This document shows, piece after piece, positions 1 through 64,000 of a DNA stretch of 64,000 nucleotides. How positions within the stretch are numbered: the stretch's first letter is position 1; each line of letters starts with the position of its first letter. The notes below the pieces were generated by a model, which was not told the DNA's origin, searched no databases, and saw nothing but the letters and a program-made list of their open reading frames with translations. This DNA is from an uncultured delta proteobacterium (GTDB lineage Bacteria > Desulfobacterota > Binatia > Binatales > Binataceae): contig CAWJFQ010000001.1 of NCBI GenBank assembly GCA_963842215.1, forward strand, positions 1,030,156-1,094,155. Reading direction: 5' to 3'. Both the position numbers and the translations under genes were made by a program.

Positions 1-41
1 CATCCGCTGCTGCCTCATTAGGTGCTCAAGACCTGACACGC

Positions 42-1193
42 GTGTCAGGTCAATTGCGCCTCTTCACCGCCTGTACTACGCTGCGGTTCGCGCGAATCCC
101 GCGTTATCGAATGCTCGACCCTCGCGATATTGCACAACGGCTTTCCGCCTACCTGGGTGCGCCGATCACGCGCTTGAGTATCCTGGCTAGCGGATGGGAG
201 ACCACCGTCTTCGAATTCACACTCGAAGCGGAATCGAAATCGTTCGCCATCCCGGCCGGCGAACCGAAGGTTCTGCGCTTCTATCAAGGCTCGGCCGCCG
301 ACGCGAAAGGTGCCCGCGAACACGTCACCATTGATCGTCTGTTTGCCGCCGGGTACCCGGTGCCGCGTCCCTATGCCTTCGAAGGCGACCATCGCGCGCT
401 GGGCGCACCCTTCCTGATCATGCAGCGGCTGGCCGGCGGTCCGCTATTTACCGTCCGCAGCTTTCCAAACGCCTTCAAAACTTTTTCGATGGCATTTTTT
501 TCGTTCGTGCGAGCGCAGTCGAAACTCCACAAACTGGATCCCGCTAATGCGGCCCTATGCGAGATTCCGCATGCGTACGCGCCGATTGACGGCACCAGTT
601 CGGTTTCGCCTTTACTTGATCGGTTGCTCGCGATCATCGCCAATCGGGTGGACAACGGCCCACTGCCTGGTCTTCGCGAGGCCCTCAATCTCGTGACCGA
701 GCGCGCGGCCAGGTTCCGCAACAGCCGCGATTCGCTCGTCCACATGGACTACCATCCGCTCAACGTGATGGTGCAGGGCATGCGCGTGACCGGGGTGATC
801 GATTGGGTAAACACCGATGTCGGCGACCGGCATCTCGACGCTGCGATGACCGCTGTGATCCTGTCGTCGTCGGCGCTGGAGAAGCCGCGCTGGATGCGCG
901 ACAACCTGATCGGCAACGGCCTTCGCGCGAGCTTCGCGGCGCTGTACTTGCCGCTGTACCATGCGATGGCGCCGCTCGACTTTGATCGCTTTCGTTACTG
1001 CCAGGCCGTTGCCGCACTGCTGCGGCTCTCGATGCTCGGCATGATGCGCGCGCGCGGTCCCGAGGTCATGGGCTTCCGGCACGAGGCTATCGACGAAGTC
1101 ACGCCCGCGGTCGTCCGACTACTCAGCCGCTACGCCACCCGCAAGAGTGGTGCGGCAGTGCGACTCGATTCGGTCGCGGCTCAGCCCGCGTAA
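42..1193 (+). CDS. phosphotransferase enzyme family protein (APH / choline-kinase-like)
   Basis: 383-aa ORF. HMDYHPLNVMV ... VIDWVNTDVGDRHLD matches the catalytic-loop and DxD region of aminoglycoside/homoserine-kinase-type phosphotransferases. The true start may be an internal Met. Confidence 0.6.
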   Translation: MSGQLRLFTACTTLRFARIPRYRMLDPRDIAQRLSAYLGAPITRLSILASGWETTVFEFTLEAESKSFAIPAGEPKVLRFYQGSAADAKGAREHVTIDRLFAAGYPVPRPYAFEGDHRALGAPFLIMQRLAGGPLFTVRSFPNAFKTFSMAFFSFVRAQSKLHKLDPANAALCEIPHAYAPIDGTSSVSPLLDRLLAIIANRVDNGPLPGLREALNLVTERAARFRNSRDSLVHMDYHPLNVMVQGMRVTGVIDWVNTDVGDRHLDAAMTAVILSSSALEKPRWMRDNLIGNGLRASFAALYLPLYHAMAPLDFDRFRYCQAVAALLRLSMLGMMRARGPEVMGFRHEAIDEVTPAVVRLLSRYATRKSGAAVRLDSVAAQPA

Positions 1194-1209
1194 GCGGATA
1201 ATCAGATGG

Positions 1210-1503
1210 ATGCGAACCTGCTATGCGACTCCGCTGCTGCTGGCTGCCTGGTTCCTGATGCAGCCGCCGCCGGCTTTCCCGCCCGTGCAGGACGCAGCCG
1301 GCAATTACGAACTGACCAATGCTGCGCCGCTAACCCAGTGGGTCAAATTCAAAACTTTTGAATCCGAGCAGGCCTGCGTCGCGCAGCTACAGAGGATGCC
1401 ACCCTTCTACAAATGCATAGCGAGCGACGACCCGGCGCTAAAGCAGGCGGCTGGCGCTCCCATCACCTCGACGCTGACAGGCGCCATCGGTCACGCGCAA
1501 TAA
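1210..1503 (+). CDS. small secreted protein with conserved Cys pair (paralog of 39338-39694)
   Basis: Hydrophobic N-terminus (PLLLAAWFLMQPPPAFP). The motifs WFLMxPPxP, APLTQW, FESEQAC and CIASDDPALK are shared with the 39338-39694 ORF. Starts 17 nt after the upstream phosphotransferase gene. Confidence 0.45.
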   Translation: MRTCYATPLLLAAWFLMQPPPAFPPVQDAAGNYELTNAAPLTQWVKFKTFESEQACVAQLQRMPPFYKCIASDDPALKQAAGAPITSTLTGAIGHAQ

Positions 1504-1507
1504 CTCC

Positions 1508-4270
1508 TCACGCGCGAATCAATTCGCGCAGCACGAACGGCAGGATTCCACCGTGGCGAATATATTCGACTTCCTCGGGCGTATCGACGCGTAGCGTTAC
1601 CTCGAACTCTGTAGTCTTGCCGCTCGATTCCGCGCGCACGTTCAACGTCTGCCGCGGCTTGATTCCCGCCTTCAACCCGGTGATCGAATAGACTTCCTGA
1701 CCCGTCAGACCGAGCTTCTGTCGATTGTCGCCGCTCTTGAACTCCAGCGCGAGCACGCCCATGCCAATCAGGTTGCTGCGATGGATTCGCTCGAAGTTTT
1801 CCGCGATTACCGCGCGCACGCCGAGCAGTTGCACACCTTTGGCAGCCCAATCACGCGACGATCCCGTGCCGTATTCCTTGCCCGCGACCACGATTAGCGG
1901 AACTCCATCTTTGCGATAGCGCTCCGACGCGTCGAAAATGGTCATCTTCTCGCCGTCCGGCAGATGCACCGTGAAGCCGCCTTCGACGCCCGGCACCATC
2001 AGGTTCTTGAGCCGGATATTTGCGAGTGTCCCGCGCATCATCACTTCATGATTCCCGCGGCGCGCGCCGTACGAGTTGAAGTCCTTCGGCTGTACTCCGT
2101 GCTCGATAAGATACTTGCCTGCCGGGCTGTCAGCCCCGATCGAGCCCGCCGGCGAAATATGATCCGTCGTCACGCTGTCGCCGAGCACCGCCAGCGCGCG
2201 TGCTCCCGTGATATCGGTGAATTCGCCGACTTTGGCCGTCACCCCGTCGAAAAACGGCGGCGCCTTCACATACAGCGAATCCTCGGCCCAGCGGAACAGG
2301 TTGCCCTCCGGGACTTTGAGGCTCTTCCAGTGCTCGTCGCCTTCGAACACCTGCCCGTACTCGCTCTTGAACATCGACGCATGAACCGAACCGGTCACCG
2401 CCGCCGCGACTTCCTCCGCCGACGGCCAGATGTCGCGCAGAAACACCGGGCGTCCATCGGAACCCGTGCCCAGCGGCTGATGCTCGACGTCGATATCCAT
2501 CGTGCCGGCAATCGCATAGGCGACCACCAACGGCGGCGACGCCAGGTAATTGAATCGCACCACCGGATTGATGCGCCCCTCGAAATTGCGATTGCCGCTA
2601 AGTATGGCGCAGGCCACCAGGTTGCCCTGCTTGACCGCACCTGCAATCCCTTCCGCTATCGGCCCGCTGTTGCCGATACAGGTCGTGCAGCCGTAGCCGA
2701 CCAGGTTGAAGCGCAGCTTCTCGAGCGGCTCAATCAACCCCGCGTGCTTGAGATATTGCGTGACGACCTTCGATCCCGGGGCGAGGCTGGTCTTCACCCA
2801 CGGCTTGACCGTGAGCCCGCGCGCCACCGCCTTCTTCGCAAGAATCCCCGCCGCCAGCATCACCGACGGATTCGAAGTGTTGGTGCAACTGGTTATAGCG
2901 GCAATCACGATCGAGCCATGCGTCAATGGAAAGTGCCCTTCCTCGGAATGCACCTCGACCTTGTGAGCGATATGGCCGAGCTTCGATTCGAGAACCGTGT
3001 CCACGCCCGCCGAGGCGCTGTTGCCGCCTTCCGCCACCCACTTTGCCAGCGCCTCGCGATCGACGCTCGGATGCTCCTCGAATTCTTTGGCTAGCTCGCG
3101 ACGGAAGTCGCCCTTGGCCGCAGTGAGCGCGACTCGATCCTGAGGACGGCGGGGACCCGCCATGCTCGGCACCACGCTGCCGAGATCGAGCTCGAGCGTA
3201 TCGGAAAACTTCGGCTCGGGCGCATCGGGCGAGTAGAACAATCCCTGCGCCTTGCAATAGCCCTCGATCAGTTTGATCTGACTATCGCTGCGCCCGGTCA
3301 GCAGCAGATAAGCGAGGGTCTGCTGGTCGACCGGGAAATATCCGACCGTCGCGCCATACTCGGGCGACATGTTGCCGAGCGTCGCGCGATCGGCGACCGG
3401 CAACGACGCCAGCCCGGGCCCGAAGTATTCCACGAACTTGCCGACCACGCCTTTCTTGCGCAGCATCTGCGTGACGGTCAGCACCAGGTCGGTCGCGGTC
3501 GCGCCGGGACGCAGGCTGCCCGCAAGACGAAAGCCGATCACTTCGGGAATCAACATCGGCATCGAGCGCCCGAGCATCGCCGCTTCGGCCTCGATCCCGC
3601 CGACGCCCCATCCGAGCACGCCAAGCCCGTTGATCATCGTGGTATGCGAATCGGTGCCAATCACCGTGTCGGGATATGCCTCGCCGTTGTTCGACGAGAA
3701 AACCACCGGCGCGAGATATTCGAGATTTACCTGGTGAACGATGCCGGTGTCGGGCGGCACCACGCGAAAGTTGTCGAAGGCGCCCTGCCCCCATCGCAAA
3801 AAAAGATAGCGCTCCTGGTTGCGCTCGAACTCCAGCTCCGCGTTATCCGCAAACGCCCTGGAGCTGCCGAATGAATCGACTTGCACCGAATGATCGATCA
3901 CCAGGTCGACCGGTTGCAGCGGACTGATCTTGTCGGGATTGCCGCCGAGCTTCATGATCGCATCGCGCATCACCGCCAGATCGGCCACCACCGGCACTCC
4001 GGTGAAATCCTGCAGCAACACGCGCGCCGGCATAAACGAGACCTCGCGTTCCCCGCCCTTGCCGTTCCATTTGGCCAGCGCTTCGATTTGCCCGGTCGTC
4101 ACGATCACGCCGTCCTCGCGCCGCAGCACGTTTTCGATCATCACCTTGATCGAATACGGCATCCGCGCCAGCGAGAAGCCGTGCTTCTCGAGCGCCTCGA
4201 GCTTGTAAATGGTGTAACTCTTGCCATCAACCGTAAGCGTCGAACGAGCACCGAAACTGTTAGTCGCCAT
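1508..4270 (-). CDS. acnA: aconitate hydratase A
   Basis: About 920 aa, starting MATNSFGARSTLTVDGKSYTIYKLEAL (internal Met of the 945-aa ORF). Full-length collinear aconitase with a SGNRNFEGR-type region and Fe-S ligand cysteines. Confidence 0.9.
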   Translation of the reverse strand: MATNSFGARSTLTVDGKSYTIYKLEALEKHGFSLARMPYSIKVMIENVLRREDGVIVTTGQIEALAKWNGKGGEREVSFMPARVLLQDFTGVPVVADLAVMRDAIMKLGGNPDKISPLQPVDLVIDHSVQVDSFGSSRAFADNAELEFERNQERYLFLRWGQGAFDNFRVVPPDTGIVHQVNLEYLAPVVFSSNNGEAYPDTVIGTDSHTTMINGLGVLGWGVGGIEAEAAMLGRSMPMLIPEVIGFRLAGSLRPGATATDLVLTVTQMLRKKGVVGKFVEYFGPGLASLPVADRATLGNMSPEYGATVGYFPVDQQTLAYLLLTGRSDSQIKLIEGYCKAQGLFYSPDAPEPKFSDTLELDLGSVVPSMAGPRRPQDRVALTAAKGDFRRELAKEFEEHPSVDREALAKWVAEGGNSASAGVDTVLESKLGHIAHKVEVHSEEGHFPLTHGSIVIAAITSCTNTSNPSVMLAAGILAKKAVARGLTVKPWVKTSLAPGSKVVTQYLKHAGLIEPLEKLRFNLVGYGCTTCIGNSGPIAEGIAGAVKQGNLVACAILSGNRNFEGRINPVVRFNYLASPPLVVAYAIAGTMDIDVEHQPLGTGSDGRPVFLRDIWPSAEEVAAAVTGSVHASMFKSEYGQVFEGDEHWKSLKVPEGNLFRWAEDSLYVKAPPFFDGVTAKVGEFTDITGARALAVLGDSVTTDHISPAGSIGADSPAGKYLIEHGVQPKDFNSYGARRGNHEVMMRGTLANIRLKNLMVPGVEGGFTVHLPDGEKMTIFDASERYRKDGVPLIVVAGKEYGTGSSRDWAAKGVQLLGVRAVIAENFERIHRSNLIGMGVLALEFKSGDNRQKLGLTGQEVYSITGLKAGIKPRQTLNVRAESSGKTTEFEVTLRVDTPEEVEYIRHGGILPFVLRELIRA

Positions 4271-4392
4271 TGATCGAGCCCTACCCTCCTGCTGCGAGAA
4301 TGAAAGTGAAACTCGACGCGGGTCAGGTCCCGCGCCCATCATCATTCGATTCGATTTGCTATGCGTTCAGAATAGCGCGCGAGCGCGCGCAA

Positions 4393-4887
4393 TCAACCGG
4401 CTGAAGTTGGCGGTTGCGTTTTCTGCGGCGCGCGCATCGCGTAGATTCGCGTAATCGCCACTTCGATTTCGATTACGCGTCGCTGCCTGCCGCTCTGACC
4501 GGGCCGCGCGTCGCGAGTCGAACCGGATATTTCGCGCGCCCGCCCATAAACGATCACGGCGGCACCCTGGTCGTTCCAGGTGGTAAAGCCGACCCGCGGA
4601 TTGCGCGCGAGATCGGCCCGCCGCACCGTGTTGTCGTAAATCACCAGCTTGAGCATGGTGCCCGCAATCTGCGCATGCACCGGCGCCAGGTGCGGCTGGC
4701 CCTTGTCGCCGACCGTCGCCATCGCGACCAGTCTGACGCTGCTCCACAACTCGACGAACTCCGCCGCCGACATCTGGCGCGCGGGATAGGCGACCGAGTC
4801 GGCCACCGACGGCGAGGCCGACCTTGTACTGCGCTCGATGATCGCCTGCAGACCGGCAAGGTCGGCGGCGTTATCTTCATGTGTCAC
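4393..4887 (-). CDS. pyridoxamine 5'-phosphate oxidase-like split-barrel flavoprotein (FMN/F420-binding family)
   Basis: 164 aa. Resembles the PNPOx-like / F420H2-dependent reductase fold family (…VRLVAMATVGDKGQPHLAPV…VGFTTWNDQGAAVIVYGRA…). An F420 biosynthesis cluster lies elsewhere in the window. Confidence 0.5.
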   Translation of the reverse strand: MTHEDNAADLAGLQAIIERSTRSASPSVADSVAYPARQMSAAEFVELWSSVRLVAMATVGDKGQPHLAPVHAQIAGTMLKLVIYDNTVRRADLARNPRVGFTTWNDQGAAVIVYGRAREISGSTRDARPGQSGRQRRVIEIEVAITRIYAMRAPQKTQPPTSAG

Positions 4888-7800
4888 TTTAACTTAGCCT
4901 GGCGCGAGCGCGCCGGCGCCGGCCCATGCAAGCCGTCGAAAACGAGCGATCGCCCGTCCGAATGGAACCGCATCGCGGCCAGGACTCCCACCCGTGGCGA
5001 CTCGAGCGCCGCCACGCCATCGATCGTGTCGAGCGTGATTCGCGGCTTCAGCGTCATCAGGGCCGCAACCGCCGCACCGAAACTCTCGTCGTCGACTTCG
5101 CCGTCCCTACCGGTTATCATCGCACGCCCCTGCAATCCCGCGATCACCCGGCCCGCGCGAAGCACCACGACGTTGCCGGTCTCGCGCGCAATTCCGCAGC
5201 CTGGAATCACGGCTCCGTAAGGATTGCCTGGATCGATCGCGCTCAGCGCGACCGGTTTCTCGCGCGCTGGAATAAGATTGCGCGCCGCATGCAGCAGCTC
5301 GACCGCCTCGGGCAGCGCGTACTGCTCGCCGGAAAGCGATCGCACGAACCATCCGCGCCGAATCGCGCCGCCGTATTCCAGCCGCCGCAGCGCAAAGGCG
5401 ATCTCGTTCCACGATATATGCGTCGACTCTGTTCCGAGCATCTCGCGCGCGACAATCCCGTGACGCTCGAGCAACTTGAGCGCCAGCTCCCGCGTCTCAT
5501 CCGAACCGACCGCAGGAATTTCGGCGGCGCGGATCAATGACCAACGGCCCGCCAGGCTCGATTTCAGCCGCGCGCGAACCGCGGCGTCGTGACGGGTCAC
5601 CGGGCGCCTGGCTACAGACTCGAGTGCGCGCTCGGTGCTGCGGTCGTCGGCAAACATCCTGAGCGGCGCGAAGATGTCATTGCTGACGCGTCCCGCCGCC
5701 GCCATCCGCCACAACGCCGACAGTGCGTCGCGCTCCGAGATATTCGCGCGCTCCGCGACTTCATCGAGATACTGCGCGCCGGCGGCTCCCAGAGCCTCCA
5801 GCACCGCGCGCTCCTTCGCATCCGCGATCTCCGCTGGTTCGCGCGGCACGAACAGGCTGGCCTTGCGCGCAATGAAGGTGACCCGCGACGGGGTGTTCGC
5901 AGGGCGCGCGCCTTCGATATTCTCGCCCGGCACGGCGACCCATTTCATCTGGCCGCTCATGCAAACCAGGTCGAGCATCTCCGGCCGATAGCCTGCGATT
6001 CGCGCCGGCAGGATCGCATGCTCCCAAACCTCGGGCGTGGCCGCGATTCCCGACAGCTGCTCGAGCACGGCCGCGACTCCCGTTTGATCAGCCGACAGCT
6101 CGCCGTCGCCGATATGCATCCATCGCAGCCGGAACGCCGCATATTCATGATCCGCGCATGGCTCGATTTCCGCGCGCACGCGCGCCAGCGTCATCCGATG
6201 TATCCGTTCGAGACTGTAGCGGTCGCACCACTGCGTCACGTCAGCGCGCGTGAAATGACCGCGAAAAACCGCGCCCTGGCTCTCGAGCGCTGCGAGAGCC
6301 TGTTCGACGACCGAGTCGCTCATATGCAGTCGCGCGGTAACCTCACCGACAGTGGTGGGGCCGCAGGTCTTCAGCGCTCGGCGTACGAGCTCCGTGCGTG
6401 CGGCTTCCGCCTCGGCGCCCGCACCACTCGAATAGGCAGCCGCAAACAGCGCCTGGTCTTCGCTCGCAATGATTCGTTCCTGCGGATCGCCGTTCAAACT
6501 TATCCGCGCGGTTCTTGCTTCCGCGTCGAGCTCAGTCAGCATCGTGCGCGCACTCTCGCCCGAGCGCTCTTCGATCTCGGCGTAGGTCAGGCAGCCATGC
6601 GCACGAATCAATTCATACAGCTCGTCAGGCGAACGCGGTCTGCGTCCGGCGGCGCGGCCCGTCACCTCGGCGACGACGCTCTCGACTGCCTCCGCCGACA
6701 GCAGATCCGAAAGATCCTCTTTGCGGAACACGTCCTCGGCCATTCCGCGATTCATCGTGACTGTCCGCGAGCGGCGATTGGCGCGCTCGCCGTCGTCGAG
6801 GAATGAATAGTCCCACGCGAGCAACAGCCGATGGGCAAACACCGACGGCGCGATCCCGTCGACGGCGACCGTGCGAATCGCGCCGCTCTCGATTCCTTCG
6901 AGCATCCGCACCGTGCGCGGCAGGTCGGTCGATTCCTCGAGGCATTCGCGAATCGTTTCTTCGATCACAAAATGGTCGGGAAGCTCGATCGCGCCCGGCC
7001 GATTCTCGAAGCACGCCTGCTGCCCTGGAAAAATCGATGACAGCAGTTCCTGCGAGCGCATGCGCTGAATCCACGCCGGCACCTTCTTGCCGCGCGACGA
7101 GCGCATCACCGCCAGCGCGCGCGTCGCCACGTGGCGGAAGCGCACTTCGAACATCGGCGCGGCCAGCACCGCCTGGATCAATACGTCGCGCGCGTTGCGC
7201 GACTTGAGCATGCTGAAGAGAGTGTCGAGCGGAAAACTGTGGCGCGAATTGAGAGCCAGGAGCACGCCGTCGTCGATGGCCGAGGCCTGAATTTCAAAAT
7301 CGAACGATTGGCACAGGCGCTTTCGAAGCGCGAGACCGAGTCCGCGATTGAGGCGGATTCCGAACGGAGTGTGGATGACGATTTGCGTGCCGCCCAGGCC
7401 GTCGAAGAAGCGCTCGACCACGACAGTCTTCTCATCGGGAATCGCGCCGAGCGCCTCGACCCCGCGCCGCACGTAGTCGGCGGCCTGCGTCGCCGCGCGC
7501 TGCGTCATGGCGCATTCGCTCATCAGCCAGTCCTCAGCCGACTCGTTGCGTTCAAGCCGACTCCAGACCTGGTGGCGAAGATCGCTAATCTCTGCCGACA
7601 TGGCAGACGAGCGGCCGCCGGCCTCCGTCAGCCAGAACGGCAGCGTCGGCGCCATCCCCGGCGCCGGCTCGACCATCAGGCGCCCGCGCGAGCTGCGCAG
7701 AATCTGCCACGGCATCGAGCCGAGCGAGAACACGTCGCCACGCGACGACTCCTGCGCAAAGTCCTCTTCGACGTCGCCGATTTTTCGGCCCTCGGATTCG

Positions 7801-9371
7801 ATCACAACGTCATAGTTGCCGGCCTCGGGAATCGTGCCGCCGGATGTGATTACCGACAAGCGCGCGGAGCGGCGCGGGCGAACGCGCGCGTTGATGCGAT
7901 CGAAGAAAATCTTCGGTGCCGCGCCCATTATTCGCTCGGGCAGCTCGGCCGACAGTTGTTCGAGCAGGTGGCGCAGCTTGGCGGCGTCGAGATCAGAGAA
8001 GTTGTAGGCGCCGCGCAGTACCCGCAACAGTTCGGCTTCTGAGATTTCCTCGTCCTCGGCCGCGATTGCGACGATTTGCTGCGCCACGATATCGACGCAT
8101 CCCATCGGGATTTCCACTTCGTCGAGATGCCCCGCGCGAATCGCCCGAACCGCAGCGCCGCATTCGAGCAAATCGTCGGTGGTCAGCGCGAAAAAACGTC
8201 CCTTGGGGGTCGCGCCGAGGCTATGACCGGAGCGGCCCACGCGTTGAATCGCAGCCGAGATGGATTTGGGCGTATCGAGCTGGCATACCAGGTCGACCGC
8301 ACCGACGTCGATTCCCAGTTCTAGCGACGCCGTCGCGACTATCGCCTTCAGCTCGCCGCGTTTGAGCCGCTGTTCGGCGAGCAGCCGTTCGGCGCGCGCG
8401 AGGCTCCCATGATGCGCCATCACGGCGTCGGTCCCGAGCCGCTTCTGCAGATTTATGGCGACGCGCTCCGCCGTCCGCCGGCTCAGCGCGAAGACCAGCG
8501 TCGTGCGATGCTCCCCGATGAGCCGCGCGACTTCGTCGTACATTGCTTCCCAATGCGGATGCGTCGCCAGCGGTCCGAGCTCGGGGCCGGGTGCGATAAC
8601 CTGCAAATCCATGGTGCGCGCACGGTCGTGGGCGCGAACAATCTTCACCGGCCGCGGCGTCCGCGTGTTGTCTTGAGCAACGTCGAAGCCGGCCAGAAAT
8701 CCTGCCAGCTTTTCAATCGGATTCAAGGTCGCCGACAAACCGATTCGATTGGGACGCGCCTGCCCACGACTCATCACAAAGCGTTCGAGACGCTCCAGCG
8801 TCAGCGCGAGATGTGCACCGCGCTTGTTCCCGGCCAGAGCATGGAGCTCGTCGACGATCACGTGACGGACGGCGGCGAGTTTCTCGCGGAACTTCGGCGA
8901 GGTCAGCAGGATGAACAGCGACTCGGGCGTGGTGACGAGAATGTGCGGCGGGCGGCGAAGCATCGCGGTGCGCTCGCTCGCCGAAGTATCTCCGGTGCGA
9001 AGCCCGGCGCGGATACGCGACAGGTCGAGGCCCGATTCCACACCAACCTCGCGCACGCCACCGAGCGGCTCTTCGAGGTTCAGCCGGATGTCATTGGCGA
9101 GCGCCTTGAGCGGAGAAACATACAGGACAGAGACTTCGTCGCGCAGTCGATCATTCGCCGCGTCGAGCACGAGACCATTGATTGCCCACATGAAGGCGGC
9201 GAGCGTCTTGCCGCTGCCCGTCGGCGCGCACAGCAGAACGTCGAAGCCGGGAGCTTGGTTCGCGGCGCCAATGACAGGCCATCCAAGGTCCTGCGCGCGC
9301 GACGGCGCATCGAAGCGCCGCTCGAACCACGCGCGAACCGCAGGATGGAAGTCGTCAAGTGCTGAGGGCAT
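4884..9371 (-). CDS. lhr: Lhr-like ATP-dependent DEAD/DEAH-box helicase (large helicase-related protein)
   Basis: 1495 aa. Walker A LLCAPTGSGKTLAAF, a DEAH-type motif VIVDELH, helicase C-terminal motifs QRVGRSGH, and a long Lhr-type C-terminal extension. Confidence 0.8.
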   Translation of the reverse strand: MPSALDDFHPAVRAWFERRFDAPSRAQDLGWPVIGAANQAPGFDVLLCAPTGSGKTLAAFMWAINGLVLDAANDRLRDEVSVLYVSPLKALANDIRLNLEEPLGGVREVGVESGLDLSRIRAGLRTGDTSASERTAMLRRPPHILVTTPESLFILLTSPKFREKLAAVRHVIVDELHALAGNKRGAHLALTLERLERFVMSRGQARPNRIGLSATLNPIEKLAGFLAGFDVAQDNTRTPRPVKIVRAHDRARTMDLQVIAPGPELGPLATHPHWEAMYDEVARLIGEHRTTLVFALSRRTAERVAINLQKRLGTDAVMAHHGSLARAERLLAEQRLKRGELKAIVATASLELGIDVGAVDLVCQLDTPKSISAAIQRVGRSGHSLGATPKGRFFALTTDDLLECGAAVRAIRAGHLDEVEIPMGCVDIVAQQIVAIAAEDEEISEAELLRVLRGAYNFSDLDAAKLRHLLEQLSAELPERIMGAAPKIFFDRINARVRPRRSARLSVITSGGTIPEAGNYDVVIESEGRKIGDVEEDFAQESSRGDVFSLGSMPWQILRSSRGRLMVEPAPGMAPTLPFWLTEAGGRSSAMSAEISDLRHQVWSRLERNESAEDWLMSECAMTQRAATQAADYVRRGVEALGAIPDEKTVVVERFFDGLGGTQIVIHTPFGIRLNRGLGLALRKRLCQSFDFEIQASAIDDGVLLALNSRHSFPLDTLFSMLKSRNARDVLIQAVLAAPMFEVRFRHVATRALAVMRSSRGKKVPAWIQRMRSQELLSSIFPGQQACFENRPGAIELPDHFVIEETIRECLEESTDLPRTVRMLEGIESGAIRTVAVDGIAPSVFAHRLLLAWDYSFLDDGERANRRSRTVTMNRGMAEDVFRKEDLSDLLSAEAVESVVAEVTGRAAGRRPRSPDELYELIRAHGCLTYAEIEERSGESARTMLTELDAEARTARISLNGDPQERIIASEDQALFAAAYSSGAGAEAEAARTELVRRALKTCGPTTVGEVTARLHMSDSVVEQALAALESQGAVFRGHFTRADVTQWCDRYSLERIHRMTLARVRAEIEPCADHEYAAFRLRWMHIGDGELSADQTGVAAVLEQLSGIAATPEVWEHAILPARIAGYRPEMLDLVCMSGQMKWVAVPGENIEGARPANTPSRVTFIARKASLFVPREPAEIADAKERAVLEALGAAGAQYLDEVAERANISERDALSALWRMAAAGRVSNDIFAPLRMFADDRSTERALESVARRPVTRHDAAVRARLKSSLAGRWSLIRAAEIPAVGSDETRELALKLLERHGIVAREMLGTESTHISWNEIAFALRRLEYGGAIRRGWFVRSLSGEQYALPEAVELLHAARNLIPAREKPVALSAIDPGNPYGAVIPGCGIARETGNVVVLRAGRVIAGLQGRAMITGRDGEVDDESFGAAVAALMTLKPRITLDTIDGVAALESPRVGVLAAMRFHSDGRSLVFDGLHGPAPARSRQAKLK

Positions 9372-9409
9372 GCGGAAAAATATATCACCGGCATGCGACG
9401 GGGAAGAAA

Positions 9410-10234
9410 TTAATTTGAATCTGAGATCCGCCGGGAGGCTGCGCCTTGCGGGTCGTTCGAGAGCGTCAGAAACGGACGGAAAGTTCCGTATAGAGCTACC
9501 GCCGCCAGCAGTCCGAACGGCGCCAGCAACCCCAGCAGCGCCCAGTGCTGGATTGATACCCCGCCGGATACAGCGCCAGTCAGATAGGCCATCCAGAGGC
9601 CTAGAGTTAGTGCGGCGTGTTGCAAAGTAGGTATTCGGGGCGAAACCCTGAGTGCTTTCAACAGACGAGAGCGAAGGCGGCCGCGGGTTCGATCGCGCAG
9701 CCAGAACAGATATTCGGAGAAGCTCTCGGCGAACTTCACCAGTGAGCCGGTCACGAAGGTCGTGTACACGTTCAAGCCGCCGATGTTCCTGATGACGACG
9801 TTCTGTATGCCCATGGCGACGGCAAGCAGCGCGACCATCACGAAGAACTTGCCAGCCGGCTGTGGAGGAATGTCGGCTTTGAAATCGGTACCAATTGCGG
9901 CAGCGATGAAAACACCAATCAACAGCGCCTCGAGACCAATGGCGGGTGGAAATGGAACTTTGACTTTACGGCGCTTCTCGGCTTCGTAAATGAACGCTCC
10001 CAGCATCAGGCCGAATACAAACGATAGAATCGGCCATCCACGGCGGACGACGCCGGTCCACTCGAACGCCGACACGTGACGCGCCATCGCGATCGTGTTG
10101 CCGCTCATATTCGCCGTGTAGAGCCCGTAAAGGGAGATGAAGCCGACAAGATCTACGAAGCCCGCCGCCCACGACATCGCGAAAGCGAGATTGACCTTCT
10201 CGAAAGTAGTCAGCGGCTGGAGTGAGGGGCGCAA
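9410..10234 (-). CDS. YoaK/DUF1275-like polytopic membrane protein
   Basis: 274 aa with about 6 predicted TM helices. The N-terminal region (NLAFAMSWAAGFVDLVGFISLYGLYTANMSGNT) resembles the DUF1275 family. Confidence 0.4.
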   Translation of the reverse strand: MRPSLQPLTTFEKVNLAFAMSWAAGFVDLVGFISLYGLYTANMSGNTIAMARHVSAFEWTGVVRRGWPILSFVFGLMLGAFIYEAEKRRKVKVPFPPAIGLEALLIGVFIAAAIGTDFKADIPPQPAGKFFVMVALLAVAMGIQNVVIRNIGGLNVYTTFVTGSLVKFAESFSEYLFWLRDRTRGRLRSRLLKALRVSPRIPTLQHAALTLGLWMAYLTGAVSGGVSIQHWALLGLLAPFGLLAAVALYGTFRPFLTLSNDPQGAASRRISDSN

Positions 10235-10334
10235 CCCGGGTTACCTCAGCGATTAACCTATCATTGAGGTGGGACTGCTGGTGAAGCGGAAAAGGATCAA
10301 TAGGCGCCTGAAGGGCACCAGATGAGATCCCTCG

Positions 10335-10372
10335 GAAAAAGATACTAGCGCGAGGGAGCGGAGTAGCTCCCT
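10335..10372 (-). terminator. Rho-independent terminator downstream of the di-haem cytochrome gene
   Basis: Perfect 15-bp inverted repeat CTAGCGCGAGGGAGC-ggagta-GCTCCCTCGCGCTAG. On the minus strand it is followed by UAUCUUUUUCC, about 18 nt after the stop of the 10390-11814 gene. Confidence 0.55.
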
Positions 10373-10389
10373 CGCGCTAGCTGCGAGCG

Positions 10390-11814
10390 TTACAGAGTGT
10401 CCAGGAAGTTCACCAGGTCCTGCTGTTGCGACGTCGATAATGCCTGGAAGGCCTGCGACGCGGCTTTGCCCTGGCCGTCGTGAAGTGAGATTGCAGTCGG
10501 CAGGTCGGGCGCGCGGCCGTCGTGCAGGTAGAGGGATTTGGCGCGTGCGCCCCATAGGGGAGCAGTACGCATCATCATGGGTCCTGCGGTGCCGGAGGTT
10601 ATGCCGTCGCCCAAGGCGCCCATGTTGTGCAAGAGGAAATCGCCGTAGGGATGGAAGGTCTGTTGCGACAGGGCTCGGTTGAGCGTCGAGCTCATCGCAA
10701 TACCGCCCGTCGATTTCGGAATGAATGATGCCGGGTTTGCGGCGGTGGTCAGCGACGGCGTGTGGCATCCGGCACATCCCAGCTGGTTGAACATCGCTGC
10801 GCCGCGCTGTGCCGACGCGTTTTGCGGCAGCGTCGGCGGAGGAGCCAGCGCGCGCATGAAGTCCGAGAACCGGTCGATGTCAGCTTCGCCATCGGGATCG
10901 ATGGTGTCTTCGATACCGGTATCCTCGAGCGCGATGCCGTATTGGTTAACGTCGGTCGCGCAACTGCTCGTGTCGACCGGATTGTCCGGGTTCGAGATTC
11001 CCATCTCATTTAGATATGCGTCGCCGGCGAAAGCGCGCAGGAAGGCATGATCGTCTTTCCATCCGAAGCGCGCGACGTGCGCGGTAGAGAGGAAGTTCTC
11101 TGTGACCATCTTCACCGTGCCCTGCACGGCCTGCGGTTCTTTTTGCGCCAACTGGATCAGGGTCTGATCCGCTACAGCTTCGACCAGACCGTCTCCGAAT
11201 AATGCAAGGGCGGCGCGTCCAACGACGCAGTTGCCGCCGGTTTGGAAGTCCGCGCTGGTCGGATTGCACATAGGCAAGTCGGGGCTGAATGTGGTGCGCG
11301 AGGCTTCCTCCTGCTGGCATGCCGATAGCTGACAGCCAGGAACGGTTATCTGGCATCCGAGCGGCTCAGCCGCCATCCCGCCGGCAAAGATTGGCGTGGT
11401 GCCCTGCATTTGGGGTCCGTTGCGCAGCATATTGTCGACCGCGAAGATGTGTACTGGGCCGGGATCGGTGTTGTTGCGCACGCGTATCTCATCGATGAAG
11501 AGACCGCCGCCGCCAGTGGACGGCTGCGAATGGCATCCGGTGCACGTCGTGCCATTAAACAGTGGTCCGAGTTGCGGCAGCTCCTCGATTTCCTTGAAGT
11601 TGATCTGCCCGGTCGCGAAGATCCCCAGGTCTGAAAGGTTGTTCACCACGGCGGGCAACGGCGCGCCGAAGCCGTCGAGGTTTATGGGGTAGTTGGATTG
11701 CGGTTGCGTCGAGGCGCGCCGATTGGCTGGTCCCGCAAACGCGTTAGGAACGGTTACCGTTGCAAGCGCGCAAACTATCGCGCCCGCTGCTCGAAGAGCG
11801 GTTTGAGTCTTCAC
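10390..11814 (-). CDS. di-haem cytochrome c, DUF1111-like putative oxidoreductase/peroxidase
   Basis: 474 aa with a signal peptide. Two CxxCH haem-binding motifs (CTGCHSQ, CAGCHTP), an RFGWK motif, and a C-terminal LYLHDGRA. Confidence 0.6.
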   Translation of the reverse strand: MKTQTALRAAGAIVCALATVTVPNAFAGPANRRASTQPQSNYPINLDGFGAPLPAVVNNLSDLGIFATGQINFKEIEELPQLGPLFNGTTCTGCHSQPSTGGGGLFIDEIRVRNNTDPGPVHIFAVDNMLRNGPQMQGTTPIFAGGMAAEPLGCQITVPGCQLSACQQEEASRTTFSPDLPMCNPTSADFQTGGNCVVGRAALALFGDGLVEAVADQTLIQLAQKEPQAVQGTVKMVTENFLSTAHVARFGWKDDHAFLRAFAGDAYLNEMGISNPDNPVDTSSCATDVNQYGIALEDTGIEDTIDPDGEADIDRFSDFMRALAPPPTLPQNASAQRGAAMFNQLGCAGCHTPSLTTAANPASFIPKSTGGIAMSSTLNRALSQQTFHPYGDFLLHNMGALGDGITSGTAGPMMMRTAPLWGARAKSLYLHDGRAPDLPTAISLHDGQGKAASQAFQALSTSQQQDLVNFLDTL

Positions 11815-12209
11815 ATCCTGACTCCTTTGCCCGGCTGCGACTGAGTGAATCGCAGGCAGGGCTGTTCCGCGGCGCCCTGCGTTTTAGTTGCGTCGCAAAC
11901 CCGCTGGGCACACATCCACATCTGACTGCCGTCGCTTTTTTCAGCGGCTTAACAGTCACTTCATCGAAAACGGCTATGTCGTTGGCTCATTCAGGGTCGT
12001 TGCGACCCTTCGAGAACATGACTCGGCAGATGAACCGTCAGGCGTACTTAAACACTGTCGCTATAAGATTTCAAGTCTATCAGAGATAAGTTGTCACTCA
12101 TTGTTGATCGTAAATATATGTATCCACATGCACCTATAGGCAATTTTTCACCGGCTATGTTGCAGCGATGCGCTTCAGAATCGGAATAATCGTGACGGCA
12201 ACTGGCCTT

Positions 12210-12563
12210 TTAGTACGCGGAAGGGTTCAGCAAGTCGGGGAGGCGGGCCGTGAACTCGCTGCGGGCGAGCGTCAATTCGCAGCCTGCTTCGCGGGCGGCT
12301 TTCAGTGTTTTCAGGTCCACGTGCGAGGCAAATCCGATCACGCGTGCGTTTGGTGCGGCCGCGCGGACAGTTTTCAGGGTGTCGAGGGCAGGAAAATTCA
12401 GGTCAGAGAGATCTATGAAGACTACCGACGGCAGGATTCGGGCGCATTGTGGAGCGACCGCATCGAGCGAGGACGCGTACTCGACTTCAGCGCCGACGGC
12501 GGCGGCGACTGCGTCTATTTTTGCGCGGAAGAACAGGTCCCGGATGAGTCCCAGTGCGATCAT
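12210..12563 (-). CDS. stand-alone CheY-like receiver-fold protein (putative)
   Basis: 117 aa. Alternating hydrophobic beta-strands with acidic residues (MIALGLIRD, VVFIDLSDL, ARVIGFASH) consistent with a degenerate REC domain. Weak call. Confidence 0.3.
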   Translation of the reverse strand: MIALGLIRDLFFRAKIDAVAAAVGAEVEYASSLDAVAPQCARILPSVVFIDLSDLNFPALDTLKTVRAAAPNARVIGFASHVDLKTLKAAREAGCELTLARSEFTARLPDLLNPSAY

Positions 12564-12582
12564 GACGCTCGAGAGGTTACGT

Positions 12583-13740
12583 TCATATCATGTCGGCGAG
12601 TTTTACCGGACGGGCGGTGCCGTTGCGAAAGCGAGCGGGTGAGAACGGCGCGAGGTCGATCGAAGGCCGGCGACCGCTGACCAGATCGGCGATCACTTCG
12701 CCGGTCAGGGCGGAGAGCAGGATGCCGCTGCGGAAGTGGCCGCCGGCATAGAATACGTTTGCGGCCGTCGGCGACGGGCCGAGCACGGGCAGCAGGTCGT
12801 CGCTGGCAGGGCGTAATCCGGCCCATGCTTCGCGAAAGGGAACCGAGGCAATCGAGGGAACCATCGCGCGCACCGCGCGCAGGATTCGCTCCATCCCATC
12901 AAGCGTGACGGATTTGTTGAAGCCCGCATCCTCGAAAATTGAGCCTGCCAGCAGACGGCCGTCGCGGCGAGGCACCAGGATTCCACCGGCAGAGAATAGC
13001 GAGGGCAAAACCAAGCCGGGGCGCGCGTCGAAGCATAGAATCTGTCCGCGCACCGGATAGAAGTGGAGACGATCCTCCTCGAGACCACGGATGTCGCCCG
13101 CCCAGGCGCCCGCGGCGTTGATGATAACGTCGCCGGTCTCGAGCGAGCCGTCGGCGAGGCGAAGTCCGGTGGCGGTCCCGCTCACGACGTTGACGGAATT
13201 GACGCGGGCGCCCTCGCGGAAGTCGGCGCCGGCATGGGTCGCGGCGTTGATGTACGCGAGGGTGAGTTTGCGATTCTCGACCCGCCAATTGTTGGGCATA
13301 TGCAACGCGCAGACAATTTTTTCCGAGAGCACGGGAGCGAGCTTAAAGGCTTCGCGCGGGGTCAACTCCTCGACTCCGCCGCCGGCCGCGCGCTGCCATC
13401 GCGCACGCGCCTGCAGTTCGGCGCGAGCGGCGTCGTCGAAGGCGACGTAGAGAACGCCGTGATGATCGTACTCGGGATCGACGCCGCTCTCCGCAGTGAG
13501 TCGCTCTACTATCGAGTCAAACGAGCGCTTGCCCGCAAGCGCGAGATCGAAAAAGGCGCCGGGCTCATGCGCCTCGGCCTGCGGGCCAATCAGGCCGGCT
13601 GCCGCCCACGAAGCTTCAAGGCCGAGCCGGCCACGCTCGAAGACGGAGACCTGGACGCCGTCGAAGCGAGCCGCCACGCAATTGAACTGCCGATTATACC
13701 GCCGCCGATTACCAGAGCTTTCACAGCCTTCAAGATTACC
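12583..13740 (-). pseudogene. thiO: glycine oxidase ThiO-like FAD-dependent oxidase, interrupted by a 1-nt frameshift after the Rossmann motif
   Basis: The N-terminal dinucleotide-binding motif KALVIGGGIIGSSIAWRLA is in one minus-strand frame. The rest (…VSVFERGRLGLEASWAAAGLIGPQ … HFRSGILLSALTGEVIADL) is in the adjacent frame. The junction is at about 13663-13678. Confidence 0.65.
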
Positions 13741-13801
13741 GGCGCACCGGCGCAGGTGAAAGCGCGCATTGCGCGAGCCATATTGCAGAAACGCGTCCAC
13801 G

Positions 13802-15376
13802 ATGATTCACTCGCAGCCGTCGTTGAATACCCGAAGCTACTCGCTACTGTCGGCGTCGCGATGGACGGTAATTCTTTCGATCGCGATCGCGACGGCTGAC
13901 AACTTCGCCGATCCGGATCTGTGGGTCCACATGCTGACCGGGCAGACGATTCTCCGCACCGGCCATATTCCGCGATTCGATACATATTCCTACGCCGCGG
14001 CCGGCCTGCCGTGGCACAATCACGAATGGCTGTCGCAGGTCGCGCTGGCCTTCTTCTACGCGCATTTCGGCGTATTCGGCTTGAAGCTTCTAAAAATTCT
14101 GTGCTCGACCGTCATCATAGTGGCGCTGGCGATCGGGATTTCCGCTACCGGTGCGTCGGGCCGGGTGCAACGGCTGACCCTGATACTGAGCGCCGTTGCG
14201 CTGGCGACGCAGATGCAATTTCGTCCTCAGCTATTCAGCTTCATGTTGCTGAGCGTCGTGATTATGGTGCTCGCACTCGAGGTCTATCGTGGCGGCGCGA
14301 GGCTGTGGCCGTTGATTCCGATGTTCGCATTATGGGCCAATTTTCACGGCGGCTATATCGTCGGCCTGGGTGCGATGGGAGTTGCGGCGGCCACTATGTT
14401 TATCCAGGGGTTCGCTGACGCCGGTCGCCAGCGGTCTGCGCTTCGGCTCGGGTTGGTGACGATTGGATGTGCGGCGGCCACGATTCTCAATCCTTTCGGG
14501 GTCGCTTTGTGGACGGGAGTTGCGACTTCGGTCAACGATCCGTTGATTCGACAGACTGTTAATGATTGGGTCCCGCTGCCGAAGATGATGATCCACGAGT
14601 GGCGGGAATCAAAACCGCAAACGCTACAGTATGTTACCCCTTTGCTGATGTTCGCCGGGCTGCTCGCGACTTTTGCGATGGCTCCCGAACTCGGCGACGC
14701 GCCGTTGGTAGCGGTCGCCGCTATCTTCATCGGGGCGGCATTCTGGGCGTCGCGTAACGTCGCTCTCGCGGTCATCGCGGTCGCGATTCCGCTGGCGCGT
14801 CACGCGACGCTGGCGCTGGAAGCTGTGCCGCCTGCCGGCCGTTTGCAGACTCTCGAGGCCGCGCAATCTTCTGCCGACGACGGGCCACCGGCGGCGCTGC
14901 TGGCGATTTTCGCGCTAGTGCTCGTGCTGGTCGGTGGCACTTTCTCAAATCGCCTCGAGACCTGGCGGCCGGTGCCGCGGGACGCGGTCGCGTTCATGCA
15001 GCAGCATGGTCTCCATGGCAACGTCCTTTGCCAGTTCGAATGGGGCTCCTACCTGATGTGGCATATGGGCGACGCGATCAAGGTGTTCGTAGATCCGCGG
15101 GGCGAGCTGGTCTATCCGGAGAGTGTGCGGCGTCAGTACGCGATTTTCTTTTACGGGATGGACGGAGCGGATAGTCTGCTTGAGAAATATCCGCACGATT
15201 TCGTGTTGATCGGCACGCAGACCAAGGCCTGCCAGGTCGTCATGAAAGACCCGCGCTGGCATTTGATTTATCGCGATACGACCGCGGCGTTGTTTGCGCG
15301 CGCCACGATCCCGGGCATGACGACAGTCGCAGCCGACGCCCCGAACCGCACCCCGAGCGAGACCTATTTTCCTTGA
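13802..15376 (+). CDS. polytopic membrane protein, putative GT-C-fold glycosyltransferase
   Basis: About 525 aa with roughly 10 TM helices. An early periplasmic acidic loop (ADNFADPDLWVH) and a C-terminal soluble domain. The architecture is reminiscent of ArnT/PMT-like transferases, but no specific family is recognised. Confidence 0.35.
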   Translation: MIHSQPSLNTRSYSLLSASRWTVILSIAIATADNFADPDLWVHMLTGQTILRTGHIPRFDTYSYAAAGLPWHNHEWLSQVALAFFYAHFGVFGLKLLKILCSTVIIVALAIGISATGASGRVQRLTLILSAVALATQMQFRPQLFSFMLLSVVIMVLALEVYRGGARLWPLIPMFALWANFHGGYIVGLGAMGVAAATMFIQGFADAGRQRSALRLGLVTIGCAAATILNPFGVALWTGVATSVNDPLIRQTVNDWVPLPKMMIHEWRESKPQTLQYVTPLLMFAGLLATFAMAPELGDAPLVAVAAIFIGAAFWASRNVALAVIAVAIPLARHATLALEAVPPAGRLQTLEAAQSSADDGPPAALLAIFALVLVLVGGTFSNRLETWRPVPRDAVAFMQQHGLHGNVLCQFEWGSYLMWHMGDAIKVFVDPRGELVYPESVRRQYAIFFYGMDGADSLLEKYPHDFVLIGTQTKACQVVMKDPRWHLIYRDTTAALFARATIPGMTTVAADAPNRTPSETYFP

Positions 15377-15413
15377 GGCGCCGAGTGATAAATCTCGTGG
15401 CAGCGGAGGCCGC

Positions 15414-16571
15414 ATGGCGCGACTTATCAAAGGACTCGAAACCAAGCTGATTCACGCCGGCGAGCCGGAGCCATTGATCGGCGGCGCCGTTACGATGCCG
15501 ATTTTTCAATCCTCGACCTTCGAGTACGCAGGCCAGACCAGCTATCACGACCTGCGCTACATCCGGCTGAACAACACGCCCAATCAGAAGGTGCTGCACG
15601 CCAAGCTGGCTGCGCTCGAAAATGCGGAGGCGGCGCTGGTAGCGGGCAGCGGCATGTCGGCGATCTCTGCCGCGCTATTCACGGTGCTCGCTGGCGGCGG
15701 ACATCTGCTGGCGCAGGACTGCGTGTACGGTGGCACGCATGACCTGTTCGTCGAGGAGTTCCCGCGCCACGGGATGGCGGTGGATTTCGTTGACGGCGAT
15801 GAGCCCGCTACCTGGCGCGAGGCGATTCGTCCCAACACCAAGGCAATCTACGTCGAGGCGATGTCGAATCCATTGCTGCAGGTCAGCGATTTGCACGCGG
15901 CAGTGGAGTTCGCGGCGGAGAATGGGCTGGTCTCGATCATCGACAACACCTTTGCCAGTCCGATTAATTTTCGGCCCACCGAAATCGGCTTCGATTTGTC
16001 GCTGCATAGCGGGACCAAGTATCTCAATGGGCATACCGATATCGTGGCCGGCGCGGTGATCGGAAGGGCGGACCTGGTCGAGAGCATCACGCATACGATG
16101 AACCATCTTGGCGGCAGCCTGGATCCGCACGCCTGCTTCCTGCTGCATCGCGGGATCAAGACGCTTGCCGTGCGAGTACGCCATCAGAATGAGAGCGCAC
16201 TCAAGCTTGCGCGCTGGCTCGAGCAGCATCGCGCGGTCGCGCACGTGAACTATCCCGGGCTGGAGAGCCATCCGAATCATCTGCGCGCATGCGAACTGTT
16301 CGACGGCTTCGGCGGGGTACTGAGTTTCGAGCTGCTTGGCGGGCTGGATGCGTCCAGTCGTTTCATGGATCGCGTGACGATACCGATAAGTGCGCCAAGT
16401 CTCGGCGGAGTCGAGACATTGATCACGCGGCCGGCGACGACTTCGCATTTGGGAATGTCGGCGGCGGAGCGCGCAAGGGCTGGAATTGGCGACGGGCTCG
16501 TCCGGCTGTCGGTTGGGTTGGAATCGAGCGACGACCTGCTGGACGATTTCGAGACGGCACTCGGCACATGA
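15414..16571 (+). CDS. PLP-dependent trans-sulfuration enzyme (cystathionine gamma-synthase / beta-lyase, MetB/MetC/MetZ family)
   Basis: 385 aa. The N-terminal region (TKLIHAGEPEPLIGGAVTMPIFQSSTFEY) and an SGTKYLNGH-type PLP-lysine region are typical of the Cys/Met metabolism PLP family. Confidence 0.75.
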   Translation: MARLIKGLETKLIHAGEPEPLIGGAVTMPIFQSSTFEYAGQTSYHDLRYIRLNNTPNQKVLHAKLAALENAEAALVAGSGMSAISAALFTVLAGGGHLLAQDCVYGGTHDLFVEEFPRHGMAVDFVDGDEPATWREAIRPNTKAIYVEAMSNPLLQVSDLHAAVEFAAENGLVSIIDNTFASPINFRPTEIGFDLSLHSGTKYLNGHTDIVAGAVIGRADLVESITHTMNHLGGSLDPHACFLLHRGIKTLAVRVRHQNESALKLARWLEQHRAVAHVNYPGLESHPNHLRACELFDGFGGVLSFELLGGLDASSRFMDRVTIPISAPSLGGVETLITRPATTSHLGMSAAERARAGIGDGLVRLSVGLESSDDLLDDFETALGT

Positions 16572-16824
16572 TCGATGCGCTCAGCTGACACTATTAGTTC
16601 GAACTTTTTCCATTTTAGAATTTCTCATCGTCGAAGCTTCGTTCGGTCCTGAATAAGCGCCTCGAATAGCGCGTCCACCGATCAGATGCCCACGCAGAGT
16701 CGCGATGAGAACGCACTCTGCAGATCACTCCCCTCCCGGAGCGTCCCGTAGCGGCTCGCTTAGGGCATCCAAAAAATTAACCCGGCCGAAGCCTCGGCTT
16801 CAGCAACAGGAACAGGAGGCAAAC

Positions 16825-18168
16825 ATGCTGAAAGGAAGTCGTGTGTCCAGTCGTCGCCCGGTGTCGATGCTCGCGTTTCTCATCGCCACAGCTGTCGCAT
16901 TTGCGCTCGCGCCGCCTTTCGCTGACGCCGCGGTAACAGCGCCCACAACTGTCAAACCGGGCGATCACATTACTGTGCAGAACGCTTACAAGGTAAAGGA
17001 TCTCGTTTCTCCTGGTGTCTACTACAAGGTGGAACGCGGGATGACGATGGACGTGGTGCCGACCTCGATAGTCCAGTGGCCGCCGCCGTATCGCGACGCG
17101 ACCGAGAAATATGCCGAGCAGGTCAGGCTCTCGCCGGACGGCCGAACCATGGTCAACTACGTCGCGGGACAGCCGTTTCCGTTTGTCGATCCAAACGACC
17201 CGCACGTCGCGGCGAAAATAATGTGGGACAACGCCTTTCGGCCGATCACTTCGGATGACTACGATCTGCGCTACTACGACTGCGACGATGTGTACACCGG
17301 ACTGAACAAGCCGTACCGGGTGATCGACTATTTTCAGATCGGTCACTACGCCGGCTATGACGAAGTCGGGCGCACCGAAGTAGAGCCGCTACCAATCGAT
17401 CCGGACTTCCAGAAGACCGGTCGATATTGGCTGTTCGCGCTATACCCGATCCTGGCGCCTGAGAATCTGCGCGGTGGCGGCTTCATCCGCTATCGTTATG
17501 CGCAGCCGACGAAGGCCGACGATATATGGCAGTGGACTCCGGGTACGCGCAGGCTGCGGCGGATCAACGAGGGCATCATGAGTGATGCGGTGGCAGCCGG
17601 CGGCAATCCGACCGCATTCGATCCCGATCATTATTCCGGCTTTAACGCGAAGATCGAAGAGTACAACTACAGGCTGCTCGGGCAGAAGACGATGCTGGCC
17701 TCGGTGCACGCCAAGCATTCGCCGGAGATAACCTGCGCTACCGACGGCGGCGCGAGTGCATGCCCTGAGAACTGGGAGCTTCGTTCGGTGTACATCGTGG
17801 AGACCACGCCACGATGGAAAACCATCAACGCGCAGGCGCTGCATGCCAAGTCAATTTTGTACATTGACGGCGAGATGTGGTTTGAACCGTACGTGGACGA
17901 ATACGACGCGAACGGAGAGCTGTGGCAGAACCACATTTACTGGCTGACTTACAGAGACAGGCCGGTGCCCGACGCACGCGTCGCGATCTATCCGTTCAAG
18001 CGCGAGTTCGTCGTGGGCGCCGCCTCGACCGACGTGCAATCCGGCATGAGCACGATGTGCTATCTGCCGGGACAAAACACGCCTGAGCGTGAGTGCTGGT
18101 ACATCAATATGGGCGGAGTCGATCGGAGCTTCTTCACTACCGAATCGATGGTGAGAGCAGCCCCGTAG
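16825..18168 (+). CDS. secreted DUF1329-like protein
   Basis: AGGAGG ribosome-binding site 6 nt upstream, then a signal peptide MLKGSRVSSRRPVSMLAFLIATAVAFALA. About 450 aa of soluble domain resembling the proteobacterial DUF1329 (LolA-like) family. Confidence 0.45.
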   Translation: MLKGSRVSSRRPVSMLAFLIATAVAFALAPPFADAAVTAPTTVKPGDHITVQNAYKVKDLVSPGVYYKVERGMTMDVVPTSIVQWPPPYRDATEKYAEQVRLSPDGRTMVNYVAGQPFPFVDPNDPHVAAKIMWDNAFRPITSDDYDLRYYDCDDVYTGLNKPYRVIDYFQIGHYAGYDEVGRTEVEPLPIDPDFQKTGRYWLFALYPILAPENLRGGGFIRYRYAQPTKADDIWQWTPGTRRLRRINEGIMSDAVAAGGNPTAFDPDHYSGFNAKIEEYNYRLLGQKTMLASVHAKHSPEITCATDGGASACPENWELRSVYIVETTPRWKTINAQALHAKSILYIDGEMWFEPYVDEYDANGELWQNHIYWLTYRDRPVPDARVAIYPFKREFVVGAASTDVQSGMSTMCYLPGQNTPERECWYINMGGVDRSFFTTESMVRAAP

Positions 18169-18355
18169 TTGAATGTGAACCGCCTCGCGACCGCGCGGAT
18201 TTCCGCGCGGTCGCGCCCTTCCGGCGGATCACCAGACCGTTTTGGGACAGCATTGGCGACAGCGTAGAGATTCGGCGGCGAGAGCCAATAGTAGACTGCG
18301 ATAGCGAGCCGCTGGCGCAGAGTTTAAGGGCATTGGACTTGCTTGCTCCGGCAGT

Positions 18356-21300
18356 GTGGAGAGTCAGATCGATCCGTCCGTCGACGGCTTGAGGATTGGC
18401 GCGCTGCGCACCGTCAACGGCGCGTCTGCGCCTGCCGACGGCGCTGATAGAGAATCGGTGCCCGGTGCTAACTACAGACTCACGCTCCTGATGGGCGCTC
18501 GAGACAGTTCCGCCAAAGTATCGGCGCTGCGCACCGGCAGCCTGGCCGTGCTTGCTTTTCAAGTCGGATACACGCTGCTCGACCGCGTCGAGTATCCCTT
18601 GAGTTTCGCAAGAACAGTCCCGCTCAACGTCGCCGGGATGGTCGTGGGGATGGTTGCGTTGATGACGACGACGTCGCCGCGCGCGATGCGAAACTGGCGA
18701 GAGCTCACGCTGGCAACCATTGCTGCGACTATAGCGAGCGTCGCATGGATTGCGGCGATCAACAGCGACAGCGACGTGCTGGTCGCGTCGATCCTGATGT
18801 TTTCTTTCAGTGCCGGCGCGTTGAGTCCGTGGAGCCCACGTTGGCAAGCCGCATTGGAGGCGTGCGCAGCAATTGCGCTGCTTGGATACTCGATATGGAC
18901 GGCGGATCCGAATCCGCGTATCGCGATCGCGTGGACGATGGTGCTGACGGCGGCGATCTTGTCGATTCTGAGCTCGGTTCATGGCGCGCGCTATCGTCAG
19001 AAACTGGCCGAGCACCTGTCGGCGCTCGCTGAGAACAGCCGGATGCTCAGACGCGAGATGGATCTGAGCGCCGAAGTCGCCGCCGCGCGCGGGCGCGACC
19101 TGGTTCTGCTGAAGGCGAGCGAAGCGATGCTGCGCACGTTCTTCGAGGCCTCACCCGACAATATCGCGGTCAATAGCCTGAGCGACGGCCGGTTTATCGC
19201 GGTCAACGACGACTACATGGTAGCGGGTTACACGCGCGACGAGGTGATGGCGTCGAGCGTGATCGCGCTGCGGATGTGGCCGAGCGCGGAAGATATGACC
19301 CGGTTTATCCGGACCATTCAACAAACCGGGCGTGTCAAAAACATGGAAGTCCAGCAGCGCCACAAGGACGGCACGATCGAGAACTACCTGATCTCGGCTT
19401 CGGTGGTCGAAGTGAAAGGCGAACAATGTGTGATTTCGATGACCCACGACATCACGCAGATGAAGCGGTTCGAGACCAGGCTGCTGGCCAGCCACGTCGC
19501 ATTGCGCAAGGTTTTCGACGCGACCCTGGACGTAATCGTGGTGACGCGGCTGTCGGACGGCAAGAGTATCGATTTCAATCAGCAGTTCAAGCGGCTGGGT
19601 TACGGGCAAAAGGACCTCGACGATTGGAGCGCGGGAAAAGGACAGATCTGGTCCAACGCGGCGCAGCATCGGAAGTTTCGCGAGCAGGTGGTGGCCGACG
19701 GCGTCGTACGTAACATGGAGGCCGATTTCAATCTCCCTGGCGGTGGCCAGATGCCAGGCCTGGTCTCCGCGGTGCGAATCGAACTCGAAGGCGAAGACTG
19801 CGTAGTCACGATGGTTCGCGACCTGACGGCGGCGAAGCAGGCGTCGCGCACGCTGGAAGAAGGTATCAAGGCGCTGCGGGCGAGCGAGGAAACGCTCCGC
19901 AGGTTGTTTGACGCCAACCTGGATGGCATGACGTTGAACGGAGTCGATGGGACCTACATTGACGTCAACCAGGAGTTTTGCCGCACCACCGGTTTCACGC
20001 GCGAGGAAGCGGTCGGTCATCATGTCTCCGAACTCAAAATGTGGATTCATCCGGAGGAAATGATCGCCTTCAGAGATCAACTTGTCAGGACCAACGAAGT
20101 CCGCAACCTCGAAGTGACGTTCCGCCGCAAGGACGGCGTGGAACGCCCGGCACTAATCTCGGCGGTAAACCTGGAGCTGCAGGGGCAGCTCTGCTGCCTG
20201 ACGATCGCGCGCGAAATATCCGACCTGAAGATGACGCAACGCGAGCTGGTGAGCGCACGCGAGGCGGCGCTGGCAGCGTCTCGCGCGAAGTCTGAGTTTC
20301 TGTCGAGCATGTCGCACGAGATTCGCACGCCGATGAATGCGATCCTCGGGATGGCCGAGCTGCTGATGGAAACGGAGCTCGGCGACGAGCAGCGTAGATA
20401 TCTGAGCACCGTCATCAGCAACAGCTACGCGCTGCTCGAACTGATCAACAGCATCCTCGATCTTGCCAAGGTCGAGAGCGGGCGGCTCAGCCTCGAGACG
20501 GTTGAATTCAATCTCAAGGACGTGACCGAGAAGGTGCTCGAGACGCTGGCGATTCGAGCGCATGAGAGAGGACTCGAGCTGATGGTACGGTTTACGCCCG
20601 AGGTGCCGGAGTTCGCGCTTGGCGATCCATTGAGGCTCGGCCAAATCCTGATCAACCTGATCGGCAACGCGATCAAGTTCACGCACACTGGACAGGTGCT
20701 GGTCTCGGTGGCGCGCGACGCGGATTCGACGGACGCGAGCGCCGTCAAGTTCACGGTGACCGACACGGGCATCGGAATTTCGGCCGACAAGATCCACCTA
20801 TTGTTCGAAGCATTCAGCCAGGCCGATTCTTCCACGTCTCGCAAATACGGCGGCAGCGGGCTCGGGCTGGCGATCGTGTCGCGCCTGGTAGCGCTGATGC
20901 ACGGCAAAGTCGCGGTGGCAAGCGAGCCGGGCGGGGGAAGCGCGTTTTCATTTACCGCGCTATTCGGGACTGCAAACTCGACTCAATCGATGCCGCGCAC
21001 CCGGGCATTCGAGGCTTTCCGAATTCTACTGGTCGATGACAACGCCGAGAGTCGATCGATCATTTCGGAACTGCTTTCGGCGCAGGGCGCAGAGATGACC
21101 CAGGCGTCGTCGGGAGAGGAAGCGCTGGCAGAGCTTGGGCGCGGCGCTTTTGAGATCATACTGCTCGACAACACGATGCCGGCGCAGCGCGGATTCGACG
21201 TCGCAAAGCAATTAGTAAACGGCGGGCGCGATCCGCTGCAAATAGTGATGATGCTATGCACCAACGATTTGAGCAGCGAAGTTGCACGCCTGCGCGCTTT

Positions 21301-21892
21301 GGGAGTCGACAACTATATTGTCAAACCGGTGCGCCGCGCTGAGTTGTTCAAGGCGGTCCAGCTGGCGGGCGGGCGAGAGCAAGTCGCACCACGCCCCAAC
21401 GGGTTGGCGCGGCAAGTAATCGCGCCGCCGTCGAGTTTGCCGGCAATCCTCGAGCGGCCACTTGAGATTCTCATCGCCGACGATTCGCCCGACAACCGAG
21501 CGCTGATTCGCGCATACCTGAAAAAAACGCCCTACCGCCTGGAGGAAGCGGAGGATGGCGAGGAGGCCATCAAAAAATTCATCGCCGGCAAGTTCGACCT
21601 GGTGCTGATGGACATACAAATGCCGATCGTCGACGGCTACCAAGCCACCAGCACGATCCGAGGCTGGGAGCGGGCGAATAATCGCCGCCGCACTCCGATC
21701 GTCGCGCTGACAGCGTCGGCGCTGGAGGAAGCGGTGCATCGCAGCAGGGATGCGGGATGTGACACGCATGTGACCAAGCCGGTCAAGAAATCGACTCTGC
21801 TTCACGCGATTCGCAATGCGATCGAAGTGAACGAGTTGAGTGTAGAACGTGCGAGAGTTGCCGACTTAAAGGAGGAGATGTGCCGGACCTAG
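18356..21892 (+). CDS. hybrid sensor histidine kinase (TM region, multiple PAS/PAC, HisKA, HATPase_c, two REC domains)
   Basis: 1178 aa. H-box SHEIRTPMNAILGMAELL, G-boxes in the HATPase region, and two receiver domains (ILLVDDNAESRS…, ILIADDSPDNRA… with conserved D and K). Confidence 0.85.
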   Translation: MESQIDPSVDGLRIGALRTVNGASAPADGADRESVPGANYRLTLLMGARDSSAKVSALRTGSLAVLAFQVGYTLLDRVEYPLSFARTVPLNVAGMVVGMVALMTTTSPRAMRNWRELTLATIAATIASVAWIAAINSDSDVLVASILMFSFSAGALSPWSPRWQAALEACAAIALLGYSIWTADPNPRIAIAWTMVLTAAILSILSSVHGARYRQKLAEHLSALAENSRMLRREMDLSAEVAAARGRDLVLLKASEAMLRTFFEASPDNIAVNSLSDGRFIAVNDDYMVAGYTRDEVMASSVIALRMWPSAEDMTRFIRTIQQTGRVKNMEVQQRHKDGTIENYLISASVVEVKGEQCVISMTHDITQMKRFETRLLASHVALRKVFDATLDVIVVTRLSDGKSIDFNQQFKRLGYGQKDLDDWSAGKGQIWSNAAQHRKFREQVVADGVVRNMEADFNLPGGGQMPGLVSAVRIELEGEDCVVTMVRDLTAAKQASRTLEEGIKALRASEETLRRLFDANLDGMTLNGVDGTYIDVNQEFCRTTGFTREEAVGHHVSELKMWIHPEEMIAFRDQLVRTNEVRNLEVTFRRKDGVERPALISAVNLELQGQLCCLTIAREISDLKMTQRELVSAREAALAASRAKSEFLSSMSHEIRTPMNAILGMAELLMETELGDEQRRYLSTVISNSYALLELINSILDLAKVESGRLSLETVEFNLKDVTEKVLETLAIRAHERGLELMVRFTPEVPEFALGDPLRLGQILINLIGNAIKFTHTGQVLVSVARDADSTDASAVKFTVTDTGIGISADKIHLLFEAFSQADSSTSRKYGGSGLGLAIVSRLVALMHGKVAVASEPGGGSAFSFTALFGTANSTQSMPRTRAFEAFRILLVDDNAESRSIISELLSAQGAEMTQASSGEEALAELGRGAFEIILLDNTMPAQRGFDVAKQLVNGGRDPLQIVMMLCTNDLSSEVARLRALGVDNYIVKPVRRAELFKAVQLAGGREQVAPRPNGLARQVIAPPSSLPAILERPLEILIADDSPDNRALIRAYLKKTPYRLEEAEDGEEAIKKFIAGKFDLVLMDIQMPIVDGYQATSTIRGWERANNRRRTPIVALTASALEEAVHRSRDAGCDTHVTKPVKKSTLLHAIRNAIEVNELSVERARVADLKEEMCRT

Positions 21893-22194
21893 TAATAGTT
21901 GAAGTGGACGAGGACCTGAGCGACCTGATTCCAGATTTTTTGGCACACAAGCGCGCCGACGTCGCCGCGATTTTCGCTGCGGTTGAGCGCCACGACTACG
22001 CGGCCATCAGCAGCCTTGGGCATCGGATCAAGGGCGACGGGGGCAGCTATGGATTCGACTCGATGACCGAGCTGGGCCGCTCGCTCGAGCAAGCAGCCGC
22101 GATGCGCGACGATGCCGCGGTCACGGCGCTAGCGCACGAGCTGCTCAACTACATGGATAGCGTCAAGGTAGTGTTCCAGCCGTCCAAGGAATAG
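21880..22194 (+). CDS. Hpt histidine phosphotransfer protein
   Basis: 104 aa with a GTG start overlapping the kinase stop by 13 nt, and an AGGAGG ribosome-binding site 4 nt upstream. Carries the Hpt motif GHRIKGDGGSYGF (phospho-His in HxxKG). Confidence 0.7.
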   Translation: MPDLVIVEVDEDLSDLIPDFLAHKRADVAAIFAAVERHDYAAISSLGHRIKGDGGSYGFDSMTELGRSLEQAAAMRDDAAVTALAHELLNYMDSVKVVFQPSKE

Positions 22195-22287
22195 CTCAGC
22201 CGCATCTGTGGCATCCGAGCCGGCGCCGAGAACCGGCGTGGGCATGCTTGCGCGCGGCGCGAGCGCGATGCTACCCATCGAAGCCGA

Positions 22288-23049
22288 TTGCGCAGCTCGA
22301 CTAATCCATCTGCCGTCTCCTTTTCCGTGCGACTGGCCGTCGCCGTCGCGACCTCGTGCCTCGCAATTCTTGCCTGCGTCGATGCTAACGCGCAGGTCGA
22401 AATACCTGCGTCGGTCGGAGCCTATGCGTCGGCGATAACCGAATTGCTGAAGGAACGCGGCAAGCGTCCGATCGAGCCGGTGTTCGAAGGCGGCATGCAG
22501 GCGGCGCCGGAACTACAAGCGGTCCTGCCGGATCTCAGCGAATCGCAGTATCAACAAGTTCAACGCCAAATGCAGGGCTTCATCGTGGTGCGGCTGGGGC
22601 TGGTGGTCGTGCGTCCGAGCGTCGATTACTTCAAAAATCTCGCGCGCAAGCAGGGCAGCAAAGCGGACCGCGCTTTTTTCGACATCTACCAGCTTACGGA
22701 ACCGGACAACAACGGCTCGTTCGCGGCGTACATCCAGCCGCAGAACGGCGAGACAGGATGCACGCGCTTCGACGACGGAAAGTTGATGGTCGATCTTTAC
22801 CGCGGATGGATGACGTTTCGCACCGCGTATCCCGACGACTACGCGCCCGAGGCGCAGGGTGAAATCGACAGCCTCGAATCCGAGCTGCTTTCAGGTATTT
22901 GCGCTTGCGAGAACGCGAACAAGACGGCGGCAGGACTGCAAGCCTTCGTCACAGCGTTCCCAGGCGTGCCGATCACTCCGAAGATCAAACGTAGAATCGC
23001 GCAGATTCGCAGCGGCAAATCCAGCTTTCGCTTCAACTGCCACGGGTGA
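22288..23049 (+). CDS. secreted hypothetical protein
   Basis: 253 aa with a signal peptide (LAVAVATSCLAILACVDANA) and several cysteines in the mature part. No recognisable family. Confidence 0.4.
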   Translation: MRSSTNPSAVSFSVRLAVAVATSCLAILACVDANAQVEIPASVGAYASAITELLKERGKRPIEPVFEGGMQAAPELQAVLPDLSESQYQQVQRQMQGFIVVRLGLVVVRPSVDYFKNLARKQGSKADRAFFDIYQLTEPDNNGSFAAYIQPQNGETGCTRFDDGKLMVDLYRGWMTFRTAYPDDYAPEAQGEIDSLESELLSGICACENANKTAAGLQAFVTAFPGVPITPKIKRRIAQIRSGKSSFRFNCHG

Positions 23050-23057
23050 CACGAGGA

Positions 23058-24644
23058 TCAGCTTTCGGCCAGATCCATGCCGTGCTCGCCCAACGTTGCC
23101 AGACTCAGGCCTTTGAAGGCTGGTTCTGAAGTAGCCATCGCGGCAAACACGGCGTCCGCGGTTTTCGGACGTTCGGCGCCGTCCAGCGCTTTGCCGAGTC
23201 GCGCAATTGCCTCGATGCCGGCGACGGCCTTGCCGGGGGGCGAGAACGCGAAGTTGATTCGTTGTACACGGCCCTTGAAGTTGGTGAAGCTGCCGTCGAT
23301 TTCGGGATAGGCCGCGATGGGCCAGACCTGGTTGGCCATCTGGCAGGTCTCGGTCGCGTCAGTTGACAGCACCAGCATGTAATCGAGCGCGCCGAAACGC
23401 CTGACGAACTCTTCTTCCCCGAGCGCATGCACCAGGTCGGCGCGAAACGAGATGAGCATCTTCAGCTCACCTGACGCTACTGCGGCGGCCAGACCGTTAA
23501 GTCCGTCTGACCCGAGTCCAAGCGCTGCGAGGCCGCGAGTGTTGGGATTCTTGTTCGCGCGCAGCAACAGTTCATCATCGCCGCCAGCGTCGGGGGGCGA
23601 CCAACTGTGGGCGGCGATTCGCTCCGAACCGATCGCAGTCTTCATCAATTGCTTGAGCGCGAACGCTTCTTCATTGGTGGCGTGCGCGTCGATGACGGCC
23701 GCGATCGAGTTGCCCCCGAACCGCCGCTTGTAATCCTCGATGATCGTCGCGGCGCGCCGGATGCCCTCGCCCCACGGCTCGACGACGAGTTGGTCCTTGG
23801 ACTGCACCAGCGGCGAGGTGAGACGCGTCTCGGTCTGCAGCGCGGGGAAACTGTGACGGCCTTGGTCGCACATCCAGTAGCTGTTGACGTCGGGATTGAA
23901 GCGCGGCTTGAAGCGGTAAATGCGCTCGCGATGGTGATGGATGTCGATCGAGCATCCACGCTCGCATCCGCCGCATACCGACGCGGTCCGATGCAGGTAC
24001 CAGACCCGCATCCGGAAGCGGAATTCCTTTTCGGTGAGCGCGCCGACCGGGCAGATGTCCACGATGTTGCCGGCGTAGTTGTTGTTGACCGGCTGGCCCG
24101 GATTGATGTCGATGCGGTTAAAATCGCCGCGCTCGAAAATCGCGAGCTCCGAGGTCTTGGTTATTTCGTCCAGGAAGCGGGTGCATCGCGCGCACAGGAT
24201 GCATCGCTCCTGATCGAGCATCACGCCTGAGCCGATGTCGATCGCCTTGCCCTTATGATTTTTTTCCGGCAGCGGAAAGCGCGACGGCTGCTGATCGTAG
24301 TCCATGTAGTAATCCTGCAGCTTGCATTCGCCGGCTTGATCGCAAACGGGACAATCGATCGGGTGGTTGATGAGCAGGAACTCGAGCACTGCCTTCTGCG
24401 CGGTCTTGGCCTTGCCGCTGGTGGTATGAACGACCATCCCTTCGGCTACGCGCGTGTTGCATGCGATCTGCAGCTTCGGTGCCTTCTCGACTTCGACCAG
24501 GCACATGCGGCAATTGCCGGGGACCGACAAACCAGGATGGTAGCAGTAGTGAGGAATCTCGATACCGGCCAATTCAGCCGCGTCGATGAGATTCATCCTC
24601 GCGTCCGCGTCAACTTCCTTGCCGTCGATCGTCAGCTTGGGCAT
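23058..24644 (-). CDS. nuoG: NADH-quinone oxidoreductase subunit G (short form)
   Basis: 528 aa. An N-terminal 2Fe-2S ferredoxin domain (CYHPGLSVPGNCRMCLVEV), 4Fe-4S motifs (HPIDCPVCDQAGECKLQD, CILCARCTRF), and a truncated molybdopterin-like domain. Confidence 0.85.
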   Translation of the reverse strand: MPKLTIDGKEVDADARMNLIDAAELAGIEIPHYCYHPGLSVPGNCRMCLVEVEKAPKLQIACNTRVAEGMVVHTTSGKAKTAQKAVLEFLLINHPIDCPVCDQAGECKLQDYYMDYDQQPSRFPLPEKNHKGKAIDIGSGVMLDQERCILCARCTRFLDEITKTSELAIFERGDFNRIDINPGQPVNNNYAGNIVDICPVGALTEKEFRFRMRVWYLHRTASVCGGCERGCSIDIHHHRERIYRFKPRFNPDVNSYWMCDQGRHSFPALQTETRLTSPLVQSKDQLVVEPWGEGIRRAATIIEDYKRRFGGNSIAAVIDAHATNEEAFALKQLMKTAIGSERIAAHSWSPPDAGGDDELLLRANKNPNTRGLAALGLGSDGLNGLAAAVASGELKMLISFRADLVHALGEEEFVRRFGALDYMLVLSTDATETCQMANQVWPIAAYPEIDGSFTNFKGRVQRINFAFSPPGKAVAGIEAIARLGKALDGAERPKTADAVFAAMATSEPAFKGLSLATLGEHGMDLAES

Positions 24645-24663
24645 TTTTCTTCAGCGGCTCCGA

Positions 24664-25950
24664 TCAGGCTGCTTGCTGCGCCGACCTGGTCTTGAACGGG
24701 CAGCGGCCAAGCCTGATGTGCGCCTCGAATTCATCGCGAAACTTGGTGACATAGCTCTTCACCGGCATCGCGATACTGTCGGCGAGCACGCAGATCGTAT
24801 TGCCGACCATGTTGTCGGAAATATTGTTCAGCAACTCGAGCTGCTCGATCTTGCCCTGCCCCGCTTCCATCTCGGCCATGATTTTTTCGATCCAGCCGGT
24901 GCCTTCGCGGCACGGGGTGCATTGTCCGCACGATTCGTGATGATAGAAGTGCGCGGTCGCGAGCAGCATGTCGATCAAGCAGGTGTCCTCGTCCATGACG
25001 ATGACCACGCCGGAGCCCATCGCGGAGCCAATCGCACGCATCGAGTCGAAGTCGAAAATCGCGCGTTCGGTCTCCTCCTTGTTGAGGACCGGGAATGAGG
25101 ACCCGCCCGGGATGACGCCCTTGAGTGTCTTGCCGCCGAGAACGCCGCCGCCGACGTCGTAGATGATATCCCGCAGCGGCGTGCCCATCGCTATCTCGTA
25201 TAGGCCCGGCTTATTCACGTGACCCGAGACGCCCACCAGCTTGGTGCCGGGACTCTTCTCGGGACCGATGGATTTATACCAATCGGCACCGCGATTGATG
25301 ATGTGCGGCACGTTCGCCAGCGTCTCAATGTTGTTGATAACGGTCGGGCTGCCGAAGGCGCCGACGATTGCAGGGAACGGCGGGCGGTTGCGCGGGTAGC
25401 CGCGCTTGCCTTCGAGCGATTCCAGCAGCGCGCTTTCCTCGCCGCATATGTAAGCCCCCGCGCCCTTATGCGTCCAGATGTCGACGCCATAGCCGGAACC
25501 CATCACGTCGTTGCCGACGTAGCCCGCGGCGCGCGCCTCGGCCAGGGCAGCGTCCATGCTGCGCTTCTGCACGCTGAATTCGCCGCGCATGTAGATGTAT
25601 GCGGTATGCGACCCGACCGCGCGGCATGCGATCAGGATTCCCTCGATGATGCCGTGCGGATCGTTTTCGAATTGATAGCGATTGGCAAAGGTGCCTGGCT
25701 CGCTCTCGTCGCCGTTGACGCAGACGTAAACCGGCTTCTTGGAATCCTTCGGGATGAAGCTCCACTTGACGCCGGTCGGAAACGCGGCGCCGCCGCGACC
25801 GCGGAGATTGGAGTTCTTGACCTCGTTGATAATGTCGTCGGTCGACATGTCGAACGCCTTGCGGAGCGCCTTGTATCCGCCGTTGGCGACGTAGACGTCG
25901 AGTTTGCGAAGGTCAGGGATATCCAGCCAGCGAGTCAGTATCCGTTCCAT
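24664..25950 (-). CDS. nuoF: NADH-quinone oxidoreductase subunit F
   Basis: 428 aa. NADH/FMN-binding motifs GRGGAAFPTGVKW and a C-terminal 4Fe-4S CGQCTPCREG. Collinear with the 51-kDa subunit. Confidence 0.9.
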   Translation of the reverse strand: MERILTRWLDIPDLRKLDVYVANGGYKALRKAFDMSTDDIINEVKNSNLRGRGGAAFPTGVKWSFIPKDSKKPVYVCVNGDESEPGTFANRYQFENDPHGIIEGILIACRAVGSHTAYIYMRGEFSVQKRSMDAALAEARAAGYVGNDVMGSGYGVDIWTHKGAGAYICGEESALLESLEGKRGYPRNRPPFPAIVGAFGSPTVINNIETLANVPHIINRGADWYKSIGPEKSPGTKLVGVSGHVNKPGLYEIAMGTPLRDIIYDVGGGVLGGKTLKGVIPGGSSFPVLNKEETERAIFDFDSMRAIGSAMGSGVVIVMDEDTCLIDMLLATAHFYHHESCGQCTPCREGTGWIEKIMAEMEAGQGKIEQLELLNNISDNMVGNTICVLADSIAMPVKSYVTKFRDEFEAHIRLGRCPFKTRSAQQAA

Positions 25951-25978
25951 GTGAACTCGGGTGCGTTCGTCGTGTGGT

Positions 25979-26512
25979 TCAGGCGGGGTGCTTTTCGCTG
26001 AGCGCCATCAGTTTTTGTTTCTGACCCTGGATTTTTCGCTGCAGCGCCATCAGCGCGTCGAGCACGCCCTCAGGCCGCGGCGGACATCCGGGAACATAGA
26101 CATCAACCGGGACGATCCGGTCGATGCCGGGCAGAGTCGCGTAGTTGTCGTAAAATCCGCCGGTCGAGGCGCATGCGCCGAATGCCATCACCCATTTCGG
26201 CTCGGCCATCTGCTCGTACACGCGTCGCAAAATCGGCCCCTGTCGAACGGTGACGGTGCCGATGACCATCAGCAAATCGGCCTGGCGCGGAGTGAAGCGC
26301 GGCAGCAGCGCGCCAAAGCGGTCGATGTCGTACGGGGTCATCGAGAGCGACATATATTCCATCGCGCAGCATGCGGTCGCGAACGGGTAGGGAAAGATCG
26401 AAAATTTTCGCGCCCATCCGAGCGCCTTGTCGAGCCGGGTCAATACCGCGGTATCTCCCAATAGCAGTTCATCGCCGCTGCCGGACTGGAGCCCGCTTTT
26501 AGTTAATGCCAT
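25979..26512 (-). CDS. nuoB: NADH-quinone oxidoreductase subunit B
   Basis: 177 aa. Carries the N2-cluster motifs ATACCAMEYM, GACASTGG and VPGCPPRPE of the 20-kDa subunit. Confidence 0.9.
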   Translation of the reverse strand: MALTKSGLQSGSGDELLLGDTAVLTRLDKALGWARKFSIFPYPFATACCAMEYMSLSMTPYDIDRFGALLPRFTPRQADLLMVIGTVTVRQGPILRRVYEQMAEPKWVMAFGACASTGGFYDNYATLPGIDRIVPVDVYVPGCPPRPEGVLDALMALQRKIQGQKQKLMALSEKHPA

Positions 26513-26614
26513 CGATGCCTCAAGCGCTTGATATATTCGTTAGATCGTTGCAGTAGAAGGCTAGCAAGCATCACGTCGACGCGTCAACGAAGTCTAATGA
26601 AACGGCCCCTCTGA

Positions 26615-28540
26615 GTGAAGCAAAACTTCCACTGCCGCAGCGCAGCGGCGACCAGCGTCGTGGTCGTGATGCTGGCTTTAGGGGCCTGCTCCCGCGCGTC
26701 GAAGAGTACAGCGCCGGCGCCCATCCCTGCCAATATCGACGAACTCAAGTCGGCGGTATCGGCGATCCTGGAAAAATACAGTGTGCCGGGGGTCGGAATC
26801 GCGCTAGTCACCAAGGATCAAGTGGTATGGACGGGCGGGGTCGGCAAGGCGGACCTCGCCACCAATCGCGAGGTGACAGCAGACACGATGTTCCGCGTCG
26901 GATCGATCACCAAGGGCTTCGTTGCGCTGGCCGCGCTGCAGCTCGCCGAGCGAGGCAAGCTGAGTCTCGATGAAAAGGTCGCGGACGTTGCACCGGAGAT
27001 ACCGGTCGTAAATCCCTGGGAAGCGACAAATCCGGTGACGCTCGCGCAACTGCTCGAGCATACGGCAGGCTTCAACGATTTCTCGCTGGCAGAATTTTAC
27101 GATTTCACCTCGCCGCCCGACAATCCACGGCCACTGCGATGGACGCTCACTCATTTCCGCGGTCCCGAGCAGGTGCGATGGAAGCCTGGCTCGCGGACGT
27201 CTTACTCAAATCCCGGTTACGGACTGGCCGGCTATATCGTCGAGAAAGCAGCCGGTGTTCCGCTCGAAGATTACGTCGCGGCGAACATCCTGCGGCCGCT
27301 CGGCATGACGCATTCTGACATGCGGCTGACGCCCGCGGTGAAGGACGCGCTTGCGCAGGGCTACGACAACCAATCGCCGGTACCCTACTTTCCGATCTAC
27401 TTGCGGCCCGCAGGCGAGCTCAAATCGTCGCCCAACGAGATGGCACGATTCGTCCGCATGATGCTGAATCGCGGCGAGCTCGACGGCGTGAGGATCGTCA
27501 GTCCCGAATCGATCACCAGAATGGAAACACCCGAGACTTCGCTCGCCGCGCGCGCCGGTCTGAAGGATGGCTACGGCCTTGGCAACTACGAGGACGAAGG
27601 AGAAGAGCTGACTCAGCACGGACACGACGGCGGTATCGACGGTTTCCTGTCGCGCTACGTTTATATTCCAGAAGCGGGCGCCGGTTACTTTTTCTCGATC
27701 AATGATTACTCATCGAGTTCGCCTGCGACTGGCCCGGTGCACGAGATCGAGCAGTTGCTTTACGCGTACATGACGCGCGGCGTGGCCGCCCATCAGCAGC
27801 CTGCCACCAAGCTACCACCGGGAGCGTCGGAGTGGACCGGCTACTACGAGTTCGCGTCGCCGCGGCAGGAAAAGTTGCGGTACGCTGACCTGTTGCTGGG
27901 CGGACAATTCGTCAGCATCAAGCACGGCGCGATGCGGGTGCGGCCGGTCCTGGGCCCGCCACGCGCCCTGATCCCCGTCGGCGGCAACCAATACCGCACC
28001 CGTAAGAGTGAAGCCGCAACGGCGATCTTCACCACCGACGGCAAAGACAACATCGTGATGGTCATGGCGATGGCACCCGAAATTCCGGTGCCTGAATATT
28101 TTGTCAAGAAGAGTCCCGTCTGGCCGATGACGCGGTTGGCGCTCGTGCTGACAGCCGCGGTACTGATGCTGTCGTCGGTCCTGTTCGCACTTATTTGGAT
28201 ACCGCGCAAGATTCTCGGCCGAGAGGTCGAGCATATGGCGATTCGAATCCTTCCGCTGCTCGCGACTGTCTCACTGATCGCCGGATTCGCGATGGCGCTG
28301 ACTTCGTCGCCTATTTACCTCGCGCGCGAGGGTGAGGCGTCGCTCACGTATTTCATCGGTACGATCGCGTTCGCGATCTTTTCGGTCATCGGACTCGCGC
28401 TCGCGCTTGGGTCGTGGCGCTGGCAAGTCCATCGGGGAGTGCGGATACATTCCTTCCTGGTCGCGATGGCATGTGTGGGACTAACGAGCTACCTCACCTA
28501 CTGGGGCCAGGTAGGCGTCCGGTTCTGGCGGCCGTGGTAG
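26615..28540 (+). CDS. beta-lactamase-family serine hydrolase (probable lipoprotein) with C-terminal 4-helix membrane domain
   Basis: 641 aa. Lipobox-like LALGAC, then a class C / esterase-type SxxK motif (GSITKGF) and a YSN motif. The last ~180 aa contain four hydrophobic helices. Confidence 0.7.
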   Translation: MKQNFHCRSAAATSVVVVMLALGACSRASKSTAPAPIPANIDELKSAVSAILEKYSVPGVGIALVTKDQVVWTGGVGKADLATNREVTADTMFRVGSITKGFVALAALQLAERGKLSLDEKVADVAPEIPVVNPWEATNPVTLAQLLEHTAGFNDFSLAEFYDFTSPPDNPRPLRWTLTHFRGPEQVRWKPGSRTSYSNPGYGLAGYIVEKAAGVPLEDYVAANILRPLGMTHSDMRLTPAVKDALAQGYDNQSPVPYFPIYLRPAGELKSSPNEMARFVRMMLNRGELDGVRIVSPESITRMETPETSLAARAGLKDGYGLGNYEDEGEELTQHGHDGGIDGFLSRYVYIPEAGAGYFFSINDYSSSSPATGPVHEIEQLLYAYMTRGVAAHQQPATKLPPGASEWTGYYEFASPRQEKLRYADLLLGGQFVSIKHGAMRVRPVLGPPRALIPVGGNQYRTRKSEAATAIFTTDGKDNIVMVMAMAPEIPVPEYFVKKSPVWPMTRLALVLTAAVLMLSSVLFALIWIPRKILGREVEHMAIRILPLLATVSLIAGFAMALTSSPIYLAREGEASLTYFIGTIAFAIFSVIGLALALGSWRWQVHRGVRIHSFLVAMACVGLTSYLTYWGQVGVRFWRPW

Positions 28541-28543
28541 CGG

Positions 28544-29545
28544 TCAGGAAATTCGCAGGACGCCGGCGCCTTTGATCTCGTCGTGCTTGAGCATCTTGAG
28601 CGCGACGTTGGCTTCGGCGAGACCAAAAGCAACCGTACTGGTCCGAATCGGTATCTCGCCCGCTAGCTTCAGGAACTCTTCGCCGTCCGCACGAGTGTTG
28701 GCAGTCACGCTGCGAAGTTCTTTTTCGTAGAAAAGATGTTTTTCGTAATCGAGCGTAGGAATCGAACTCAAATAAATTCCTGCGACCGCGAGGATGCCGC
28801 CGCGATCGAGCGCTTCCAGAGCCGGCAGCACCAGGTTTCCCGCCGGAGCGAACAGTATCGCAGAGTCGAGCGGTACAGGAGGAGGATCTTCCGCATTACC
28901 GATCCATTCGGCGCCAAGCTCTTTCGCCAGATCGCGATGAGGCCCGCCGCGGCTCATAACAAACACACGACATCGCCAATGACTCAGCACCTGAATCGCG
29001 AGATGCGCCGAGCCGCCGAAGCCGTAAAGCCCGACCGTCGCGCCCGGCCTGACCTCGGCGCGCTTGATTGCACGGAACCCGATTATGCCCGCGCACAGCA
29101 GCGGCGCCGCTTCCTCATCGCCGAGCGAATCGGGGAGCGTGTAGGCGAAATCCTCGCGCACCACAGCGTATTCGCAGTAGCCGCCGTCGTGATCGTAGCC
29201 GGTGAAGCGCGCGTTCGGGCAAAGGTTCTCGCGGCCGCGACGACAGTAGACGCAAATGCCACAGGTCTCCCGCAGCCACGCGATCCCGACGCGATCGCCT
29301 TGACGGAAACGATTTGCGCCGACACCGCGCTTATCGACGACGCCCACCACCTCGTGACCCGGAATGATTCGCTGATGACGCGGCGGCAGGTCACCTTCCG
29401 CCACGTGAAGATCGGTCCGGCATACGCCGCAAGTGCGCACCTTTACCAGGATTTCGCCTGGCCCCGGCTCGGGCAGCGGTGCGTTGATCGGGTGGAGCGG
29501 ATCCGATTCGATCGGCGCAGGCTTTTCGACCACCATCGCTTTCAT
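28544..29545 (-). CDS. zinc-dependent alcohol dehydrogenase family protein
   Basis: 333 aa. GHEVVG catalytic zinc motif, a structural-zinc Cys cluster (CGICVYCRRGRENLC), and a Rossmann GFGGSAHLA. Confidence 0.8.
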   Translation of the reverse strand: MKAMVVEKPAPIESDPLHPINAPLPEPGPGEILVKVRTCGVCRTDLHVAEGDLPPRHQRIIPGHEVVGVVDKRGVGANRFRQGDRVGIAWLRETCGICVYCRRGRENLCPNARFTGYDHDGGYCEYAVVREDFAYTLPDSLGDEEAAPLLCAGIIGFRAIKRAEVRPGATVGLYGFGGSAHLAIQVLSHWRCRVFVMSRGGPHRDLAKELGAEWIGNAEDPPPVPLDSAILFAPAGNLVLPALEALDRGGILAVAGIYLSSIPTLDYEKHLFYEKELRSVTANTRADGEEFLKLAGEIPIRTSTVAFGLAEANVALKMLKHDEIKGAGVLRIS

Positions 29546-29657
29546 ACAAAATATTATAATAGACGAGCCCGCTTTTGGCTTGCGAAAAAGCTCTTTAAGC
29601 AGTCAAAGCCAAAGAATTGTGTGGCCTTTGTCGGCATGCTCTACTTGAGCGGAACGA

Positions 29658-30812
29658 ATGCAGGCGCTCAAACAATCTCAACCATCGGGCCAGCTTTCGT
29701 TTGCGCGCGCCGATAATAACTCCACGCTGGTCATCCGGCTCGCCGGCGACTGGCATCTTCGTCACGGCCTCCCAACGCATGCGGACCTGGAGAAACAGCT
29801 CGACACCGCGCCCAAGCCGACCAAGCTGACCTTCGACGCCGCCGAGCTTCGCGACTGGGACAGCGGCCTGCTCACATTTCTTCTTGGGGTCAGCGAGATT
29901 TGCCACAAACGCAAACTGACCGCGGATTGGTCGCCGCTGCCCGAGGGCGTGCGCAGTCTGATTCAGCTGGCGGAGGCGGTGCCGGAAAAAACCGGCGCGC
30001 GGCACGAGGCGTCGCATAGCTCGTTCATCGAGGAGATCGGGCACGAAGCTATTTCCTATGCGCAGGGGCTCGACGATTTTCTGCGCTTCCTGGGTGAAGT
30101 GGCGATCTCGTTCGCCAAGCTGGCCGTAGGCAGGGCGCGTTTTCGCAGGGTCGACCTGATGATCGTGCTACAGGATTGCGGCGCCAGCGCTTTCGGAATC
30201 GTGACGCTGGTGACCTTCCTGGTCGGGGTGATTCTCGCATTTATGGGCGCGGTACAGTTGCAGCAGTTCGGCGCGACCATCTTCGTTGCCGACCTTGTCG
30301 GAATTGCGATGAGCCGCGACATGGGCGCGATGATGACGGCGATCATCATGGCGGGCCGCACCGGGGCAGCATTTGCCGCACAACTCGGCTCGATGAAGGT
30401 GACACAGGAGATCGACGCGCTGACCACGATGGGAATCTCGCCGCTCGAATTCCTCGTACTGCCGCGGGTGCTGGCGCTCTTCCTGATGATCCCGCTGCTT
30501 TGCGTTTACGCCGATTGCCTGGGCGTGGCGGGAGGAGCATTCGTCGGCGCGACGATGCTGCATATTTCGCTCGGTCAATATCTTCGCGAAACCGCACAAG
30601 CGGTCACTCTCACCGACATCTTTGGCGGAATTTTCAAGGCCGCCGTTTACGGCATTATCATCGCGGTCGCCGGATGTTTGCGCGGATTCCAGTGCGGCGA
30701 CAGCTCGTCGGCGGTTGGCGACGCGGCAACCGAGGCGGTGGTCACCGGAATCGTCTACGTAATCGTCGCGTGCGGGATCTTCGCGTTCGTCTTCAACGTG
30801 CTGGGACTTTAG
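29658..30812 (+). CDS. ABC transporter permease (MlaE/YrbE family) with N-terminal STAS (anti-sigma-antagonist-like) domain
   Basis: 384 aa. The first ~110 aa form a STAS-like domain (TLVIRLAGDWHL…LTFDAAELRDWDSGLLTFLL). The remainder is a 5-6 TM MlaE-type permease. Confidence 0.75.
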   Translation: MQALKQSQPSGQLSFARADNNSTLVIRLAGDWHLRHGLPTHADLEKQLDTAPKPTKLTFDAAELRDWDSGLLTFLLGVSEICHKRKLTADWSPLPEGVRSLIQLAEAVPEKTGARHEASHSSFIEEIGHEAISYAQGLDDFLRFLGEVAISFAKLAVGRARFRRVDLMIVLQDCGASAFGIVTLVTFLVGVILAFMGAVQLQQFGATIFVADLVGIAMSRDMGAMMTAIIMAGRTGAAFAAQLGSMKVTQEIDALTTMGISPLEFLVLPRVLALFLMIPLLCVYADCLGVAGGAFVGATMLHISLGQYLRETAQAVTLTDIFGGIFKAAVYGIIIAVAGCLRGFQCGDSSSAVGDAATEAVVTGIVYVIVACGIFAFVFNVLGL

Positions 30813-30850
30813 GCTGAGCAACCCAAACCGGACCAACCCGTCGCGCTGAA

Positions 30851-31699
30851 ATGTCTATCACCCACCCATCAACCAAGAGCTCGGACGGCAAGCCAGTCTC
30901 GATCGAGAGATTCCCCGAGGACGGACCGCCGCCAATCACCGTCAAGGATCTCACGATGGCTTACGGAACGTTCGTGCTGATGAAGGACATAAATTTCACC
31001 GTGAAGCACGGTGACATCTTCATAGTGATGGGCGGCAGCGGCAGCGGCAAAAGCACCTTGCTGCGACACATGCTCGGACTGATCGAGCCTGCGAAGGGCG
31101 AGGTTTTTTATGGAGATTTCAATTTCACCAAGGCCGAGCCGCTGCAGCGGGAGGAGATGCTGCGGCATTTCGGCGTTCTGTACCAGGGCGGCGCGCTGTG
31201 GAGCTCGATGACGCTGGCGGAGAACGTCGGGCTGCCGCTCGGCGAATTTACCGATCTATCAGATGAGGAGATTCACGAGGTGGCGTCGCTGAAGCTGGCG
31301 CTGGTAGGACTCAAGGGCTTCGAGGGCTACTACCCGAGTCAGATCAGTGGTGGGATGCAGAAACGCGCCGGCCTTGCTCGCGCGATCGCGCTGGACCCGG
31401 AAATACTTTTCTTCGACGAGCCGTCGGCCGGCCTCGATCCGATAAGCTCACGCCTGCTCGACGACTTGATCCTGGAACTGCGCGACAACCTCGGCGCGAC
31501 CATCGTGGTCGTGACTCACGAGCTCGCCAGTATTTTTGCCATCGGCAACAACAGCATTTTTCTCGACGCTGAGAGCAGAACCATGATCGCGCACGGGGAT
31601 CCCAAGGACCTGCTCAAGAATTGCAAAGATCAGCGCGTCCAGACTTTCCTCACTCGCGGAGGAGAAGACGCGAACAAATCAGCGAGGAGCCATGGGTAA
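30851..31699 (+). CDS. ABC transporter ATP-binding protein (MlaF-like)
   Basis: Walker A GGSGSGKST, signature SGGMQKRAGLARA, Walker B ILFFDEP. Confidence 0.8.
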   Translation: MSITHPSTKSSDGKPVSIERFPEDGPPPITVKDLTMAYGTFVLMKDINFTVKHGDIFIVMGGSGSGKSTLLRHMLGLIEPAKGEVFYGDFNFTKAEPLQREEMLRHFGVLYQGGALWSSMTLAENVGLPLGEFTDLSDEEIHEVASLKLALVGLKGFEGYYPSQISGGMQKRAGLARAIALDPEILFFDEPSAGLDPISSRLLDDLILELRDNLGATIVVVTHELASIFAIGNNSIFLDAESRTMIAHGDPKDLLKNCKDQRVQTFLTRGGEDANKSARSHG

Positions 31700-32669
31700 G
31701 AAAATCAATCCGGCAACAGTAGGCGCGTTCGTTTTGGGCGCGGTCGGTCTAGTCCTGGCGGCGATTGTGGTCTTTGGATCCGGCAACCTGTTCCGCAAGA
31801 CGCACGAATTCGTCATCTACTTTGCCGGCGATATCAACGGCCTGAGGGTGGGCGCGCCGGTCAAGTTCAAGGGCGTCGAGATTGGCCAGGTCAGCAAGAT
31901 TCGATTGCGCCTCGAGCAGGACGTCAACAATCAGAACGGCCAGTTAAGAGCCGACGTGCGCATCCCGGTGGTAATCGAGCTCGATGAAGAGAAAATTATC
32001 TCTCACGGTGGCTCCGCCATCGACCTGAGCGACCCGCATACGGTGCCAAACCTGATTCGCGAGGGGTTGCGCGCGCAGCTTGGCTCGGACAGCTTCGTGA
32101 CCGGCCTGATGTACGTGGCGCTGGACATCCAACCGAACACGCCGATTCAAATGGTCGCGCCGCCCGGCTCTCCACTGCAGGAAATCCCTGCGGTTCCAAA
32201 CACGCTCGAACAGGCGCAAGCGGTGGCAGTGCGAATTTTCGAGAGGCTTGACAAGGTGGACTTCAACGCAGTGTTCACGCAGATGACTGGCATGCTGGAT
32301 TCGATCAGGCAGATAACTACCTCGCCGGCGCTGAGACAGGTCGTCGCCAATTCCGAAAAAACGCGCGAGCAACTTGATCGCACGCTGGCCGGCGCGCAGC
32401 AGACGCTCAACACAATGAACGGCCAGCTTCCTCCGTTGTCAGATTCGCTGCAAAAGACTTCGGCCTCTGCGGACGCCGCTGCGACCCAGGCCCGCCTCAC
32501 ACTCGGCACCATGCAGACCACGATTCAGCCCAACTCTCCCCTCAACTACCAGGCACTCCAGACGCTGCAGGATGTGAGCGCCGCCGCTCATTCGATCAAG
32601 GAGCTGGCGGACTACCTCCAGCGCAACCCGAGCGCGATCGTACGCGGACGCGACTTCAGCCAGGACTAG
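31692..32669 (+). CDS. MCE-domain (MlaD-like) substrate-binding protein
   Basis: An N-terminal TM anchor followed by an MCE fold (YFAGDINGLRVGAPVKFKGVEIGQV), then a long coiled-coil / low-complexity C-terminus. Overlaps the ATPase gene by 8 nt. Confidence 0.75.
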   Translation: MGKKINPATVGAFVLGAVGLVLAAIVVFGSGNLFRKTHEFVIYFAGDINGLRVGAPVKFKGVEIGQVSKIRLRLEQDVNNQNGQLRADVRIPVVIELDEEKIISHGGSAIDLSDPHTVPNLIREGLRAQLGSDSFVTGLMYVALDIQPNTPIQMVAPPGSPLQEIPAVPNTLEQAQAVAVRIFERLDKVDFNAVFTQMTGMLDSIRQITTSPALRQVVANSEKTREQLDRTLAGAQQTLNTMNGQLPPLSDSLQKTSASADAAATQARLTLGTMQTTIQPNSPLNYQALQTLQDVSAAAHSIKELADYLQRNPSAIVRGRDFSQD

Positions 32670-32670
32670 A

Positions 32671-33330
32671 ATGACCTTGACCAGCAGACTCCTGAATACT
32701 TGCGCCGCCGTGACGATTGCGATGTCGCTGGTGGGATGCTCCGCGATCGCGAGAACAATTCTCGCACCGCAAAAGGACATCTCGAGGTTCTATCTAATCA
32801 CTCCCGTCGACAGCGCTACGTCGGCGCCCGCCGCCACTCAGAGCAGCGGTGGAGGTTTCACGATCGGACTCGGACCGATCAAGCTGCCGCCGTACCTCGA
32901 CCGCCCGGAAGTAGTCACGCGCGCCGCGCCGAACCGCCTCGAACTCTCCAAGGACGACAGATGGGGCGAGTCGCTGCAGAATGGTTTCACTCGGGCGATG
33001 GAGCGCGACCTCGCCGCACAAGCCGGCACTCAGAACATCGTCGACTTTCCATGGTACGCCACCGTGCATATCGATATGCAGGTTAAGATCGACGTCTATC
33101 GCTTCGAGACCGATGGTCAGGGCAACGCGAACCTGTCGGCGAAATGGACGATTCTCGATCCCACAGGCAACATTTTATACACACAGGAATCAAATCTGAC
33201 GCAGCCCTCGAAGCCGGGCGATGAAACCGACGCGGCGGCAGCCCTCAGCCGCACCATCGGCGACCTGAGCGCCCAGATCGCCAACATGCTGCAGCAGATC
33301 CGCTCGCATCCAGGCGCGCACCCAGCCTGA
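32671..33330 (+). CDS. PqiC/YmbA-like ABC-transport auxiliary lipoprotein
   Basis: 219 aa with lipobox LVGCSA. The size and position (last gene of the permease-ATPase-MCE operon) fit the DUF330 auxiliary lipoprotein. Confidence 0.55.
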   Translation: MTLTSRLLNTCAAVTIAMSLVGCSAIARTILAPQKDISRFYLITPVDSATSAPAATQSSGGGFTIGLGPIKLPPYLDRPEVVTRAAPNRLELSKDDRWGESLQNGFTRAMERDLAAQAGTQNIVDFPWYATVHIDMQVKIDVYRFETDGQGNANLSAKWTILDPTGNILYTQESNLTQPSKPGDETDAAAALSRTIGDLSAQIANMLQQIRSHPGAHPA

Positions 33331-33333
33331 GGC

Positions 33334-34734
33334 TTACAGTTCGAAGTCGGCTTGTTCGAGGATACGCGCGGCGCGATAGAGGAAGCTGTTACCCAGCACC
33401 CCGTCGACCACGCGATGGTCGTACGACAGCGCAAGATACATCATGGTGCGAACCGCGATCGCGTCGGCGCCGTCAATTTCGATCACCACCGGCCGCTTCT
33501 TCACTTCGCCCATTCGCAGGATTCCGACTTGCGGCTGATTGATGATCGCAAACCCGTAGAGATTCCCCTCGCGCCCGGGATTCGAGAGCGTGAAACTGCC
33601 GCCCGCCAGATCGTCCGCGGTGATTTTCTTCTCGGCGACTTTTCGGCGCATACTTTCGATGGCGCGCGCGATTCCAACCACCGACATGCCCTCGGCCGCC
33701 TTGATCACCGGAACCAGCAGACCTTCCTCGGTATCCATCGCGATGCCGAGATTGATTTCATGGCGCGTCACCACCGAGTCGCCGACCACCGACGCGTTCA
33801 TCCGCGGAAATTCCTTGAGCGCGCGAACGGTCGCCGCCGCCGCCAGCGGCAGGAACGTCAGACTAAATCCCTCGCGGCGCGCGAATTCAGCTTTATGCTT
33901 CTCGCGCAGGCGCATCGCATTGGTAACGTCCACCTCGGCCACGGTGCCGACGTGCGGCGAATGCGTCTTCGAGTACACCATGTGCTCGGCGATCAGCTTG
34001 CGACGCCGCGTGAAGGGCTCGACGATGTCGCCCTCGATGGGCTGATAGACGGGAGGCTTGAAACCCGGGCCCGGGTGAGCCGCTGGCAGCGGCGCTGCCG
34101 GACTCGCCGTGGGACGCGGGCTGCTCTGCGCGACACCATTGGTCGCCGGCGCCGCAACCGCGGCCGGCGTTCCACCCTTGCGCAGCGAATCTAGATAGCG
34201 CTGCAGGTCGCGCTTGCTCACACGTCCGCCAATTCCCGTCCCCGGCACGCGACTTAAATCGATGCCCTCTTCGGCCGCGATTTTCAGCACCACTGGAGAA
34301 AATCGCCGGGAACCGCCCGGCTCCGGTTCGGCCTCACGCAGGCCGGCTCCCGCCGTTTGCACCGGCATGGACGGCGGCGCGGGTTGAGGCGCCGCAGCAG
34401 GCTTCACTTGTATTGGCTCCGGCTTCGGCTGGATCGGTTCCGGCTTCGGTGCAGTTTTGGGTGCGACAACTTTCAACTTTGCCGGAGCCTCGGCGCCGGC
34501 CTGCTCGATCACGGCGAGCGTCGCGCCAACCGGCAGCGTCTGTCCTTCCGCCGCGACTATCTTCGCTATTCGTCCGGCGCCAGGCGACGGAATTTCCGTG
34601 TCCACCTTGTCGGTCGAGATCTCAACCAGCGGCTGATCTTCGATGACGACGTCGCCTTCCTTGACCAGCCACTTTGCGATCGTGCCTTCGACCACACTCT
34701 CGCCCATTTGCGGCATCGTTACGTCGATCGACAT
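33334..34734 (-). CDS. 2-oxo acid dehydrogenase complex E2 (dihydrolipoamide acyltransferase)
   Basis: A lipoyl domain (MPQMGESVVEGTIAKWLVKEGD), an E3-binding domain, and a catalytic domain with DHRVVDG. The start is an internal Met of the 509-aa ORF, 1 nt after the E1beta stop. Confidence 0.85.
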   Translation of the reverse strand: MSIDVTMPQMGESVVEGTIAKWLVKEGDVVIEDQPLVEISTDKVDTEIPSPGAGRIAKIVAAEGQTLPVGATLAVIEQAGAEAPAKLKVVAPKTAPKPEPIQPKPEPIQVKPAAAPQPAPPSMPVQTAGAGLREAEPEPGGSRRFSPVVLKIAAEEGIDLSRVPGTGIGGRVSKRDLQRYLDSLRKGGTPAAVAAPATNGVAQSSPRPTASPAAPLPAAHPGPGFKPPVYQPIEGDIVEPFTRRRKLIAEHMVYSKTHSPHVGTVAEVDVTNAMRLREKHKAEFARREGFSLTFLPLAAAATVRALKEFPRMNASVVGDSVVTRHEINLGIAMDTEEGLLVPVIKAAEGMSVVGIARAIESMRRKVAEKKITADDLAGGSFTLSNPGREGNLYGFAIINQPQVGILRMGEVKKRPVVIEIDGADAIAVRTMMYLALSYDHRVVDGVLGNSFLYRAARILEQADFEL

Positions 34735-34735
34735 T

Positions 34736-35716
34736 TCAGTACGCCGCCAGACTGCGAATCGCGTCCACGATTTTGTTGGTGCTGGGCAGGATGAAATCCT
34801 CGAGGGGCTGGCTGAATGCAACGTGTGCGTCGGCCGCCGCGACTCGGCGAACCGGACCGTCAAGATACTCGAATGCGTTCTCCATTATGATCGCGGAAAC
34901 CTCGCCGCCAATACCACCGGTCAGCCGATCCTCATGCACCACCAGCACCTTGCCGGTTTTGCGCGCGGTCGCGAGTATCGCCTCGCGATCGAGCGGCAGC
35001 AGAGTCCGCAAGTCGAGCACCTCAACCGCGAGCCCGTCTTCTTTCTCGACGATTCGCGCCGCGTCGAGCGACTGCCCGAGCGTTCCGCCGTAGGTAATTA
35101 TCGAAAGGTCGCCGCCTTCCTTACGCACTTCCGCGACGCCAATCGGCACAGTGAAGTCGCCCTCCGGCAAATCTTCCTTGATGCTGCGATAGAGCCGCTT
35201 GTGCTCGAAGTACACGATCGGGTTGCCATCGCGAACCGCGCTCTTCAAAAGCCCCTTCGCATCGTACGGGGTTGCAGGCGCAACCACCTTGAGCCCCGGC
35301 ACTCGCGTGAACCAGGCTTCGGGGTTCTGCGAATGGAACAGCGCGCCATGAACGCCGGCGCCCGACGGCGCGCGTATCACCAGCGGACACGAGGCCTTGC
35401 CGCCGTGACGGTAGCGCAGGGTAGCCGCCATGTTGACGATCTGATCGAAAGCGCACGAGATGAAATCCGCGAACTGCATCTCGACCACCGGCCGCATCCC
35501 AAGCACCGCCGCGCCGATTCCTGCGCCGACAATCAGCGCCTCCGAGATCGGCGTGTCGATAACGCGATCTTCGCCGAACGCGTCAAGCAACCCTTCGGTG
35601 GCCTTGAATGCGCCGCCCAACTCCGCAACGTCTTCGCCCATGACGAACACATTTTCGTCGCGGCGCATCTCCTCATGCAGCGCCGAATTGATCGCCTTGA
35701 TGTAAGTGACCTCCAC
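34736..35716 (-). CDS. 2-oxo acid dehydrogenase E1 component beta subunit
   Basis: 326 aa. A transketolase-like C-terminal/pyrimidine domain (VFVMGEDVAELGGAFKATEGL). Confidence 0.85.
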   Translation of the reverse strand: MEVTYIKAINSALHEEMRRDENVFVMGEDVAELGGAFKATEGLLDAFGEDRVIDTPISEALIVGAGIGAAVLGMRPVVEMQFADFISCAFDQIVNMAATLRYRHGGKASCPLVIRAPSGAGVHGALFHSQNPEAWFTRVPGLKVVAPATPYDAKGLLKSAVRDGNPIVYFEHKRLYRSIKEDLPEGDFTVPIGVAEVRKEGGDLSIITYGGTLGQSLDAARIVEKEDGLAVEVLDLRTLLPLDREAILATARKTGKVLVVHEDRLTGGIGGEVSAIIMENAFEYLDGPVRRVAAADAHVAFSQPLEDFILPSTNKIVDAIRSLAAY

Positions 35717-35719
35717 GGC

Positions 35720-36772
35720 TTAGCGATTTCCGTTGGACGAAGAGTTCGGCGAGTTAGGCGAGGCCGCAGCGCCCGGCGGCGCGTAAATATCTTCAAGTGC
35801 TTCTTGAGATTCCGGCAGCGCGCTGCTTTCCGCGAACTCCACCGCAGCCTGCACCGTCTTGTTCGCGCGCTCGTCGATTTGCTCGCGGATGCGCTTGATG
35901 TCGTGGCCTTTCTTTTCGAGGTAGAACTCGAAGCGCGGAATCGGATCGCGGCTCTGCCATTCGATGAGTTCTTCCTGATCGCGATAGAGCGCCGCGTCGT
36001 GCTCGCTATGCCCCCGATAGCGATAGGTCTTGCATTCGATCAGCACCGGACCCTCGCCTGCGCGCGTCTTTGCGATCAGGCGCTCGCTTAGCTCGAGCAC
36101 CGCGAGCAGATCGTTGCCCGAGCACACGTAGCCCTTGAAGCCGTAAGCGACTGCCCGGTCCGCCACGTCTTCTATCGCCATCTGCTTTTCGAGCGGAGTC
36201 GAGTAGGCATAGCGGTTGTTCTCGCATACGAACACCACCGGCAGCTTGTGCACGCCGGCAAAATTCATCGCTTCATGGACGTCACCGCGCGACGCCGCGC
36301 CCTCGCCAAAGAAGGCGACCGCGACGTTCGGGTTCTTTTTCATTTTGAATTTGAGGGCTGCGCCGACTGCGACCGGCAGCGACGAACCTAGCATCGAGGT
36401 CGATCCGAAAACGCCATGCTCCAAATCGCCGCCGTGCAGAAATGAATCCTTGCCGCGCGAGAGCCCCGTCTCCTTGCCCATCAACTGCGCCATCAGGCGG
36501 CCGGGATCGACGCCCCGCATGATGAACACCCCCATGTCGCGATGCAGCGGCGCCACGAAGTCGCCGTCGTGCAACGGCGCGCAGATGCCCGTGACGATCG
36601 CCTCCTGGCCGGCGCCTGAGTAAACGCCCCCGAGAATCTTGTTCTGCCGATGAAGTCGCGACACGCGCTCCTCGAACGCGCGAATCAACTTCATCCAGTA
36701 GTAGAGCTGCAGTTCGTGCTCGACGCGCGGAGCCGTTTCGACAGAACCGCGCGCAACATTGGTTTCGGGCAT
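35720..36772 (-). CDS. 2-oxo acid dehydrogenase E1 component alpha subunit (TPP-dependent)
   Basis: 350 aa. A TPP-binding GDG…N region and a phosphorylation-loop-like region typical of PdhA/BkdA/AcoA. Confidence 0.85.
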   Translation of the reverse strand: MPETNVARGSVETAPRVEHELQLYYWMKLIRAFEERVSRLHRQNKILGGVYSGAGQEAIVTGICAPLHDGDFVAPLHRDMGVFIMRGVDPGRLMAQLMGKETGLSRGKDSFLHGGDLEHGVFGSTSMLGSSLPVAVGAALKFKMKKNPNVAVAFFGEGAASRGDVHEAMNFAGVHKLPVVFVCENNRYAYSTPLEKQMAIEDVADRAVAYGFKGYVCSGNDLLAVLELSERLIAKTRAGEGPVLIECKTYRYRGHSEHDAALYRDQEELIEWQSRDPIPRFEFYLEKKGHDIKRIREQIDERANKTVQAAVEFAESSALPESQEALEDIYAPPGAAASPNSPNSSSNGNR

Positions 36773-36893
36773 CTAAGTACTCCGGGTTCGCCTATCCAGC
36801 CCACACTAGCGCCTGTGGATGAGCGGGGCAAAATGCTTTTGTCTCCCACGCGACAGTCATTCGAGCAGCCTTCTGATTCTTTCAGTGACCGAA

Positions 36894-37781
36894 TCATCGC
36901 GCGGCATCAAGGCCGCAGGGAGCCGCAGCGTGAGCTCGAATCCAGTTGCGATCGCGCCGCCCGACTTCACGCAGTATCGCAAGGCCGTCGTCTGTTTTGC
37001 CCAGGCCGAGCAATGCGATTGCGTGCCAGTAGCGCATCTCGGGATTGTCACCGATTGACCGCTCAGCGACGGCAAACTCACGTTCAGTCGCATCCAAATC
37101 GCCGCGTGCGGCCGCCTCATTACCAAGCCGCATATGAAAGAATGCGCGGCGAACGTTGACCAGCCGCCGCATCTCGACCAGCGGCTCAGGCGCGTCATCG
37201 ACGCGAAGATCGAAGATGGCGTCATGCCACGGCCGCCCGTGCTCTTCGCCGCAACAATCAGAATCGCCGCCGATTGCCGCCCGCGAATGTCGCCGCCTTC
37301 GACCTCCGCCGCATCAAGCGCCGCAACAAACCGATCAACCATCTCGACCCCTCGTGCCGGCATACGCCTCTGCCATCGCCCGCCAGACCGTATTCTTGAG
37401 CATCATGTTTGCCTGCACCGAAAATCCCTCGCCGACGATATGTCCCGCTTCGGGAATAGTCGTCGAGCCGGTGTGAGCTCCGACCCGGCCGAGCGCATCG
37501 ACCATCGCAACCTGCCGAACCTCCTTCATCGGATCCGCGGCGAGCAGGCCGGCGAGCGCGTCAGGCGCGCTCTTCCTGGCGCGCATCAAGTCGAGTCCGA
37601 GCTTGCCGTACGCGGGATCGGCGGTCGCCTGCGACGCGACCGCGCCGACTCCCGCCTCCGCCCACGTGACGACCGAGCCGGCCGAGAAATAATGCGACTG
37701 CACAGCGGCGCCTAGCTGCCCGGTGTCGGAGTCGCGCGCGACTATCGAGTAAGTGTGAACCAGCGGATCGGCAGCCGGCAT
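36894..37781 (-). pseudogene. DUF1028 (Ntn-hydrolase-like) family gene split over three reading frames by two frameshifts
   Basis: GGAGGA ribosome-binding site plus ATG at 37781. The N-terminal part (MPAADPLVHTYSIVARDSDTGQLGAAVQSHYF…) ends at a GGGG run near 37348. The middle part (GVEMVDRFVAALDAAEVEGGDIRGRQSAAILIV) is in a second frame. The C-terminal part (…WHDAIFDLRVDDAPEPLVEMRRLVNV…) is in a third frame, with the shift near 37245. Confidence 0.6.
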
Positions 37782-37934
37782 TATTTCGTGTCCTCCTCTA
37801 TCTTCTTGCGCCACCTTATCATCACGTCATCGCGTCTTTGTGTCATCCCGAGCGTAGCCGAGGGACCCCGAATTTTTCTCGACGCCGAGATACCCCACAC
37901 TCCTTGGGGCTTGCGAAGCCCCGTTGCTCCTGTT

Positions 37935-38100
37935 GATGGATTTGCGGGCGCTCATCCTATCGCCATCGGGCGTAAAAATTGGAGCTTCGCGGGATCAGAC
38001 ACCTTCGACCAACGGACTGTCACCATCAACGTCGTCATCGCGACCGCCAAGCTCAACGGGCTTGAGCCCTGGAAATATCTGCGCGATGTTATCCGGCGAA
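37935..38100 (+). mobile_element. IS66-family transposase C-terminal remnant
   Basis: The translation HPIAIGRKNWSFAGSDTFDQRTVTINVVIATAKLNGLEPWKYLRDVIRRM matches the conserved RKNWLFAGS…ETAKLNGL(D/E)P…YL.DVL.R tail of IS66 TnpC. Only about 55 codons remain. No upstream transposase body, accessory genes or inverted repeats are present. Confidence 0.6.
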
Positions 38101-38900
38101 TGAGTCATCCCGGCGCAGCTTTGAACTTCACGGAGATAGAAGCACGCCTCGGCGGTCGTCTGGGTATCGCCGCCCTTGATACGGGTAGCGGCAAACAGTT
38201 GTCATATCGCGGGGACGAACGATTCGCGATGTGTTCAACTTTCAAACCGCTACTGGTGGCTAACGTACTGAAGCATGTTGAGCAAGGGTGGCTGTCTCTG
38301 GATCAGCGCGTTCCGTATGCTACCACCGATCTGATTGAGCACTCTCCCTGCACGCTGAATCGCCTTGCCGAAGGAAGCATGCCGATTGACGATCTCTGCG
38401 GCGCTACCATAGAAATTAGCGACAACACAGCGGCGAATCTCCTCTTGAGTTTAATTGGCGGACCTCCGGGCCTAACCGATTATCTGCGTGGGTTGGGCGA
38501 TTCTATAACCCGGCTCGACCGGACCGAATTGAGCCTCAATAGCAACATTCGGGGAGATGATCGGGATACGACAACGCCCGATACAATGATCAGAACCATG
38601 AGCAAGATCCTTCTCGGCGATGCCTTGTCGCCGGGTGCGCGCACCAAGCTCGTAAACTGGATGAAGAATTGCAAGACGGGATTTAGTCGCGTTCGCGCCG
38701 GGCTGCCACAGGATTGGATCGTAGGCGATAAAACTGGAACCGGCAGCAACGGAGCTGCCAACGATATCGCGATCCTTTGGCCTCCCGGACGTGCACCAAT
38801 CATGGTCGCGGCCTATCTGAGCGAATCCACCAAGTCAGCCGAAGAACTCAACGCAGCACACGCGAAAGTTGGCAGCGTCGTCGTTGCGTTTTTTTCTTGA
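38100..38900 (+). CDS. class A beta-lactamase domain lacking a signal peptide (5'-truncated, fused in frame to the IS66 remnant)
   Basis: All class A catalytic elements are present: S70-x-x-K (CSTFKP), S130-D-N (ISDNTAAN), R164-x-E166-x-x-x-N170 (RLDRTELSLN), K234-T-G (GDKTGTG). The first in-frame ATG (38100) gives MSHPGAALNF… This aligns with the mature N-terminus of TEM-type enzymes (HPETLVK…), so there is no leader. Confidence 0.7.
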   Translation: MSHPGAALNFTEIEARLGGRLGIAALDTGSGKQLSYRGDERFAMCSTFKPLLVANVLKHVEQGWLSLDQRVPYATTDLIEHSPCTLNRLAEGSMPIDDLCGATIEISDNTAANLLLSLIGGPPGLTDYLRGLGDSITRLDRTELSLNSNIRGDDRDTTTPDTMIRTMSKILLGDALSPGARTKLVNWMKNCKTGFSRVRAGLPQDWIVGDKTGTGSNGAANDIAILWPPGRAPIMVAAYLSESTKSAEELNAAHAKVGSVVVAFFS

Positions 38901-39112
38901 TCGGCCCAAGAAATTATCCACCGCGGGCTGTATCCATGATTCTCGACAGAAGCAAGGGCGACCGCTACCGGACGATTACGCTGATCCGACGTTTCACCTC
39001 GCTCACGCCGTGTTTAGGGTTACGTCAACCGACATCGAGAAAGACGCGGGGTCCCTCGGCTCCGCTCGGGATGACACCAAAAAGCGCGGCACAAAGTTGG
39101 GATGAAACAAAA

Positions 39113-39298
39113 ATGAAACAAGAAAGGCGACCCGAGTCCTCGCGCTTCCTTCGCCCCGAAGAGTATCATCGAAGAGTGAAGACCAACCCCTTCCCATGGT
39201 TCCCATGGTGGCCGAAGGTCGAAGAGAGCCACTACATCCCGATCATCATAATCGCGACGGTCCTGGCCGCGATACTGATCTATTTCTCGGGAATTTGA
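39113..39298 (+). CDS. possible small tail-anchored membrane protein (low confidence)
   Basis: 61 codons ending in a hydrophobic helix (HYIPIIIIATVLAAILIYFSGI). It sits in an otherwise non-coding 440-bp stretch, with a weak ribosome-binding site. Confidence 0.15.
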   Translation: MKQERRPESSRFLRPEEYHRRVKTNPFPWFPWWPKVEESHYIPIIIIATVLAAILIYFSGI

Positions 39299-39337
39299 AC
39301 TCTTGAGCTGCGGCTCCGCGCGGAGCAAAACTTTCAC

Positions 39338-39694
39338 ATGAAGAATTATCACGCTTTCGCCGTCGCTCTCGTCGGCTGGTACCTAATGGTTCCTCCCTTG
39401 CCTGCTGACTCGACGAAGGGTTTGGTCGACTTCGGTGCGCCGCTATCGACTTGGTTCCTTTCGCAAGGCTTCGATACGGCCAAAGAATGTGAGCAGGCCA
39501 GGAAAAAGACATATGTTGAGGCAGAACGCGAAGAACGCAAAATCCCTCTGTCTGAGCTGAGGACGAGCCCTCGATTGCCAGCTATCGTCCAGGACATGTT
39601 CAATTCGTGCATAGCCAGCAATGATCCGCGGTTGAAAGAATTTCCTGTGCAGATGAGTCCCACGACCTTTCAAAATTCGTCGGCCAATCAATAG
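39338..39694 (+). CDS. small secreted protein with conserved Cys pair (paralog of 1210-1503)
   Basis: 118 aa with signal peptide MKNYHAFAVALVGWYLMVPPLPA. The motifs APLSTW, FDTAKEC and CIASNDPRLKE are shared with the 1210-1503 protein. Preceded by a perfect 14-bp palindrome GCTCCGCGCGGAGC at 39313-39326. Confidence 0.45.
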   Translation: MKNYHAFAVALVGWYLMVPPLPADSTKGLVDFGAPLSTWFLSQGFDTAKECEQARKKTYVEAEREERKIPLSELRTSPRLPAIVQDMFNSCIASNDPRLKEFPVQMSPTTFQNSSANQ

Positions 39695-39751
39695 TCCAGT
39701 TTTCTTTTGCAACTAGGTTGCCTCCCCGTACTTGATGGCCTATAAACGCGA

Positions 39752-40954
39752 TTGATGCCGTCGCTACATTCATCGCTCGCCTCCGAGCAGCCCGAACGCG
39801 CGCCGATTCGCGAGATCCTTGATCGGGCGCTCGCTGGCGCGCGTCTCAGCGATGCCGATGCGATCGCACTGATCGAATGCCCGGACAGCGATCTCGAAGC
39901 TATGCTCTCCGCAGCGTCTGAGCTTCGCGATCGCGGCAAGGGCCGCGACGTGACCTACTCGCGCAAGGTGTTTCTGCCCATCACCAATCTATGCCGCGAC
40001 CGATGCACCTACTGCACGTTCCGCAAAGATCCGGGCGACCCGGGTGCGTGGACGATGATGCCCGACGAAATTGCGCAATGGTCGCGGCGGGGCGCGGAGC
40101 TCGGATGCAAAGAGGCGCTGATGTGCCTGGGCGACAAGCCCGAGGTCGCATTCAAGGAATATCGGGAGACGCTTGCGAAGCTCGGCGTCCGCACCACGAT
40201 CGAATACGTCGGACGTGCGTGCGAAATCGCGATCGCCGAGGGACTGCTGCCGCATACCAACGCCGGCCTGATGACTTCCGATGAGATGCTTGCGCTGCGT
40301 CCGCTCAACGTCAGCATGGGCCTGATGCTCGAAAGTATCTCGCCGCGGTTGCGCGCACGCGGCGGGGTGCATCAGGCGGCGCCGGATAAGGATCCCGCGC
40401 TGCGAATGAAGATGATCGACGACGCGGGCGCGCTGCGGATTCCCTTCACGACTGGAATTCTGCTCGGTATCGGCGAGACGCCGGCGGAGCGTGCGCTCAG
40501 CCTGACTGCGATTCGCGACACGCATGAGCGTCACGGCCATATCCAGGAAGTGATCATCCAGAATTTTCGCGCCAAGCCTGAGATCGCGATGGCCGACGCG
40601 CCGGAGCCTGACGCCTTCGACATGGCGCGCGCGATCGCGACTGCGCGCCTTGTGCTGGGGCCGTCGATGAATGTGCAGGCGCCGCCCAACCTGTCGCCGC
40701 GTCAGATCGAGTTGTTCCTCAATGCGGGAATCAACGACTGGGGCGGGATTTCGCCGCTTAGTAAGGACTACGTGAACCCCGAGGCGCCGTGGCCGCATAT
40801 CGAAAAGCTCGGAGAGGCATGCGCGCGAGCCGGTTTCACGCTCGGTGAAAGGCTCGCAATTTACAACGAATACATCAATGATGAATGGCTCGACCCGGCG
40901 GTCGCGACAAAAGTGCGCGCGATATGGGATCGACCCGTCGGAGGCCAATCATGA
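39752..40954 (+). CDS. cofG: 7,8-didemethyl-8-hydroxy-5-deazariboflavin (FO) synthase subunit CofG (radical SAM)
   Basis: 400 aa. Radical-SAM motif CRDRCTYCTF. Collinear with CofG / the FbiC N-terminal half. Confidence 0.85.
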   Translation: MMPSLHSSLASEQPERAPIREILDRALAGARLSDADAIALIECPDSDLEAMLSAASELRDRGKGRDVTYSRKVFLPITNLCRDRCTYCTFRKDPGDPGAWTMMPDEIAQWSRRGAELGCKEALMCLGDKPEVAFKEYRETLAKLGVRTTIEYVGRACEIAIAEGLLPHTNAGLMTSDEMLALRPLNVSMGLMLESISPRLRARGGVHQAAPDKDPALRMKMIDDAGALRIPFTTGILLGIGETPAERALSLTAIRDTHERHGHIQEVIIQNFRAKPEIAMADAPEPDAFDMARAIATARLVLGPSMNVQAPPNLSPRQIELFLNAGINDWGGISPLSKDYVNPEAPWPHIEKLGEACARAGFTLGERLAIYNEYINDEWLDPAVATKVRAIWDRPVGGQS

Positions 40955-41035
40955 ACCTGGAGTACTGGAGAGACTACGTCGACGAAATCGAAGCGACGCC
41001 GCGTTGACGCTTTACTCGGCAAGGCGTCCCCCGCG

Positions 41036-42205
41036 GTGCGCACCGCGCTGGATCACGCTCTCGCGAAAAAAGAGCTGACGCCTGAGGAAGGGCTGCTGCT
41101 GTACACGTCGGAGGGCGACGACCTGCGTGCGACGATCAAGTGCGCCGACCTCGCGCGCGCCGAGGACAACGGCGACGAAGTCACTTATGTCGTCAATCGC
41201 AATATCAACTTCACCAACATCTGCTTCGTGGGATGCCAGTTCTGCGGCTTCAAGCGTCAGCGCTGGGAGGCCGACGCCTATGATCATTCCGACGAGACGA
41301 TCGTGCGCAAAGTCGCTGATGCAGTCGCCCGCGGCGCGACCGAGATCTGCATGCAGGGCGGCATTAACCCCGACATGCCGCCGTTCAAATATCGCGACCT
41401 GCTCGACGCGATGAAGCGCGCCTTCCCCGAGATTCACATCCACGCGTTCTCGCCGATGGAAATCATGTACGGCGCCAAGCGCGTACGGATGGATTATCCG
41501 GAATACATCACGATGCTCAAGGAGCACGGCCTCGGCTCAATCCCGGGCACCGCGGCGGAAATCCTCGACGACGGCGTGCGCGAAATTCTGAGTCATAAGA
41601 AGGTCGACGTCGCCGCGTGGGTCGAGATAATCACTACCGCGCACGCGGTCGGCGTGCCGACGACTTCGACCGTGATGTACGGGCACGTCGAGAGTCCGCA
41701 GCACGTCGTCAATCATCTCGATTTGCTGCGCACGATCCAGAAACAGACGCATGGCTTCACCGAGTTCGTGCCGCTGCGATTCATCCATCAGAACACGATG
41801 CTCTATCGTAAGGGCCTCGTGTCGCCGGTCGATCGGGGTCAGCTCGATTTCCAGATGTACGCGTTCTCGCGCCTGTTCCTGCGCGGGCAGATCGACAATA
41901 TACAGACCTCGTGGGTCAAGTGCGGCGTCGATCTCGCCGCGCTGACGCTCAAGGCCGGATGCAACGATCTGTCGGGCACGCTGATGGAAGAGAGCATTAC
42001 GGCGCAGGCCGGCGGCGACTCGGGCGAATTCGTCCCGGTCGATCTGTTCGAGGAAAAAGCGCGAGAGATGGGCCGCGTCGCGGTCGAACGCACCACGCTT
42101 TACAAGAAGCTCTACGGAAGAAAGGCACCCAATGGCGCGCGGCCAATCGCGACCCCTCCCGCCCCGGCAGATAACCACGTTAGCGGGGGGAGTGGGTGCG
42201 GCTAA
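41036..42205 (+). CDS. cofH: FO synthase subunit CofH (radical SAM)
   Basis: 389 aa with a GTG start. Radical-SAM motif CFVGCQFCGF, preceded by VTYVVNRNINFTNIC, typical of CofH / the FbiC C-terminal half. The low-complexity C-terminal tail overlaps the cofD start by 74 nt. Confidence 0.85.
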   Translation: MRTALDHALAKKELTPEEGLLLYTSEGDDLRATIKCADLARAEDNGDEVTYVVNRNINFTNICFVGCQFCGFKRQRWEADAYDHSDETIVRKVADAVARGATEICMQGGINPDMPPFKYRDLLDAMKRAFPEIHIHAFSPMEIMYGAKRVRMDYPEYITMLKEHGLGSIPGTAAEILDDGVREILSHKKVDVAAWVEIITTAHAVGVPTTSTVMYGHVESPQHVVNHLDLLRTIQKQTHGFTEFVPLRFIHQNTMLYRKGLVSPVDRGQLDFQMYAFSRLFLRGQIDNIQTSWVKCGVDLAALTLKAGCNDLSGTLMEESITAQAGGDSGEFVPVDLFEEKAREMGRVAVERTTLYKKLYGRKAPNGARPIATPPAPADNHVSGGSGCG

Positions 42206-43098
42206 GTTCATCCGAGGACTGGTTCGGCGTATCGATCCCGCAAGGTTGACAGTCGTCGTTAACACCGGCGACGACGAAACCTTCTATGGGCTTTACGTTT
42301 CGCCCGATATCGACACCGTTACCTACACGCTCGCGGGTGCGGTGAATCGCGCGCAAGGCTGGGGACTCGAGGGCGAATCGTTCAACGTGCTGCCCGCGCT
42401 CGAGCGTTTCTATGGCAAGCCGTGGTTCGGCCTCGGCGATCGCGACCTCGCCACTCACCTATATCGCACCGAGCGGATGCGCCACGGCATGTCGCTCAGC
42501 CGAATCACGGCCGACATCGCGGAAGCATTCGCCGTCAAATCCAGAATTCTACCGATGAGCGACGACCGTGTACGCACCTTTGTGAAACTGCGCGGACGTC
42601 GCGCGATTCCGTTCCAGGAATATTTCGTGCGTGGACGTGCACGCGGCGTGGTCGAAAAGATCGAGTTGCGTGGAATCACAAGCGCGCGCGCGACTCCCGC
42701 GGTCCTCGCGGCAATTCGCGATTCCGCCGCGGTCATCCTGGCGCCGTCGAATCCATTCGTCTCGCTCGGCCCGATTCTGCAATTGACCGGGGTGCGCGAG
42801 GCGCTGCGCCGTGTGAAATCGCGCGTCGCCGCAATCAGCCCCATAGTCGGCGGCAAGACCATAAAAGGTCCCGCCGACAAAATGCTCCGTGGACTCGGGA
42901 TGGAAGTGTCGGCGCTAGGAGTTGCGCGGCTCTATCGCGACATCGTCGGGAATGTTCGTTCTCGACAATGCCGATCGGCGTTACGTCGAATCGATCGAAC
43001 GGCTTGGGATGCGCGCTATCGCCACCGACACCGTAATGGCCACGCCCGCGCGCGCCGCCGCTTTGGCTGAAGTGGTTCTGCGAGAGCTTGAGGTATAG
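42132..43098 (+). CDS. cofD: 2-phospho-L-lactate transferase CofD (apparent 1-nt frameshift near 42954)
   Basis: N-terminal TTLAGGVGAAKFIRGL and the conserved body run in frame to …ALGVARLYRDIVGN. The canonical C-terminus FVLDNADRRYVESIERLGMRAIATDTVMATPARAAALAEVVLRELEV* continues in the +1 frame to the TAG at 43096-43098. Confidence 0.75.
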
Positions 43099-43114
43099 TA
43101 GGCTGAACCCGCCG

Positions 43115-43867
43115 ATGCGCACGATAAGTCTCACCGCGATCGAAGGAATCCCGATGATAAAGGCGGGCGATGACCTTGCCGCGCTGATCGCCGCGGGACT
43201 CGACCACACCGGTTTCAAGCTCGCGGCCGGCGATATTCTCGTCGTATGCCAGAAGGTAGTCTCGAAAGCCGAAGGTCGAGTCGTGAATTTCAAGGACTTC
43301 GAGCCCTCCGAATTCGCCAAAGCCTACGCCAAGCGATGGGAGAAAGATCCGCGCGCGATCGAAATCGTGCTACGCCAAACCAGCCGAATCGTCCGCAACG
43401 ATCGCGGCGTGATGATCGTCGAGACCGGCCCGGGATGGGTCTGCGCCAATGCCGGGGTCGACGAATCGAACAGTCTCGAGGATGAGCGCGCCATTCTGTT
43501 GCCGGAGGATCCCGACGCGTCCGCGCGCAAGCTGCGTGACGAGATTCGCCGCCGCGCCGGCGTCAGCGTCGCCGTGCTGATCACCGATACCTTCGGCCGC
43601 CCGTGGCGCGATGGCCTGACTGAGATCTGCCTCGGCATCGCCGGCATGAATCCGGTACTCGACCTGCGCGGCACCATGGACCTTGGTGGCCGCGAATTGC
43701 ATCACACTGTAGTTGCGATCGCCGACGAGATCGCAGCCGCCGCCGGCCTGCTGATGGAAAAAGCCGGCGCAATTCCCGCCGTGGTCGTGCGCGGATATCA
43801 CTACGAACCGTTTGAAGGCAGCGCGAAGATATTGATTCGCCCGGCCGAAGCCGATTTATTTCGATAA
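43115..43867 (+). CDS. cofE: coenzyme F420-0:L-glutamate ligase CofE
   Basis: About 250 aa. The N-terminus (IEGIPMIKAGDDLAALIAAGL) and core (VCQKVVSKAEGR … GWVCANAGVDESN … AVLITDTFGRPWRDG) match the CofE family. Confidence 0.75.
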   Translation: MRTISLTAIEGIPMIKAGDDLAALIAAGLDHTGFKLAAGDILVVCQKVVSKAEGRVVNFKDFEPSEFAKAYAKRWEKDPRAIEIVLRQTSRIVRNDRGVMIVETGPGWVCANAGVDESNSLEDERAILLPEDPDASARKLRDEIRRRAGVSVAVLITDTFGRPWRDGLTEICLGIAGMNPVLDLRGTMDLGGRELHHTVVAIADEIAAAAGLLMEKAGAIPAVVVRGYHYEPFEGSAKILIRPAEADLFR

Positions 43868-43876
43868 CCTGCAAAC

Positions 43877-44887
43877 GTGAAAAGAGCCAAAGCAACTCAA
43901 CTCGCTGCCGCATCGACGCCTGAGGCGTTGAATCCTGCGCGCCTCGTCGAAGCCGACCTCGCAGCGGTCGAGGCGAAGCTTTCGCGCCTGCTCGACTCGA
44001 AAGAACCGATCATCGCGGAGATCTGCCATTACTTGGTCGATGCCGGCGGCAAGCGGCTGCGACCTACGTTCATCATGCTGGTGTACCGCGCATGCGGCGG
44101 AAGCGACGCGAAAGCCGACGAGCCGATCGACGCAGCAATCGCGCTCGAGCTGATCCATTCCGCGACGCTGCTCCACGACGACATCATCGATCGCGGCTTG
44201 CTGCGGCGCGGGAAACCATCAGCCTTCGCGCGCTACGGATTCGGTCCGTCGCTGATCGCCGGCGACTACTTGTTCTGCCGCGCGTTCGAAGTATGCGGCC
44301 GCTTTGAAGAACATCTCGTGCACACGGCGGCGCAGGCCTGTGTTCAGCTCACCGAAGGCGAAGTGATGGAGAGCAGGTTCCGTCACAGCGTGGCTGCGAC
44401 GCTGAAGGATTACATCGCGGTGATCGACCGCAAGACCGCGTCGCTGTTTCATGCAGGTGGCAAAGTTGCGGCTGATCTCGCAGGTGGCTCGAAGCGGACT
44501 ATCGAGGCCATGGCGAAACTCGGAACCGCGATGGGCCTCGCCTTCCAGATGGTCGACGACCTGCTCGACATCCTCGGACCGGAAGAGAAAATCGGCAAAC
44601 CGGTCGGCTCCGATCTGCGCGCCGGCATCCCTTCGCTGCCGGTTGTGCTCGGCGTCGAGCGCTGTGCCGAATTGCGCGGAATGTTTCAGAACGGGACGAA
44701 GATGGAAGGCGCGGTGCTCGAGCGTGCGCTCGAATTGCTGCGCGATCCTGAAATCATCGCCACCACGCGTCGCCTTGCCGCCGATCAGGTCGCAATCGCG
44801 CGCTCGATTCTCGACCAGCTCGAACCCTCGCTCTACCGCGACGGCCTGGCAACGCTGATCGACGACCAGACCTTCCGCGAAGTCTGA
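43877..44887 (+). CDS. polyprenyl diphosphate synthase (trans-isoprenyl diphosphate synthase family)
   Basis: 336 aa. First aspartate-rich motif LLHDDIIDRG and second DD-motif region (QMVDDLLDILG). Confidence 0.8.
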   Translation: MKRAKATQLAAASTPEALNPARLVEADLAAVEAKLSRLLDSKEPIIAEICHYLVDAGGKRLRPTFIMLVYRACGGSDAKADEPIDAAIALELIHSATLLHDDIIDRGLLRRGKPSAFARYGFGPSLIAGDYLFCRAFEVCGRFEEHLVHTAAQACVQLTEGEVMESRFRHSVAATLKDYIAVIDRKTASLFHAGGKVAADLAGGSKRTIEAMAKLGTAMGLAFQMVDDLLDILGPEEKIGKPVGSDLRAGIPSLPVVLGVERCAELRGMFQNGTKMEGAVLERALELLRDPEIIATTRRLAADQVAIARSILDQLEPSLYRDGLATLIDDQTFREV

Positions 44888-44888
44888 G

Positions 44889-46088
44889 ATGCCGAACGCA
44901 ATCGTCGTAGGCGCCGGTCCGGCGGGCGCATTGCTCGCCTATATGCTTGCGCGCCGCGGCGTTCCGGTGACGCTGCTCGAACGACAGACCGATTTCTCGC
45001 GCGAGTTTCGCGGCGAAATCTTGATGCCCTCGGGCATCGCGGCGCTGCACGAGGCCGGACTTCGTCAGCAGTTCGACGCGCTGCCGAATCTGCCGATTGG
45101 AAGGGTCCAGCTCTTTCGCGGCGAACGAGCTGTCGTCACCGTTCCGCTTGATGGCCTGGCCGTACGTCCGCGAGTAGTGCCGCAGCCCGCGATGCTCGAG
45201 ATGATCGTTGCCGAGGCCGCCAAAGCTCCCGACTTCAAGCTCGAGCGCGGCGTGACCGTGCGCGATTTGATCTACGAAAAAGATCGCGTGATGGGCATTC
45301 ATGCCGACACGCTCCAGGGTCCGCGCGAGTTTCGCGGCGACTTCGTGATCGCGTGCGACGGACGTGCATCAGCAATTCGCAAACGCATAGGGCTTCCGCA
45401 GGACCGCATCATGCAAGGCTTCGACGTCGTGTGGGGCCACGTTCCCGGTCAATTTCCGGACGTCAAGACCGCGCGCGGCTACATTGGGAGCGGACACCTG
45501 CTCATCATGTATCCGTCCCCCGAAGGGCACACGCAGATCGGCTGGGTCATCGACAAGGGGACCTTCGGCGACATCAAACGAATGGGCGAAGGATGGATCG
45601 ACGAGCTTATGCCGCATGTATCGCCCGATCTGCGAACCTATCTAGCTGCGAACAAGACCGGCCTGGCGCATCCGTTCCTGCTCGATGTGATTTGCGATCG
45701 CCTGCGCGAATGGACCGTGCCCGGCCTGCTGCTGATAGGCGACGCCGCTCACCCGATGTCGCCGGTCGGAGGACAGGGACTCAACGTCGCGCTGCGTGAC
45801 GCGGTCGTCGCGGCAAATCATCTCGGTCGCGCACTGATGATGCGCTCCGACGCAGCCACGCTTGATTTCGCTGCGCGCAATATTCAGGCCGAGCGATGGC
45901 CCGAGGTCACCACGATTCAGGACATGCAGCAGGTCGGCCCGCGCTTTCTCCTGTCGAATTCGCCGCTCAGCCGAGTCACCGTCAGCGCACCGGCGATCGC
46001 GTTTGCAAAAATGTTCCTCGGCGGCTACCTCGCGCAGCGCTTCGATCCGTTCCTGAACGGCGTAACTCGCGTCGTGATGGAACAGTGA
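44889..46088 (+). CDS. FAD-dependent oxidoreductase (geranylgeranyl-reductase / UbiH-like monooxygenase fold)
   Basis: 399 aa. GxGxxG region VVGAGPAGALLAYMLARRGVPVTLLER, the CDGRASAIR motif, and GDAAHPMSPVGGQG. Starts 2 nt after the polyprenyl synthase stop. Confidence 0.65.
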   Translation: MPNAIVVGAGPAGALLAYMLARRGVPVTLLERQTDFSREFRGEILMPSGIAALHEAGLRQQFDALPNLPIGRVQLFRGERAVVTVPLDGLAVRPRVVPQPAMLEMIVAEAAKAPDFKLERGVTVRDLIYEKDRVMGIHADTLQGPREFRGDFVIACDGRASAIRKRIGLPQDRIMQGFDVVWGHVPGQFPDVKTARGYIGSGHLLIMYPSPEGHTQIGWVIDKGTFGDIKRMGEGWIDELMPHVSPDLRTYLAANKTGLAHPFLLDVICDRLREWTVPGLLLIGDAAHPMSPVGGQGLNVALRDAVVAANHLGRALMMRSDAATLDFAARNIQAERWPEVTTIQDMQQVGPRFLLSNSPLSRVTVSAPAIAFAKMFLGGYLAQRFDPFLNGVTRVVMEQ

Positions 46089-46094
46089 CTGTCC

Positions 46095-47708
46095 TCACAC
46101 GATTATAAAATTCGCGATCATCGCCGCGTCTTCATGCGGCAATATGTGACAATGGTAGACCGACTTGCCCTTCCAGGTCTTGAAGCGCGTGCGCATCTTG
46201 AGCTCGGAAAATGGCGCGAGCCATATCGTATCGTGCAGCCGGTGATAGTCCGGATTTCCCGGCATCCCCAACACCTCGAATGAGTTGACGTGAATATGAA
46301 AGGGGTGAATACCATCCGAGTTGTTCGCGAGCGTCCATTCCTCCGCCGTACCGAGCCGGACTGTATTATCTATTCGCGTCTCCGAATACAGTTGACCGCC
46401 AATCAGAAACTCGACTCCAGTAAGTATCGACTTGACTCCATTTTTCATCGTGAATACTACTTTGCGCCGAGCTACTATCTCATCGTCGCGAATGAGTGGA
46501 TACTCACGCGTCGGCGTCGGCAGCTTGTCGGGAATACTCATATTTGCCGGTGCGCCTGAGACGATGAAATTCGCAAGCGCGATTTCCGGCGACGACATCA
46601 TCTCTCCCATTGCCTCGCTCAACAGGTTCGGCGACATTGGCATCTGTGGCAGCGCAATCAACATACCAGTCGTGGCTTTCTGCGGTGCGCGAATCAGCAC
46701 CTCGTTGCGATTTCCGGGCGCCATCCGCATAGCAGTTTTGAGGTCCTCGCCCACTCTCTCAGGCCGCAGAAGATTGATTCCGTCCTGCCCGATTACGTAC
46801 ATCTCGAAACCCGGAAGTACTATTGGCATTGGAATGCCATCGGTGCCATTGAGTATTCGTAATCGCAGCACTTCACCCGGCCGCATCTGGTAATTAGGTA
46901 ATGATTGTTTCGTAGCTAGTGGCTTCTTGCCGCGACGATCGATTACGAGCACCGGCTGCCCGTTCGCCGTGATTAACTCCATCTGAGTAGTGAAGTAGTA
47001 GCCACCCTCGTCGGCCGGCTTGTACGCAATTGGCTCCCATCCCCAGAGATCTTTTCCGTTGGCGAGCGGATTAACCTTGATGTTTTGAATAGCCAGTAGC
47101 TCGTCGCGAGCCGCCGCGATTTCCGGCACTTCGTCGATCGCTCCCTTCACCAGTATCAACCCAGCCATCCCGCCGCCGACCTGCACTGTCGCGGAGCCGT
47201 GATGGTGCGGATGGTACCAATACAAACCGGCCGGATGATCGTCTGGCAGTTGGAAGTCATAGGTGAGGCTCTGCTCCGCTCCGATCGCAATCATGCGCGA
47301 TGCGGGATCCGACGTACCGACCGGCGCGAACAGATGCGGGATCACCTGCAAGCCGTGGACGTGGAGGCTGGTGGTGTTGAAGTGATTCGGATTGTTCTCG
47401 CCATCGATTCCAGCGGGCGCGACTGCCGGCGGATCGGGCGGCAGGCTGTTCGCGAGCGTGACGCGCAAGATGTGTCCCGGCCGCGTAACCATCAGCGGCC
47501 CCGGAAGACTCGCGTTGTAGGTGCGCGTGCGCAACCGGAGACCGGCGAGCTCACGCTCGGAATATCCAACTCGCAACGTGTACGCATCGACGGATGCGGA
47601 TTGCGCCGCCTGAACCGGCTCTGGAAATAACCCGAGCATCGCGGCGCCCGCGATAGTTCCGCCTGCGGCGAGAAACTGTCGGCGTGTAAGTCGCAGCTGA
47701 TGTCCCAT
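46095..47708 (-). CDS. Tat-exported multicopper oxidase
   Basis: Twin-arginine signal MGHQLRLTRRQFLAAGGTIAGAAML. Copper-site motifs HVHG…, WYHPHHHG, HPFHIHVNSFEV, HCHILPHEDAAM. Confidence 0.8.
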   Translation of the reverse strand: MGHQLRLTRRQFLAAGGTIAGAAMLGLFPEPVQAAQSASVDAYTLRVGYSERELAGLRLRTRTYNASLPGPLMVTRPGHILRVTLANSLPPDPPAVAPAGIDGENNPNHFNTTSLHVHGLQVIPHLFAPVGTSDPASRMIAIGAEQSLTYDFQLPDDHPAGLYWYHPHHHGSATVQVGGGMAGLILVKGAIDEVPEIAAARDELLAIQNIKVNPLANGKDLWGWEPIAYKPADEGGYYFTTQMELITANGQPVLVIDRRGKKPLATKQSLPNYQMRPGEVLRLRILNGTDGIPMPIVLPGFEMYVIGQDGINLLRPERVGEDLKTAMRMAPGNRNEVLIRAPQKATTGMLIALPQMPMSPNLLSEAMGEMMSSPEIALANFIVSGAPANMSIPDKLPTPTREYPLIRDDEIVARRKVVFTMKNGVKSILTGVEFLIGGQLYSETRIDNTVRLGTAEEWTLANNSDGIHPFHIHVNSFEVLGMPGNPDYHRLHDTIWLAPFSELKMRTRFKTWKGKSVYHCHILPHEDAAMIANFIIV

Positions 47709-47777
47709 GTTCCCTTCCCCGAATGAAGCGCCAGCCAACTCGAAAAAGAATGCGGATTCAATTATCAAAAACTTTCG

Positions 47778-47785
47778 TTTGACGT
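47778..47785. repeat. target-site duplication (left copy), TTTGACGT
   Basis: Identical 8-mer abutting both inverted repeats (second copy at 50157-50164). An 8-bp duplication is typical of the IS1595 family. Confidence 0.7.
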
Positions 47786-47809
47786 GGGGATTATGTTGAT
47801 GTTGACTCC
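47786..47809. repeat. left terminal inverted repeat of the IS1595-family unit
   Basis: Seen directly in the sequence. Its reverse complement matches 50133-50156 at 22 of 24 positions. Confidence 0.75.
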
Positions 47810-47886
47810 CAACGTCAAGGTAGGCGAAAGTGAGCGATGAAATACGATGCTCGCGAGACTATTTGCAAGACTACTTTGGGGAGCCA

Positions 47887-48129
47887 ATGGAACTGATTCT
47901 CACGTATCGGGGGCCGCTGCCTTCAGGGCAAGGTAAAAACAAGAAAGCGCGTGGTAAGCGGAACGTACGAAGCTCACAATGCGCGAACAGTTTCATGCGC
48001 AGTTGCGCCACCACTGGAGTTCGGTTGAGCCGCTTCGCAAGTGGTATAGGAATGGAGCTTTTGAATTCAATCAAATTAAGCCAGAACAGTTTCCGTCTTC
48101 ATGGTCGGCAATTCGCGTTCCACAAGTAA
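47887..48129 (+). CDS. small ORF upstream of and overlapping the RusA-like gene (possible frameshifted N-terminal part, or separate passenger)
   Basis: GGGGAG ribosome-binding site, then MELILTYRGPLPSGQGKNKKARGKRNV… This resembles the N-terminal strand of RusA-type resolvases. It overlaps the next ORF in another frame. Confidence 0.2.
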   Translation: MELILTYRGPLPSGQGKNKKARGKRNVRSSQCANSFMRSCATTGVRLSRFASGIGMELLNSIKLSQNSFRLHGRQFAFHK

Positions 48130-48497
48130 AGGTTCTTTTCGCGCCGTTGGTTATTACTGGTCTATATCTGAAATTGGTCTGCGAACTCGACATTGAAATT
48201 CTCTCGCGCGACGAACCAGGATCGATTGTCAATTCCGGCGATCTCGACAATCGATTAAAAGTTCTGATCGACGCTCTTCGGATGCCGCTGGCAAATGAAA
48301 ACTGCATCTATGCTCCGCCAACAGATTACGTCTGCTTTTGTTTGCTGGAAGACGACAAACTGATAACGAGATTTCAGGCTAAGACGAGTCGTTTGCTCCG
48401 TCCAATTTTCGGCGGCGAAAATCCCGAAGACGTTGAAGTTACGATCAAGGTGGCAATACGGGCAAGCGATCTTAGTGTTTGGCCGTTAAAAGCCTAG
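47979..48497 (+). CDS. RusA-like Holliday-junction resolvase family protein (passenger gene)
   Basis: 172 aa. GDLDNRLKVLIDAL plus a downstream EDDKLI acidic motif and FGGENPEDVEVTIKV C-terminal strand match the RusA DxDN…K…DAL…D catalytic signature. The N-terminus is uncertain. Confidence 0.45.
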   Translation: MREQFHAQLRHHWSSVEPLRKWYRNGAFEFNQIKPEQFPSSWSAIRVPQVKVLFAPLVITGLYLKLVCELDIEILSRDEPGSIVNSGDLDNRLKVLIDALRMPLANENCIYAPPTDYVCFCLLEDDKLITRFQAKTSRLLRPIFGGENPEDVEVTIKVAIRASDLSVWPLKA

Positions 48498-48530
48498 CCG
48501 CTTAGGAAGCCAAATTAGTATGCTGCGCGG

Positions 48531-48953
48531 ATGGACAAATCGAATGCCGACATCCTCACACAGTCTCGGGCTCGCTTGCGGATCGTCATGGGCGAAAAAG
48601 CGCGTATATGGGCGCAGGTTCAGGAACTCAAAACCGAATTCGATACAAAATATAAAGCGTTGGATTGGGAAGCTGTTGTCCATCCGAGACGCGAGTCTGC
48701 CGAGGGGATACTTCAAGTCATGAAGTCAATTAGTCGATTGCTCGTGATAGGAAACAAAACTGAGGGTGTTCTGATTCATAAATTCAAAGCATCAGATTCA
48801 AGTCTGCCATCGGTTGCGAGAACGCTGAAAGTTGCGGAACGGACGCTACTGGATATGGAACGGCTTCGCGCGTCGATAGCGCAAGCGATCTATGACATCG
48901 ATTTCCATCGCGCAAAGGCGCGGGGAAAGAAACCGAAAAACGGTCGCGGTTAA
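48531..48953 (+). CDS. hypothetical passenger protein
   Basis: 140 aa with codon usage unlike the host genes. No recognisable family. Confidence 0.35.
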   Translation: MDKSNADILTQSRARLRIVMGEKARIWAQVQELKTEFDTKYKALDWEAVVHPRRESAEGILQVMKSISRLLVIGNKTEGVLIHKFKASDSSLPSVARTLKVAERTLLDMERLRASIAQAIYDIDFHRAKARGKKPKNGRG

Positions 48954-48959
48954 CTCTGG

Positions 48960-49134
48960 AGTGCTCGCTTCAACTGCGCTGCGAGCTTGGCGACTTCGAC
49001 ATCGAGCCAGAAGGCTTTTGCTTTTTCGAGGGCGAGAGAATGGGCTTCAGCATGTTTTTTAATTTCTCGATATCGACGTGTCGGAGTTTTTCGCGCAACT
49101 CTTCGTCTTCTTGTTTCGTTTGTTCGCTGACCAT
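48960..49134 (-). CDS. small coiled-coil passenger protein (apparent frameshift at an A-run)
   Basis: MVSEQTKQEDEELREKLRHVDIEKL… in one frame. The coiled-coil tail …KKHAEAHSLALEKAKAFWLDVEVAKLAAQLKRALQS continues in another frame, with the junction at the AAAAAA run near 49045-49050. Confidence 0.25.
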
Positions 49135-49172
49135 CCCGTGATGTTAGCACGGGTTTTGCGAAGCGACCAACG

Positions 49173-50105
49173 CTACACAGTTTGAAGTAGTTTCGTAAAC
49201 ATTTCAGGATCGTTGCGCCCGTTGAATCGGAATGCAAATTCATTGACGTACAGCGGCAGATACTCGCGCGTGACGTGATGAAACGATCCCATGATGCCGC
49301 GCTTCAACAATGACCAGAACGATTCGATCGTCTGTGTGTGAACGGAGCCGGTCACGTACTGGTGTGCGCTGTGGTTGACAGTTTTGTGAACGAAACCATG
49401 GCCGCGCAGATGGCGATAGCCTTTGTGCTCATCGGTCACGACCAGCTTGGCTCTGGTCGAAACCGCTTCCGAGACAAAATCCGCTATCGTGGTAAATCCC
49501 ATTTCGTCAACGGCTTTAGCGATGACGCTGCCCTTGCGCGAGATCGCGCCGATGACTGTCAATTTGCCTGAACCCTGTGGTCCTGAACTCTGACTCTTCT
49601 TGTCCCAATGTTTGTTTTTGTCTTTGCCGCCGATGTACGTTTCGTCAACTTCGACAATGCCCTCAAGCTGATCGATTCCGCCACGCATCGCGCATCGAAG
49701 CCGCATGCACATAAACCAGCTTGTGCGATAGTCGGAGCCAGAGTCTTCGCCGAACACTGTGCGATGAATCTGAAGCGCGCTGATTCCCTTTTTTGCGGTC
49801 AGCATCAAGTAGGCAACGCGAAACCAAATATCGAGCGGAATTTTCGTATCCTGAAAGATCGTTTTCGTGATGACGCTGAATCGATAGCCGCCGTTCTTGG
49901 CGCACGTAACGGGTTTGCCATCGGCATCGGTCGTGACCTTGCCGCTCTTGCAGACCCAATGAAACGGGCGCGCCTTGAGCGTGATAACGCGCTTATTCCC
50001 GCATCGCGGACAGACCGGACCGTCAGGCCAACGGCACTCGGCTAGCAGCTTCTTACACGCGTCTTCGTTGGGAAAGTCAGCCTCAAAGGCTTTCAGCGTT
50101 TTCAT
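49173..50105 (-). CDS. IS1595-family transposase (N-terminal zinc-ribbon plus DDE domain)
   Basis: 310 aa. Zinc-binding CPRCGNKRV…C…C, then a DDE_Tnp_IS1595-type core (EVDETYIGGKDKNKHW … VTDEHKGY … ESFWSLLKRGIMGSFHHVTREYLPLYVNEF). Confidence 0.8.
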   Translation of the reverse strand: MKTLKAFEADFPNEDACKKLLAECRWPDGPVCPRCGNKRVITLKARPFHWVCKSGKVTTDADGKPVTCAKNGGYRFSVITKTIFQDTKIPLDIWFRVAYLMLTAKKGISALQIHRTVFGEDSGSDYRTSWFMCMRLRCAMRGGIDQLEGIVEVDETYIGGKDKNKHWDKKSQSSGPQGSGKLTVIGAISRKGSVIAKAVDEMGFTTIADFVSEAVSTRAKLVVTDEHKGYRHLRGHGFVHKTVNHSAHQYVTGSVHTQTIESFWSLLKRGIMGSFHHVTREYLPLYVNEFAFRFNGRNDPEMFTKLLQTV

Positions 50106-50132
50106 GATATGGATATTACACTTTTAGGGAAT

Positions 50133-50156
50133 TGGAGTCAACAGGAACATAATCCC
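50133..50156. repeat. right terminal inverted repeat of the IS1595-family unit
   Basis: See the left inverted repeat. Confidence 0.75.
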
Positions 50157-50194
50157 CTTTGACGTGAGGCGAAAAAAGAGCGAAAACATACATT

Positions 50195-51079
50195 GTGGCT
50201 GCTCTCCCCAAACCTTCGTGGTTCAACCCTTCAAACCCGATTCGGACTGTTAGACCGGCCACGGTTAGCCCGGTTAAAAAGCCACAAATACTTGAATTTT
50301 CAGGAGTTTTTCGTGGTCACGAACTCACTCGCAAGGATCGCCGCCTAAGCTCCGGCCTTGCCTCGATCGACACACTTATTGACGGCGGAATTCCGCGTGG
50401 GCGAATAAGCGAAATCACTGGACGAGCCGGTTCGGGCAAGACTTCGATTGCCGCATCATTCGCCGCCTTCGCTACCCGCCGCGGCGAGGTCGCCGCATGG
50501 CTCGACGCCTCAGGCGCTTTCGATCCTGAGAGCATGGCGGCCGCGGGCGTAGAGCTGCGCCGGATGTTGTGGGCGTCGATGACGACGGCGTCGCGGATTG
50601 CGCGCGCGTCTACCTACGCCCGCTTCGCAACCGGCCCGTGCACGCATAAACAATCGGCGATTGTCAAAGCTGCGGAACTCGTGCTCGAGGCGGGGGGCTT
50701 CGGCCTGGTCGTCGTCGATTTCGGTGAGGCGCCGCGCGCACTCGCGCACGCATCTGCCCTGCGAATTGCACGCGCGGCCGAGCGCAGCGGCACAGCCGTG
50801 ATCGCGATCGCACCGTGGCGGATGTGCGGGACGTTCGCGGCGCTTAGCCTGACTGCGAGCCGCGCCGAAATGTCGTTCAGCCGGCTCGCTCCTGGCTCAC
50901 CGGTAATGTTCGACGGACTCGCGGTGGATGCGATGGTCGCGCGAAACAAGATGGGCGGGACCGGGCGGCGTGTTCGCGTTCGCGCGCTGGTCGATCCAAT
51001 TCCAAATCCATTCGACTTGCATCCGCATCCCGACTGCGCGGGCAAGGAATCGCCGGTTCGAATTTCCGCAAGCAGCTAG
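50195..51079 (+). CDS. imuA: ImuA (RecA/SulA-like protein of the imuA-imuB-dnaE2 mutagenesis cassette)
   Basis: SSGLASIDTLIDGGIPRGRISEITGRAGSGKTSIA (degenerate RecA-fold P-loop). Positioned directly before imuB. Confidence 0.7.
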   Translation: MAALPKPSWFNPSNPIRTVRPATVSPVKKPQILEFSGVFRGHELTRKDRRLSSGLASIDTLIDGGIPRGRISEITGRAGSGKTSIAASFAAFATRRGEVAAWLDASGAFDPESMAAAGVELRRMLWASMTTASRIARASTYARFATGPCTHKQSAIVKAAELVLEAGGFGLVVVDFGEAPRALAHASALRIARAAERSGTAVIAIAPWRMCGTFAALSLTASRAEMSFSRLAPGSPVMFDGLAVDAMVARNKMGGTGRRVRVRALVDPIPNPFDLHPHPDCAGKESPVRISASS

Positions 51080-51091
51080 CGCGGTGTCACG

Positions 51092-52825
51092 ATGGCTCGT
51101 ATCGCGTGCATCATGGTCGCCGATTTTTCTATTGCGGCGCTGGTGCGCTCGAACCCCGCGTTCGCCCGCAAGGTGCTGGCTATCGGCCGCAGCCTCGCGC
51201 CGCACGCCGAGCTCGATGCCGTTGCGCCGTGCGCGCGCGAACTTGGCATCCGTCCCGGGATGACGATCGCGCAGGCGCGAGCGATTTCCTCGGACCTGAT
51301 CGTCGTCCATCGCTCACCCGCCGCGGAAAGCTCGGCGCATTCCGCCCTGCTCGACGCAGTTGAATCCGTTTCGCCGGTGGTCGAATCGGGCGAGCCGGGA
51401 TGCGCGTGGATCGATCTCGCCGGCCTGCACCGCATCTACCACAACGAAGAAGAAATTACCGCCGAGCTCACGCGATGTGTGCGCCGAGTCGGGATGGAAC
51501 CCGCCGCCGGCGTCGCGGCCAACAAGGAACTCGCGCATCTAGCCGCGCGATGCGGCGGCGTGCGTGTGATCGAAGCCGGGCGCGAGCGCGAATTCCTGAA
51601 CTGGCTGCCGCTCGACATGCTCGGCCTGGGAAAATCGGATCGTGGCGACGACCTCGAGACCACGCTTGCCCGGTGGGGGATGCGCCGGCTCGGCGAGCTC
51701 GCGCGCCTCAATCCTGAGGCGGTCGGCACTCGGCTTGGCCGTCGCGGCGTCGAGCTGGTACGCCTCGCGCGCGGCGGCAGTCATGCGCCGCTGGTGCCGC
51801 GCCGCCGCGCCGAGTTTTTTGTCGAAACCGTCGAGCTTGAATACGGCATCGAGAATCTCGAGCCGCTGGGATTCGTCATGCGGGCGATGCTCGAGCGGCT
51901 CGCCGAGCGGCTTTCGCTTCGCGGCATGGTCGCCGGCGATATCACGCTCGCGTTTGGAATGAGCGGTCATCGCAGTTTCAATCGACGGATCGAGGTCGCG
52001 GCGCCGTCGAATGATGTTCGCGCGATTCTCACCCTCATCAACCTGAGCCTCGAGGCGGCGCCGCCCGAAGCCGCCATCGAATCGATTCGAATCGAGATTG
52101 CGCCGCGGGTCCCGCGTCCCGCCCAGACCGATATGTTCCTGCCGCCCTGTCCTGCGCCGGACAAGCTGCAGACCACGATCGCGCGGCTGGCGGCGCTATG
52201 CGGTCCCGGCAACGTCGGCACGCTCAGCGCCGAAAATTCATATCGGCCCGAAGCGATGCGGCTCGATCCATTCGCACCGCCCGCTCCGCCTCCGATACCC
52301 GAAAAAGCGGCCGCAAAGAATGTGACGCAGCTCGTGATTCGCGCGATTCGCCCGGCGCGCGAAATCGAGGTGATGTGCTCGCGGGAGATTCCAGAGTTTG
52401 TCCGCGGCGAGAATCTTGGCGCACGCGTCATCTCTATCGCCGGGCCGTGGCGACGCGATGGCGAATGGTGGCTGAGCTGCACTGTCGATGATCTTCAGCA
52501 CACGGATTTGTCCAATCAAAAAAATCCCGCACCGACGCGAGGTCTCGAGCTACATGACGGGCGTATGTTCGGAGCACATCCGCGCCAGGTATCAGCGGAA
52601 AATTTGAAGACGCTGTCCTCGCTCACGCCAACGCCGGCCTCGCTCAATCCTCATCTCAGTCTCAATGGCGCCTGCGGCAACAATTCGCGAGCGGCAATGA
52701 ACGGCGGAAATAAATGCGGCTTCATCCGCGATTACTACGAACTCGCGCTAGAAGACGGCGGCGTTTATCGCGTCTTCCGCGATGTGAACTCACACAAATG
52801 GTTCCTAGACGGCGCCTACGATTGA
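51092..52825 (+). CDS. imuB: ImuB (catalytically inactive Y-family polymerase-like protein)
   Basis: 577 aa. The N-terminal UmuC-like fold MARIACIMVADFSIAAL lacks the canonical acidic catalytic triad context. Typical ImuB length and position. Confidence 0.8.
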   Translation: MARIACIMVADFSIAALVRSNPAFARKVLAIGRSLAPHAELDAVAPCARELGIRPGMTIAQARAISSDLIVVHRSPAAESSAHSALLDAVESVSPVVESGEPGCAWIDLAGLHRIYHNEEEITAELTRCVRRVGMEPAAGVAANKELAHLAARCGGVRVIEAGREREFLNWLPLDMLGLGKSDRGDDLETTLARWGMRRLGELARLNPEAVGTRLGRRGVELVRLARGGSHAPLVPRRRAEFFVETVELEYGIENLEPLGFVMRAMLERLAERLSLRGMVAGDITLAFGMSGHRSFNRRIEVAAPSNDVRAILTLINLSLEAAPPEAAIESIRIEIAPRVPRPAQTDMFLPPCPAPDKLQTTIARLAALCGPGNVGTLSAENSYRPEAMRLDPFAPPAPPPIPEKAAAKNVTQLVIRAIRPAREIEVMCSREIPEFVRGENLGARVISIAGPWRRDGEWWLSCTVDDLQHTDLSNQKNPAPTRGLELHDGRMFGAHPRQVSAENLKTLSSLTPTPASLNPHLSLNGACGNNSRAAMNGGNKCGFIRDYYELALEDGGVYRVFRDVNSHKWFLDGAYD

Positions 52826-52863
52826 CAAAGAAATATGAGTATTGACGTTTGTATAGGCATTTG

Positions 52864-52877
52864 CCTACGCTAATTGA
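52864..52877. promoter_or_regulatory. candidate BrnA operator palindrome
   Basis: Perfect palindrome TAGGCA-TT-TGCCTA 16 bp upstream of the brnT start. A TTGACA hexamer lies at 52833-52838. Confidence 0.3.
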
Positions 52878-52892
52878 GTTAAATGAAGAAAG

Positions 52893-53204
52893 TCCCCTTT
52901 TCAGGATTTGCGTGGGACAACGACTAACTATTCGAAGTGTCAGAAACACGGCGTCTCGATCGCCGAAGTGGAGCATGTTCTTGCTCATGCGGCGACCCTG
53001 ATTGTGCCCGACCTGAAGAATTCGCGCGCGGAGTCGCGTTTCCTGGCGATCGGGCGAACGCAAGAAGGACGATACGCCTTCGTCGTTTTCACGCCGCGGC
53101 AAACTCGCGGTGGGATACTCTTGCGTCCCATAGGCGCCCGCTACATGCACCGGAAGGAGATTAGAAAATATGAACAAGAAATTGCCCGCGTTCAAAAACG
53201 ATAA
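52893..53204 (+). pseudogene. brnT: BrnT-family ribonuclease toxin with a 1-nt frameshift after codon 14
   Basis: MKKVPFSGFAWDND then a TAA stop in frame. The rest of BrnT (NYSKCQKHGVSIAEVEHVL…RFLAIGRTQEGRYAFVVFTPRQ…LRPIGARYMHRKEIRKYEQ) continues in the +1 frame. Confidence 0.65.
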
Positions 53205-53463
53205 GGAAGCTGAAAACTTCCTTGATCAGGATCTGTCCGACTACATCAGCGCCGAAAACTTCGCACCGTTTCAGTTCGAGTTCAGGCCAAAGCAAAAGTC
53301 GGTCAATCTTCGAATCTCCGAAGAACTCCTGAACGCGGTCCGTGCCGTCGCGCATCGCCGAGGCATCCCTTACCAGCGTTTCATTCGCCAAACCCTCGAG
53401 TCCGCGCTGGCGCCAAAAGAGCCTGGCTTTAGAAAGAAATCCGCGCGCCGCTCGGGCAAATGA
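53170..53463 (+). CDS. brnA: BrnA-like antitoxin (CopG/RHH family)
   Basis: 97 aa overlapping the toxin 3' end by 35 nt. C-terminal RHH-type region SVNLRISEELLNAVRAVAHRRGIPYQRFIRQTLESAL. Confidence 0.65.
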   Translation: MNKKLPAFKNDKEAENFLDQDLSDYISAENFAPFQFEFRPKQKSVNLRISEELLNAVRAVAHRRGIPYQRFIRQTLESALAPKEPGFRKKSARRSGK

Positions 53464-53477
53464 TCTGATCGATAGGC

Positions 53478-56400
53478 GTGATGTCCGTTTCTAGCGTCGC
53501 ATCGCCCATGAACTCCGACTACATCGAACTTCGCGCGCGCAGCGCGTTCAGCTTTCTCGAAGGCGCGACCACGCCCGAGGACCTCGCCGCACGCGCGGCG
53601 GAATTCGAATACAGCGCGATGGCGCTTGGCGATCGCGACGGAGTTTACGGCGCGCCGCGCTTTTACCTGGCTGCCAAGGCCGCGGGTATCCGGCAAATCG
53701 TCGGCGCTGAACTGACGCTGGACGACAACTCGCGCCTCTACGTTCTCGTCCCGGATCGCAAGTGTTACCGGAATCTCTGCCGCATGATCACCGACTCGAA
53801 AATGCGCGTCCTCAATACCGGCGCGCTCGCACGCGACGGCTCTGCCGCTGCACCCGTCTATCCGGCCAAGGGCGAGAGCCGCATTACGCTGGAGCAGCTT
53901 GAACTCTATGGCCACGGACTCATCTGCCTGGCCGGCGGCGTGATGAGCCCGCTATCGCGTATGCTCGTGCGCGGCGACGATCCGCGCGAAATGAGCCGGC
54001 GGCTCGGCGGGATTTTCGGCGCGGCAAATCTATACATTGATCTGCAGCGTCATCTCGACGCCGGCGAGGAACGCCTCAACCGCAAGCTCGGCGCACTGGC
54101 TAGTGCGATGCGAATCCCGATTGTCGCGAGCAACGACGTATGCCACGGCGGCTCGGATCGCAAATTGCTCGACGTGCTGACCTGCATTCGGCTCAAGACC
54201 ACGCTCGAAGAAGCCGGCCGTGCATTGTGGATCAACAGCCAGCGTCATCTTAAATCGCCAGCCGAGATGACCGCACTGTTTCGCGATATGCCCGGCGCTG
54301 TCGCCGCGTCGCGCGCGATTGCCGAGCGATGCGCTTTCCAGCTCTGCGACATGGGCTATCGGTTTCCTGACTATCCGATTCCACCGGGAGAAACGCCCGA
54401 CAGCTATTTGCGCATGCTCACTTACGCAGGTGCGAGAGACCGATGGCGCGGCGCAATCGACGATCGCACACGCCATCAGCTCGAACACGAGCTCGGAATC
54501 ATCGAGCGGCTCAAGCTCGCCGGCTACTTCCTCATCGTGTGGGACATCGTCCAGTTCTGCCGTGAGAATCGAATCATGGTGCAAGGACGCGGCTCCGCGG
54601 CTAACAGCGCAGTATGTTACGCGCTCGGAATCACCGCGGTGGACGCCGTCAAAATGGAGCTTCTGTTCGAGCGCTTTCTTTCCGAGGAGCGCGGCGAATG
54701 GCCCGACATCGATCTCGACCTGCCCAGCGGTGACGATCGCGAGCAGGCGATTCAATACGTCTATCGGCGCTACGGCGAACGCGGCGCCGCGATGACCGCG
54801 AACGTGATCACATATCGCACCAGGAGCGCGGTGCGTGAAGTCGGCAAGACCCTCGGCTTCTCGCCCGAACAGGTCGATCGGCTCGCCAAGCTCAACCAGG
54901 TGTACGAGTTTCGCGACCAGCACGACGATCTGGTGGCGCTACTCAAGCGCGGCGGTGTCGACGCGGAAGCGCCGCGCATCATGATGCTCGTCGACCTCGT
55001 GCGCAGGATTCAGAGTTTGCCGCGCCATCTCGGACAGCATAGCGGCGGCATGGTTATCGCCGCGCAGCCGCTCGATGAGATCGTCCCGCTCGAGCCCGCC
55101 TCAATGCCTGGCCGCGTGGTAATCCAATGGGACAAGGACGACTGTGCTGATCTCGGCCTCATCAAGATTGATCTGCTCGGACTTGGGATGCTGGCCGCGC
55201 TGAAAGAAGCACTTCCGATGATTCATGCGCACGAAGGCGTCGAGCTCGATCTCGCGCATCTTCCGCAAGACGATCCCGACGTGTACGCGATGCTTCGGCG
55301 CGCGGATACCGTCGGCGTTTTTCGATCGAGAGCCGCGCGCAGATGGCGACACTTCCGCGGATGAAGCCCGAACGATTTTACGACCTGGTGGTCGAGGTCG
55401 CTATAATTCGACCCGGTCCCATCGTCGGAAAAATGGTCCATCCTTATCTCGATCGCCGCAACCATCGCGCGCCCATCGAGTATCCGCATCCTTCGCTCGA
55501 GCCAATTCTCAAACGCACGCTCGGCGTTCCGCTCTTTCAGGAACAGTTGCTCCGCATGGCAATGACGGTCGCGGGATTCAGCGGCGGCGAGGCTGAGGAG
55601 CTGCGCCGCGCGATGGGATTCAAACGTTCCGCCGAGCGGATGGAAAAAATCGAAGCGCGACTGCGCGCCGGCATGTTGCGCAACGGCCTCCAGGGCAGTC
55701 TCGCCGACGACATCGTGCGTTCGATCACTTCCTTTGCGCTGTATGGCTTCCCCGAATCGCACGCCGCCAGCTTTGCCCTGATCGCGTATGCGTCGGCGTA
55801 CTTGAAGTATCATCATCCCGCCGCGTTCCTGGCCGCGATGCTGAATTGCTACCCGCTCGGCTTTTATCATCCTTCGACGCTGGTGAAAGACGCCGCCCGT
55901 CACGGCGTCACCGTCATGCCCGCCGACGTGACCCGCTCGAACTGGAAATGCACCCTTGAGATTGTCGATCGAAGGCCCGCGGTGCGCATGGGACTGCGAT
56001 ACGTCACCGGCTTGCGCGAGGAAGTCGGACTTCGAATCGAAAGCGAGCGTGCGCGGCGGCAGTTCGATTCGATCGCCGATTTTACCGCGCGCGTCGGACC
56101 CAATCGCCGCGAAATAGACGCCCTCGCCTACGCCGGCGCGTTCGCCGCTTTCGGCCTGGCGCGGCGTGACGCCATGTGGAATGCCGCCGCCGTCGAGCGC
56201 GATCCCACCAGCCTGCTCGCCGGCGCCAAGCCGCGCGACGGCGAGGTCCCCCTCGCATCGATGTCGCCGATCGATGAAACGCTGGCCGACTACGCCGCGA
56301 CCGGCCTTACCACCGGCCCTCATCTGATGACTTACCTCCGCGCCGATTTGACCGCGCGCGGAATTCTCAGTGCCGACCAGCTCACGCGCGGCAAACATCA

Positions 56401-56677
56401 GTCGTGGGTGAAGACCGCCGGCGTCGTCATCGTGCGCCAGCGCCCCGGCACCGCCAAGGGCTTCTTGTTCATCACGCTCGAGGACGAAACCGGGATTTCC
56501 AATCTGATCGTCACGCCCGACCTGTTTCAGAAAAACCGCCTGCTGCTGCGCAGCGCCGGAATCCTGATGGCCGAAGGCGTTTTGCAGAGAATTGACGGCG
56601 TCACCGCGATTCGGGCGCGCCGCTTCGAGGAGATTAAAATTCCCGGCGCGATACCGCCCTCGCACGATTTTCATTGA
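53478..56677 (+). CDS. dnaE2: error-prone DNA polymerase DnaE2 (apparent 1-nt frameshift near 55323)
   Basis: Two overlapping ORFs (628 aa and 444 aa) are collinear with the PHP, polymerase core and OB domains of DnaE2. The junction reads …ADTVGVFRSRAARRW in frame 1, but the conserved …[36 protein letters not shown] is only recovered by shifting frame. Confidence 0.8.
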
Positions 56678-56779
56678 AATCGATCGCGCGATTTCACACT
56701 TAGACCGATGCGGTGTTGTATGTATCAAGCAGCTGCGACGGATTCATCCGCGCGACGACGACCAACCACGGGAGGCAAC

Positions 56780-57634
56780 ATGAACCGCGACACTCAACGA
56801 GCCAAGGCCGAAGCTTTTCGGGCGATGCACGATCGCTCGCGAATTCTGGTCCTGCCGAACGCATGGGACGCGATGAGCGCCCGTGTCATCGAGCAAGCCG
56901 GCGCGCGCGCGATTGCCACCACCAGCGCCGGCGTCGCATTTTCAGTCGGCTATCCTGACGGCGAAGCGATTCCGCGCGACGAGATGATTTCCGCCGTTGC
57001 TCGCATCGCCCGCGTCGTGACGATTCCGGTCACCGCCGACATCGAGTCCGGCTTCGCACGCGACACCCGCGAACTCGCCGAAACCATTCGTCGCGTAATC
57101 GATGCCGGCGCCGTCGGCATCAATCTGGAAGACCAGGTCCACGCCGGCACTCCGTCGCTCTACGATTTGGATACCGCCGCACAGCGCGTGCGCGCCGCCC
57201 GCGACGCTGCCGACTCCGCCGGAGTTCCGCTGGTCATCAACGCGCGCACTGACGTCTATCTGCTCGCAATCGGCGAGCCTGACAGCCGCTTCGAGCATGC
57301 TATTCGTCGCGCGAACGCATATCGCAAGGCCGGTGCCGACTGCCTGTTCCTGCCGGCTGTTACCCGTCGCGCCGACATCGAGCGAATCGTGCCCGCCCTC
57401 GAAGGCCCGCTCAACCTGCTGGCGTTCCCTGGTCTTCCGGCCATCTCCGAGCTTGAACGCCTCGGCGTTGCGCGCCTGAGCGTCGGCACCAGGCTGGCTC
57501 TCAACGCCATGTCGGCCCTGGACAAAACTGCGCGGGAACTGGCGACTGCGGGCAGCTACGACGCGATGTTCGAGGGCGCCAGCACCAGCTTCGCCGACGC
57601 GAATCGCCTGATGGCGACTCGGAAAGCTCAGTAG
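56780..57634 (+). CDS. isocitrate lyase / PEP mutase family protein (2-methylisocitrate-lyase or carboxyvinyl-carboxyphosphonate phosphorylmutase-like)
   Basis: About 285 aa. LVLPNAWDAMSARVIEQAG…TTSAGVA and GINLEDQV motifs of the ICL/PEPM superfamily. Confidence 0.75.
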   Translation: MNRDTQRAKAEAFRAMHDRSRILVLPNAWDAMSARVIEQAGARAIATTSAGVAFSVGYPDGEAIPRDEMISAVARIARVVTIPVTADIESGFARDTRELAETIRRVIDAGAVGINLEDQVHAGTPSLYDLDTAAQRVRAARDAADSAGVPLVINARTDVYLLAIGEPDSRFEHAIRRANAYRKAGADCLFLPAVTRRADIERIVPALEGPLNLLAFPGLPAISELERLGVARLSVGTRLALNAMSALDKTARELATAGSYDAMFEGASTSFADANRLMATRKAQ

Positions 57635-57755
57635 CCTACAGCTCGCAAAGCCGCCATTTCTGCACATGCGTAACCGGTTTTTTCGGTTAACGTACATTAA
57701 GATTAGAGCGGAGCCTCCAACGAATGTGGCTCTCGACTCAATCAAGGAGTTGATT

Positions 57756-58313
57756 ATGGTTTCGAAGTTGTCTCGCGGTATCGTTCCCGTAGCAATGGCA
57801 ATTCTGCTGGTTGCGGCTGTCGCACATGTCGCTTCATCGAATTCCGGCGGTGGCGCCGGCCACATGGGGCATCATGGGTTCCGCCACGGCGGTGGCATGG
57901 ACATGCTTGGCGTCCCTCTTCCCCTCTTGCTCAGAACCGCCAATCTGACTGACTCGCAGAAACAGCAGATTCGCGCCATCTTTCAGGCCCGACGAGCTTC
58001 GCGAAAGGCTGAATTCCAGCAGCTCAAAGCCGCCAAGGAAGCAATCGCGGCCAAGTACACCTCGACCGGCACAGTAGCGGCCAGCGACCTATCCGGTTCG
58101 GTCGCGACCATCACGCAACTTCACGATCAGATGACGAACGAGCAGGTTCAGGACGCAATCGCGATCCGCAACGTGCTGACCTCGGCTCAGCTCGCGCAAA
58201 TTTCCGCGACCAAGGCCAAGCTTGACTCGATTCACGCCGAGATGAAGGCCCTGTGGGCCCAGAGCGGCAGCAGCCCCAGCGGCTCGCCGACAGATTCAAC
58301 TTCGAGCGATTAA
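57756..58313 (+). CDS. periplasmic LTXXQ-motif protein (Spy/CpxP/ZraP family) with His-rich metal-binding segment
   Basis: AAGGAG ribosome-binding site, signal peptide, then a His/Gly-rich stretch GHMGHHGFRHGGGMDM and two LTxxQ motifs (LTDSQKQQI, LTSAQLAQI). Confidence 0.6.
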   Translation: MVSKLSRGIVPVAMAILLVAAVAHVASSNSGGGAGHMGHHGFRHGGGMDMLGVPLPLLLRTANLTDSQKQQIRAIFQARRASRKAEFQQLKAAKEAIAAKYTSTGTVAASDLSGSVATITQLHDQMTNEQVQDAIAIRNVLTSAQLAQISATKAKLDSIHAEMKALWAQSGSSPSGSPTDSTSSD

Positions 58314-58392
58314 TAAGCGTTCGGTTCGGTAACCTCCCCACCCCGCCGGATGGAGTTGTGGCTCACAAGCTGCAACTCCGTCCGGCTTTTCT

Positions 58393-59193
58393 TTACTCAG
58401 GCATGAACGATGGACTGCCCGTCTTCGCCGTTTGTCCGCCGTCCGCGACGAACGCTGCGCCTGTAACAAATGACGCCAGGTCGGACGCGAGGAACAGCAC
58501 CACGCTCGCCATTTCATCGGGACGTCCCAACCGGCCCATCGGAATTGCTTCCTTCATCCGATCCGCGAATCCCGGCTGCGATAACGCCGGCGCTAGAAGT
58601 GGAGTGTCGATCGCGCCGGGACAGATGCAGTTGGCGCGAATTCCATACGGTGCATATTCGATCGCGACCGCGCGCGTCAGATTTATCACGCCGGCCTTGG
58701 CCGCGTTATACGCCGGAATTCCGTAGTCGGCCCGCAAGCCCGAAATCGACGCGGTGTTGACTATTGCGCCGCTCCCTTGCGCGCGCATCACCGGCAGCAC
58801 CCGCTTCATCGCGCGAAATACGGCGCTCAGTCCCACCTCTATCATATGATCCCACACCGCGTCGTTCACGTCCGCCGTGCGCCCCGCTACCTGCGTGCTG
58901 CTAAGCGCGGCAGGCATGCCAAATGCGTTGTTGTGCAGCACGTCGATACGCCCGAACGTGGAACTAGTCCGCGTGATCATCGCATCGATATCGGCCGCGC
59001 GCGTGACGTCGGCAACGATCGCGATCGACTTGCCGCCGGCGGCCGTGATCTCCGCCACCACTTTGTTCGCATTCTCCTCGTTGATATCGGCGACAGCGAC
59101 CGAACCGCCAAGTCGGGCAAAGCCAATCGCAGTAGCGCGCCCAATCCCGGAACCCGCCCCGGTGATCAACGCCGCCTTTCCATTGAATTGCAT
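58393..59193 (-). CDS. SDR-family oxidoreductase
   Basis: TGAGSGIGRA glycine motif, a NNAG motif, and a YxxxK catalytic region. Confidence 0.8.
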   Translation of the reverse strand: MQFNGKAALITGAGSGIGRATAIGFARLGGSVAVADINEENANKVVAEITAAGGKSIAIVADVTRAADIDAMITRTSSTFGRIDVLHNNAFGMPAALSSTQVAGRTADVNDAVWDHMIEVGLSAVFRAMKRVLPVMRAQGSGAIVNTASISGLRADYGIPAYNAAKAGVINLTRAVAIEYAPYGIRANCICPGAIDTPLLAPALSQPGFADRMKEAIPMGRLGRPDEMASVVLFLASDLASFVTGAAFVADGGQTAKTGSPSFMPE

Positions 59194-59342
59194 AGTAGTC
59201 ATCTCCCGCTCGGGCAGTAGCAAGCGCGCAAAGAATTGTAAAACAAAACCCTCGAACGAGGACGAAGTCCTGAATCCTCCGCACTAACCGCCTAACGCAA
59301 AAATGCGCTAGTCTCCATCGAAAGTTTTTGGGAGACGCGCTG

Positions 59343-60098
59343 ATGAGACTCAAAGGAAAAGTTGCGTTAATCACTGGCGGCGGCTCTGGAATGGGCCGTG
59401 CGGCCTCACTGCTGTTTGCCCGTGAAGGTGCAAAAGTCGCAGCTATCGACATAACCGAAGCCTCCGCCGCCGAGACCGCCCGGATGATCAAAGCCGCAGG
59501 CGGGGAGGCCATTTCTTTGCGCGCCGACGTGTCCGACTCGGAAGGCGCGCGCGCGATGGTCGAAGAGACTGTCCGCGCCTTCGGCGGACTCGACGTGCTT
59601 TATAACAACGCCGGAATTGAAGGCGAGTCCGGCTTCACCGCGCAGCTCAGCGAAGATGCGTTCGACCGCGTGATTGCCATTAACCTCCGCGGCGTGTGGC
59701 TCGGCATGAAGTACGGACTGCCGAAGATCGTCGAACGCGGTGGCGGCGCGGTAATCAACACCGCCTCGGTCGCGGGACTGGTCGGAGTAAAAGGCGCGTC
59801 CGCGTATTGCGCGGCCAAAGCCGGCGTGATTGCGATGACCCGGGTCGCCGCCCTCGAGTACGGCCGTTACAAAGTCCGCGTCAACTGCATCTGCCCCGGT
59901 GTCATTCAGACTCCCATGGTGGATCGGATCACCGGGCCCGACGGATTGCAGCCCAGGTTCATTCAGCGCAATTCGGTGCTCGGCCGCGTCGGCGCCGCTG
60001 ACGAAATCGCGCACACTGCTCTCTTCCTTGCCAGCGACGAAGCTCCCTTTGCCACCGGAGCGCCCTTTATCATCGACGGCGGATGGGTCGCCGGCTGA
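59343..60098 (+). CDS. SDR-family oxidoreductase
   Basis: ITGGGSGMGRA, NNAG, and SAYCAAKAG (YxxxK). Confidence 0.8.
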   Translation: MRLKGKVALITGGGSGMGRAASLLFAREGAKVAAIDITEASAAETARMIKAAGGEAISLRADVSDSEGARAMVEETVRAFGGLDVLYNNAGIEGESGFTAQLSEDAFDRVIAINLRGVWLGMKYGLPKIVERGGGAVINTASVAGLVGVKGASAYCAAKAGVIAMTRVAALEYGRYKVRVNCICPGVIQTPMVDRITGPDGLQPRFIQRNSVLGRVGAADEIAHTALFLASDEAPFATGAPFIIDGGWVAG

Positions 60099-60107
60099 GA
60101 TAGCGCG

Positions 60108-60866
60108 ATGGCCCGACTTACCGGCAAAGTCGCAATCGTAACCGGCGCCGCCAATGGAATCGGGCGCGCGATTGCGTCACGACTCGCCGAGGAAGGCGCC
60201 AGCGTAGCGCTTGCTGATATACAATTCGATTCGGCCGAAAATGCCGCCGCGGAGATTCGTTCGACCGGCGCCAAAGCGATCGCCGTTGCCCTCGACGTCA
60301 CCAAATTGGATCAGGCGAACGCTGCGGCGGACCGCGTCGAGCAGAAACTCGGACCAATCGACATCCTTGTGAACAACGCCGGATGGGACATGCTTTTCCA
60401 ATTCGTCGAAACCACTCCCGACTTCTGGGACAAAGTGATCGCGATCAACTATCGCGGCGTCCTCAACTGCTGCAAAGCCGTGGCGCCCCGGATGCAATCG
60501 CGCGGCGCCGGCAAAATCATCTCGATCTCTTCCGACGCCGCCCGCGTTGGCTCGAGCGGCGAAGCGGTTTACGCAGGATGCAAAGCTGCCATTATCGCCT
60601 TCTCCAAAACCCTCGCGCGCGAGCTCGCCCGGAATCATATCAATGTCAATGTCGTCTGCCCGGGACCGACCGACACCGGCCTGCTTAAGACCGCGATGGC
60701 GGGGCGCGAGAAAGTGCTCGAGTCTATGGCGCGCGGCATTCCATTTCGCCGCCTCGGGCAACCAGCCGACCTCGCTGGCGCGGTTGCATTCTTCGCCAGC
60801 TCCGACGCGGACTTCGTCACGGGCCAGGTCCTCAGCGTAAGCGGCGGCCTGACCATGGCGGGTTGA
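60108..60866 (+). CDS. SDR-family oxidoreductase (FabG/EntA-like)
   Basis: VTGAANGIGRA, NNAG, AVYAGCKAA (YxxxK). Confidence 0.8.
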   Translation: MARLTGKVAIVTGAANGIGRAIASRLAEEGASVALADIQFDSAENAAAEIRSTGAKAIAVALDVTKLDQANAAADRVEQKLGPIDILVNNAGWDMLFQFVETTPDFWDKVIAINYRGVLNCCKAVAPRMQSRGAGKIISISSDAARVGSSGEAVYAGCKAAIIAFSKTLARELARNHINVNVVCPGPTDTGLLKTAMAGREKVLESMARGIPFRRLGQPADLAGAVAFFASSDADFVTGQVLSVSGGLTMAG

Positions 60867-60943
60867 AATTGATTCAGCGGCGGCGGATGATTATCTGAAC
60901 TAGCGTTCAGAACGACAATTCGCTGTGTGAGGAATTACTGTCG

Positions 60944-61684
60944 ATGAGCAATCCTGCCCCTGCCACCGATATCCGCTTTGCCAGCCCTGACGGCCTTCCT
61001 GCCGACTACAAAGATCTTCTGATCCGGATGCTGTCGATACAGTCGCGCATCGAGTCCGAATACATGCTCGCGCCCGAGCGCACTCTCCTGAAACCGCTCG
61101 CGATGGCTCCCACGGCCGAAGACAAAGCCGAGTACGCGGCATTCTGGTCCGATGAAGTCCGACACGCCAGCTACTGGATGAAGCTGCTCGAAGACCTCGG
61201 CGTCACGGTCGACGCCAAGTTCATGGCCACTCCGATGCCGATCTACATTTTCGAAATGCGCGACCAGGCCGAAGATTGGCTCGAGTACGGACTGTTCAGC
61301 TTCTTCGCCGACCGCCAGGGCGCCTACATGGGATACGAATGGGTCGGATGCAGCTACGAGCCGCTCGCCCGAATCGCGGAACGCGTGCATCAGGAAGAAG
61401 TCGGTCACGCTGCGCTGGGCTATCGGTTCATTCGCAGGTATCTGCGGCGTGAAGGAGATCGCGGACGCGAATTGTTGATCAAGCATCTCGCCAAATGGTA
61501 CCCCGCCGGCCTCGACATGTTCGGCAAGTCCGGGTCCAAGCGGCAATTTGACTATGTCCGATGGGGCCTGCGCCGTCGCAGCAACGAGCAGATGCGCGAC
61601 GAATTCACTGAAGAGGTCAACAGTCTTCTGACCAAGCTCGAGATATCGATTCCCGATCCGGCCGCCGGCCGCCGTTTCAGCTAG
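60944..61684 (+). CDS. ferritin-like di-iron protein of the phenylacetate-CoA oxygenase PaaA/PaaC family (putative)
   Basis: 246 aa with two ExxH motifs (SDEVRHASYW; HQEEVGHAALGY), spaced as in di-iron carboxylate oxygenase subunits. Confidence 0.45.
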   Translation: MSNPAPATDIRFASPDGLPADYKDLLIRMLSIQSRIESEYMLAPERTLLKPLAMAPTAEDKAEYAAFWSDEVRHASYWMKLLEDLGVTVDAKFMATPMPIYIFEMRDQAEDWLEYGLFSFFADRQGAYMGYEWVGCSYEPLARIAERVHQEEVGHAALGYRFIRRYLRREGDRGRELLIKHLAKWYPAGLDMFGKSGSKRQFDYVRWGLRRRSNEQMRDEFTEEVNSLLTKLEISIPDPAAGRRFS

Positions 61685-61693
61685 GGTAATGAA

Positions 61694-62356
61694 TTGAAAA
61701 AAGCCAATCTCGGGGAAGCGCCAAAGCGCGTCGCACGAATCAAGCCGGCCTCGCGCGCGATTGCGCTTGACGAGCGCTACGATGCGAACATCGACCACAT
61801 TTTGCGCTCGGCGGCCGCGGTCTTCGCCGAAAAGAGTTTCGGCCTCGCATCGATTCGCGACATCGCGTCGCGGGCACGAATTTCCTTTCCCCGCATTTAC
61901 TATTACCTGCGCAACAAGGAAGAGATTCTCTACCTCATCTCGCAGCGGGCGTTTGAACAACTGGTTTCGCTCGCCGAATCGCGCACGTCGGCGACTGAAG
62001 ACCCCGAAGAGCGCCTGCGCCTTTTCATCCGCAGTCATCTCGAATACCACATGAACAATCTCGCCGAGATGAAGGTGCTCGTGCGCGAGGCCGATTCGCT
62101 CACTGGCCGCTACGCCGCCGACATCACGCGCCTGAAGCGCGAGTATTCGCGCATCTGCCGCCGCCTGCTCGAAGCTTACGCCGCGCATCGCAACACCACG
62201 CTCGACCGGGAGCAGGCGCGAATCCTTACCTCCCTGCTGTTTGGCGCGATGAACTGGTTTTACACCTGGTACGAACCCAGCCGCGATTACGAACAGCGCG
62301 GCCGTATCATGGACGAATGCTTCCGCATGATCGCAGGAACTCTGTCAGCCAGGTAA
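61694..62356 (+). CDS. TetR/AcrR-family transcriptional regulator
   Basis: An N-terminal helix-turn-helix (FGLASIRDIASRARISFPRIYYYLRNKEEIL) plus a C-terminal ligand-binding helical domain. Confidence 0.8.
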   Translation: MKKANLGEAPKRVARIKPASRAIALDERYDANIDHILRSAAAVFAEKSFGLASIRDIASRARISFPRIYYYLRNKEEILYLISQRAFEQLVSLAESRTSATEDPEERLRLFIRSHLEYHMNNLAEMKVLVREADSLTGRYAADITRLKREYSRICRRLLEAYAAHRNTTLDREQARILTSLLFGAMNWFYTWYEPSRDYEQRGRIMDECFRMIAGTLSAR

Positions 62357-62381
62357 CACCGGGCAAATAGCGACGACGACG

Positions 62382-64000
62382 ATGCTCGAAGGATGCGTGC
62401 CATTTCCCGCCGAATTCGCGGAACGATACATCCGCGCAGGATTCTGGCGCCGCGGAACCATCGCCCAGGCAATCGCGAAGTCTGCCCAACAACGCCCCGA
62501 CTCAATCGCGGTCGCCGATTCGACCCGAAGCCTGACCCACTCGCAACTAATCGCGGAAGCGGGCAGTGTCGCCGCCCTGCTCTCTCGCGAAGGTATCGCG
62601 CGCAACGATCGCGTAGTCATCCAACTCCCCAACTGCGTCGAATTCGCGACGTTGACCATCGCATGTCTCGAAATTGGCGCGATTCCTGTCATGGCACTGG
62701 CGGCCTTTCGAAGAGCCGAGCTCGAATATTTAGTGTCCTTCTCCGATGCAAAAGCTATCGCCATCGCACCCGAACATCGCGGCTTCGATCACGCCGCACT
62801 AGCGCGCGATCTCAAGGCTAAGCTTCCAATTCTGCAGTCCATCCTCTCGACTCGACCCGCAAACGGATGTGTGTCGTTGCTCGAAGCCTGTCGTCCCCCG
62901 CACGCGATCGGATCTTCGGCTGGGGATTCATTCGATGTCGCCCTTTTTCTACTTTCCGGTGGCACCACCGGCATGCCGAAACTGATACCGCGCACTCACG
63001 CCGACTATTTGTACAATGCACGCGAGTCCGCCGCCGTATCCGGTCTGACCGCCGAGTCGCGAATCCTGCTTGCGCTTCCCTCGGAGCACAATTTTGCCCT
63101 GGCCTGCCCCGGGTTGATCGGCGCGCTGCTAACCGGCGCGACTACGTTCTTCAGTCACTCATCTCGGGCGTCCGACCTCGCGACCACAATCGAGCGCGAA
63201 CAAATTACGCATATGCCATGCGTCCCGGCGCTCGCGATCGCACTGCTGGAGCTTCCACAATCTTCACGCGCAGCGCTCGCCTCGCTTCGCGTTATAACGG
63301 TGGGCGGACAGCGGCTCCAGGAGCCCACGGCTTGTGCCTTCAAGAGCGCCTTTCCGAACGTAGTCATGCAACAAGTGCTCGGGATGGCGGAAGGATTGCT
63401 CTGCTACACGCGTCTCGATGAACCCGACGAGGTTGCTTTCAGGACCCAAGGCCATCCACTTTCGCCGGCCGACGAGATTCGCATCGTCAACTACGCCGGG
63501 ACAGACGTCGCAGCCGGTGAAGTCGGCGAGCTCTGGTGCCGCGGCCCCTATACGATTCGCGGTTACTTCCGAGCTACCGAGCGCAACCGCGAAGCCTTCA
63601 CCGCCGATGGGTTTTATCGTACCGGCGACCTCGTGCGACTCGATCGGTCGGGCAACCTCGTGGTCGAGGGACGAATCAAAGATCTCATCAATCGTGGTGG
63701 CGAAAAAATAAATGCTGAAGAAATCGAAGCTCACCTGATCGCTCATCCCGTCGTCAGCGCCGTCGCCGTCGTGGCGATGCCGGACGCTACTCTGGGTGAG
63801 AAGGCGTGCGCCTATCTGACTGTCCGAAATGGACGAAACCTGCCAATCGCCGCGATGCGCGAGTTTCTCGCGGTTCGCGGAGTGGCGCAATTCAAATGGC
63901 CCGAACGAATAGAAATCGTGGACGAATTGCCGCTAACCAACGTGGGCAAGGTCAAAAAGTCCGAACTGCGGCGTGACATCGCGCACAAACTCGCCGTCGA
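62382..64000 (+). CDS. aryl-acid (2,3-dihydroxybenzoate/salicylate-type) AMP ligase, EntE/DhbE-like, 3'-partial
   Basis: Near-collinear with EntE: FPAEFAERYIRAGFW, LSGGTTGMPKLIPRTHADYLYN, QQVLGMAEGLLCYTRLDEPDE, FYRTGDLVRLDRSGNLVVEGRIKDLINRGGEKINAEEIE, and the terminal VGKVKKSELR. The ORF runs off the window end. Confidence 0.8.
   Translation, partial: MLEGCVPFPAEFAERYIRAGFWRRGTIAQAIAKSAQQRPDSIAVADSTRSLTHSQLIAEAGSVAALLSREGIARNDRVVIQLPNCVEFATLTIACLEIGAIPVMALAAFRRAELEYLVSFSDAKAIAIAPEHRGFDHAALARDLKAKLPILQSILSTRPANGCVSLLEACRPPHAIGSSAGDSFDVALFLLSGGTTGMPKLIPRTHADYLYNARESAAVSGLTAESRILLALPSEHNFALACPGLIGALLTGATTFFSHSSRASDLATTIEREQITHMPCVPALAIALLELPQSSRAALASLRVITVGGQRLQEPTACAFKSAFPNVVMQQVLGMAEGLLCYTRLDEPDEVAFRTQGHPLSPADEIRIVNYAGTDVAAGEVGELWCRGPYTIRGYFRATERNREAFTADGFYRTGDLVRLDRSGNLVVEGRIKDLINRGGEKINAEEIEAHLIAHPVVSAVAVVAMPDATLGEKACAYLTVRNGRNLPIAAMREFLAVRGVAQFKWPERIEIVDELPLTNVGKVKKSELRRDIAHKLAV

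Follow-up and report, generated by a model that had tools for sequence, protein, structure and literature searches.

A probable IS1595-family transporter insertion sequence with exchangeable cargo 29 bp upstream of imuA

Several mobile elements choose their targets by sequence: IS1397 and ISKpn1 insert in REP sequences, IS30 uses hot spots, and Tn7 inserts at attTn7. Small transposons can also carry cargo, and members of the Tn3 family can harbor toxin-antitoxin passenger modules. Within the IS1595 family, the ISNwi1 subgroup is defined in ISfinder by an inverted-repeat tip of ggnnatTAT, a DDE(K) motif and a length of 1.75-4.75 kb with passengers. To our knowledge, IS1595-family elements have not been described as favoring a -35 hexamer or a shared promoter motif when they insert. 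Transporter insertion sequences (tIS) with passenger genes are documented for its ISNwi1 group (Siguier, Gagnevin and Chandler 2009, as relayed in PMC3129680). Here we compare these systems with an element found in the window, by which we mean the whole 64,000-nucleotide stretch of DNA that was analysed.

The element spans window positions 47786-50157 (2372 bp) and is bounded by a cargo-side inverted repeat (IRL, GGGGATTATGTTGATGTTGACTCC, 47786-47809, plus strand), which is also found in siblings, and a transposase-side inverted repeat (IRR, 50134-50157, minus strand), identified by repeat comparison. The two repeats are 24 nt each and identical at 22/24 positions. Both mismatches fall at positions 13-14, where the left and right ends differ in all siblings, indicating a family feature and not decay. 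The element has a GC content of 0.506; the 5-kb flanks stand at 0.605/0.618 and the window as a whole at 0.608. On either side of the element, at 47778-47785 and 50158-50165, lies the octamer TTTGACGT, forming a perfect direct repeat. Shuffling the window 60 times while preserving dinucleotides never produced inverted repeats matching at 22/24 or better within 0.5-5 kb, whether or not a direct repeat was required. The first-pass annotation had described a 2.37 kb lower-GC block between 24-bp inverted repeats with a perfect flanking 8-bp repeat, and this description held.

The empty site was found in two Candidatus Binatus contigs, L045 and L046, which share the neighborhood; TTTGAC(G/A)T occurs there once, and the insert is absent. 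The flanks of L045 are 87.6-90% identical to the window, and its empty site (atcaaaaactttcaTTTGACGTgaggcgaaaaaagagcg) contains TTTGACGT once; those of L046 are 93.8-95% identical, with a single TTTGACAT. The blastn blocks between the window and the empty site stop at window position 47786 and resume at 50158. The single octamer in the empty sites shows that the 8-bp repeat is a target-site duplication and that the insertion is the derived state. Furthermore, the whole 2.37 kb is a mobile unit, because L045 and L046 lack all of it. It could be argued instead that the repeats arose by chance, or that a transposase unit of ~1 kb lies beside ordinary chromosomal genes, in which case the two cargo genes described below (ORF1 and ORF2) would be no passengers; indeed, ORF1 homologs occur without a transposase at 17/20 further loci, and in L019 an ORF2 homolog lies near the same FAD-binding gene and imuA. 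However, this L019 homolog is itself within a sibling element, one with the same octamer directly next to its IRL, and L002 and a Mesorhizobium element hold ORF1 inside inverted repeats at unrelated sites. Together with the shuffles (0/60) and the empty L045 and L046, from which all 2372 bp are missing and where a single octamer remains, this makes the argument extremely unlikely, and the empty sites already refute it. A chance origin of the repeats, named beforehand as grounds for abandoning the transposon, is thus contradicted by both the shuffles and the empty sites.

The insertion appears to be fairly recent, as supported by the empty site in the nearest available relative, L046 (~94-95% nucleotide identity). 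A contig from another sample, L001, is 99.8% identical to the window and has the same insertion. The earlier proposal of a single, recent transposition event is in line with the derived state of the insertion and the empty L046. It had also suggested looking in relatives for an empty site between the multicopper oxidase gene and imuA, which L045 and L046 provide, and for recurrence of the unit with other target-site duplications. Such recurrence was observed: in L002, ORF1 and the transposase lie within the same inverted repeats at a different site, and each of eight further complete siblings is flanked by an 8-bp duplication of its own (six perfect; 7/8 in L002 and L029). The L029 transposase is only 51% identical. 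A distant relative of 1974 bp in Mesorhizobium opportunistum holds an ORF1 homolog, a small ORF and a transposase inside 36-nt inverted repeats, and L003 and L019 are decayed copies.

The transposase (49173-50105, minus strand; 310 aa) is intact, with profile matches and conserved catalytic residues. It matched Pfam DDE_Tnp_IS1595 (PF12762, 2e-40) over profile positions 1-153 of 153, Zn_ribbon_IS1595 (PF12760, 2.4e-11) and NCBIfam transpos_IS1595 (NF033547, 2.1e-55; 187.9 bits, cutoff 75). C32/C35, D154, D225 and E261 were invariant in 13 sequences (12 distinct). The Pfam and NCBIfam matches and the invariant DDE triad confirm the intact IS1595-type transposase claimed before. Compared with the ISNwi1 subgroup, the inverted repeat begins GGGGATTATG, E261...K268 is present, and the length is 2372 bp. 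In common with IS1595 tIS, the element has a transposase with an N-terminal Zn-ribbon and a DDE_Tnp_IS1595 domain, an 8-bp target duplication, short inverted repeats beginning GGnnATTAT, a size in the range of ~2-3.6 kb, and genes inside it that are unrelated to transposition. Unlike in the known IS1595 tIS, its transposase is a new sequence. An exact-protein look-up of the transposase and of imuB from the window returned no record, and the nearest metagenomic sibling transposase is 90.6% identical. No plasmid-borne relative of at least 60% identity was found, the best among the matches listed being 32-37% identical. Judging from its sequence, the element is very probably (probability about 0.88) an IS1595-family transporter IS with 24-bp inverted repeats, a Zn-ribbon/DDE transposase, an 8-bp duplication and passenger cargo. 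Taken alone, it is an unremarkable, well-preserved member of a class already known.

A conserved 54-aa ORF (MVSEQTKQEDEELREKLRHVDIEKLK..., 48970-49134, minus strand) lies 3' of the transposase. In its N-terminal half, substitutions by codon position numbered 77/20/135. Since the ORF is present in every sibling, whatever the cargo, it is not a passenger, and the coiled-coil passenger proposed by the first-pass annotation is instead a backbone gene of the IS lineage. The backbone consists of the inverted repeats, the transposase and the 54-aa ORF. A programmed -1 frameshift at A AAA AAC, leading from the 54-aa ORF into an overlapping 97-aa frame, was rejected: siblings have stop codons there and do not conserve the heptamer, and the codon-position counts give the 97-aa frame no preference.

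The element was inserted upstream of imuA (50195-51079, plus strand), 29 bp from its start. This gene is RecA-like, lies outside the element and is followed by imuB and dnaE2. The target was a host promoter/operator motif, TTGACG-N4-GCGAA-N6-GCGAA (50159-50194, plus strand), which is conserved in L045, L046 and L019, ends at the imuA start codon and was found at two other occupied promoters. TTTGACGT overlaps its -35-like hexamer. Because the octamer is duplicated, the imuA-side copy keeps the hexamer and all sequence 3' of it. The core imuA promoter would thereby survive, with only the upstream sequence replaced. The distance of about 30 bp given earlier was accurate. As for the accompanying claim that the insertion falls inside the imuA promoter, the overlap with the -35 is real, but the core promoter would not be destroyed, as the duplication rebuilds the hexamer. 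The ~30 bp beyond IRR that also occur in L002 were considered as part of the element and rejected: the motif abuts IRL elsewhere and is present in the empty sites. By analogy with DDE transposases in general, the transposase would bind the inverted repeats, and the element ends would be joined to target DNA cleaved with a stagger of 8 bp, giving rise to the duplication. Insertion at the octamer over the imuA -35-like hexamer would then restore the hexamer next to imuA. The cargo, placed between IRL and the 54-aa ORF, is a stand-alone RusA-fold protein and a small helical protein.

Independent siblings occupy, in both orientations, one and the same 8-bp stretch, which overlaps a TTGACA -35 hexamer. 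At four distinct loci the duplication contains TTGAC; three of these loci are each occupied by 2-3 different siblings, and both orientations were seen at the imuA and PNPOx-like sites. The hexamer is part of a promoter motif shared by imuA, a PA0069/Rv2578c-type radical-SAM gene and a further (PPOX-like) gene, upstream of which it lies; the fourth occupied promoter is TTGACA...TATAAT. Other siblings are not on TTGAC; their sites are next to a GTTTCACGTGAAAC palindrome or in unrelated sequence. The presence of the motif before imuA-imuB-dnaE2, the radical-SAM gene and the PPOX-like gene suggests an SOS or other DNA-damage regulon. The sites, among which independent events are few, suggest that the IS lineage picks targets by sequence, namely YTTGAC(A/G) in a shared, probably SOS-type promoter.

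Shared occupancy might also reflect one old insertion that was inherited vertically and then underwent inversion in place and exchange of cargo, with no targeting. In keeping with this, each set of occupied sites consists of orthologs, L010 and L034 carry different cargo at an orthologous site in the same orientation, and decayed copies (L003, L019) are known. However, imuA of the window has a nucleotide identity of 0.936 with that of L046, 0.879 with that of L045 and 0.845 with that of L019. Because both of the closer relatives, L046 and L045, have empty sites, vertical descent would require precise excision twice, and the insertions of the window and L019 at imuA must be independent. Moreover, the orientation differs at two sites, 24-bp inverted repeats are poor substrates for inversion, and the motif was struck at three non-orthologous promoters, besides the fourth TTGACA...TATAAT promoter. 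An old, inherited insertion is therefore improbable. A stronger alternative, still unlikely, is that the hot spots result from selection and not from transposase specificity, in that insertions that duplicate the -35 spare the host promoter and survive. This agrees with the restoration of TTGAC(G/A) beside the gene in every case and with the intact neighboring genes. Selection alone, however, leaves unexplained the repeated use of the identical 8 bp, and why three promoters with the ~25-bp motif were struck rather than promoters generally. Selection and targeting are compatible and can coexist.

Taking targeting as the preferred reading, we tentatively propose, at a little less than even odds, that the Binatus IS1595 tIS lineage homes with single-nucleotide precision on the -35 of TTGACA-N3-GCGAA-N6-GCGAA, rebuilds the host promoter and shuttles an exchangeable conflict cassette of 1-3 genes, whose contents would be a RusA-like nuclease, HEPN-like proteins, DUF3800 proteins or a Panacea toxin-antitoxin pair. 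Like IS1397/ISKpn1, IS30 and Tn7, it would make independent insertions at the same nucleotides of a repeated host motif. Unlike in those systems, the target here is a promoter (-35 hexamer plus GCGAA-N6-GCGAA) before DNA-damage-type genes, and the siblings differ further in using both orientations and a second target type. If this is true, the choice of a promoter hexamer plus operator, with self-repair by duplication, would be a new target choice for the IS1595 family, and the motif would offer an uncultured phylum a candidate operator of the SOS type. For Binatus annotation, the element is useful as a clean case with occupied and empty sites.

The first passenger, ORF1 (47887-48497, plus strand), would in its intact form encode a 203-aa nuclease-like protein with a RusA fold. 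In the window, a 1-nt deletion at 47964, as judged against the L001 copy (99.8% identical), splits the ORF into residues 1-26 (47887-47964) and residues 28-203 (47967-48494). The frameshift means that the cargo may be non-functional here. The dnaE2 gene in the window is also frameshifted, and L001 has indels in housekeeping genes, making an assembly error equally likely.

RusA endonuclease is a dimeric enzyme that cleaves Holliday junctions, and the catalytic residues of the E. coli enzyme are D70, D72, K76 and D91. ORF1 displays both the RusA fold and the RusA catalytic acidic residues and lysine: D119, D121, N122, K125, D129 and D157 were invariant in 99 homologs, and E155 and D156 were at least 90% conserved. 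The match to Pfam RusA (PF05866) covered a 17-residue stretch and was below threshold (15.0 bits, E 0.04; gathering 22.8). In hhalign with E. coli RusA, 16 columns only were aligned at 12.7% probability, placing the motif on RusA 68-83; the ORF1 equivalent of RusA D91 is our inference and not part of a tool alignment. A search of PDB sequences with the ORF1-family profile returned chance matches alone, and no phage-genome matches to ORF1 were found. Compared with RusA of the E. coli DLP12 prophage (PDB 1Q8R), ORF1 is longer (203 vs 120 aa), 14% identical, and distinguished by two additions, a long helix (residues 19-46) and an insert at ~55-80 that is of low confidence; it also resides on an IS, whereas RusA belongs to a phage recombination module. 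Thus, of the RusA-like nuclease passenger noted at first, the fold was supported, and the reading frame is broken in this assembly. By sequence and fold, an uncharacterised family of >400 proteins would be recognised as nucleases of the RusA fold whose catalytic signature is intact; the family travels on ISs, plasmids and prophage-like contigs.

ORF1 may be a Mg-dependent endonuclease for branched DNA that serves as accessory cargo, in conflict/addiction or as a recombination helper. One could suppose instead that it assists transposition as a Holliday-junction resolvase acting on transposition or gap-repair intermediates, given its RusA fold and catalytic motif and the recurrence of the ORF1-transposase pairing in Binatus, Mesorhizobium and two IMG/VR loci. 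However, siblings with 85-90% identical transposases and identical inverted repeats carry unrelated cargo and still have perfect duplications at new sites. Because such siblings lack ORF1, it is probably not a transposition factor. In addition, ORF1 homologs mostly stand alone, on plasmids, prophage-like contigs or islands: an IS1595 transposase adjoins the homolog at 3/20 further loci and is absent from 17/20, and no conserved partner gene was found at these 20 loci save the transposase in three. A role in transposition is accordingly quite improbable, and accessory cargo remains the preferred reading.

The second passenger, ORF2 (48531-48953, plus strand; 140 aa), is a near-orphan by homology and structure searches, with three long predicted helices. 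It had no family match in Pfam, NCBIfam, PHROGs or PADLOC and no other cluster in 5.8e9 non-redundant sequences; in 1.8e9 representatives, the matches other than ORF2 itself were two clear relatives and two marginal ones. The structure check recommended for this protein gave an AF2 model with pLDDT 71, no significant match in a fold search and no function. Three or four passengers had been counted; ORF1 and ORF2 remain, and the small ORF drops out. Searches of ORF1, ORF2 and the 54-aa ORF against Pfam, NCBIfam, PHROGs and PADLOC returned only the sub-threshold RusA match, and PADLOC found no defence or toxin-antitoxin match among the five ORFs.

The cargo slot, from IRL to the 54-aa ORF, is exchangeable among siblings. 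Sibling cargo includes SocA_Panacea (8e-24), DUF3800 (twice) and an MtlR/HEPN-like gene (3e-8), with RxxxxH motifs, and L012 carries a SocA_Panacea antitoxin and a membrane protein. A defence or addiction role for the cargo is speculation that fits the SocA_Panacea, HEPN-like and DUF3800 genes of the siblings. By swapping cargo at a fixed slot, the siblings form a compact natural vehicle for conflict-type genes. As in Tn3-family toxin-antitoxin carriers, small elements have addiction/conflict-type genes beside a transposition module (L012). In contrast to that family, the transposase is of another family, the IS1595 elements here have no resolvase or res site, and the cargo of the window element matches no toxin-antitoxin or defence model.

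An Rfam scan of 47000-51000 gave a chance miRNA match alone, below threshold. An outward promoter-like site, TTGACG-17-CATAAT (47790-47818, minus strand), faces the multicopper oxidase gene from IRL; it is a consensus match only (10/12 positions), and its -35 part is not conserved among siblings. At the other end, a promoter-like TTGACT-17-TAATAT for the transposase (50113-50141, minus strand) has its -35 inside IRR.

Two 24-nt inverted repeats recognised by sequence inspection, IRL at the cargo end (47786-47809) and IRR at the transposase end (50134-50157; 22/24 complementary to IRL), are directly abutted by a perfect direct repeat, TTTGACGT, at 47778-47785 and 50158-50165. The GC content of the enclosed 2372 bp is 50.6%, versus 60.8% for the window and 60.5% and 61.8% for the 5-kb flanks. 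Shuffling the window 60 times with dinucleotides preserved never produced an inverted-repeat pair this good, and the sole other comparable pair in the real window is unrelated. Coordinates, composition and shuffles thus agree with the low-GC, repeat-bounded 2.37-kb unit proposed by the first-pass annotation. The unrelated pair, a 57-nt repeat (84% complementary; 37831-37887 and 39030-39086) enclosing ~1.2 kb, brackets a beta-lactamase-like ORF (37755-38900); the arrangement may be a cassette bordered by a REP-like repeat.

Homologs of imuA assign the window to Candidatus Binatus (Binataceae), and two related contigs have an empty imuA site. L045 (GCA_936406215.1) matches the window in gene order (FAD-binding gene, multicopper oxidase, imuA, imuB, dnaE2) and at 87.6-90% identity in the flanks. 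Its site reads ...atcaaaaactttcaTTTGACGTgaggcgaaaaaagagcgaaaacatatctcATG, with a single octamer; blastn blocks between the window and L045 end at 47786 and restart at 50158, with a 9-bp overlap in L045. L046, the closest relative found (flanks 93.8-95% identical), likewise lacks the insert, at TTTGACAT. Since the octamer is single in both empty sites, it is a target-site duplication, and the inserted unit is all 2372 bp. The competing case, ordinary chromosomal genes beside an IS of ~1 kb, fails because the empty sites lack the entire unit. The insertion postdates the split between the window and L046, in line with the recent single event originally suggested. The same insertion is present in L001, a contig from a different sample with 99.78% identity to the window across 12.3 kb, which stops 5 bp into IRR. 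The multicopper oxidase gene (46095-47708; GC ~53-55%, below the window mean) is itself polymorphic among close Binatus relatives: it is found in the window, L001 and L045 and is missing from L046 and the related locus L019, both of which have the FAD-binding gene immediately beside the imuA promoter.

The transposase (49173-50105, minus strand, 310 aa) is of the intact IS1595 type, as annotated. It matches Pfam DDE_Tnp_IS1595 over its full length (2e-40), Zn_ribbon_IS1595 and NCBIfam transpos_IS1595 (2e-55), and C32, C35, D154, D225 and E261 are invariant among 13 aligned sequences including distant relatives (12 distinct, the window's being present twice). A promoter-like TTGACT-17-TAATAT extends from within IRR into the adjoining sequence, ending 7 nt short of the transposase ATG. 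Downstream of the transposase, a 54-aa ORF (48970-49134, minus strand) had been counted as a coiled-coil passenger. Its N-terminal part, MVSEQT.(K/E)EDERLREELRHVDLEKLK, is kept in all sibling elements independently of their cargo, with 77, 20 and 135 substitutions at codon positions 1, 2 and 3, and a Mesorhizobium relative has a 60-aa ORF in a similar position; judged by this conservation, it is a backbone gene and not a passenger. The ORF contains an A AAA AAC heptamer (49051-49057, minus strand), at which a -1 shift would lead into a frame whose product is an amphipathic helix (…EKAKAFWLDVEVAKLAAQLKRAL) similar in L002, L027, L039 and L019. A programmed shift was rejected, as the heptamer is not conserved and the codon-position counts are unsupportive.

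The first passenger, ORF1 (47887-48497, plus strand), occupies two reading frames in the window. In L001, where the copy is 99.8% identical, an additional G follows 47964 and the ORF is intact, giving a 203-aa protein, P0001. Because single-base deletions are also found in the transposase and housekeeping genes of L001, and the window's dnaE2 is frameshifted relative to L045 and L046, an assembly indel error is as likely as true decay for ORF1. The dnaE2 split lies near 55320, with tblastn of the L046 DnaE2 running in frame 3 to 55325 and in frame 2 from 55319. L045 and L046 have an unbroken gene (1056 aa), which suggests that dnaE2 in the window is either disrupted by assembly indel errors or truly a pseudogene. 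None of the 426 ORF1 homologs found (~200 aa) had a Pfam domain. In an alignment of 99 of them Y7, G9, Q39, P87, D119, D121, N122, R123, K125, D129, P134 and D157 are invariant, and E155 and D156 nearly so. Using hhalign, GDLDNRLKVLIDALR of ORF1 is paired with RRDLDNLQKAAFDALT of RusA, a stretch that includes the catalytic D70, D72 and K76. ORF1 combines a RusA fold with the catalytic signature of RusA; it was not filed under PF05866 because it scored 15 bits against a threshold of 22.8 and the hhalign probability was 12.7%. The predicted RusA-like passenger therefore stands in fold and signature, but is frameshifted in the window assembly. Across 20 further homolog loci the family had no conserved neighbour, the sole recurrent adjacent gene being an IS1595 transposase (3/20). 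Other homologs are found among the restriction and HNH genes of a Nitrosococcus plasmid, next to an integrase or on IMG/VR contigs.

ORF2 (48531-48953, plus strand, 140 aa) had no family match, and two clear and two marginal relatives were found among 1.8e9 representatives. Its predicted structure, three long helices at moderate confidence, gave no significant fold match. In L019, the first cargo gene encodes a HEPN-like protein of 286 aa bearing an RNELMH motif, and an ORF2 homolog (50% identical) comes next. L019 and the window are 93% identical over the 45 bp preceding ORF2, a stretch that begins precisely at the stop codon of the leading cargo gene, which indicates that one slot can hold either ORF1 or this HEPN-like gene.

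Scanning genome and metagenome collections for the inverted-repeat pattern yielded nine complete elements, including the window's, and several partial ones. Every complete element is 51-53% GC and lies within an 8-bp duplication of its own; in eight of the nine the transposases are 80-91% identical to the window's (that of L002 being internally broken), and that of L029 is just 51% identical. L002 (2641 bp, duplication A/TCTTGACA) carries an ORF1 homolog (76% identical) beside its transposase, so that the unit does recur elsewhere, with a different duplication. The other cargos are a 228-aa unknown (L010, 2229 bp, AACCAAAG); SocA_Panacea (8e-24), a membrane protein and a HARE-HTH-like protein (L012, 2872 bp, AACTTTAT); DUF3800 with two small ORFs (L023, 3085 bp, ACTTGACA); an MtlR/HEPN-like protein (L024, 2366 bp, CTTTGGTT); a 432-aa protein with an RNALSH motif (L034, 3568 bp, AACTAAGG); DUF3800 with a 199-aa protein (L041, 2667 bp, GCTTGACA); and a 283-aa unknown (L029, 2536 bp, T/CCTTGACA). 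A 1974-bp element of Mesorhizobium opportunistum, with 36-nt inverted repeats beginning (A)GGATTAT, resembles the window's in having an ORF1 homolog, small ORF and transposase in the same layout. As transporter ISs have already been introduced for IS1595 (as mentioned in PMC3129680, citing Siguier et al. 2009), the element joins a known class, of which it is a previously undescribed member; its cargo functions are putative. At the L007/L031 locus (3372-5270), a sibling-type element carries a 356-aa Beta_protein (PF14350, 1.8e-48) beside a 245-aa ORF, and a second repeat-like sequence in direct orientation at 5282 may reflect tandem or nested elements.

The sibling flanks lay outside the search pattern and thus form an unbiased sample of target sites. 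At four distinct loci the duplication contains TTGAC. At the imuA promoter, the transposase end adjoins imuA in the window and L001, and the cargo end does so in L019, at the identical 8 bp (CCCC/GTTGACAT/GAGGCGAAAAAAGAGCG). Nucleotide identity of imuA to the window is 0.936 for L046, 0.879 for L045 and 0.845 for L019; since the site is empty in the two closer relatives, the insertions in the window and L019, which share one octamer but differ in cargo and orientation, are independent. The promoter of a PPOX-like 153-aa gene is occupied in one orientation in L002 and in the opposite one in L023 and the decayed L003, again at identical 8 bp (flanks 85-90% identical). That of a radical-SAM gene is occupied in L041 and L007/L031 by different element types, and L029 sits in a TTGACA-N15-TATAAT promoter. 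The imuA, PPOX-like and radical-SAM promoters have in common TTGACA-N3/4-GCGAA-N6-GCGAA directly upstream of the start codon, a motif also present in the empty imuA sites. The preference is not absolute, since other siblings are at unrelated sites or beside the palindrome AACGTTTCACGTGAAACGTT, which forms a second recurrent context. Taken together, the lineage apparently homes to one promoter type, which is the most interesting open lead. Insertions beside the palindrome (L010, L034, L012, L026) are 0-15 bp from it, in both orientations, at orthologous (L010/L034) and non-orthologous (L012) loci. The L019 element (806-2470) is a decayed sibling: it has lost its transposase, the other inverted repeat and ~20 bp of host DNA, the deletion ending 14 bp short of the FAD-binding gene stop codon, and its small ORF has ATA for a start codon and an in-frame stop.

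After insertion, TTGACG and all that follows it, both GCGAA repeats included, remain beside imuA, with the start codon 29 bp away. The proposed position ~30 bp upstream is thus accurate, but the hexamer was rebuilt by the duplication and not destroyed; the imuA core promoter is predicted to be retained, with just the upstream sequence replaced, by IRR. IRR has an outward CATAAT 4 bp from its tip, a consensus match only, for which no good -35 was found in IRR, and IRL with adjacent sequence has an outward TTGACG-17-CATAAT, likewise only a consensus match, facing the oxidase gene. The radical-SAM gene matches NCBIfam Rv2578c (1e-75) and PA0069 (2e-73), both below equivalog cutoffs. LexA ChIP-seq in M. 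tuberculosis gives a peak at Rv2578c, and the core LexA regulon is described as including imuA/imuB/dnaE2 (PMC3381160); PA0069 is mentioned as one of 15 P. aeruginosa SOS genes in a preprint citing Cirz 2006 (bioRxiv 10.1101/2022.03.14.484287). Given these links elsewhere, the shared motif may be a DNA-damage (SOS-type) promoter/operator in Binatus. Within the mutagenesis cassette, a low-GC insert between imuB and dnaE2 (52827-53497), missing in L045, contains a 98-aa ORF (52908-53204) overlapping a 97-aa CopG-like ORF (53170-53463); together they resemble a toxin-antitoxin module of the BrnT/BrnA type, and L046 has a CopG_antitoxin gene at the corresponding place.

Follow-up and report, generated by a model that had tools for sequence, protein, structure and literature searches.

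The imuA-imuB-dnaE2 (ImuA'BC) cassette is the SOS mutagenesis cassette of Caulobacter, Pseudomonas, and Mycobacterium. The BrnT/BrnA system, first described in Brucella abortus, consists of an RNase-family toxin (BrnT) and a ribbon-helix-helix antitoxin (BrnA). In E. coli, two promoters serve the toxin-antitoxin (TA) pair yafNO: the SOS-regulated one of dinB, and an autoregulated one that belongs to the pair itself. The pair is dispensable, and its presence varies, with 40–50% of strains lacking it through repeated precise deletion (PMC2814082, PMC3105422).

Here, we analyzed a window of 64,000 nucleotides (the whole stretch of DNA under study) from the soil bacterium Candidatus Binatus (Binatota). 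It contains a mutagenesis cassette with an embedded TA pair on the + strand, in the order imuA, imuB, brnT, brnA, and dnaE2. All the features named by a sequence-only reading of this DNA were present, either where it had placed them or at most about 30 nt away, and Pfam and NCBIfam matches bore out its identification of the five genes.

The cassette kept the canonical gene order, with a RecA-fold protein first. imuA (50195–51079, + strand) encodes a probable ImuA'-like accessory protein with a RecA fold (Pfam RecA, 45.9 bits; cutoff 27). Unlike in the canonical cassette, it fell under the NCBIfam cutoff for ImuA (ImuA_translesion, 31.7 bits only; cutoff 150). Its GTG start lines up with the ATG of the relatives, and its position as the first gene of the operon is syntenic in all of them. 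imuB (51092–52825, + strand) encodes a catalytically dead homologue of Y-family polymerases (Pfam IMS, 56.2 bits, plus IMS_C) that scored far below every NCBIfam DinB cutoff. When aligned to PDB 7yll, SIDEAYLD corresponds to EPGCAWID in ImuB: the catalytic Asp-Glu (DE) becomes Gly-Cys (GC), leaving a Y-family fold without the catalytic acidic residues. A candidate clamp-type motif, QTDMF (Qxx[LM]F-like, as a sequence pattern only), follows the Y-family core. A dead ImuB with such a candidate motif is a further likeness to the canonical cassette, and so is a DnaE2 above the curated cutoff. dnaE2 (53508–56677, + strand), the error-prone C-family polymerase gene, lacks one base and as it stands is split into two ORFs (53478–55364 and 55343–56677), over which the Pfam domains PHP, DNA_pol3_alpha, finger, HHH_6, and OB are distributed; the conserved start is ATG 53508, not GTG 53478. 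With the missing A restored, the product reached 1268.6 bits against NCBIfam NF004225 (error-prone DNA polymerase; cutoff 939) over residues 3–1056. A difference in gene content is the TA pair between imuB and dnaE2.

Another likeness to the canonical cassette is a conserved operator-like box overlapping the promoter. The imuA promoter and candidate operator (50159–50194, + strand) comprise a −35-like hexamer, TTGACG (50159–50164), and a 19-nt direct-repeat box, GCGAAAAAAGAGCGAAAAC (50169–50187), followed by 7 nt to the GTG start, a spacing that suggests a leaderless or nearly leaderless mRNA. The box occurs once in the window (0.03 expected). It is exactly conserved in 46 of the 79 loci, each with a single copy that invariably adjoins imuA on its 5' side, as GCGAARAAAGRGCGAAAAY between the −35 and the start codon; relaxed forms are found in more distant Binataceae. 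Metagenomic sequences also show this architecture ahead of dnaE2, of imuB, of a radical-SAM gene, and of the gene for a small membrane protein. The candidate operator differs from the canonical one in being a direct repeat, GCGAA-N6-GCGAAAA, with no lexA nearby: none of the DNA examined yielded a lexA gene, and no LexA-like protein was encoded downstream of the box in the metagenome matches. To our knowledge, this repeat is not among the LexA boxes described; it loosely resembles the alphaproteobacterial direct repeat GAAC-N7-GAAC. Where a search for a LexA box upstream of imuA had been suggested, a conserved direct-repeat box is present, but not a LexA motif that can be named. Since the box elsewhere precedes other DNA-damage genes, the imuA-imuB-dnaE2 operon is probably damage-inducible; that no lexA turned up in the DNA examined counts against this.

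The brnTA module has the same orientation as the operon. Its left edge directly follows the stop codon of imuB and its right edge lies a few bases 5' of the dnaE2 ATG, with the brnA stop codon no more than about 45 nt from that ATG. brnT (52883–53204, + strand) was detected by PF04365 on the ORF 52908–53204 (67.4 bits over profile positions 8–77; cutoff 34.5). The real start is ATG 52883, from which the sequence reads MKKVPFSGFAWDND and then a stop; the N-terminal FAWD motif is encoded ahead of the frameshift, in a different frame from the Pfam match. Once repaired by removing the A at 52923, brnT encodes 106 aa with the FxWD...KHGV N-terminal motif. brnA (53170–53463, + strand) is intact, encodes a CopG/RHH-type antitoxin (PF12441, 96.5 bits; cutoff 28), and shares 35 nt with the 3' end of brnT; it did not reach the cutoff of the NCBIfam equivalog BrnA_antitoxin_add (20.2 bits; cutoff 60). 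This is in line with the BrnT/BrnA system in having the toxin gene first, an overlapping antitoxin gene, a palindrome upstream, and both Pfam models matched well over their cutoffs. It differs in having a frameshift in the toxin ORF as sequenced, and the match to solved structures was not significant at the sequence level (E = 0.31).

Upstream of brnT, a putative promoter with a candidate operator palindrome (52842–52871, + strand) contains a −35-like TTGACG (52842–52847) and a −10-like TACGCT (52866–52871). The promoter function is putative because the two hexamers match the consensus at only 8 of 12 positions, under the threshold of the promoter scan, which did not list them. The palindrome noted by the sequence-only reading is TAGGCATTTGCCTA (TAGGCA-TT-TGCCTA, 52854–52867), which the window contains a single time (chance expectation 0.00). 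It is part of a 19-nt element, TGTATAGRCRTTWGCMTAC, that is conserved at 12 loci and stays upstream of brnA even in L004, which has lost brnT, and in L078, which has a truncated copy.

brnTA or a brnA remnant was present at exactly the imuB-dnaE2 junction in 15 of 41 close Binatus genomes, window included (14 of 40 related species-level genomes when the window is left out). The remaining 26 close relatives have an imuB-dnaE2 spacer of 20 nt and nothing else. Thus, synteny confirmed the module as a genuine insertion in a normally contiguous junction, while the claim that this is an unusual arrangement was not supported, given those 14 genomes and the E. coli dinB-yafN-yafO-yafP precedent. brnT-brnA sits at the identical junction in L001, L005, L007, L008, L011, L024, L034, L062, L079, and the window. 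In L023, L027, and L078, it lies between direct repeats of the imuB 3' end (88–96 nt, 96–100% identical), and in L004 and L015, brnA alone is left. brnT is intact (106–113 aa) in nine relatives, among them L079, whose BrnA protein is identical to that of the window; the short-read assembly L062 has a frameshifted brnT, L078 a truncated one, and L004 and L015 have lost the gene by deletion. Presence is scattered across the imuB+dnaE2 tree. Judging by dN/dS (0.135 for brnT and 0.05 for brnA), both genes are under purifying selection, and their dS of about 0.5 equals that of dnaE2, which argues that the insertion is old and was repeatedly lost.

Separately, the imuB-dnaE2 junction in Binataceae hosts other inserts too (a conserved 125-aa ORF and mprF-virJ), and close BrnA paralogues are located at unrelated loci.

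We consider it likely that brnTA is an ordinary chromosomal type II TA pair, inserted long ago in the imuB-dnaE2 spacer, and that the frameshifts are mostly assembly errors. On this explanation, brnTA would have entered the spacer of about 20 nt in an ancestor of a Candidatus Binatus lineage, after which some species retained it and others lost it. The palindrome would be bound by BrnA or by the BrnTA complex, which would thereby repress the module's own promoter. No + strand terminator was predicted at either junction flanking brnTA, so transcription from the imuA promoter would read through the module into dnaE2, and the brnTA promoter would act as a second input into dnaE2, as in the E. coli dinB-yafNO-yafP layout.

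E. coli dinB-yafN-yafO-yafP is the closest precedent. In both loci, a co-oriented type II TA pair separates a Y-family-type gene from the gene that follows it in the operon, and the patchy presence (15 of 41), the lack of predicted terminators, the conserved TA-proximal element, and the flanking repeats that could mediate loss are further likenesses. However, the antitoxin comes first in YafN/YafO and the toxin gene first in BrnT/BrnA, the polymerase is Pol IV there and the ImuA-ImuB-DnaE2 set here, and the phylum here is Binatota. Moreover, yafNO is transcribed from both promoters in E. coli, whereas we infer the dual-promoter transcription and the damage induction for the Binatus locus. If the locus works as proposed, an uncultured soil phylum matches the E. 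coli layout, and a selfish TA pair inside a damage-inducible translesion operon, served by two promoters, would be a recurrent arrangement rather than an E. coli oddity.

The single-nucleotide frameshifts reported for brnT and dnaE2 are both in the sequence. In brnT, an extra A at 52923 creates a TAA stop (52925–52927) after 14 codons, so the reading frame is not intact in the window; all relatives read AACG-C at this site (comparison with L079 and 11 other loci). In dnaE2, an A is missing between 55323 and 55324, inside a conserved 12-residue motif: the break reads GVF-RSRAARRW, where all relatives read TTTTTCAGATCGAG. As a control site outside the cassette, the unrelated gene cofD carries a third 1-nt insertion at about 42950 (42948–42952, + strand); the window reads GTCGGGAATG and some 40 relatives read GTCGGG-CTG, and the Pfam CofD match ends at profile position 242 of 290. 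Both cassette sites are unbroken in the sister assembly L079 (96.9% identical), but over 9.3 kb that assembly contains four other frameshifts, one in dnaE2 and three further downstream. Private frame-breaking indels of 1–2 nt were found in 10–12 of 27 long-read MAGs vs. 0 of 6 short-read MAGs. We also counted in favor of errors that the window's BrnA protein lies on a contig of 2,020,056 bp. The long-read MAGs were assembled from Nanopore data alone and polished once with Medaka (PMC12313526). From these comparisons among assemblies, the dnaE2 and cofD frameshifts most likely arose as errors in the consensus of a long-read metagenome assembly. That of brnT could be either an error of the same type or a real toxin-inactivating mutation, as in several relatives.

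We regard it as unlikely that the breaks are genuine, i.e., that brnT and dnaE2 were inactivated by real point indels, possibly after the upstream IS insertion. Both frameshifts are unambiguous in the sequence, and an IS lies 37 nt upstream of imuA; the IS, however, left the conserved promoter intact. Long homopolymers are the classic context of Nanopore errors, and the window's three indels fall outside them, which counts against the error reading, as does the location of two of the three inside the cassette. Against real inactivation, an equivalent frameshift is found in the unrelated cofD, the frameshifts of the sister assembly hit the same genes at other sites, and such indels are limited to long-read MAGs. 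Besides, dN/dS of dnaE2 against relatives (0.073; group median 0.085) and the differences between the window and L079 (73 synonymous and 23 nonsynonymous) indicate that there is no relaxed selection on dnaE2. For brnT, the break might be real, since the gene was independently broken or lost in L062 (short-read), L078, L004, and L015; real toxin loss therefore occurs in this lineage and could apply here.

The sequence-only reading had proposed that the cassette is decaying or that its expression depends on error correction. Neither option is supported, given the broken cofD, the intact sites in L079, the restriction of indels to long-read MAGs, the synonymous excess in dnaE2, and the lack of a proper slippery heptamer at either site. 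Its own counter-scenario, with frameshifts as assembly errors and brnTA as a routine feature of relatives, largely held, on the evidence of assemblies rather than reads. Thus, single-base frameshifts in long-read metagenome assemblies without read support should not be taken for pseudogenes or recoding.

Less probable than genuine breaks is that brnTA was recruited into mutasome regulation, so that read-through upon damage would shift the toxin:antitoxin balance and cause growth arrest during translesion synthesis, while a BrnA-controlled internal promoter would set a damage-independent level of DnaE2. The co-orientation without a terminator on either side, the short distance from the brnA stop to the dnaE2 ATG, its retention under purifying selection throughout the divergence of the species, and the other inserts at the same junction in Binataceae are consistent with it. 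However, about two thirds of the close relatives do without brnTA, the toxin is the first to be lost in several lineages, close BrnA paralogues lie at unrelated loci, and the analogous yafNO of E. coli is itself dispensable and not always present. We give similarly little credence to a broader version, with brnTA co-opted as an internal antitoxin-controlled promoter plus growth brake, and the imuB-dnaE2 junction as a preferred docking site that would put accessory genes (brnTA, the 125-aa ORF, and mprF-virJ) under the GCGAA-N6-GCGAAAA damage box. If co-option were true, DNA damage would induce the TA pair by read-through and alter the supply of DnaE2.

Finally, we consider it extremely improbable that programmed ribosomal frameshifting or transcriptional slippage restores full-length BrnT and DnaE2: the dnaE2 site does come after a run of five T (GTTTTTCGATCG), and a −1 slip on TTT would yield 11 residues close to the conserved 11-residue stretch, but this run is shorter than known slippage tracts, the heptamer is out of X XXY YYZ phase, there is nothing slippery at the brnT site (AAC GAC TAA), Rfam gave no match in the region, and some 70 relatives, including the 96.9%-identical L079, are all single-frame at both sites, so nothing conserved supports recoding.

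Two by-products of the analysis are perhaps more useful than the TA insertion itself: the highly conserved direct-repeat box before imuA and other repair genes, and an IS1595 insertion hot spot. The IS1595-family element announced upstream of the cassette is there, spanning 2372 bp just upstream of it (47786–50157, − strand). It consists of a transposase (49173–50105, − strand; Pfam DDE_Tnp_IS1595, 2e-40, plus Zn_ribbon_IS1595; NCBIfam NF033547, 187.9 bits), inverted repeats of 24 nt (47786–47809 and 50134–50157, 92% complementary, with no further copy in the window), and an 8-bp target duplication, TTTGACGT (47778–47785 and 50158–50165). The DDE transposase with an N-terminal zinc ribbon, the terminal inverted repeats, and the 8-bp duplication are typical of the IS1595 family; the difference is about 1.3 kb of passenger ORFs (47830–49243) of no recognizable family, with no match in Pfam, NCBIfam, or PADLOC. 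The insertion is recent. It had been thought to separate the cassette from its upstream region, but the target duplication contains the −35 box, and therefore the conserved promoter/operator (50159–50187) still adjoins imuA. Related IS ends, or mini-elements made of the ends only, abut the same imuA −35 box in at least 10 other loci, and this box is an insertion hot spot for IS1595.

At the gene level, the cassette on the + strand comprises imuA (50195-51079, RecA fold), imuB (51092-52825, Y-family IMS fold), a brnT-like ORF (52908-53204, matching PF04365), brnA (53170-53463, matching PF12441), and a dnaE2 ORF pair (53478-55364 and 55343-56677) with the full set of DnaE-type domains between them. 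Upstream lie an IS1595 transposase (49173-50105, - strand) and, beyond it, a divergently oriented multicopper oxidase gene (46095-47768). Pfam and NCBIfam matches, together with the alignment of the ImuB catalytic site, confirmed the gene identities proposed in the sequence-only reading. ImuB is without the catalytic Asp-Glu pair (EPGCAWID aligned to SIDEAYLD of DinB) and presents a QTDMF clamp-type motif. With one base restored, DnaE2 scored 1268.6 bits against the NCBIfam "error-prone DNA polymerase" (cutoff 939); its start, ATG 53508 (MNSDYIELRARSAFSFLE), is common to all relatives. ImuA is RecA-like, yet below the NCBIfam ImuA cutoff. PDB sequence searches with BrnT and BrnA retrieved non-significant matches only, and no database record matched the window's ImuB exactly.

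The compared sequences show a BrnTA insertion in the mutasome operon that is a feature of the lineage and variably retained. An ImuB scan with one genome per species gave 78 loci, nearly all of them in MAGs of Candidatus Binatus or Binataceae; many of these are long-read MAGs that come from the Microflora Danica project. The exact BrnA protein led to L079, a sister contig 96.9% identical to window positions 50153-59452. Among 41 close Binatus genomes (window included), ten had brnT and brnA placed directly between the imuB stop and the dnaE2 ATG, and three (L023, L027, and L078) had the pair and, after it, a direct repeat (88-96 nt) of the 3' end of imuB. Another two (L004 and L015) kept only brnA plus its upstream element, and 26 presented a bare 20-nt spacer. 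Thus, an arrangement first regarded as unusual is not so within the genus, with brnTA or a brnA remnant in 15/41 genomes.

The direct repeats that bracket brnTA in three genomes contain the imuB 3' end plus the spacer and are 88-96 nt long and 96-100% identical (L023, 11473-11568 and 12228-12323; L027, 11473-11561 and 12211-12299; L078, 706-793 and 1247-1334). They point to an insertion that made a long target duplication, and offer a route to precise, scar-free excision of brnTA. Presence of the pair is scattered over the imuB+dnaE2 tree. From the first NJ tree we took only this presence/absence scatter among the other taxa, since a longer imuB segment had been used for the window and L079 and made their branch artificially long. 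Both genes are under purifying selection (dN/dS of 0.135 for brnT and 0.05 for brnA), and they match dnaE2 from those genomes in synonymous divergence (~0.5). Taken together, the simplest history would be a single ancient insertion that was then lost repeatedly.

Distant BrnA paralogues, 68-80% identical, were found at unrelated loci, as expected of a mobile toxin-antitoxin (TA) family. No upstream brnT was called at three of these (L080 5001-5261, L081 5001-5297, and L082 5001-5273), which may be either orphan antitoxins or pairs whose toxins were missed through frameshifts.

The imuB-dnaE2 junction also holds other inserts. In six distant Binataceae (L020, L036, L048, L053, L056, and L057), a conserved ORF of ~125 aa (MENWKGVVIAESLGNPTIINRYPVERALISKPFEW...NIPESQLDFEDI) lies there at about 11500-12100 and belongs to no Pfam or PADLOC family. 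Save one insignificant match, PADLOC retrieved nothing for this ORF, BrnT, BrnA, or the passenger ORFs of the IS. A 4-kb insert (L053 11973-16036; L077 11591-15723) carries two genes, one for an MprF-like lysyl-phosphatidylglycerol synthase of 887-914 aa and one for a VirJ/AcvB-like protein of 525-529 aa.

Upstream of brnT, on the + strand, we found a -35-like TTGACG (52842-52847), the palindrome TAGGCA-TT-TGCCTA (52854-52867), and a -10-like TACGCT ending at 52871; the putative BrnA/BrnTA target sequence is TAGGCATTTGCCTA. The palindrome is single-copy in the window against 0.00 copies expected by chance, and a 19-nt element around it is kept at 12 loci, some with brnT deleted or truncated. 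At its threshold, the promoter scan found only a transposase promoter inside the IS and neither the brnTA nor the imuA promoter. Since the hexamers fall below that threshold, we infer rather than observe promoter activity for brnTA. No + strand terminator was predicted at the imuB/brnT or brnA/dnaE2 junction, and Rfam gave no match over 47000-57500 at E <= 0.1.

The closest known system is the SOS-regulated translesion operon dinB-yafN-yafO-yafP of Escherichia coli. There, the yafNO TA pair is transcribed from the dinB promoter and from its own autoregulated promoter, and is missing from 40-50% of strains via repeated precise deletion (PMC2814082, PMC3105422). The Binatus cassette repeats this pattern with another TA family and another polymerase system. 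A search of the literature on imuA, imuB, and dnaE2 with toxin-antitoxin brought up no paper that reports such a pair within the cassette in its title or abstract, and a survey of Y-family operons leaves toxins unmentioned. Thus, the specific combination appears unreported, although it represents no new type of system.

The IS spans 47786-50157 and has inverted repeats of 24 nt; its 8-bp target duplication (TTTGACGT) contains the imuA -35 box. The conserved promoter/operator therefore remains joined to imuA. This rules out that the IS severs the cassette from its promoter and corrects the earlier view that it separates the cassette from its upstream region: the duplication regenerates the -35 box, and the conserved 44 nt still adjoin imuA. 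Leaving the IS aside, multicopper oxidase and imuA are arranged as in L001, L003, L008, and L013. At least 10 of 47 loci have IS1595-type terminal repeats (...GGATAATCCCC) that adjoin the imuA -35 box, TTGAC, and the site is an IS1595 insertion hot spot. Such ends were located at about 9000-9100 in L004, L011, L014, L021, L028, L031, L033, L049, L058, L064, and L065, and at 50134-50157 in the window. L011 retains a 42-nt mini-element of two IS ends only, with its own 8-bp duplication (GTTGACTT); in L028 and L033 the mini-element is ~50 nt. The inward-facing part of the IS end bears a possible resemblance to the imuA box in L021 and L065.

The passenger ORFs of the IS (~1.3 kb, window 47830-49243; 172, 140, and 97 aa) had no Pfam, NCBIfam, or PADLOC match. 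The ORF from 47888 (MELILTYRGPLPS...) and that at 47979-48497 may be one gene frameshifted near an A-rich run. The L079 contig breaks off 5 bp into the right end of the IS (its position 1, window 50153), which suggests the same IS at the same site, in multiple copies in that genome; this would account for the assembly break.

In all Binatus relatives, imuA is preceded by TTGACR, a few bases, GCGAARAAAGRGCGAAAAY, and 7-9 nt to the start codon, whatever occupies the region further upstream (window 50159-50194; just upstream of imuA in L001-L079). The candidate operator box is GCGAAAAAAGAGCGAAAAC, and the generalised architecture TTGAC-N6-GCGAA-N6-GCGAAAA(Y), 7-9 nt 5' of the start codon. Such short spacing points to an mRNA with little or no leader and to an operator between -35 and -10. 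A metagenome scan for the architecture (loci L083-L202) gave 123 sites, and the first ORF of at least 80 aa was callable at 81 of them. Recurrent downstream genes were imuA (15 sites), a DNA-repair-type, SplB-like radical-SAM gene (12), dnaE2 (8), ORFs spanning imuA-imuB (7), a small membrane protein of ~69 aa with a structured 5' leader (7), and dnaB (1); the box also precedes imuB. With imuA, dnaE2, and radical-SAM genes recurring, it looks like the mark of an uncharacterised DNA-damage-type regulon. A tblastn search with E. coli LexA found no lexA in all fetched DNA, so the box could not be linked to LexA.

Both single-nucleotide frameshifts noted from the sequence are present. From ATG 52883, brnT reads MKKVPFSGFAWDND and then a stop, owing to an extra A at 52923; minus this base, it encodes a 106-aa BrnT. 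The dnaE2 sequence is one A short between 55323 and 55324, and a conserved motif becomes GVFRSRAARRW. A window-wide codon-usage scan flagging abutting ORF pairs found only one further frameshift, in cofD (about 42153-43070, +), an F420-biosynthesis gene unrelated to the cassette; the flagged Lhr/DUF1275, E1 alpha/beta, and DAO pairs were normal gene boundaries. The 1-nt insertion in cofD (42948-42952; GTCGGGAATG vs. GTCGGG-CTG in about 40 relatives) frameshifts its last ~48 codons, and the Pfam CofD match ends at profile position 242/290.

The dnaE2 frameshift is probably a technical artefact. Besides the cofD break, L079 has neither cassette frameshift; its dnaE2 is broken at window position 55775 instead, and three more frameshifts follow downstream. 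Private 1-2-nt frame-breaking indels in imuB+dnaE2 affect 10-12 of 27 long-read MAGs vs. 0 of 6 short-read MAGs; the former are Nanopore-only assemblies with one round of Medaka polishing (PMC12313526). The window's BrnA is recorded on a 2,020,056-bp contig, which indicates a long-read assembly. Moreover, dnaE2 shows no relaxed constraint (dN/dS of 0.073 against relatives, with 0.085 as the group median; of the codons that differ from L079, 73 are synonymous and 23 nonsynonymous), contrary to a decaying cassette. The case for an artefact is weaker for brnT, where the frameshift might be a real toxin inactivation: L062, a short-read assembly, carries an independent brnT frameshift, the copy in L078 is truncated, and L004 and L015 have the gene deleted. 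Programmed frameshifting or slippage, with expression dependent on error correction, was rejected, as no relative has the shifts and a proper slippery site is absent. Overall, the observation of the sequence-only reading held; of its interpretation, the BrnTA insertion in a mutasome operon stood, while the frameshifts it had taken as biological are probably technical.

Elsewhere in the window, an ORF at 37716-38897 (+) contains a class-A beta-lactamase domain (Beta-lactamase2, 5.4e-44), preceded within the ORF by a match to an IS66 C-terminal fragment. It falls in a stretch of weak codon usage (about 36.8-39.7 kb) and may be a mobile-element-associated acquisition.
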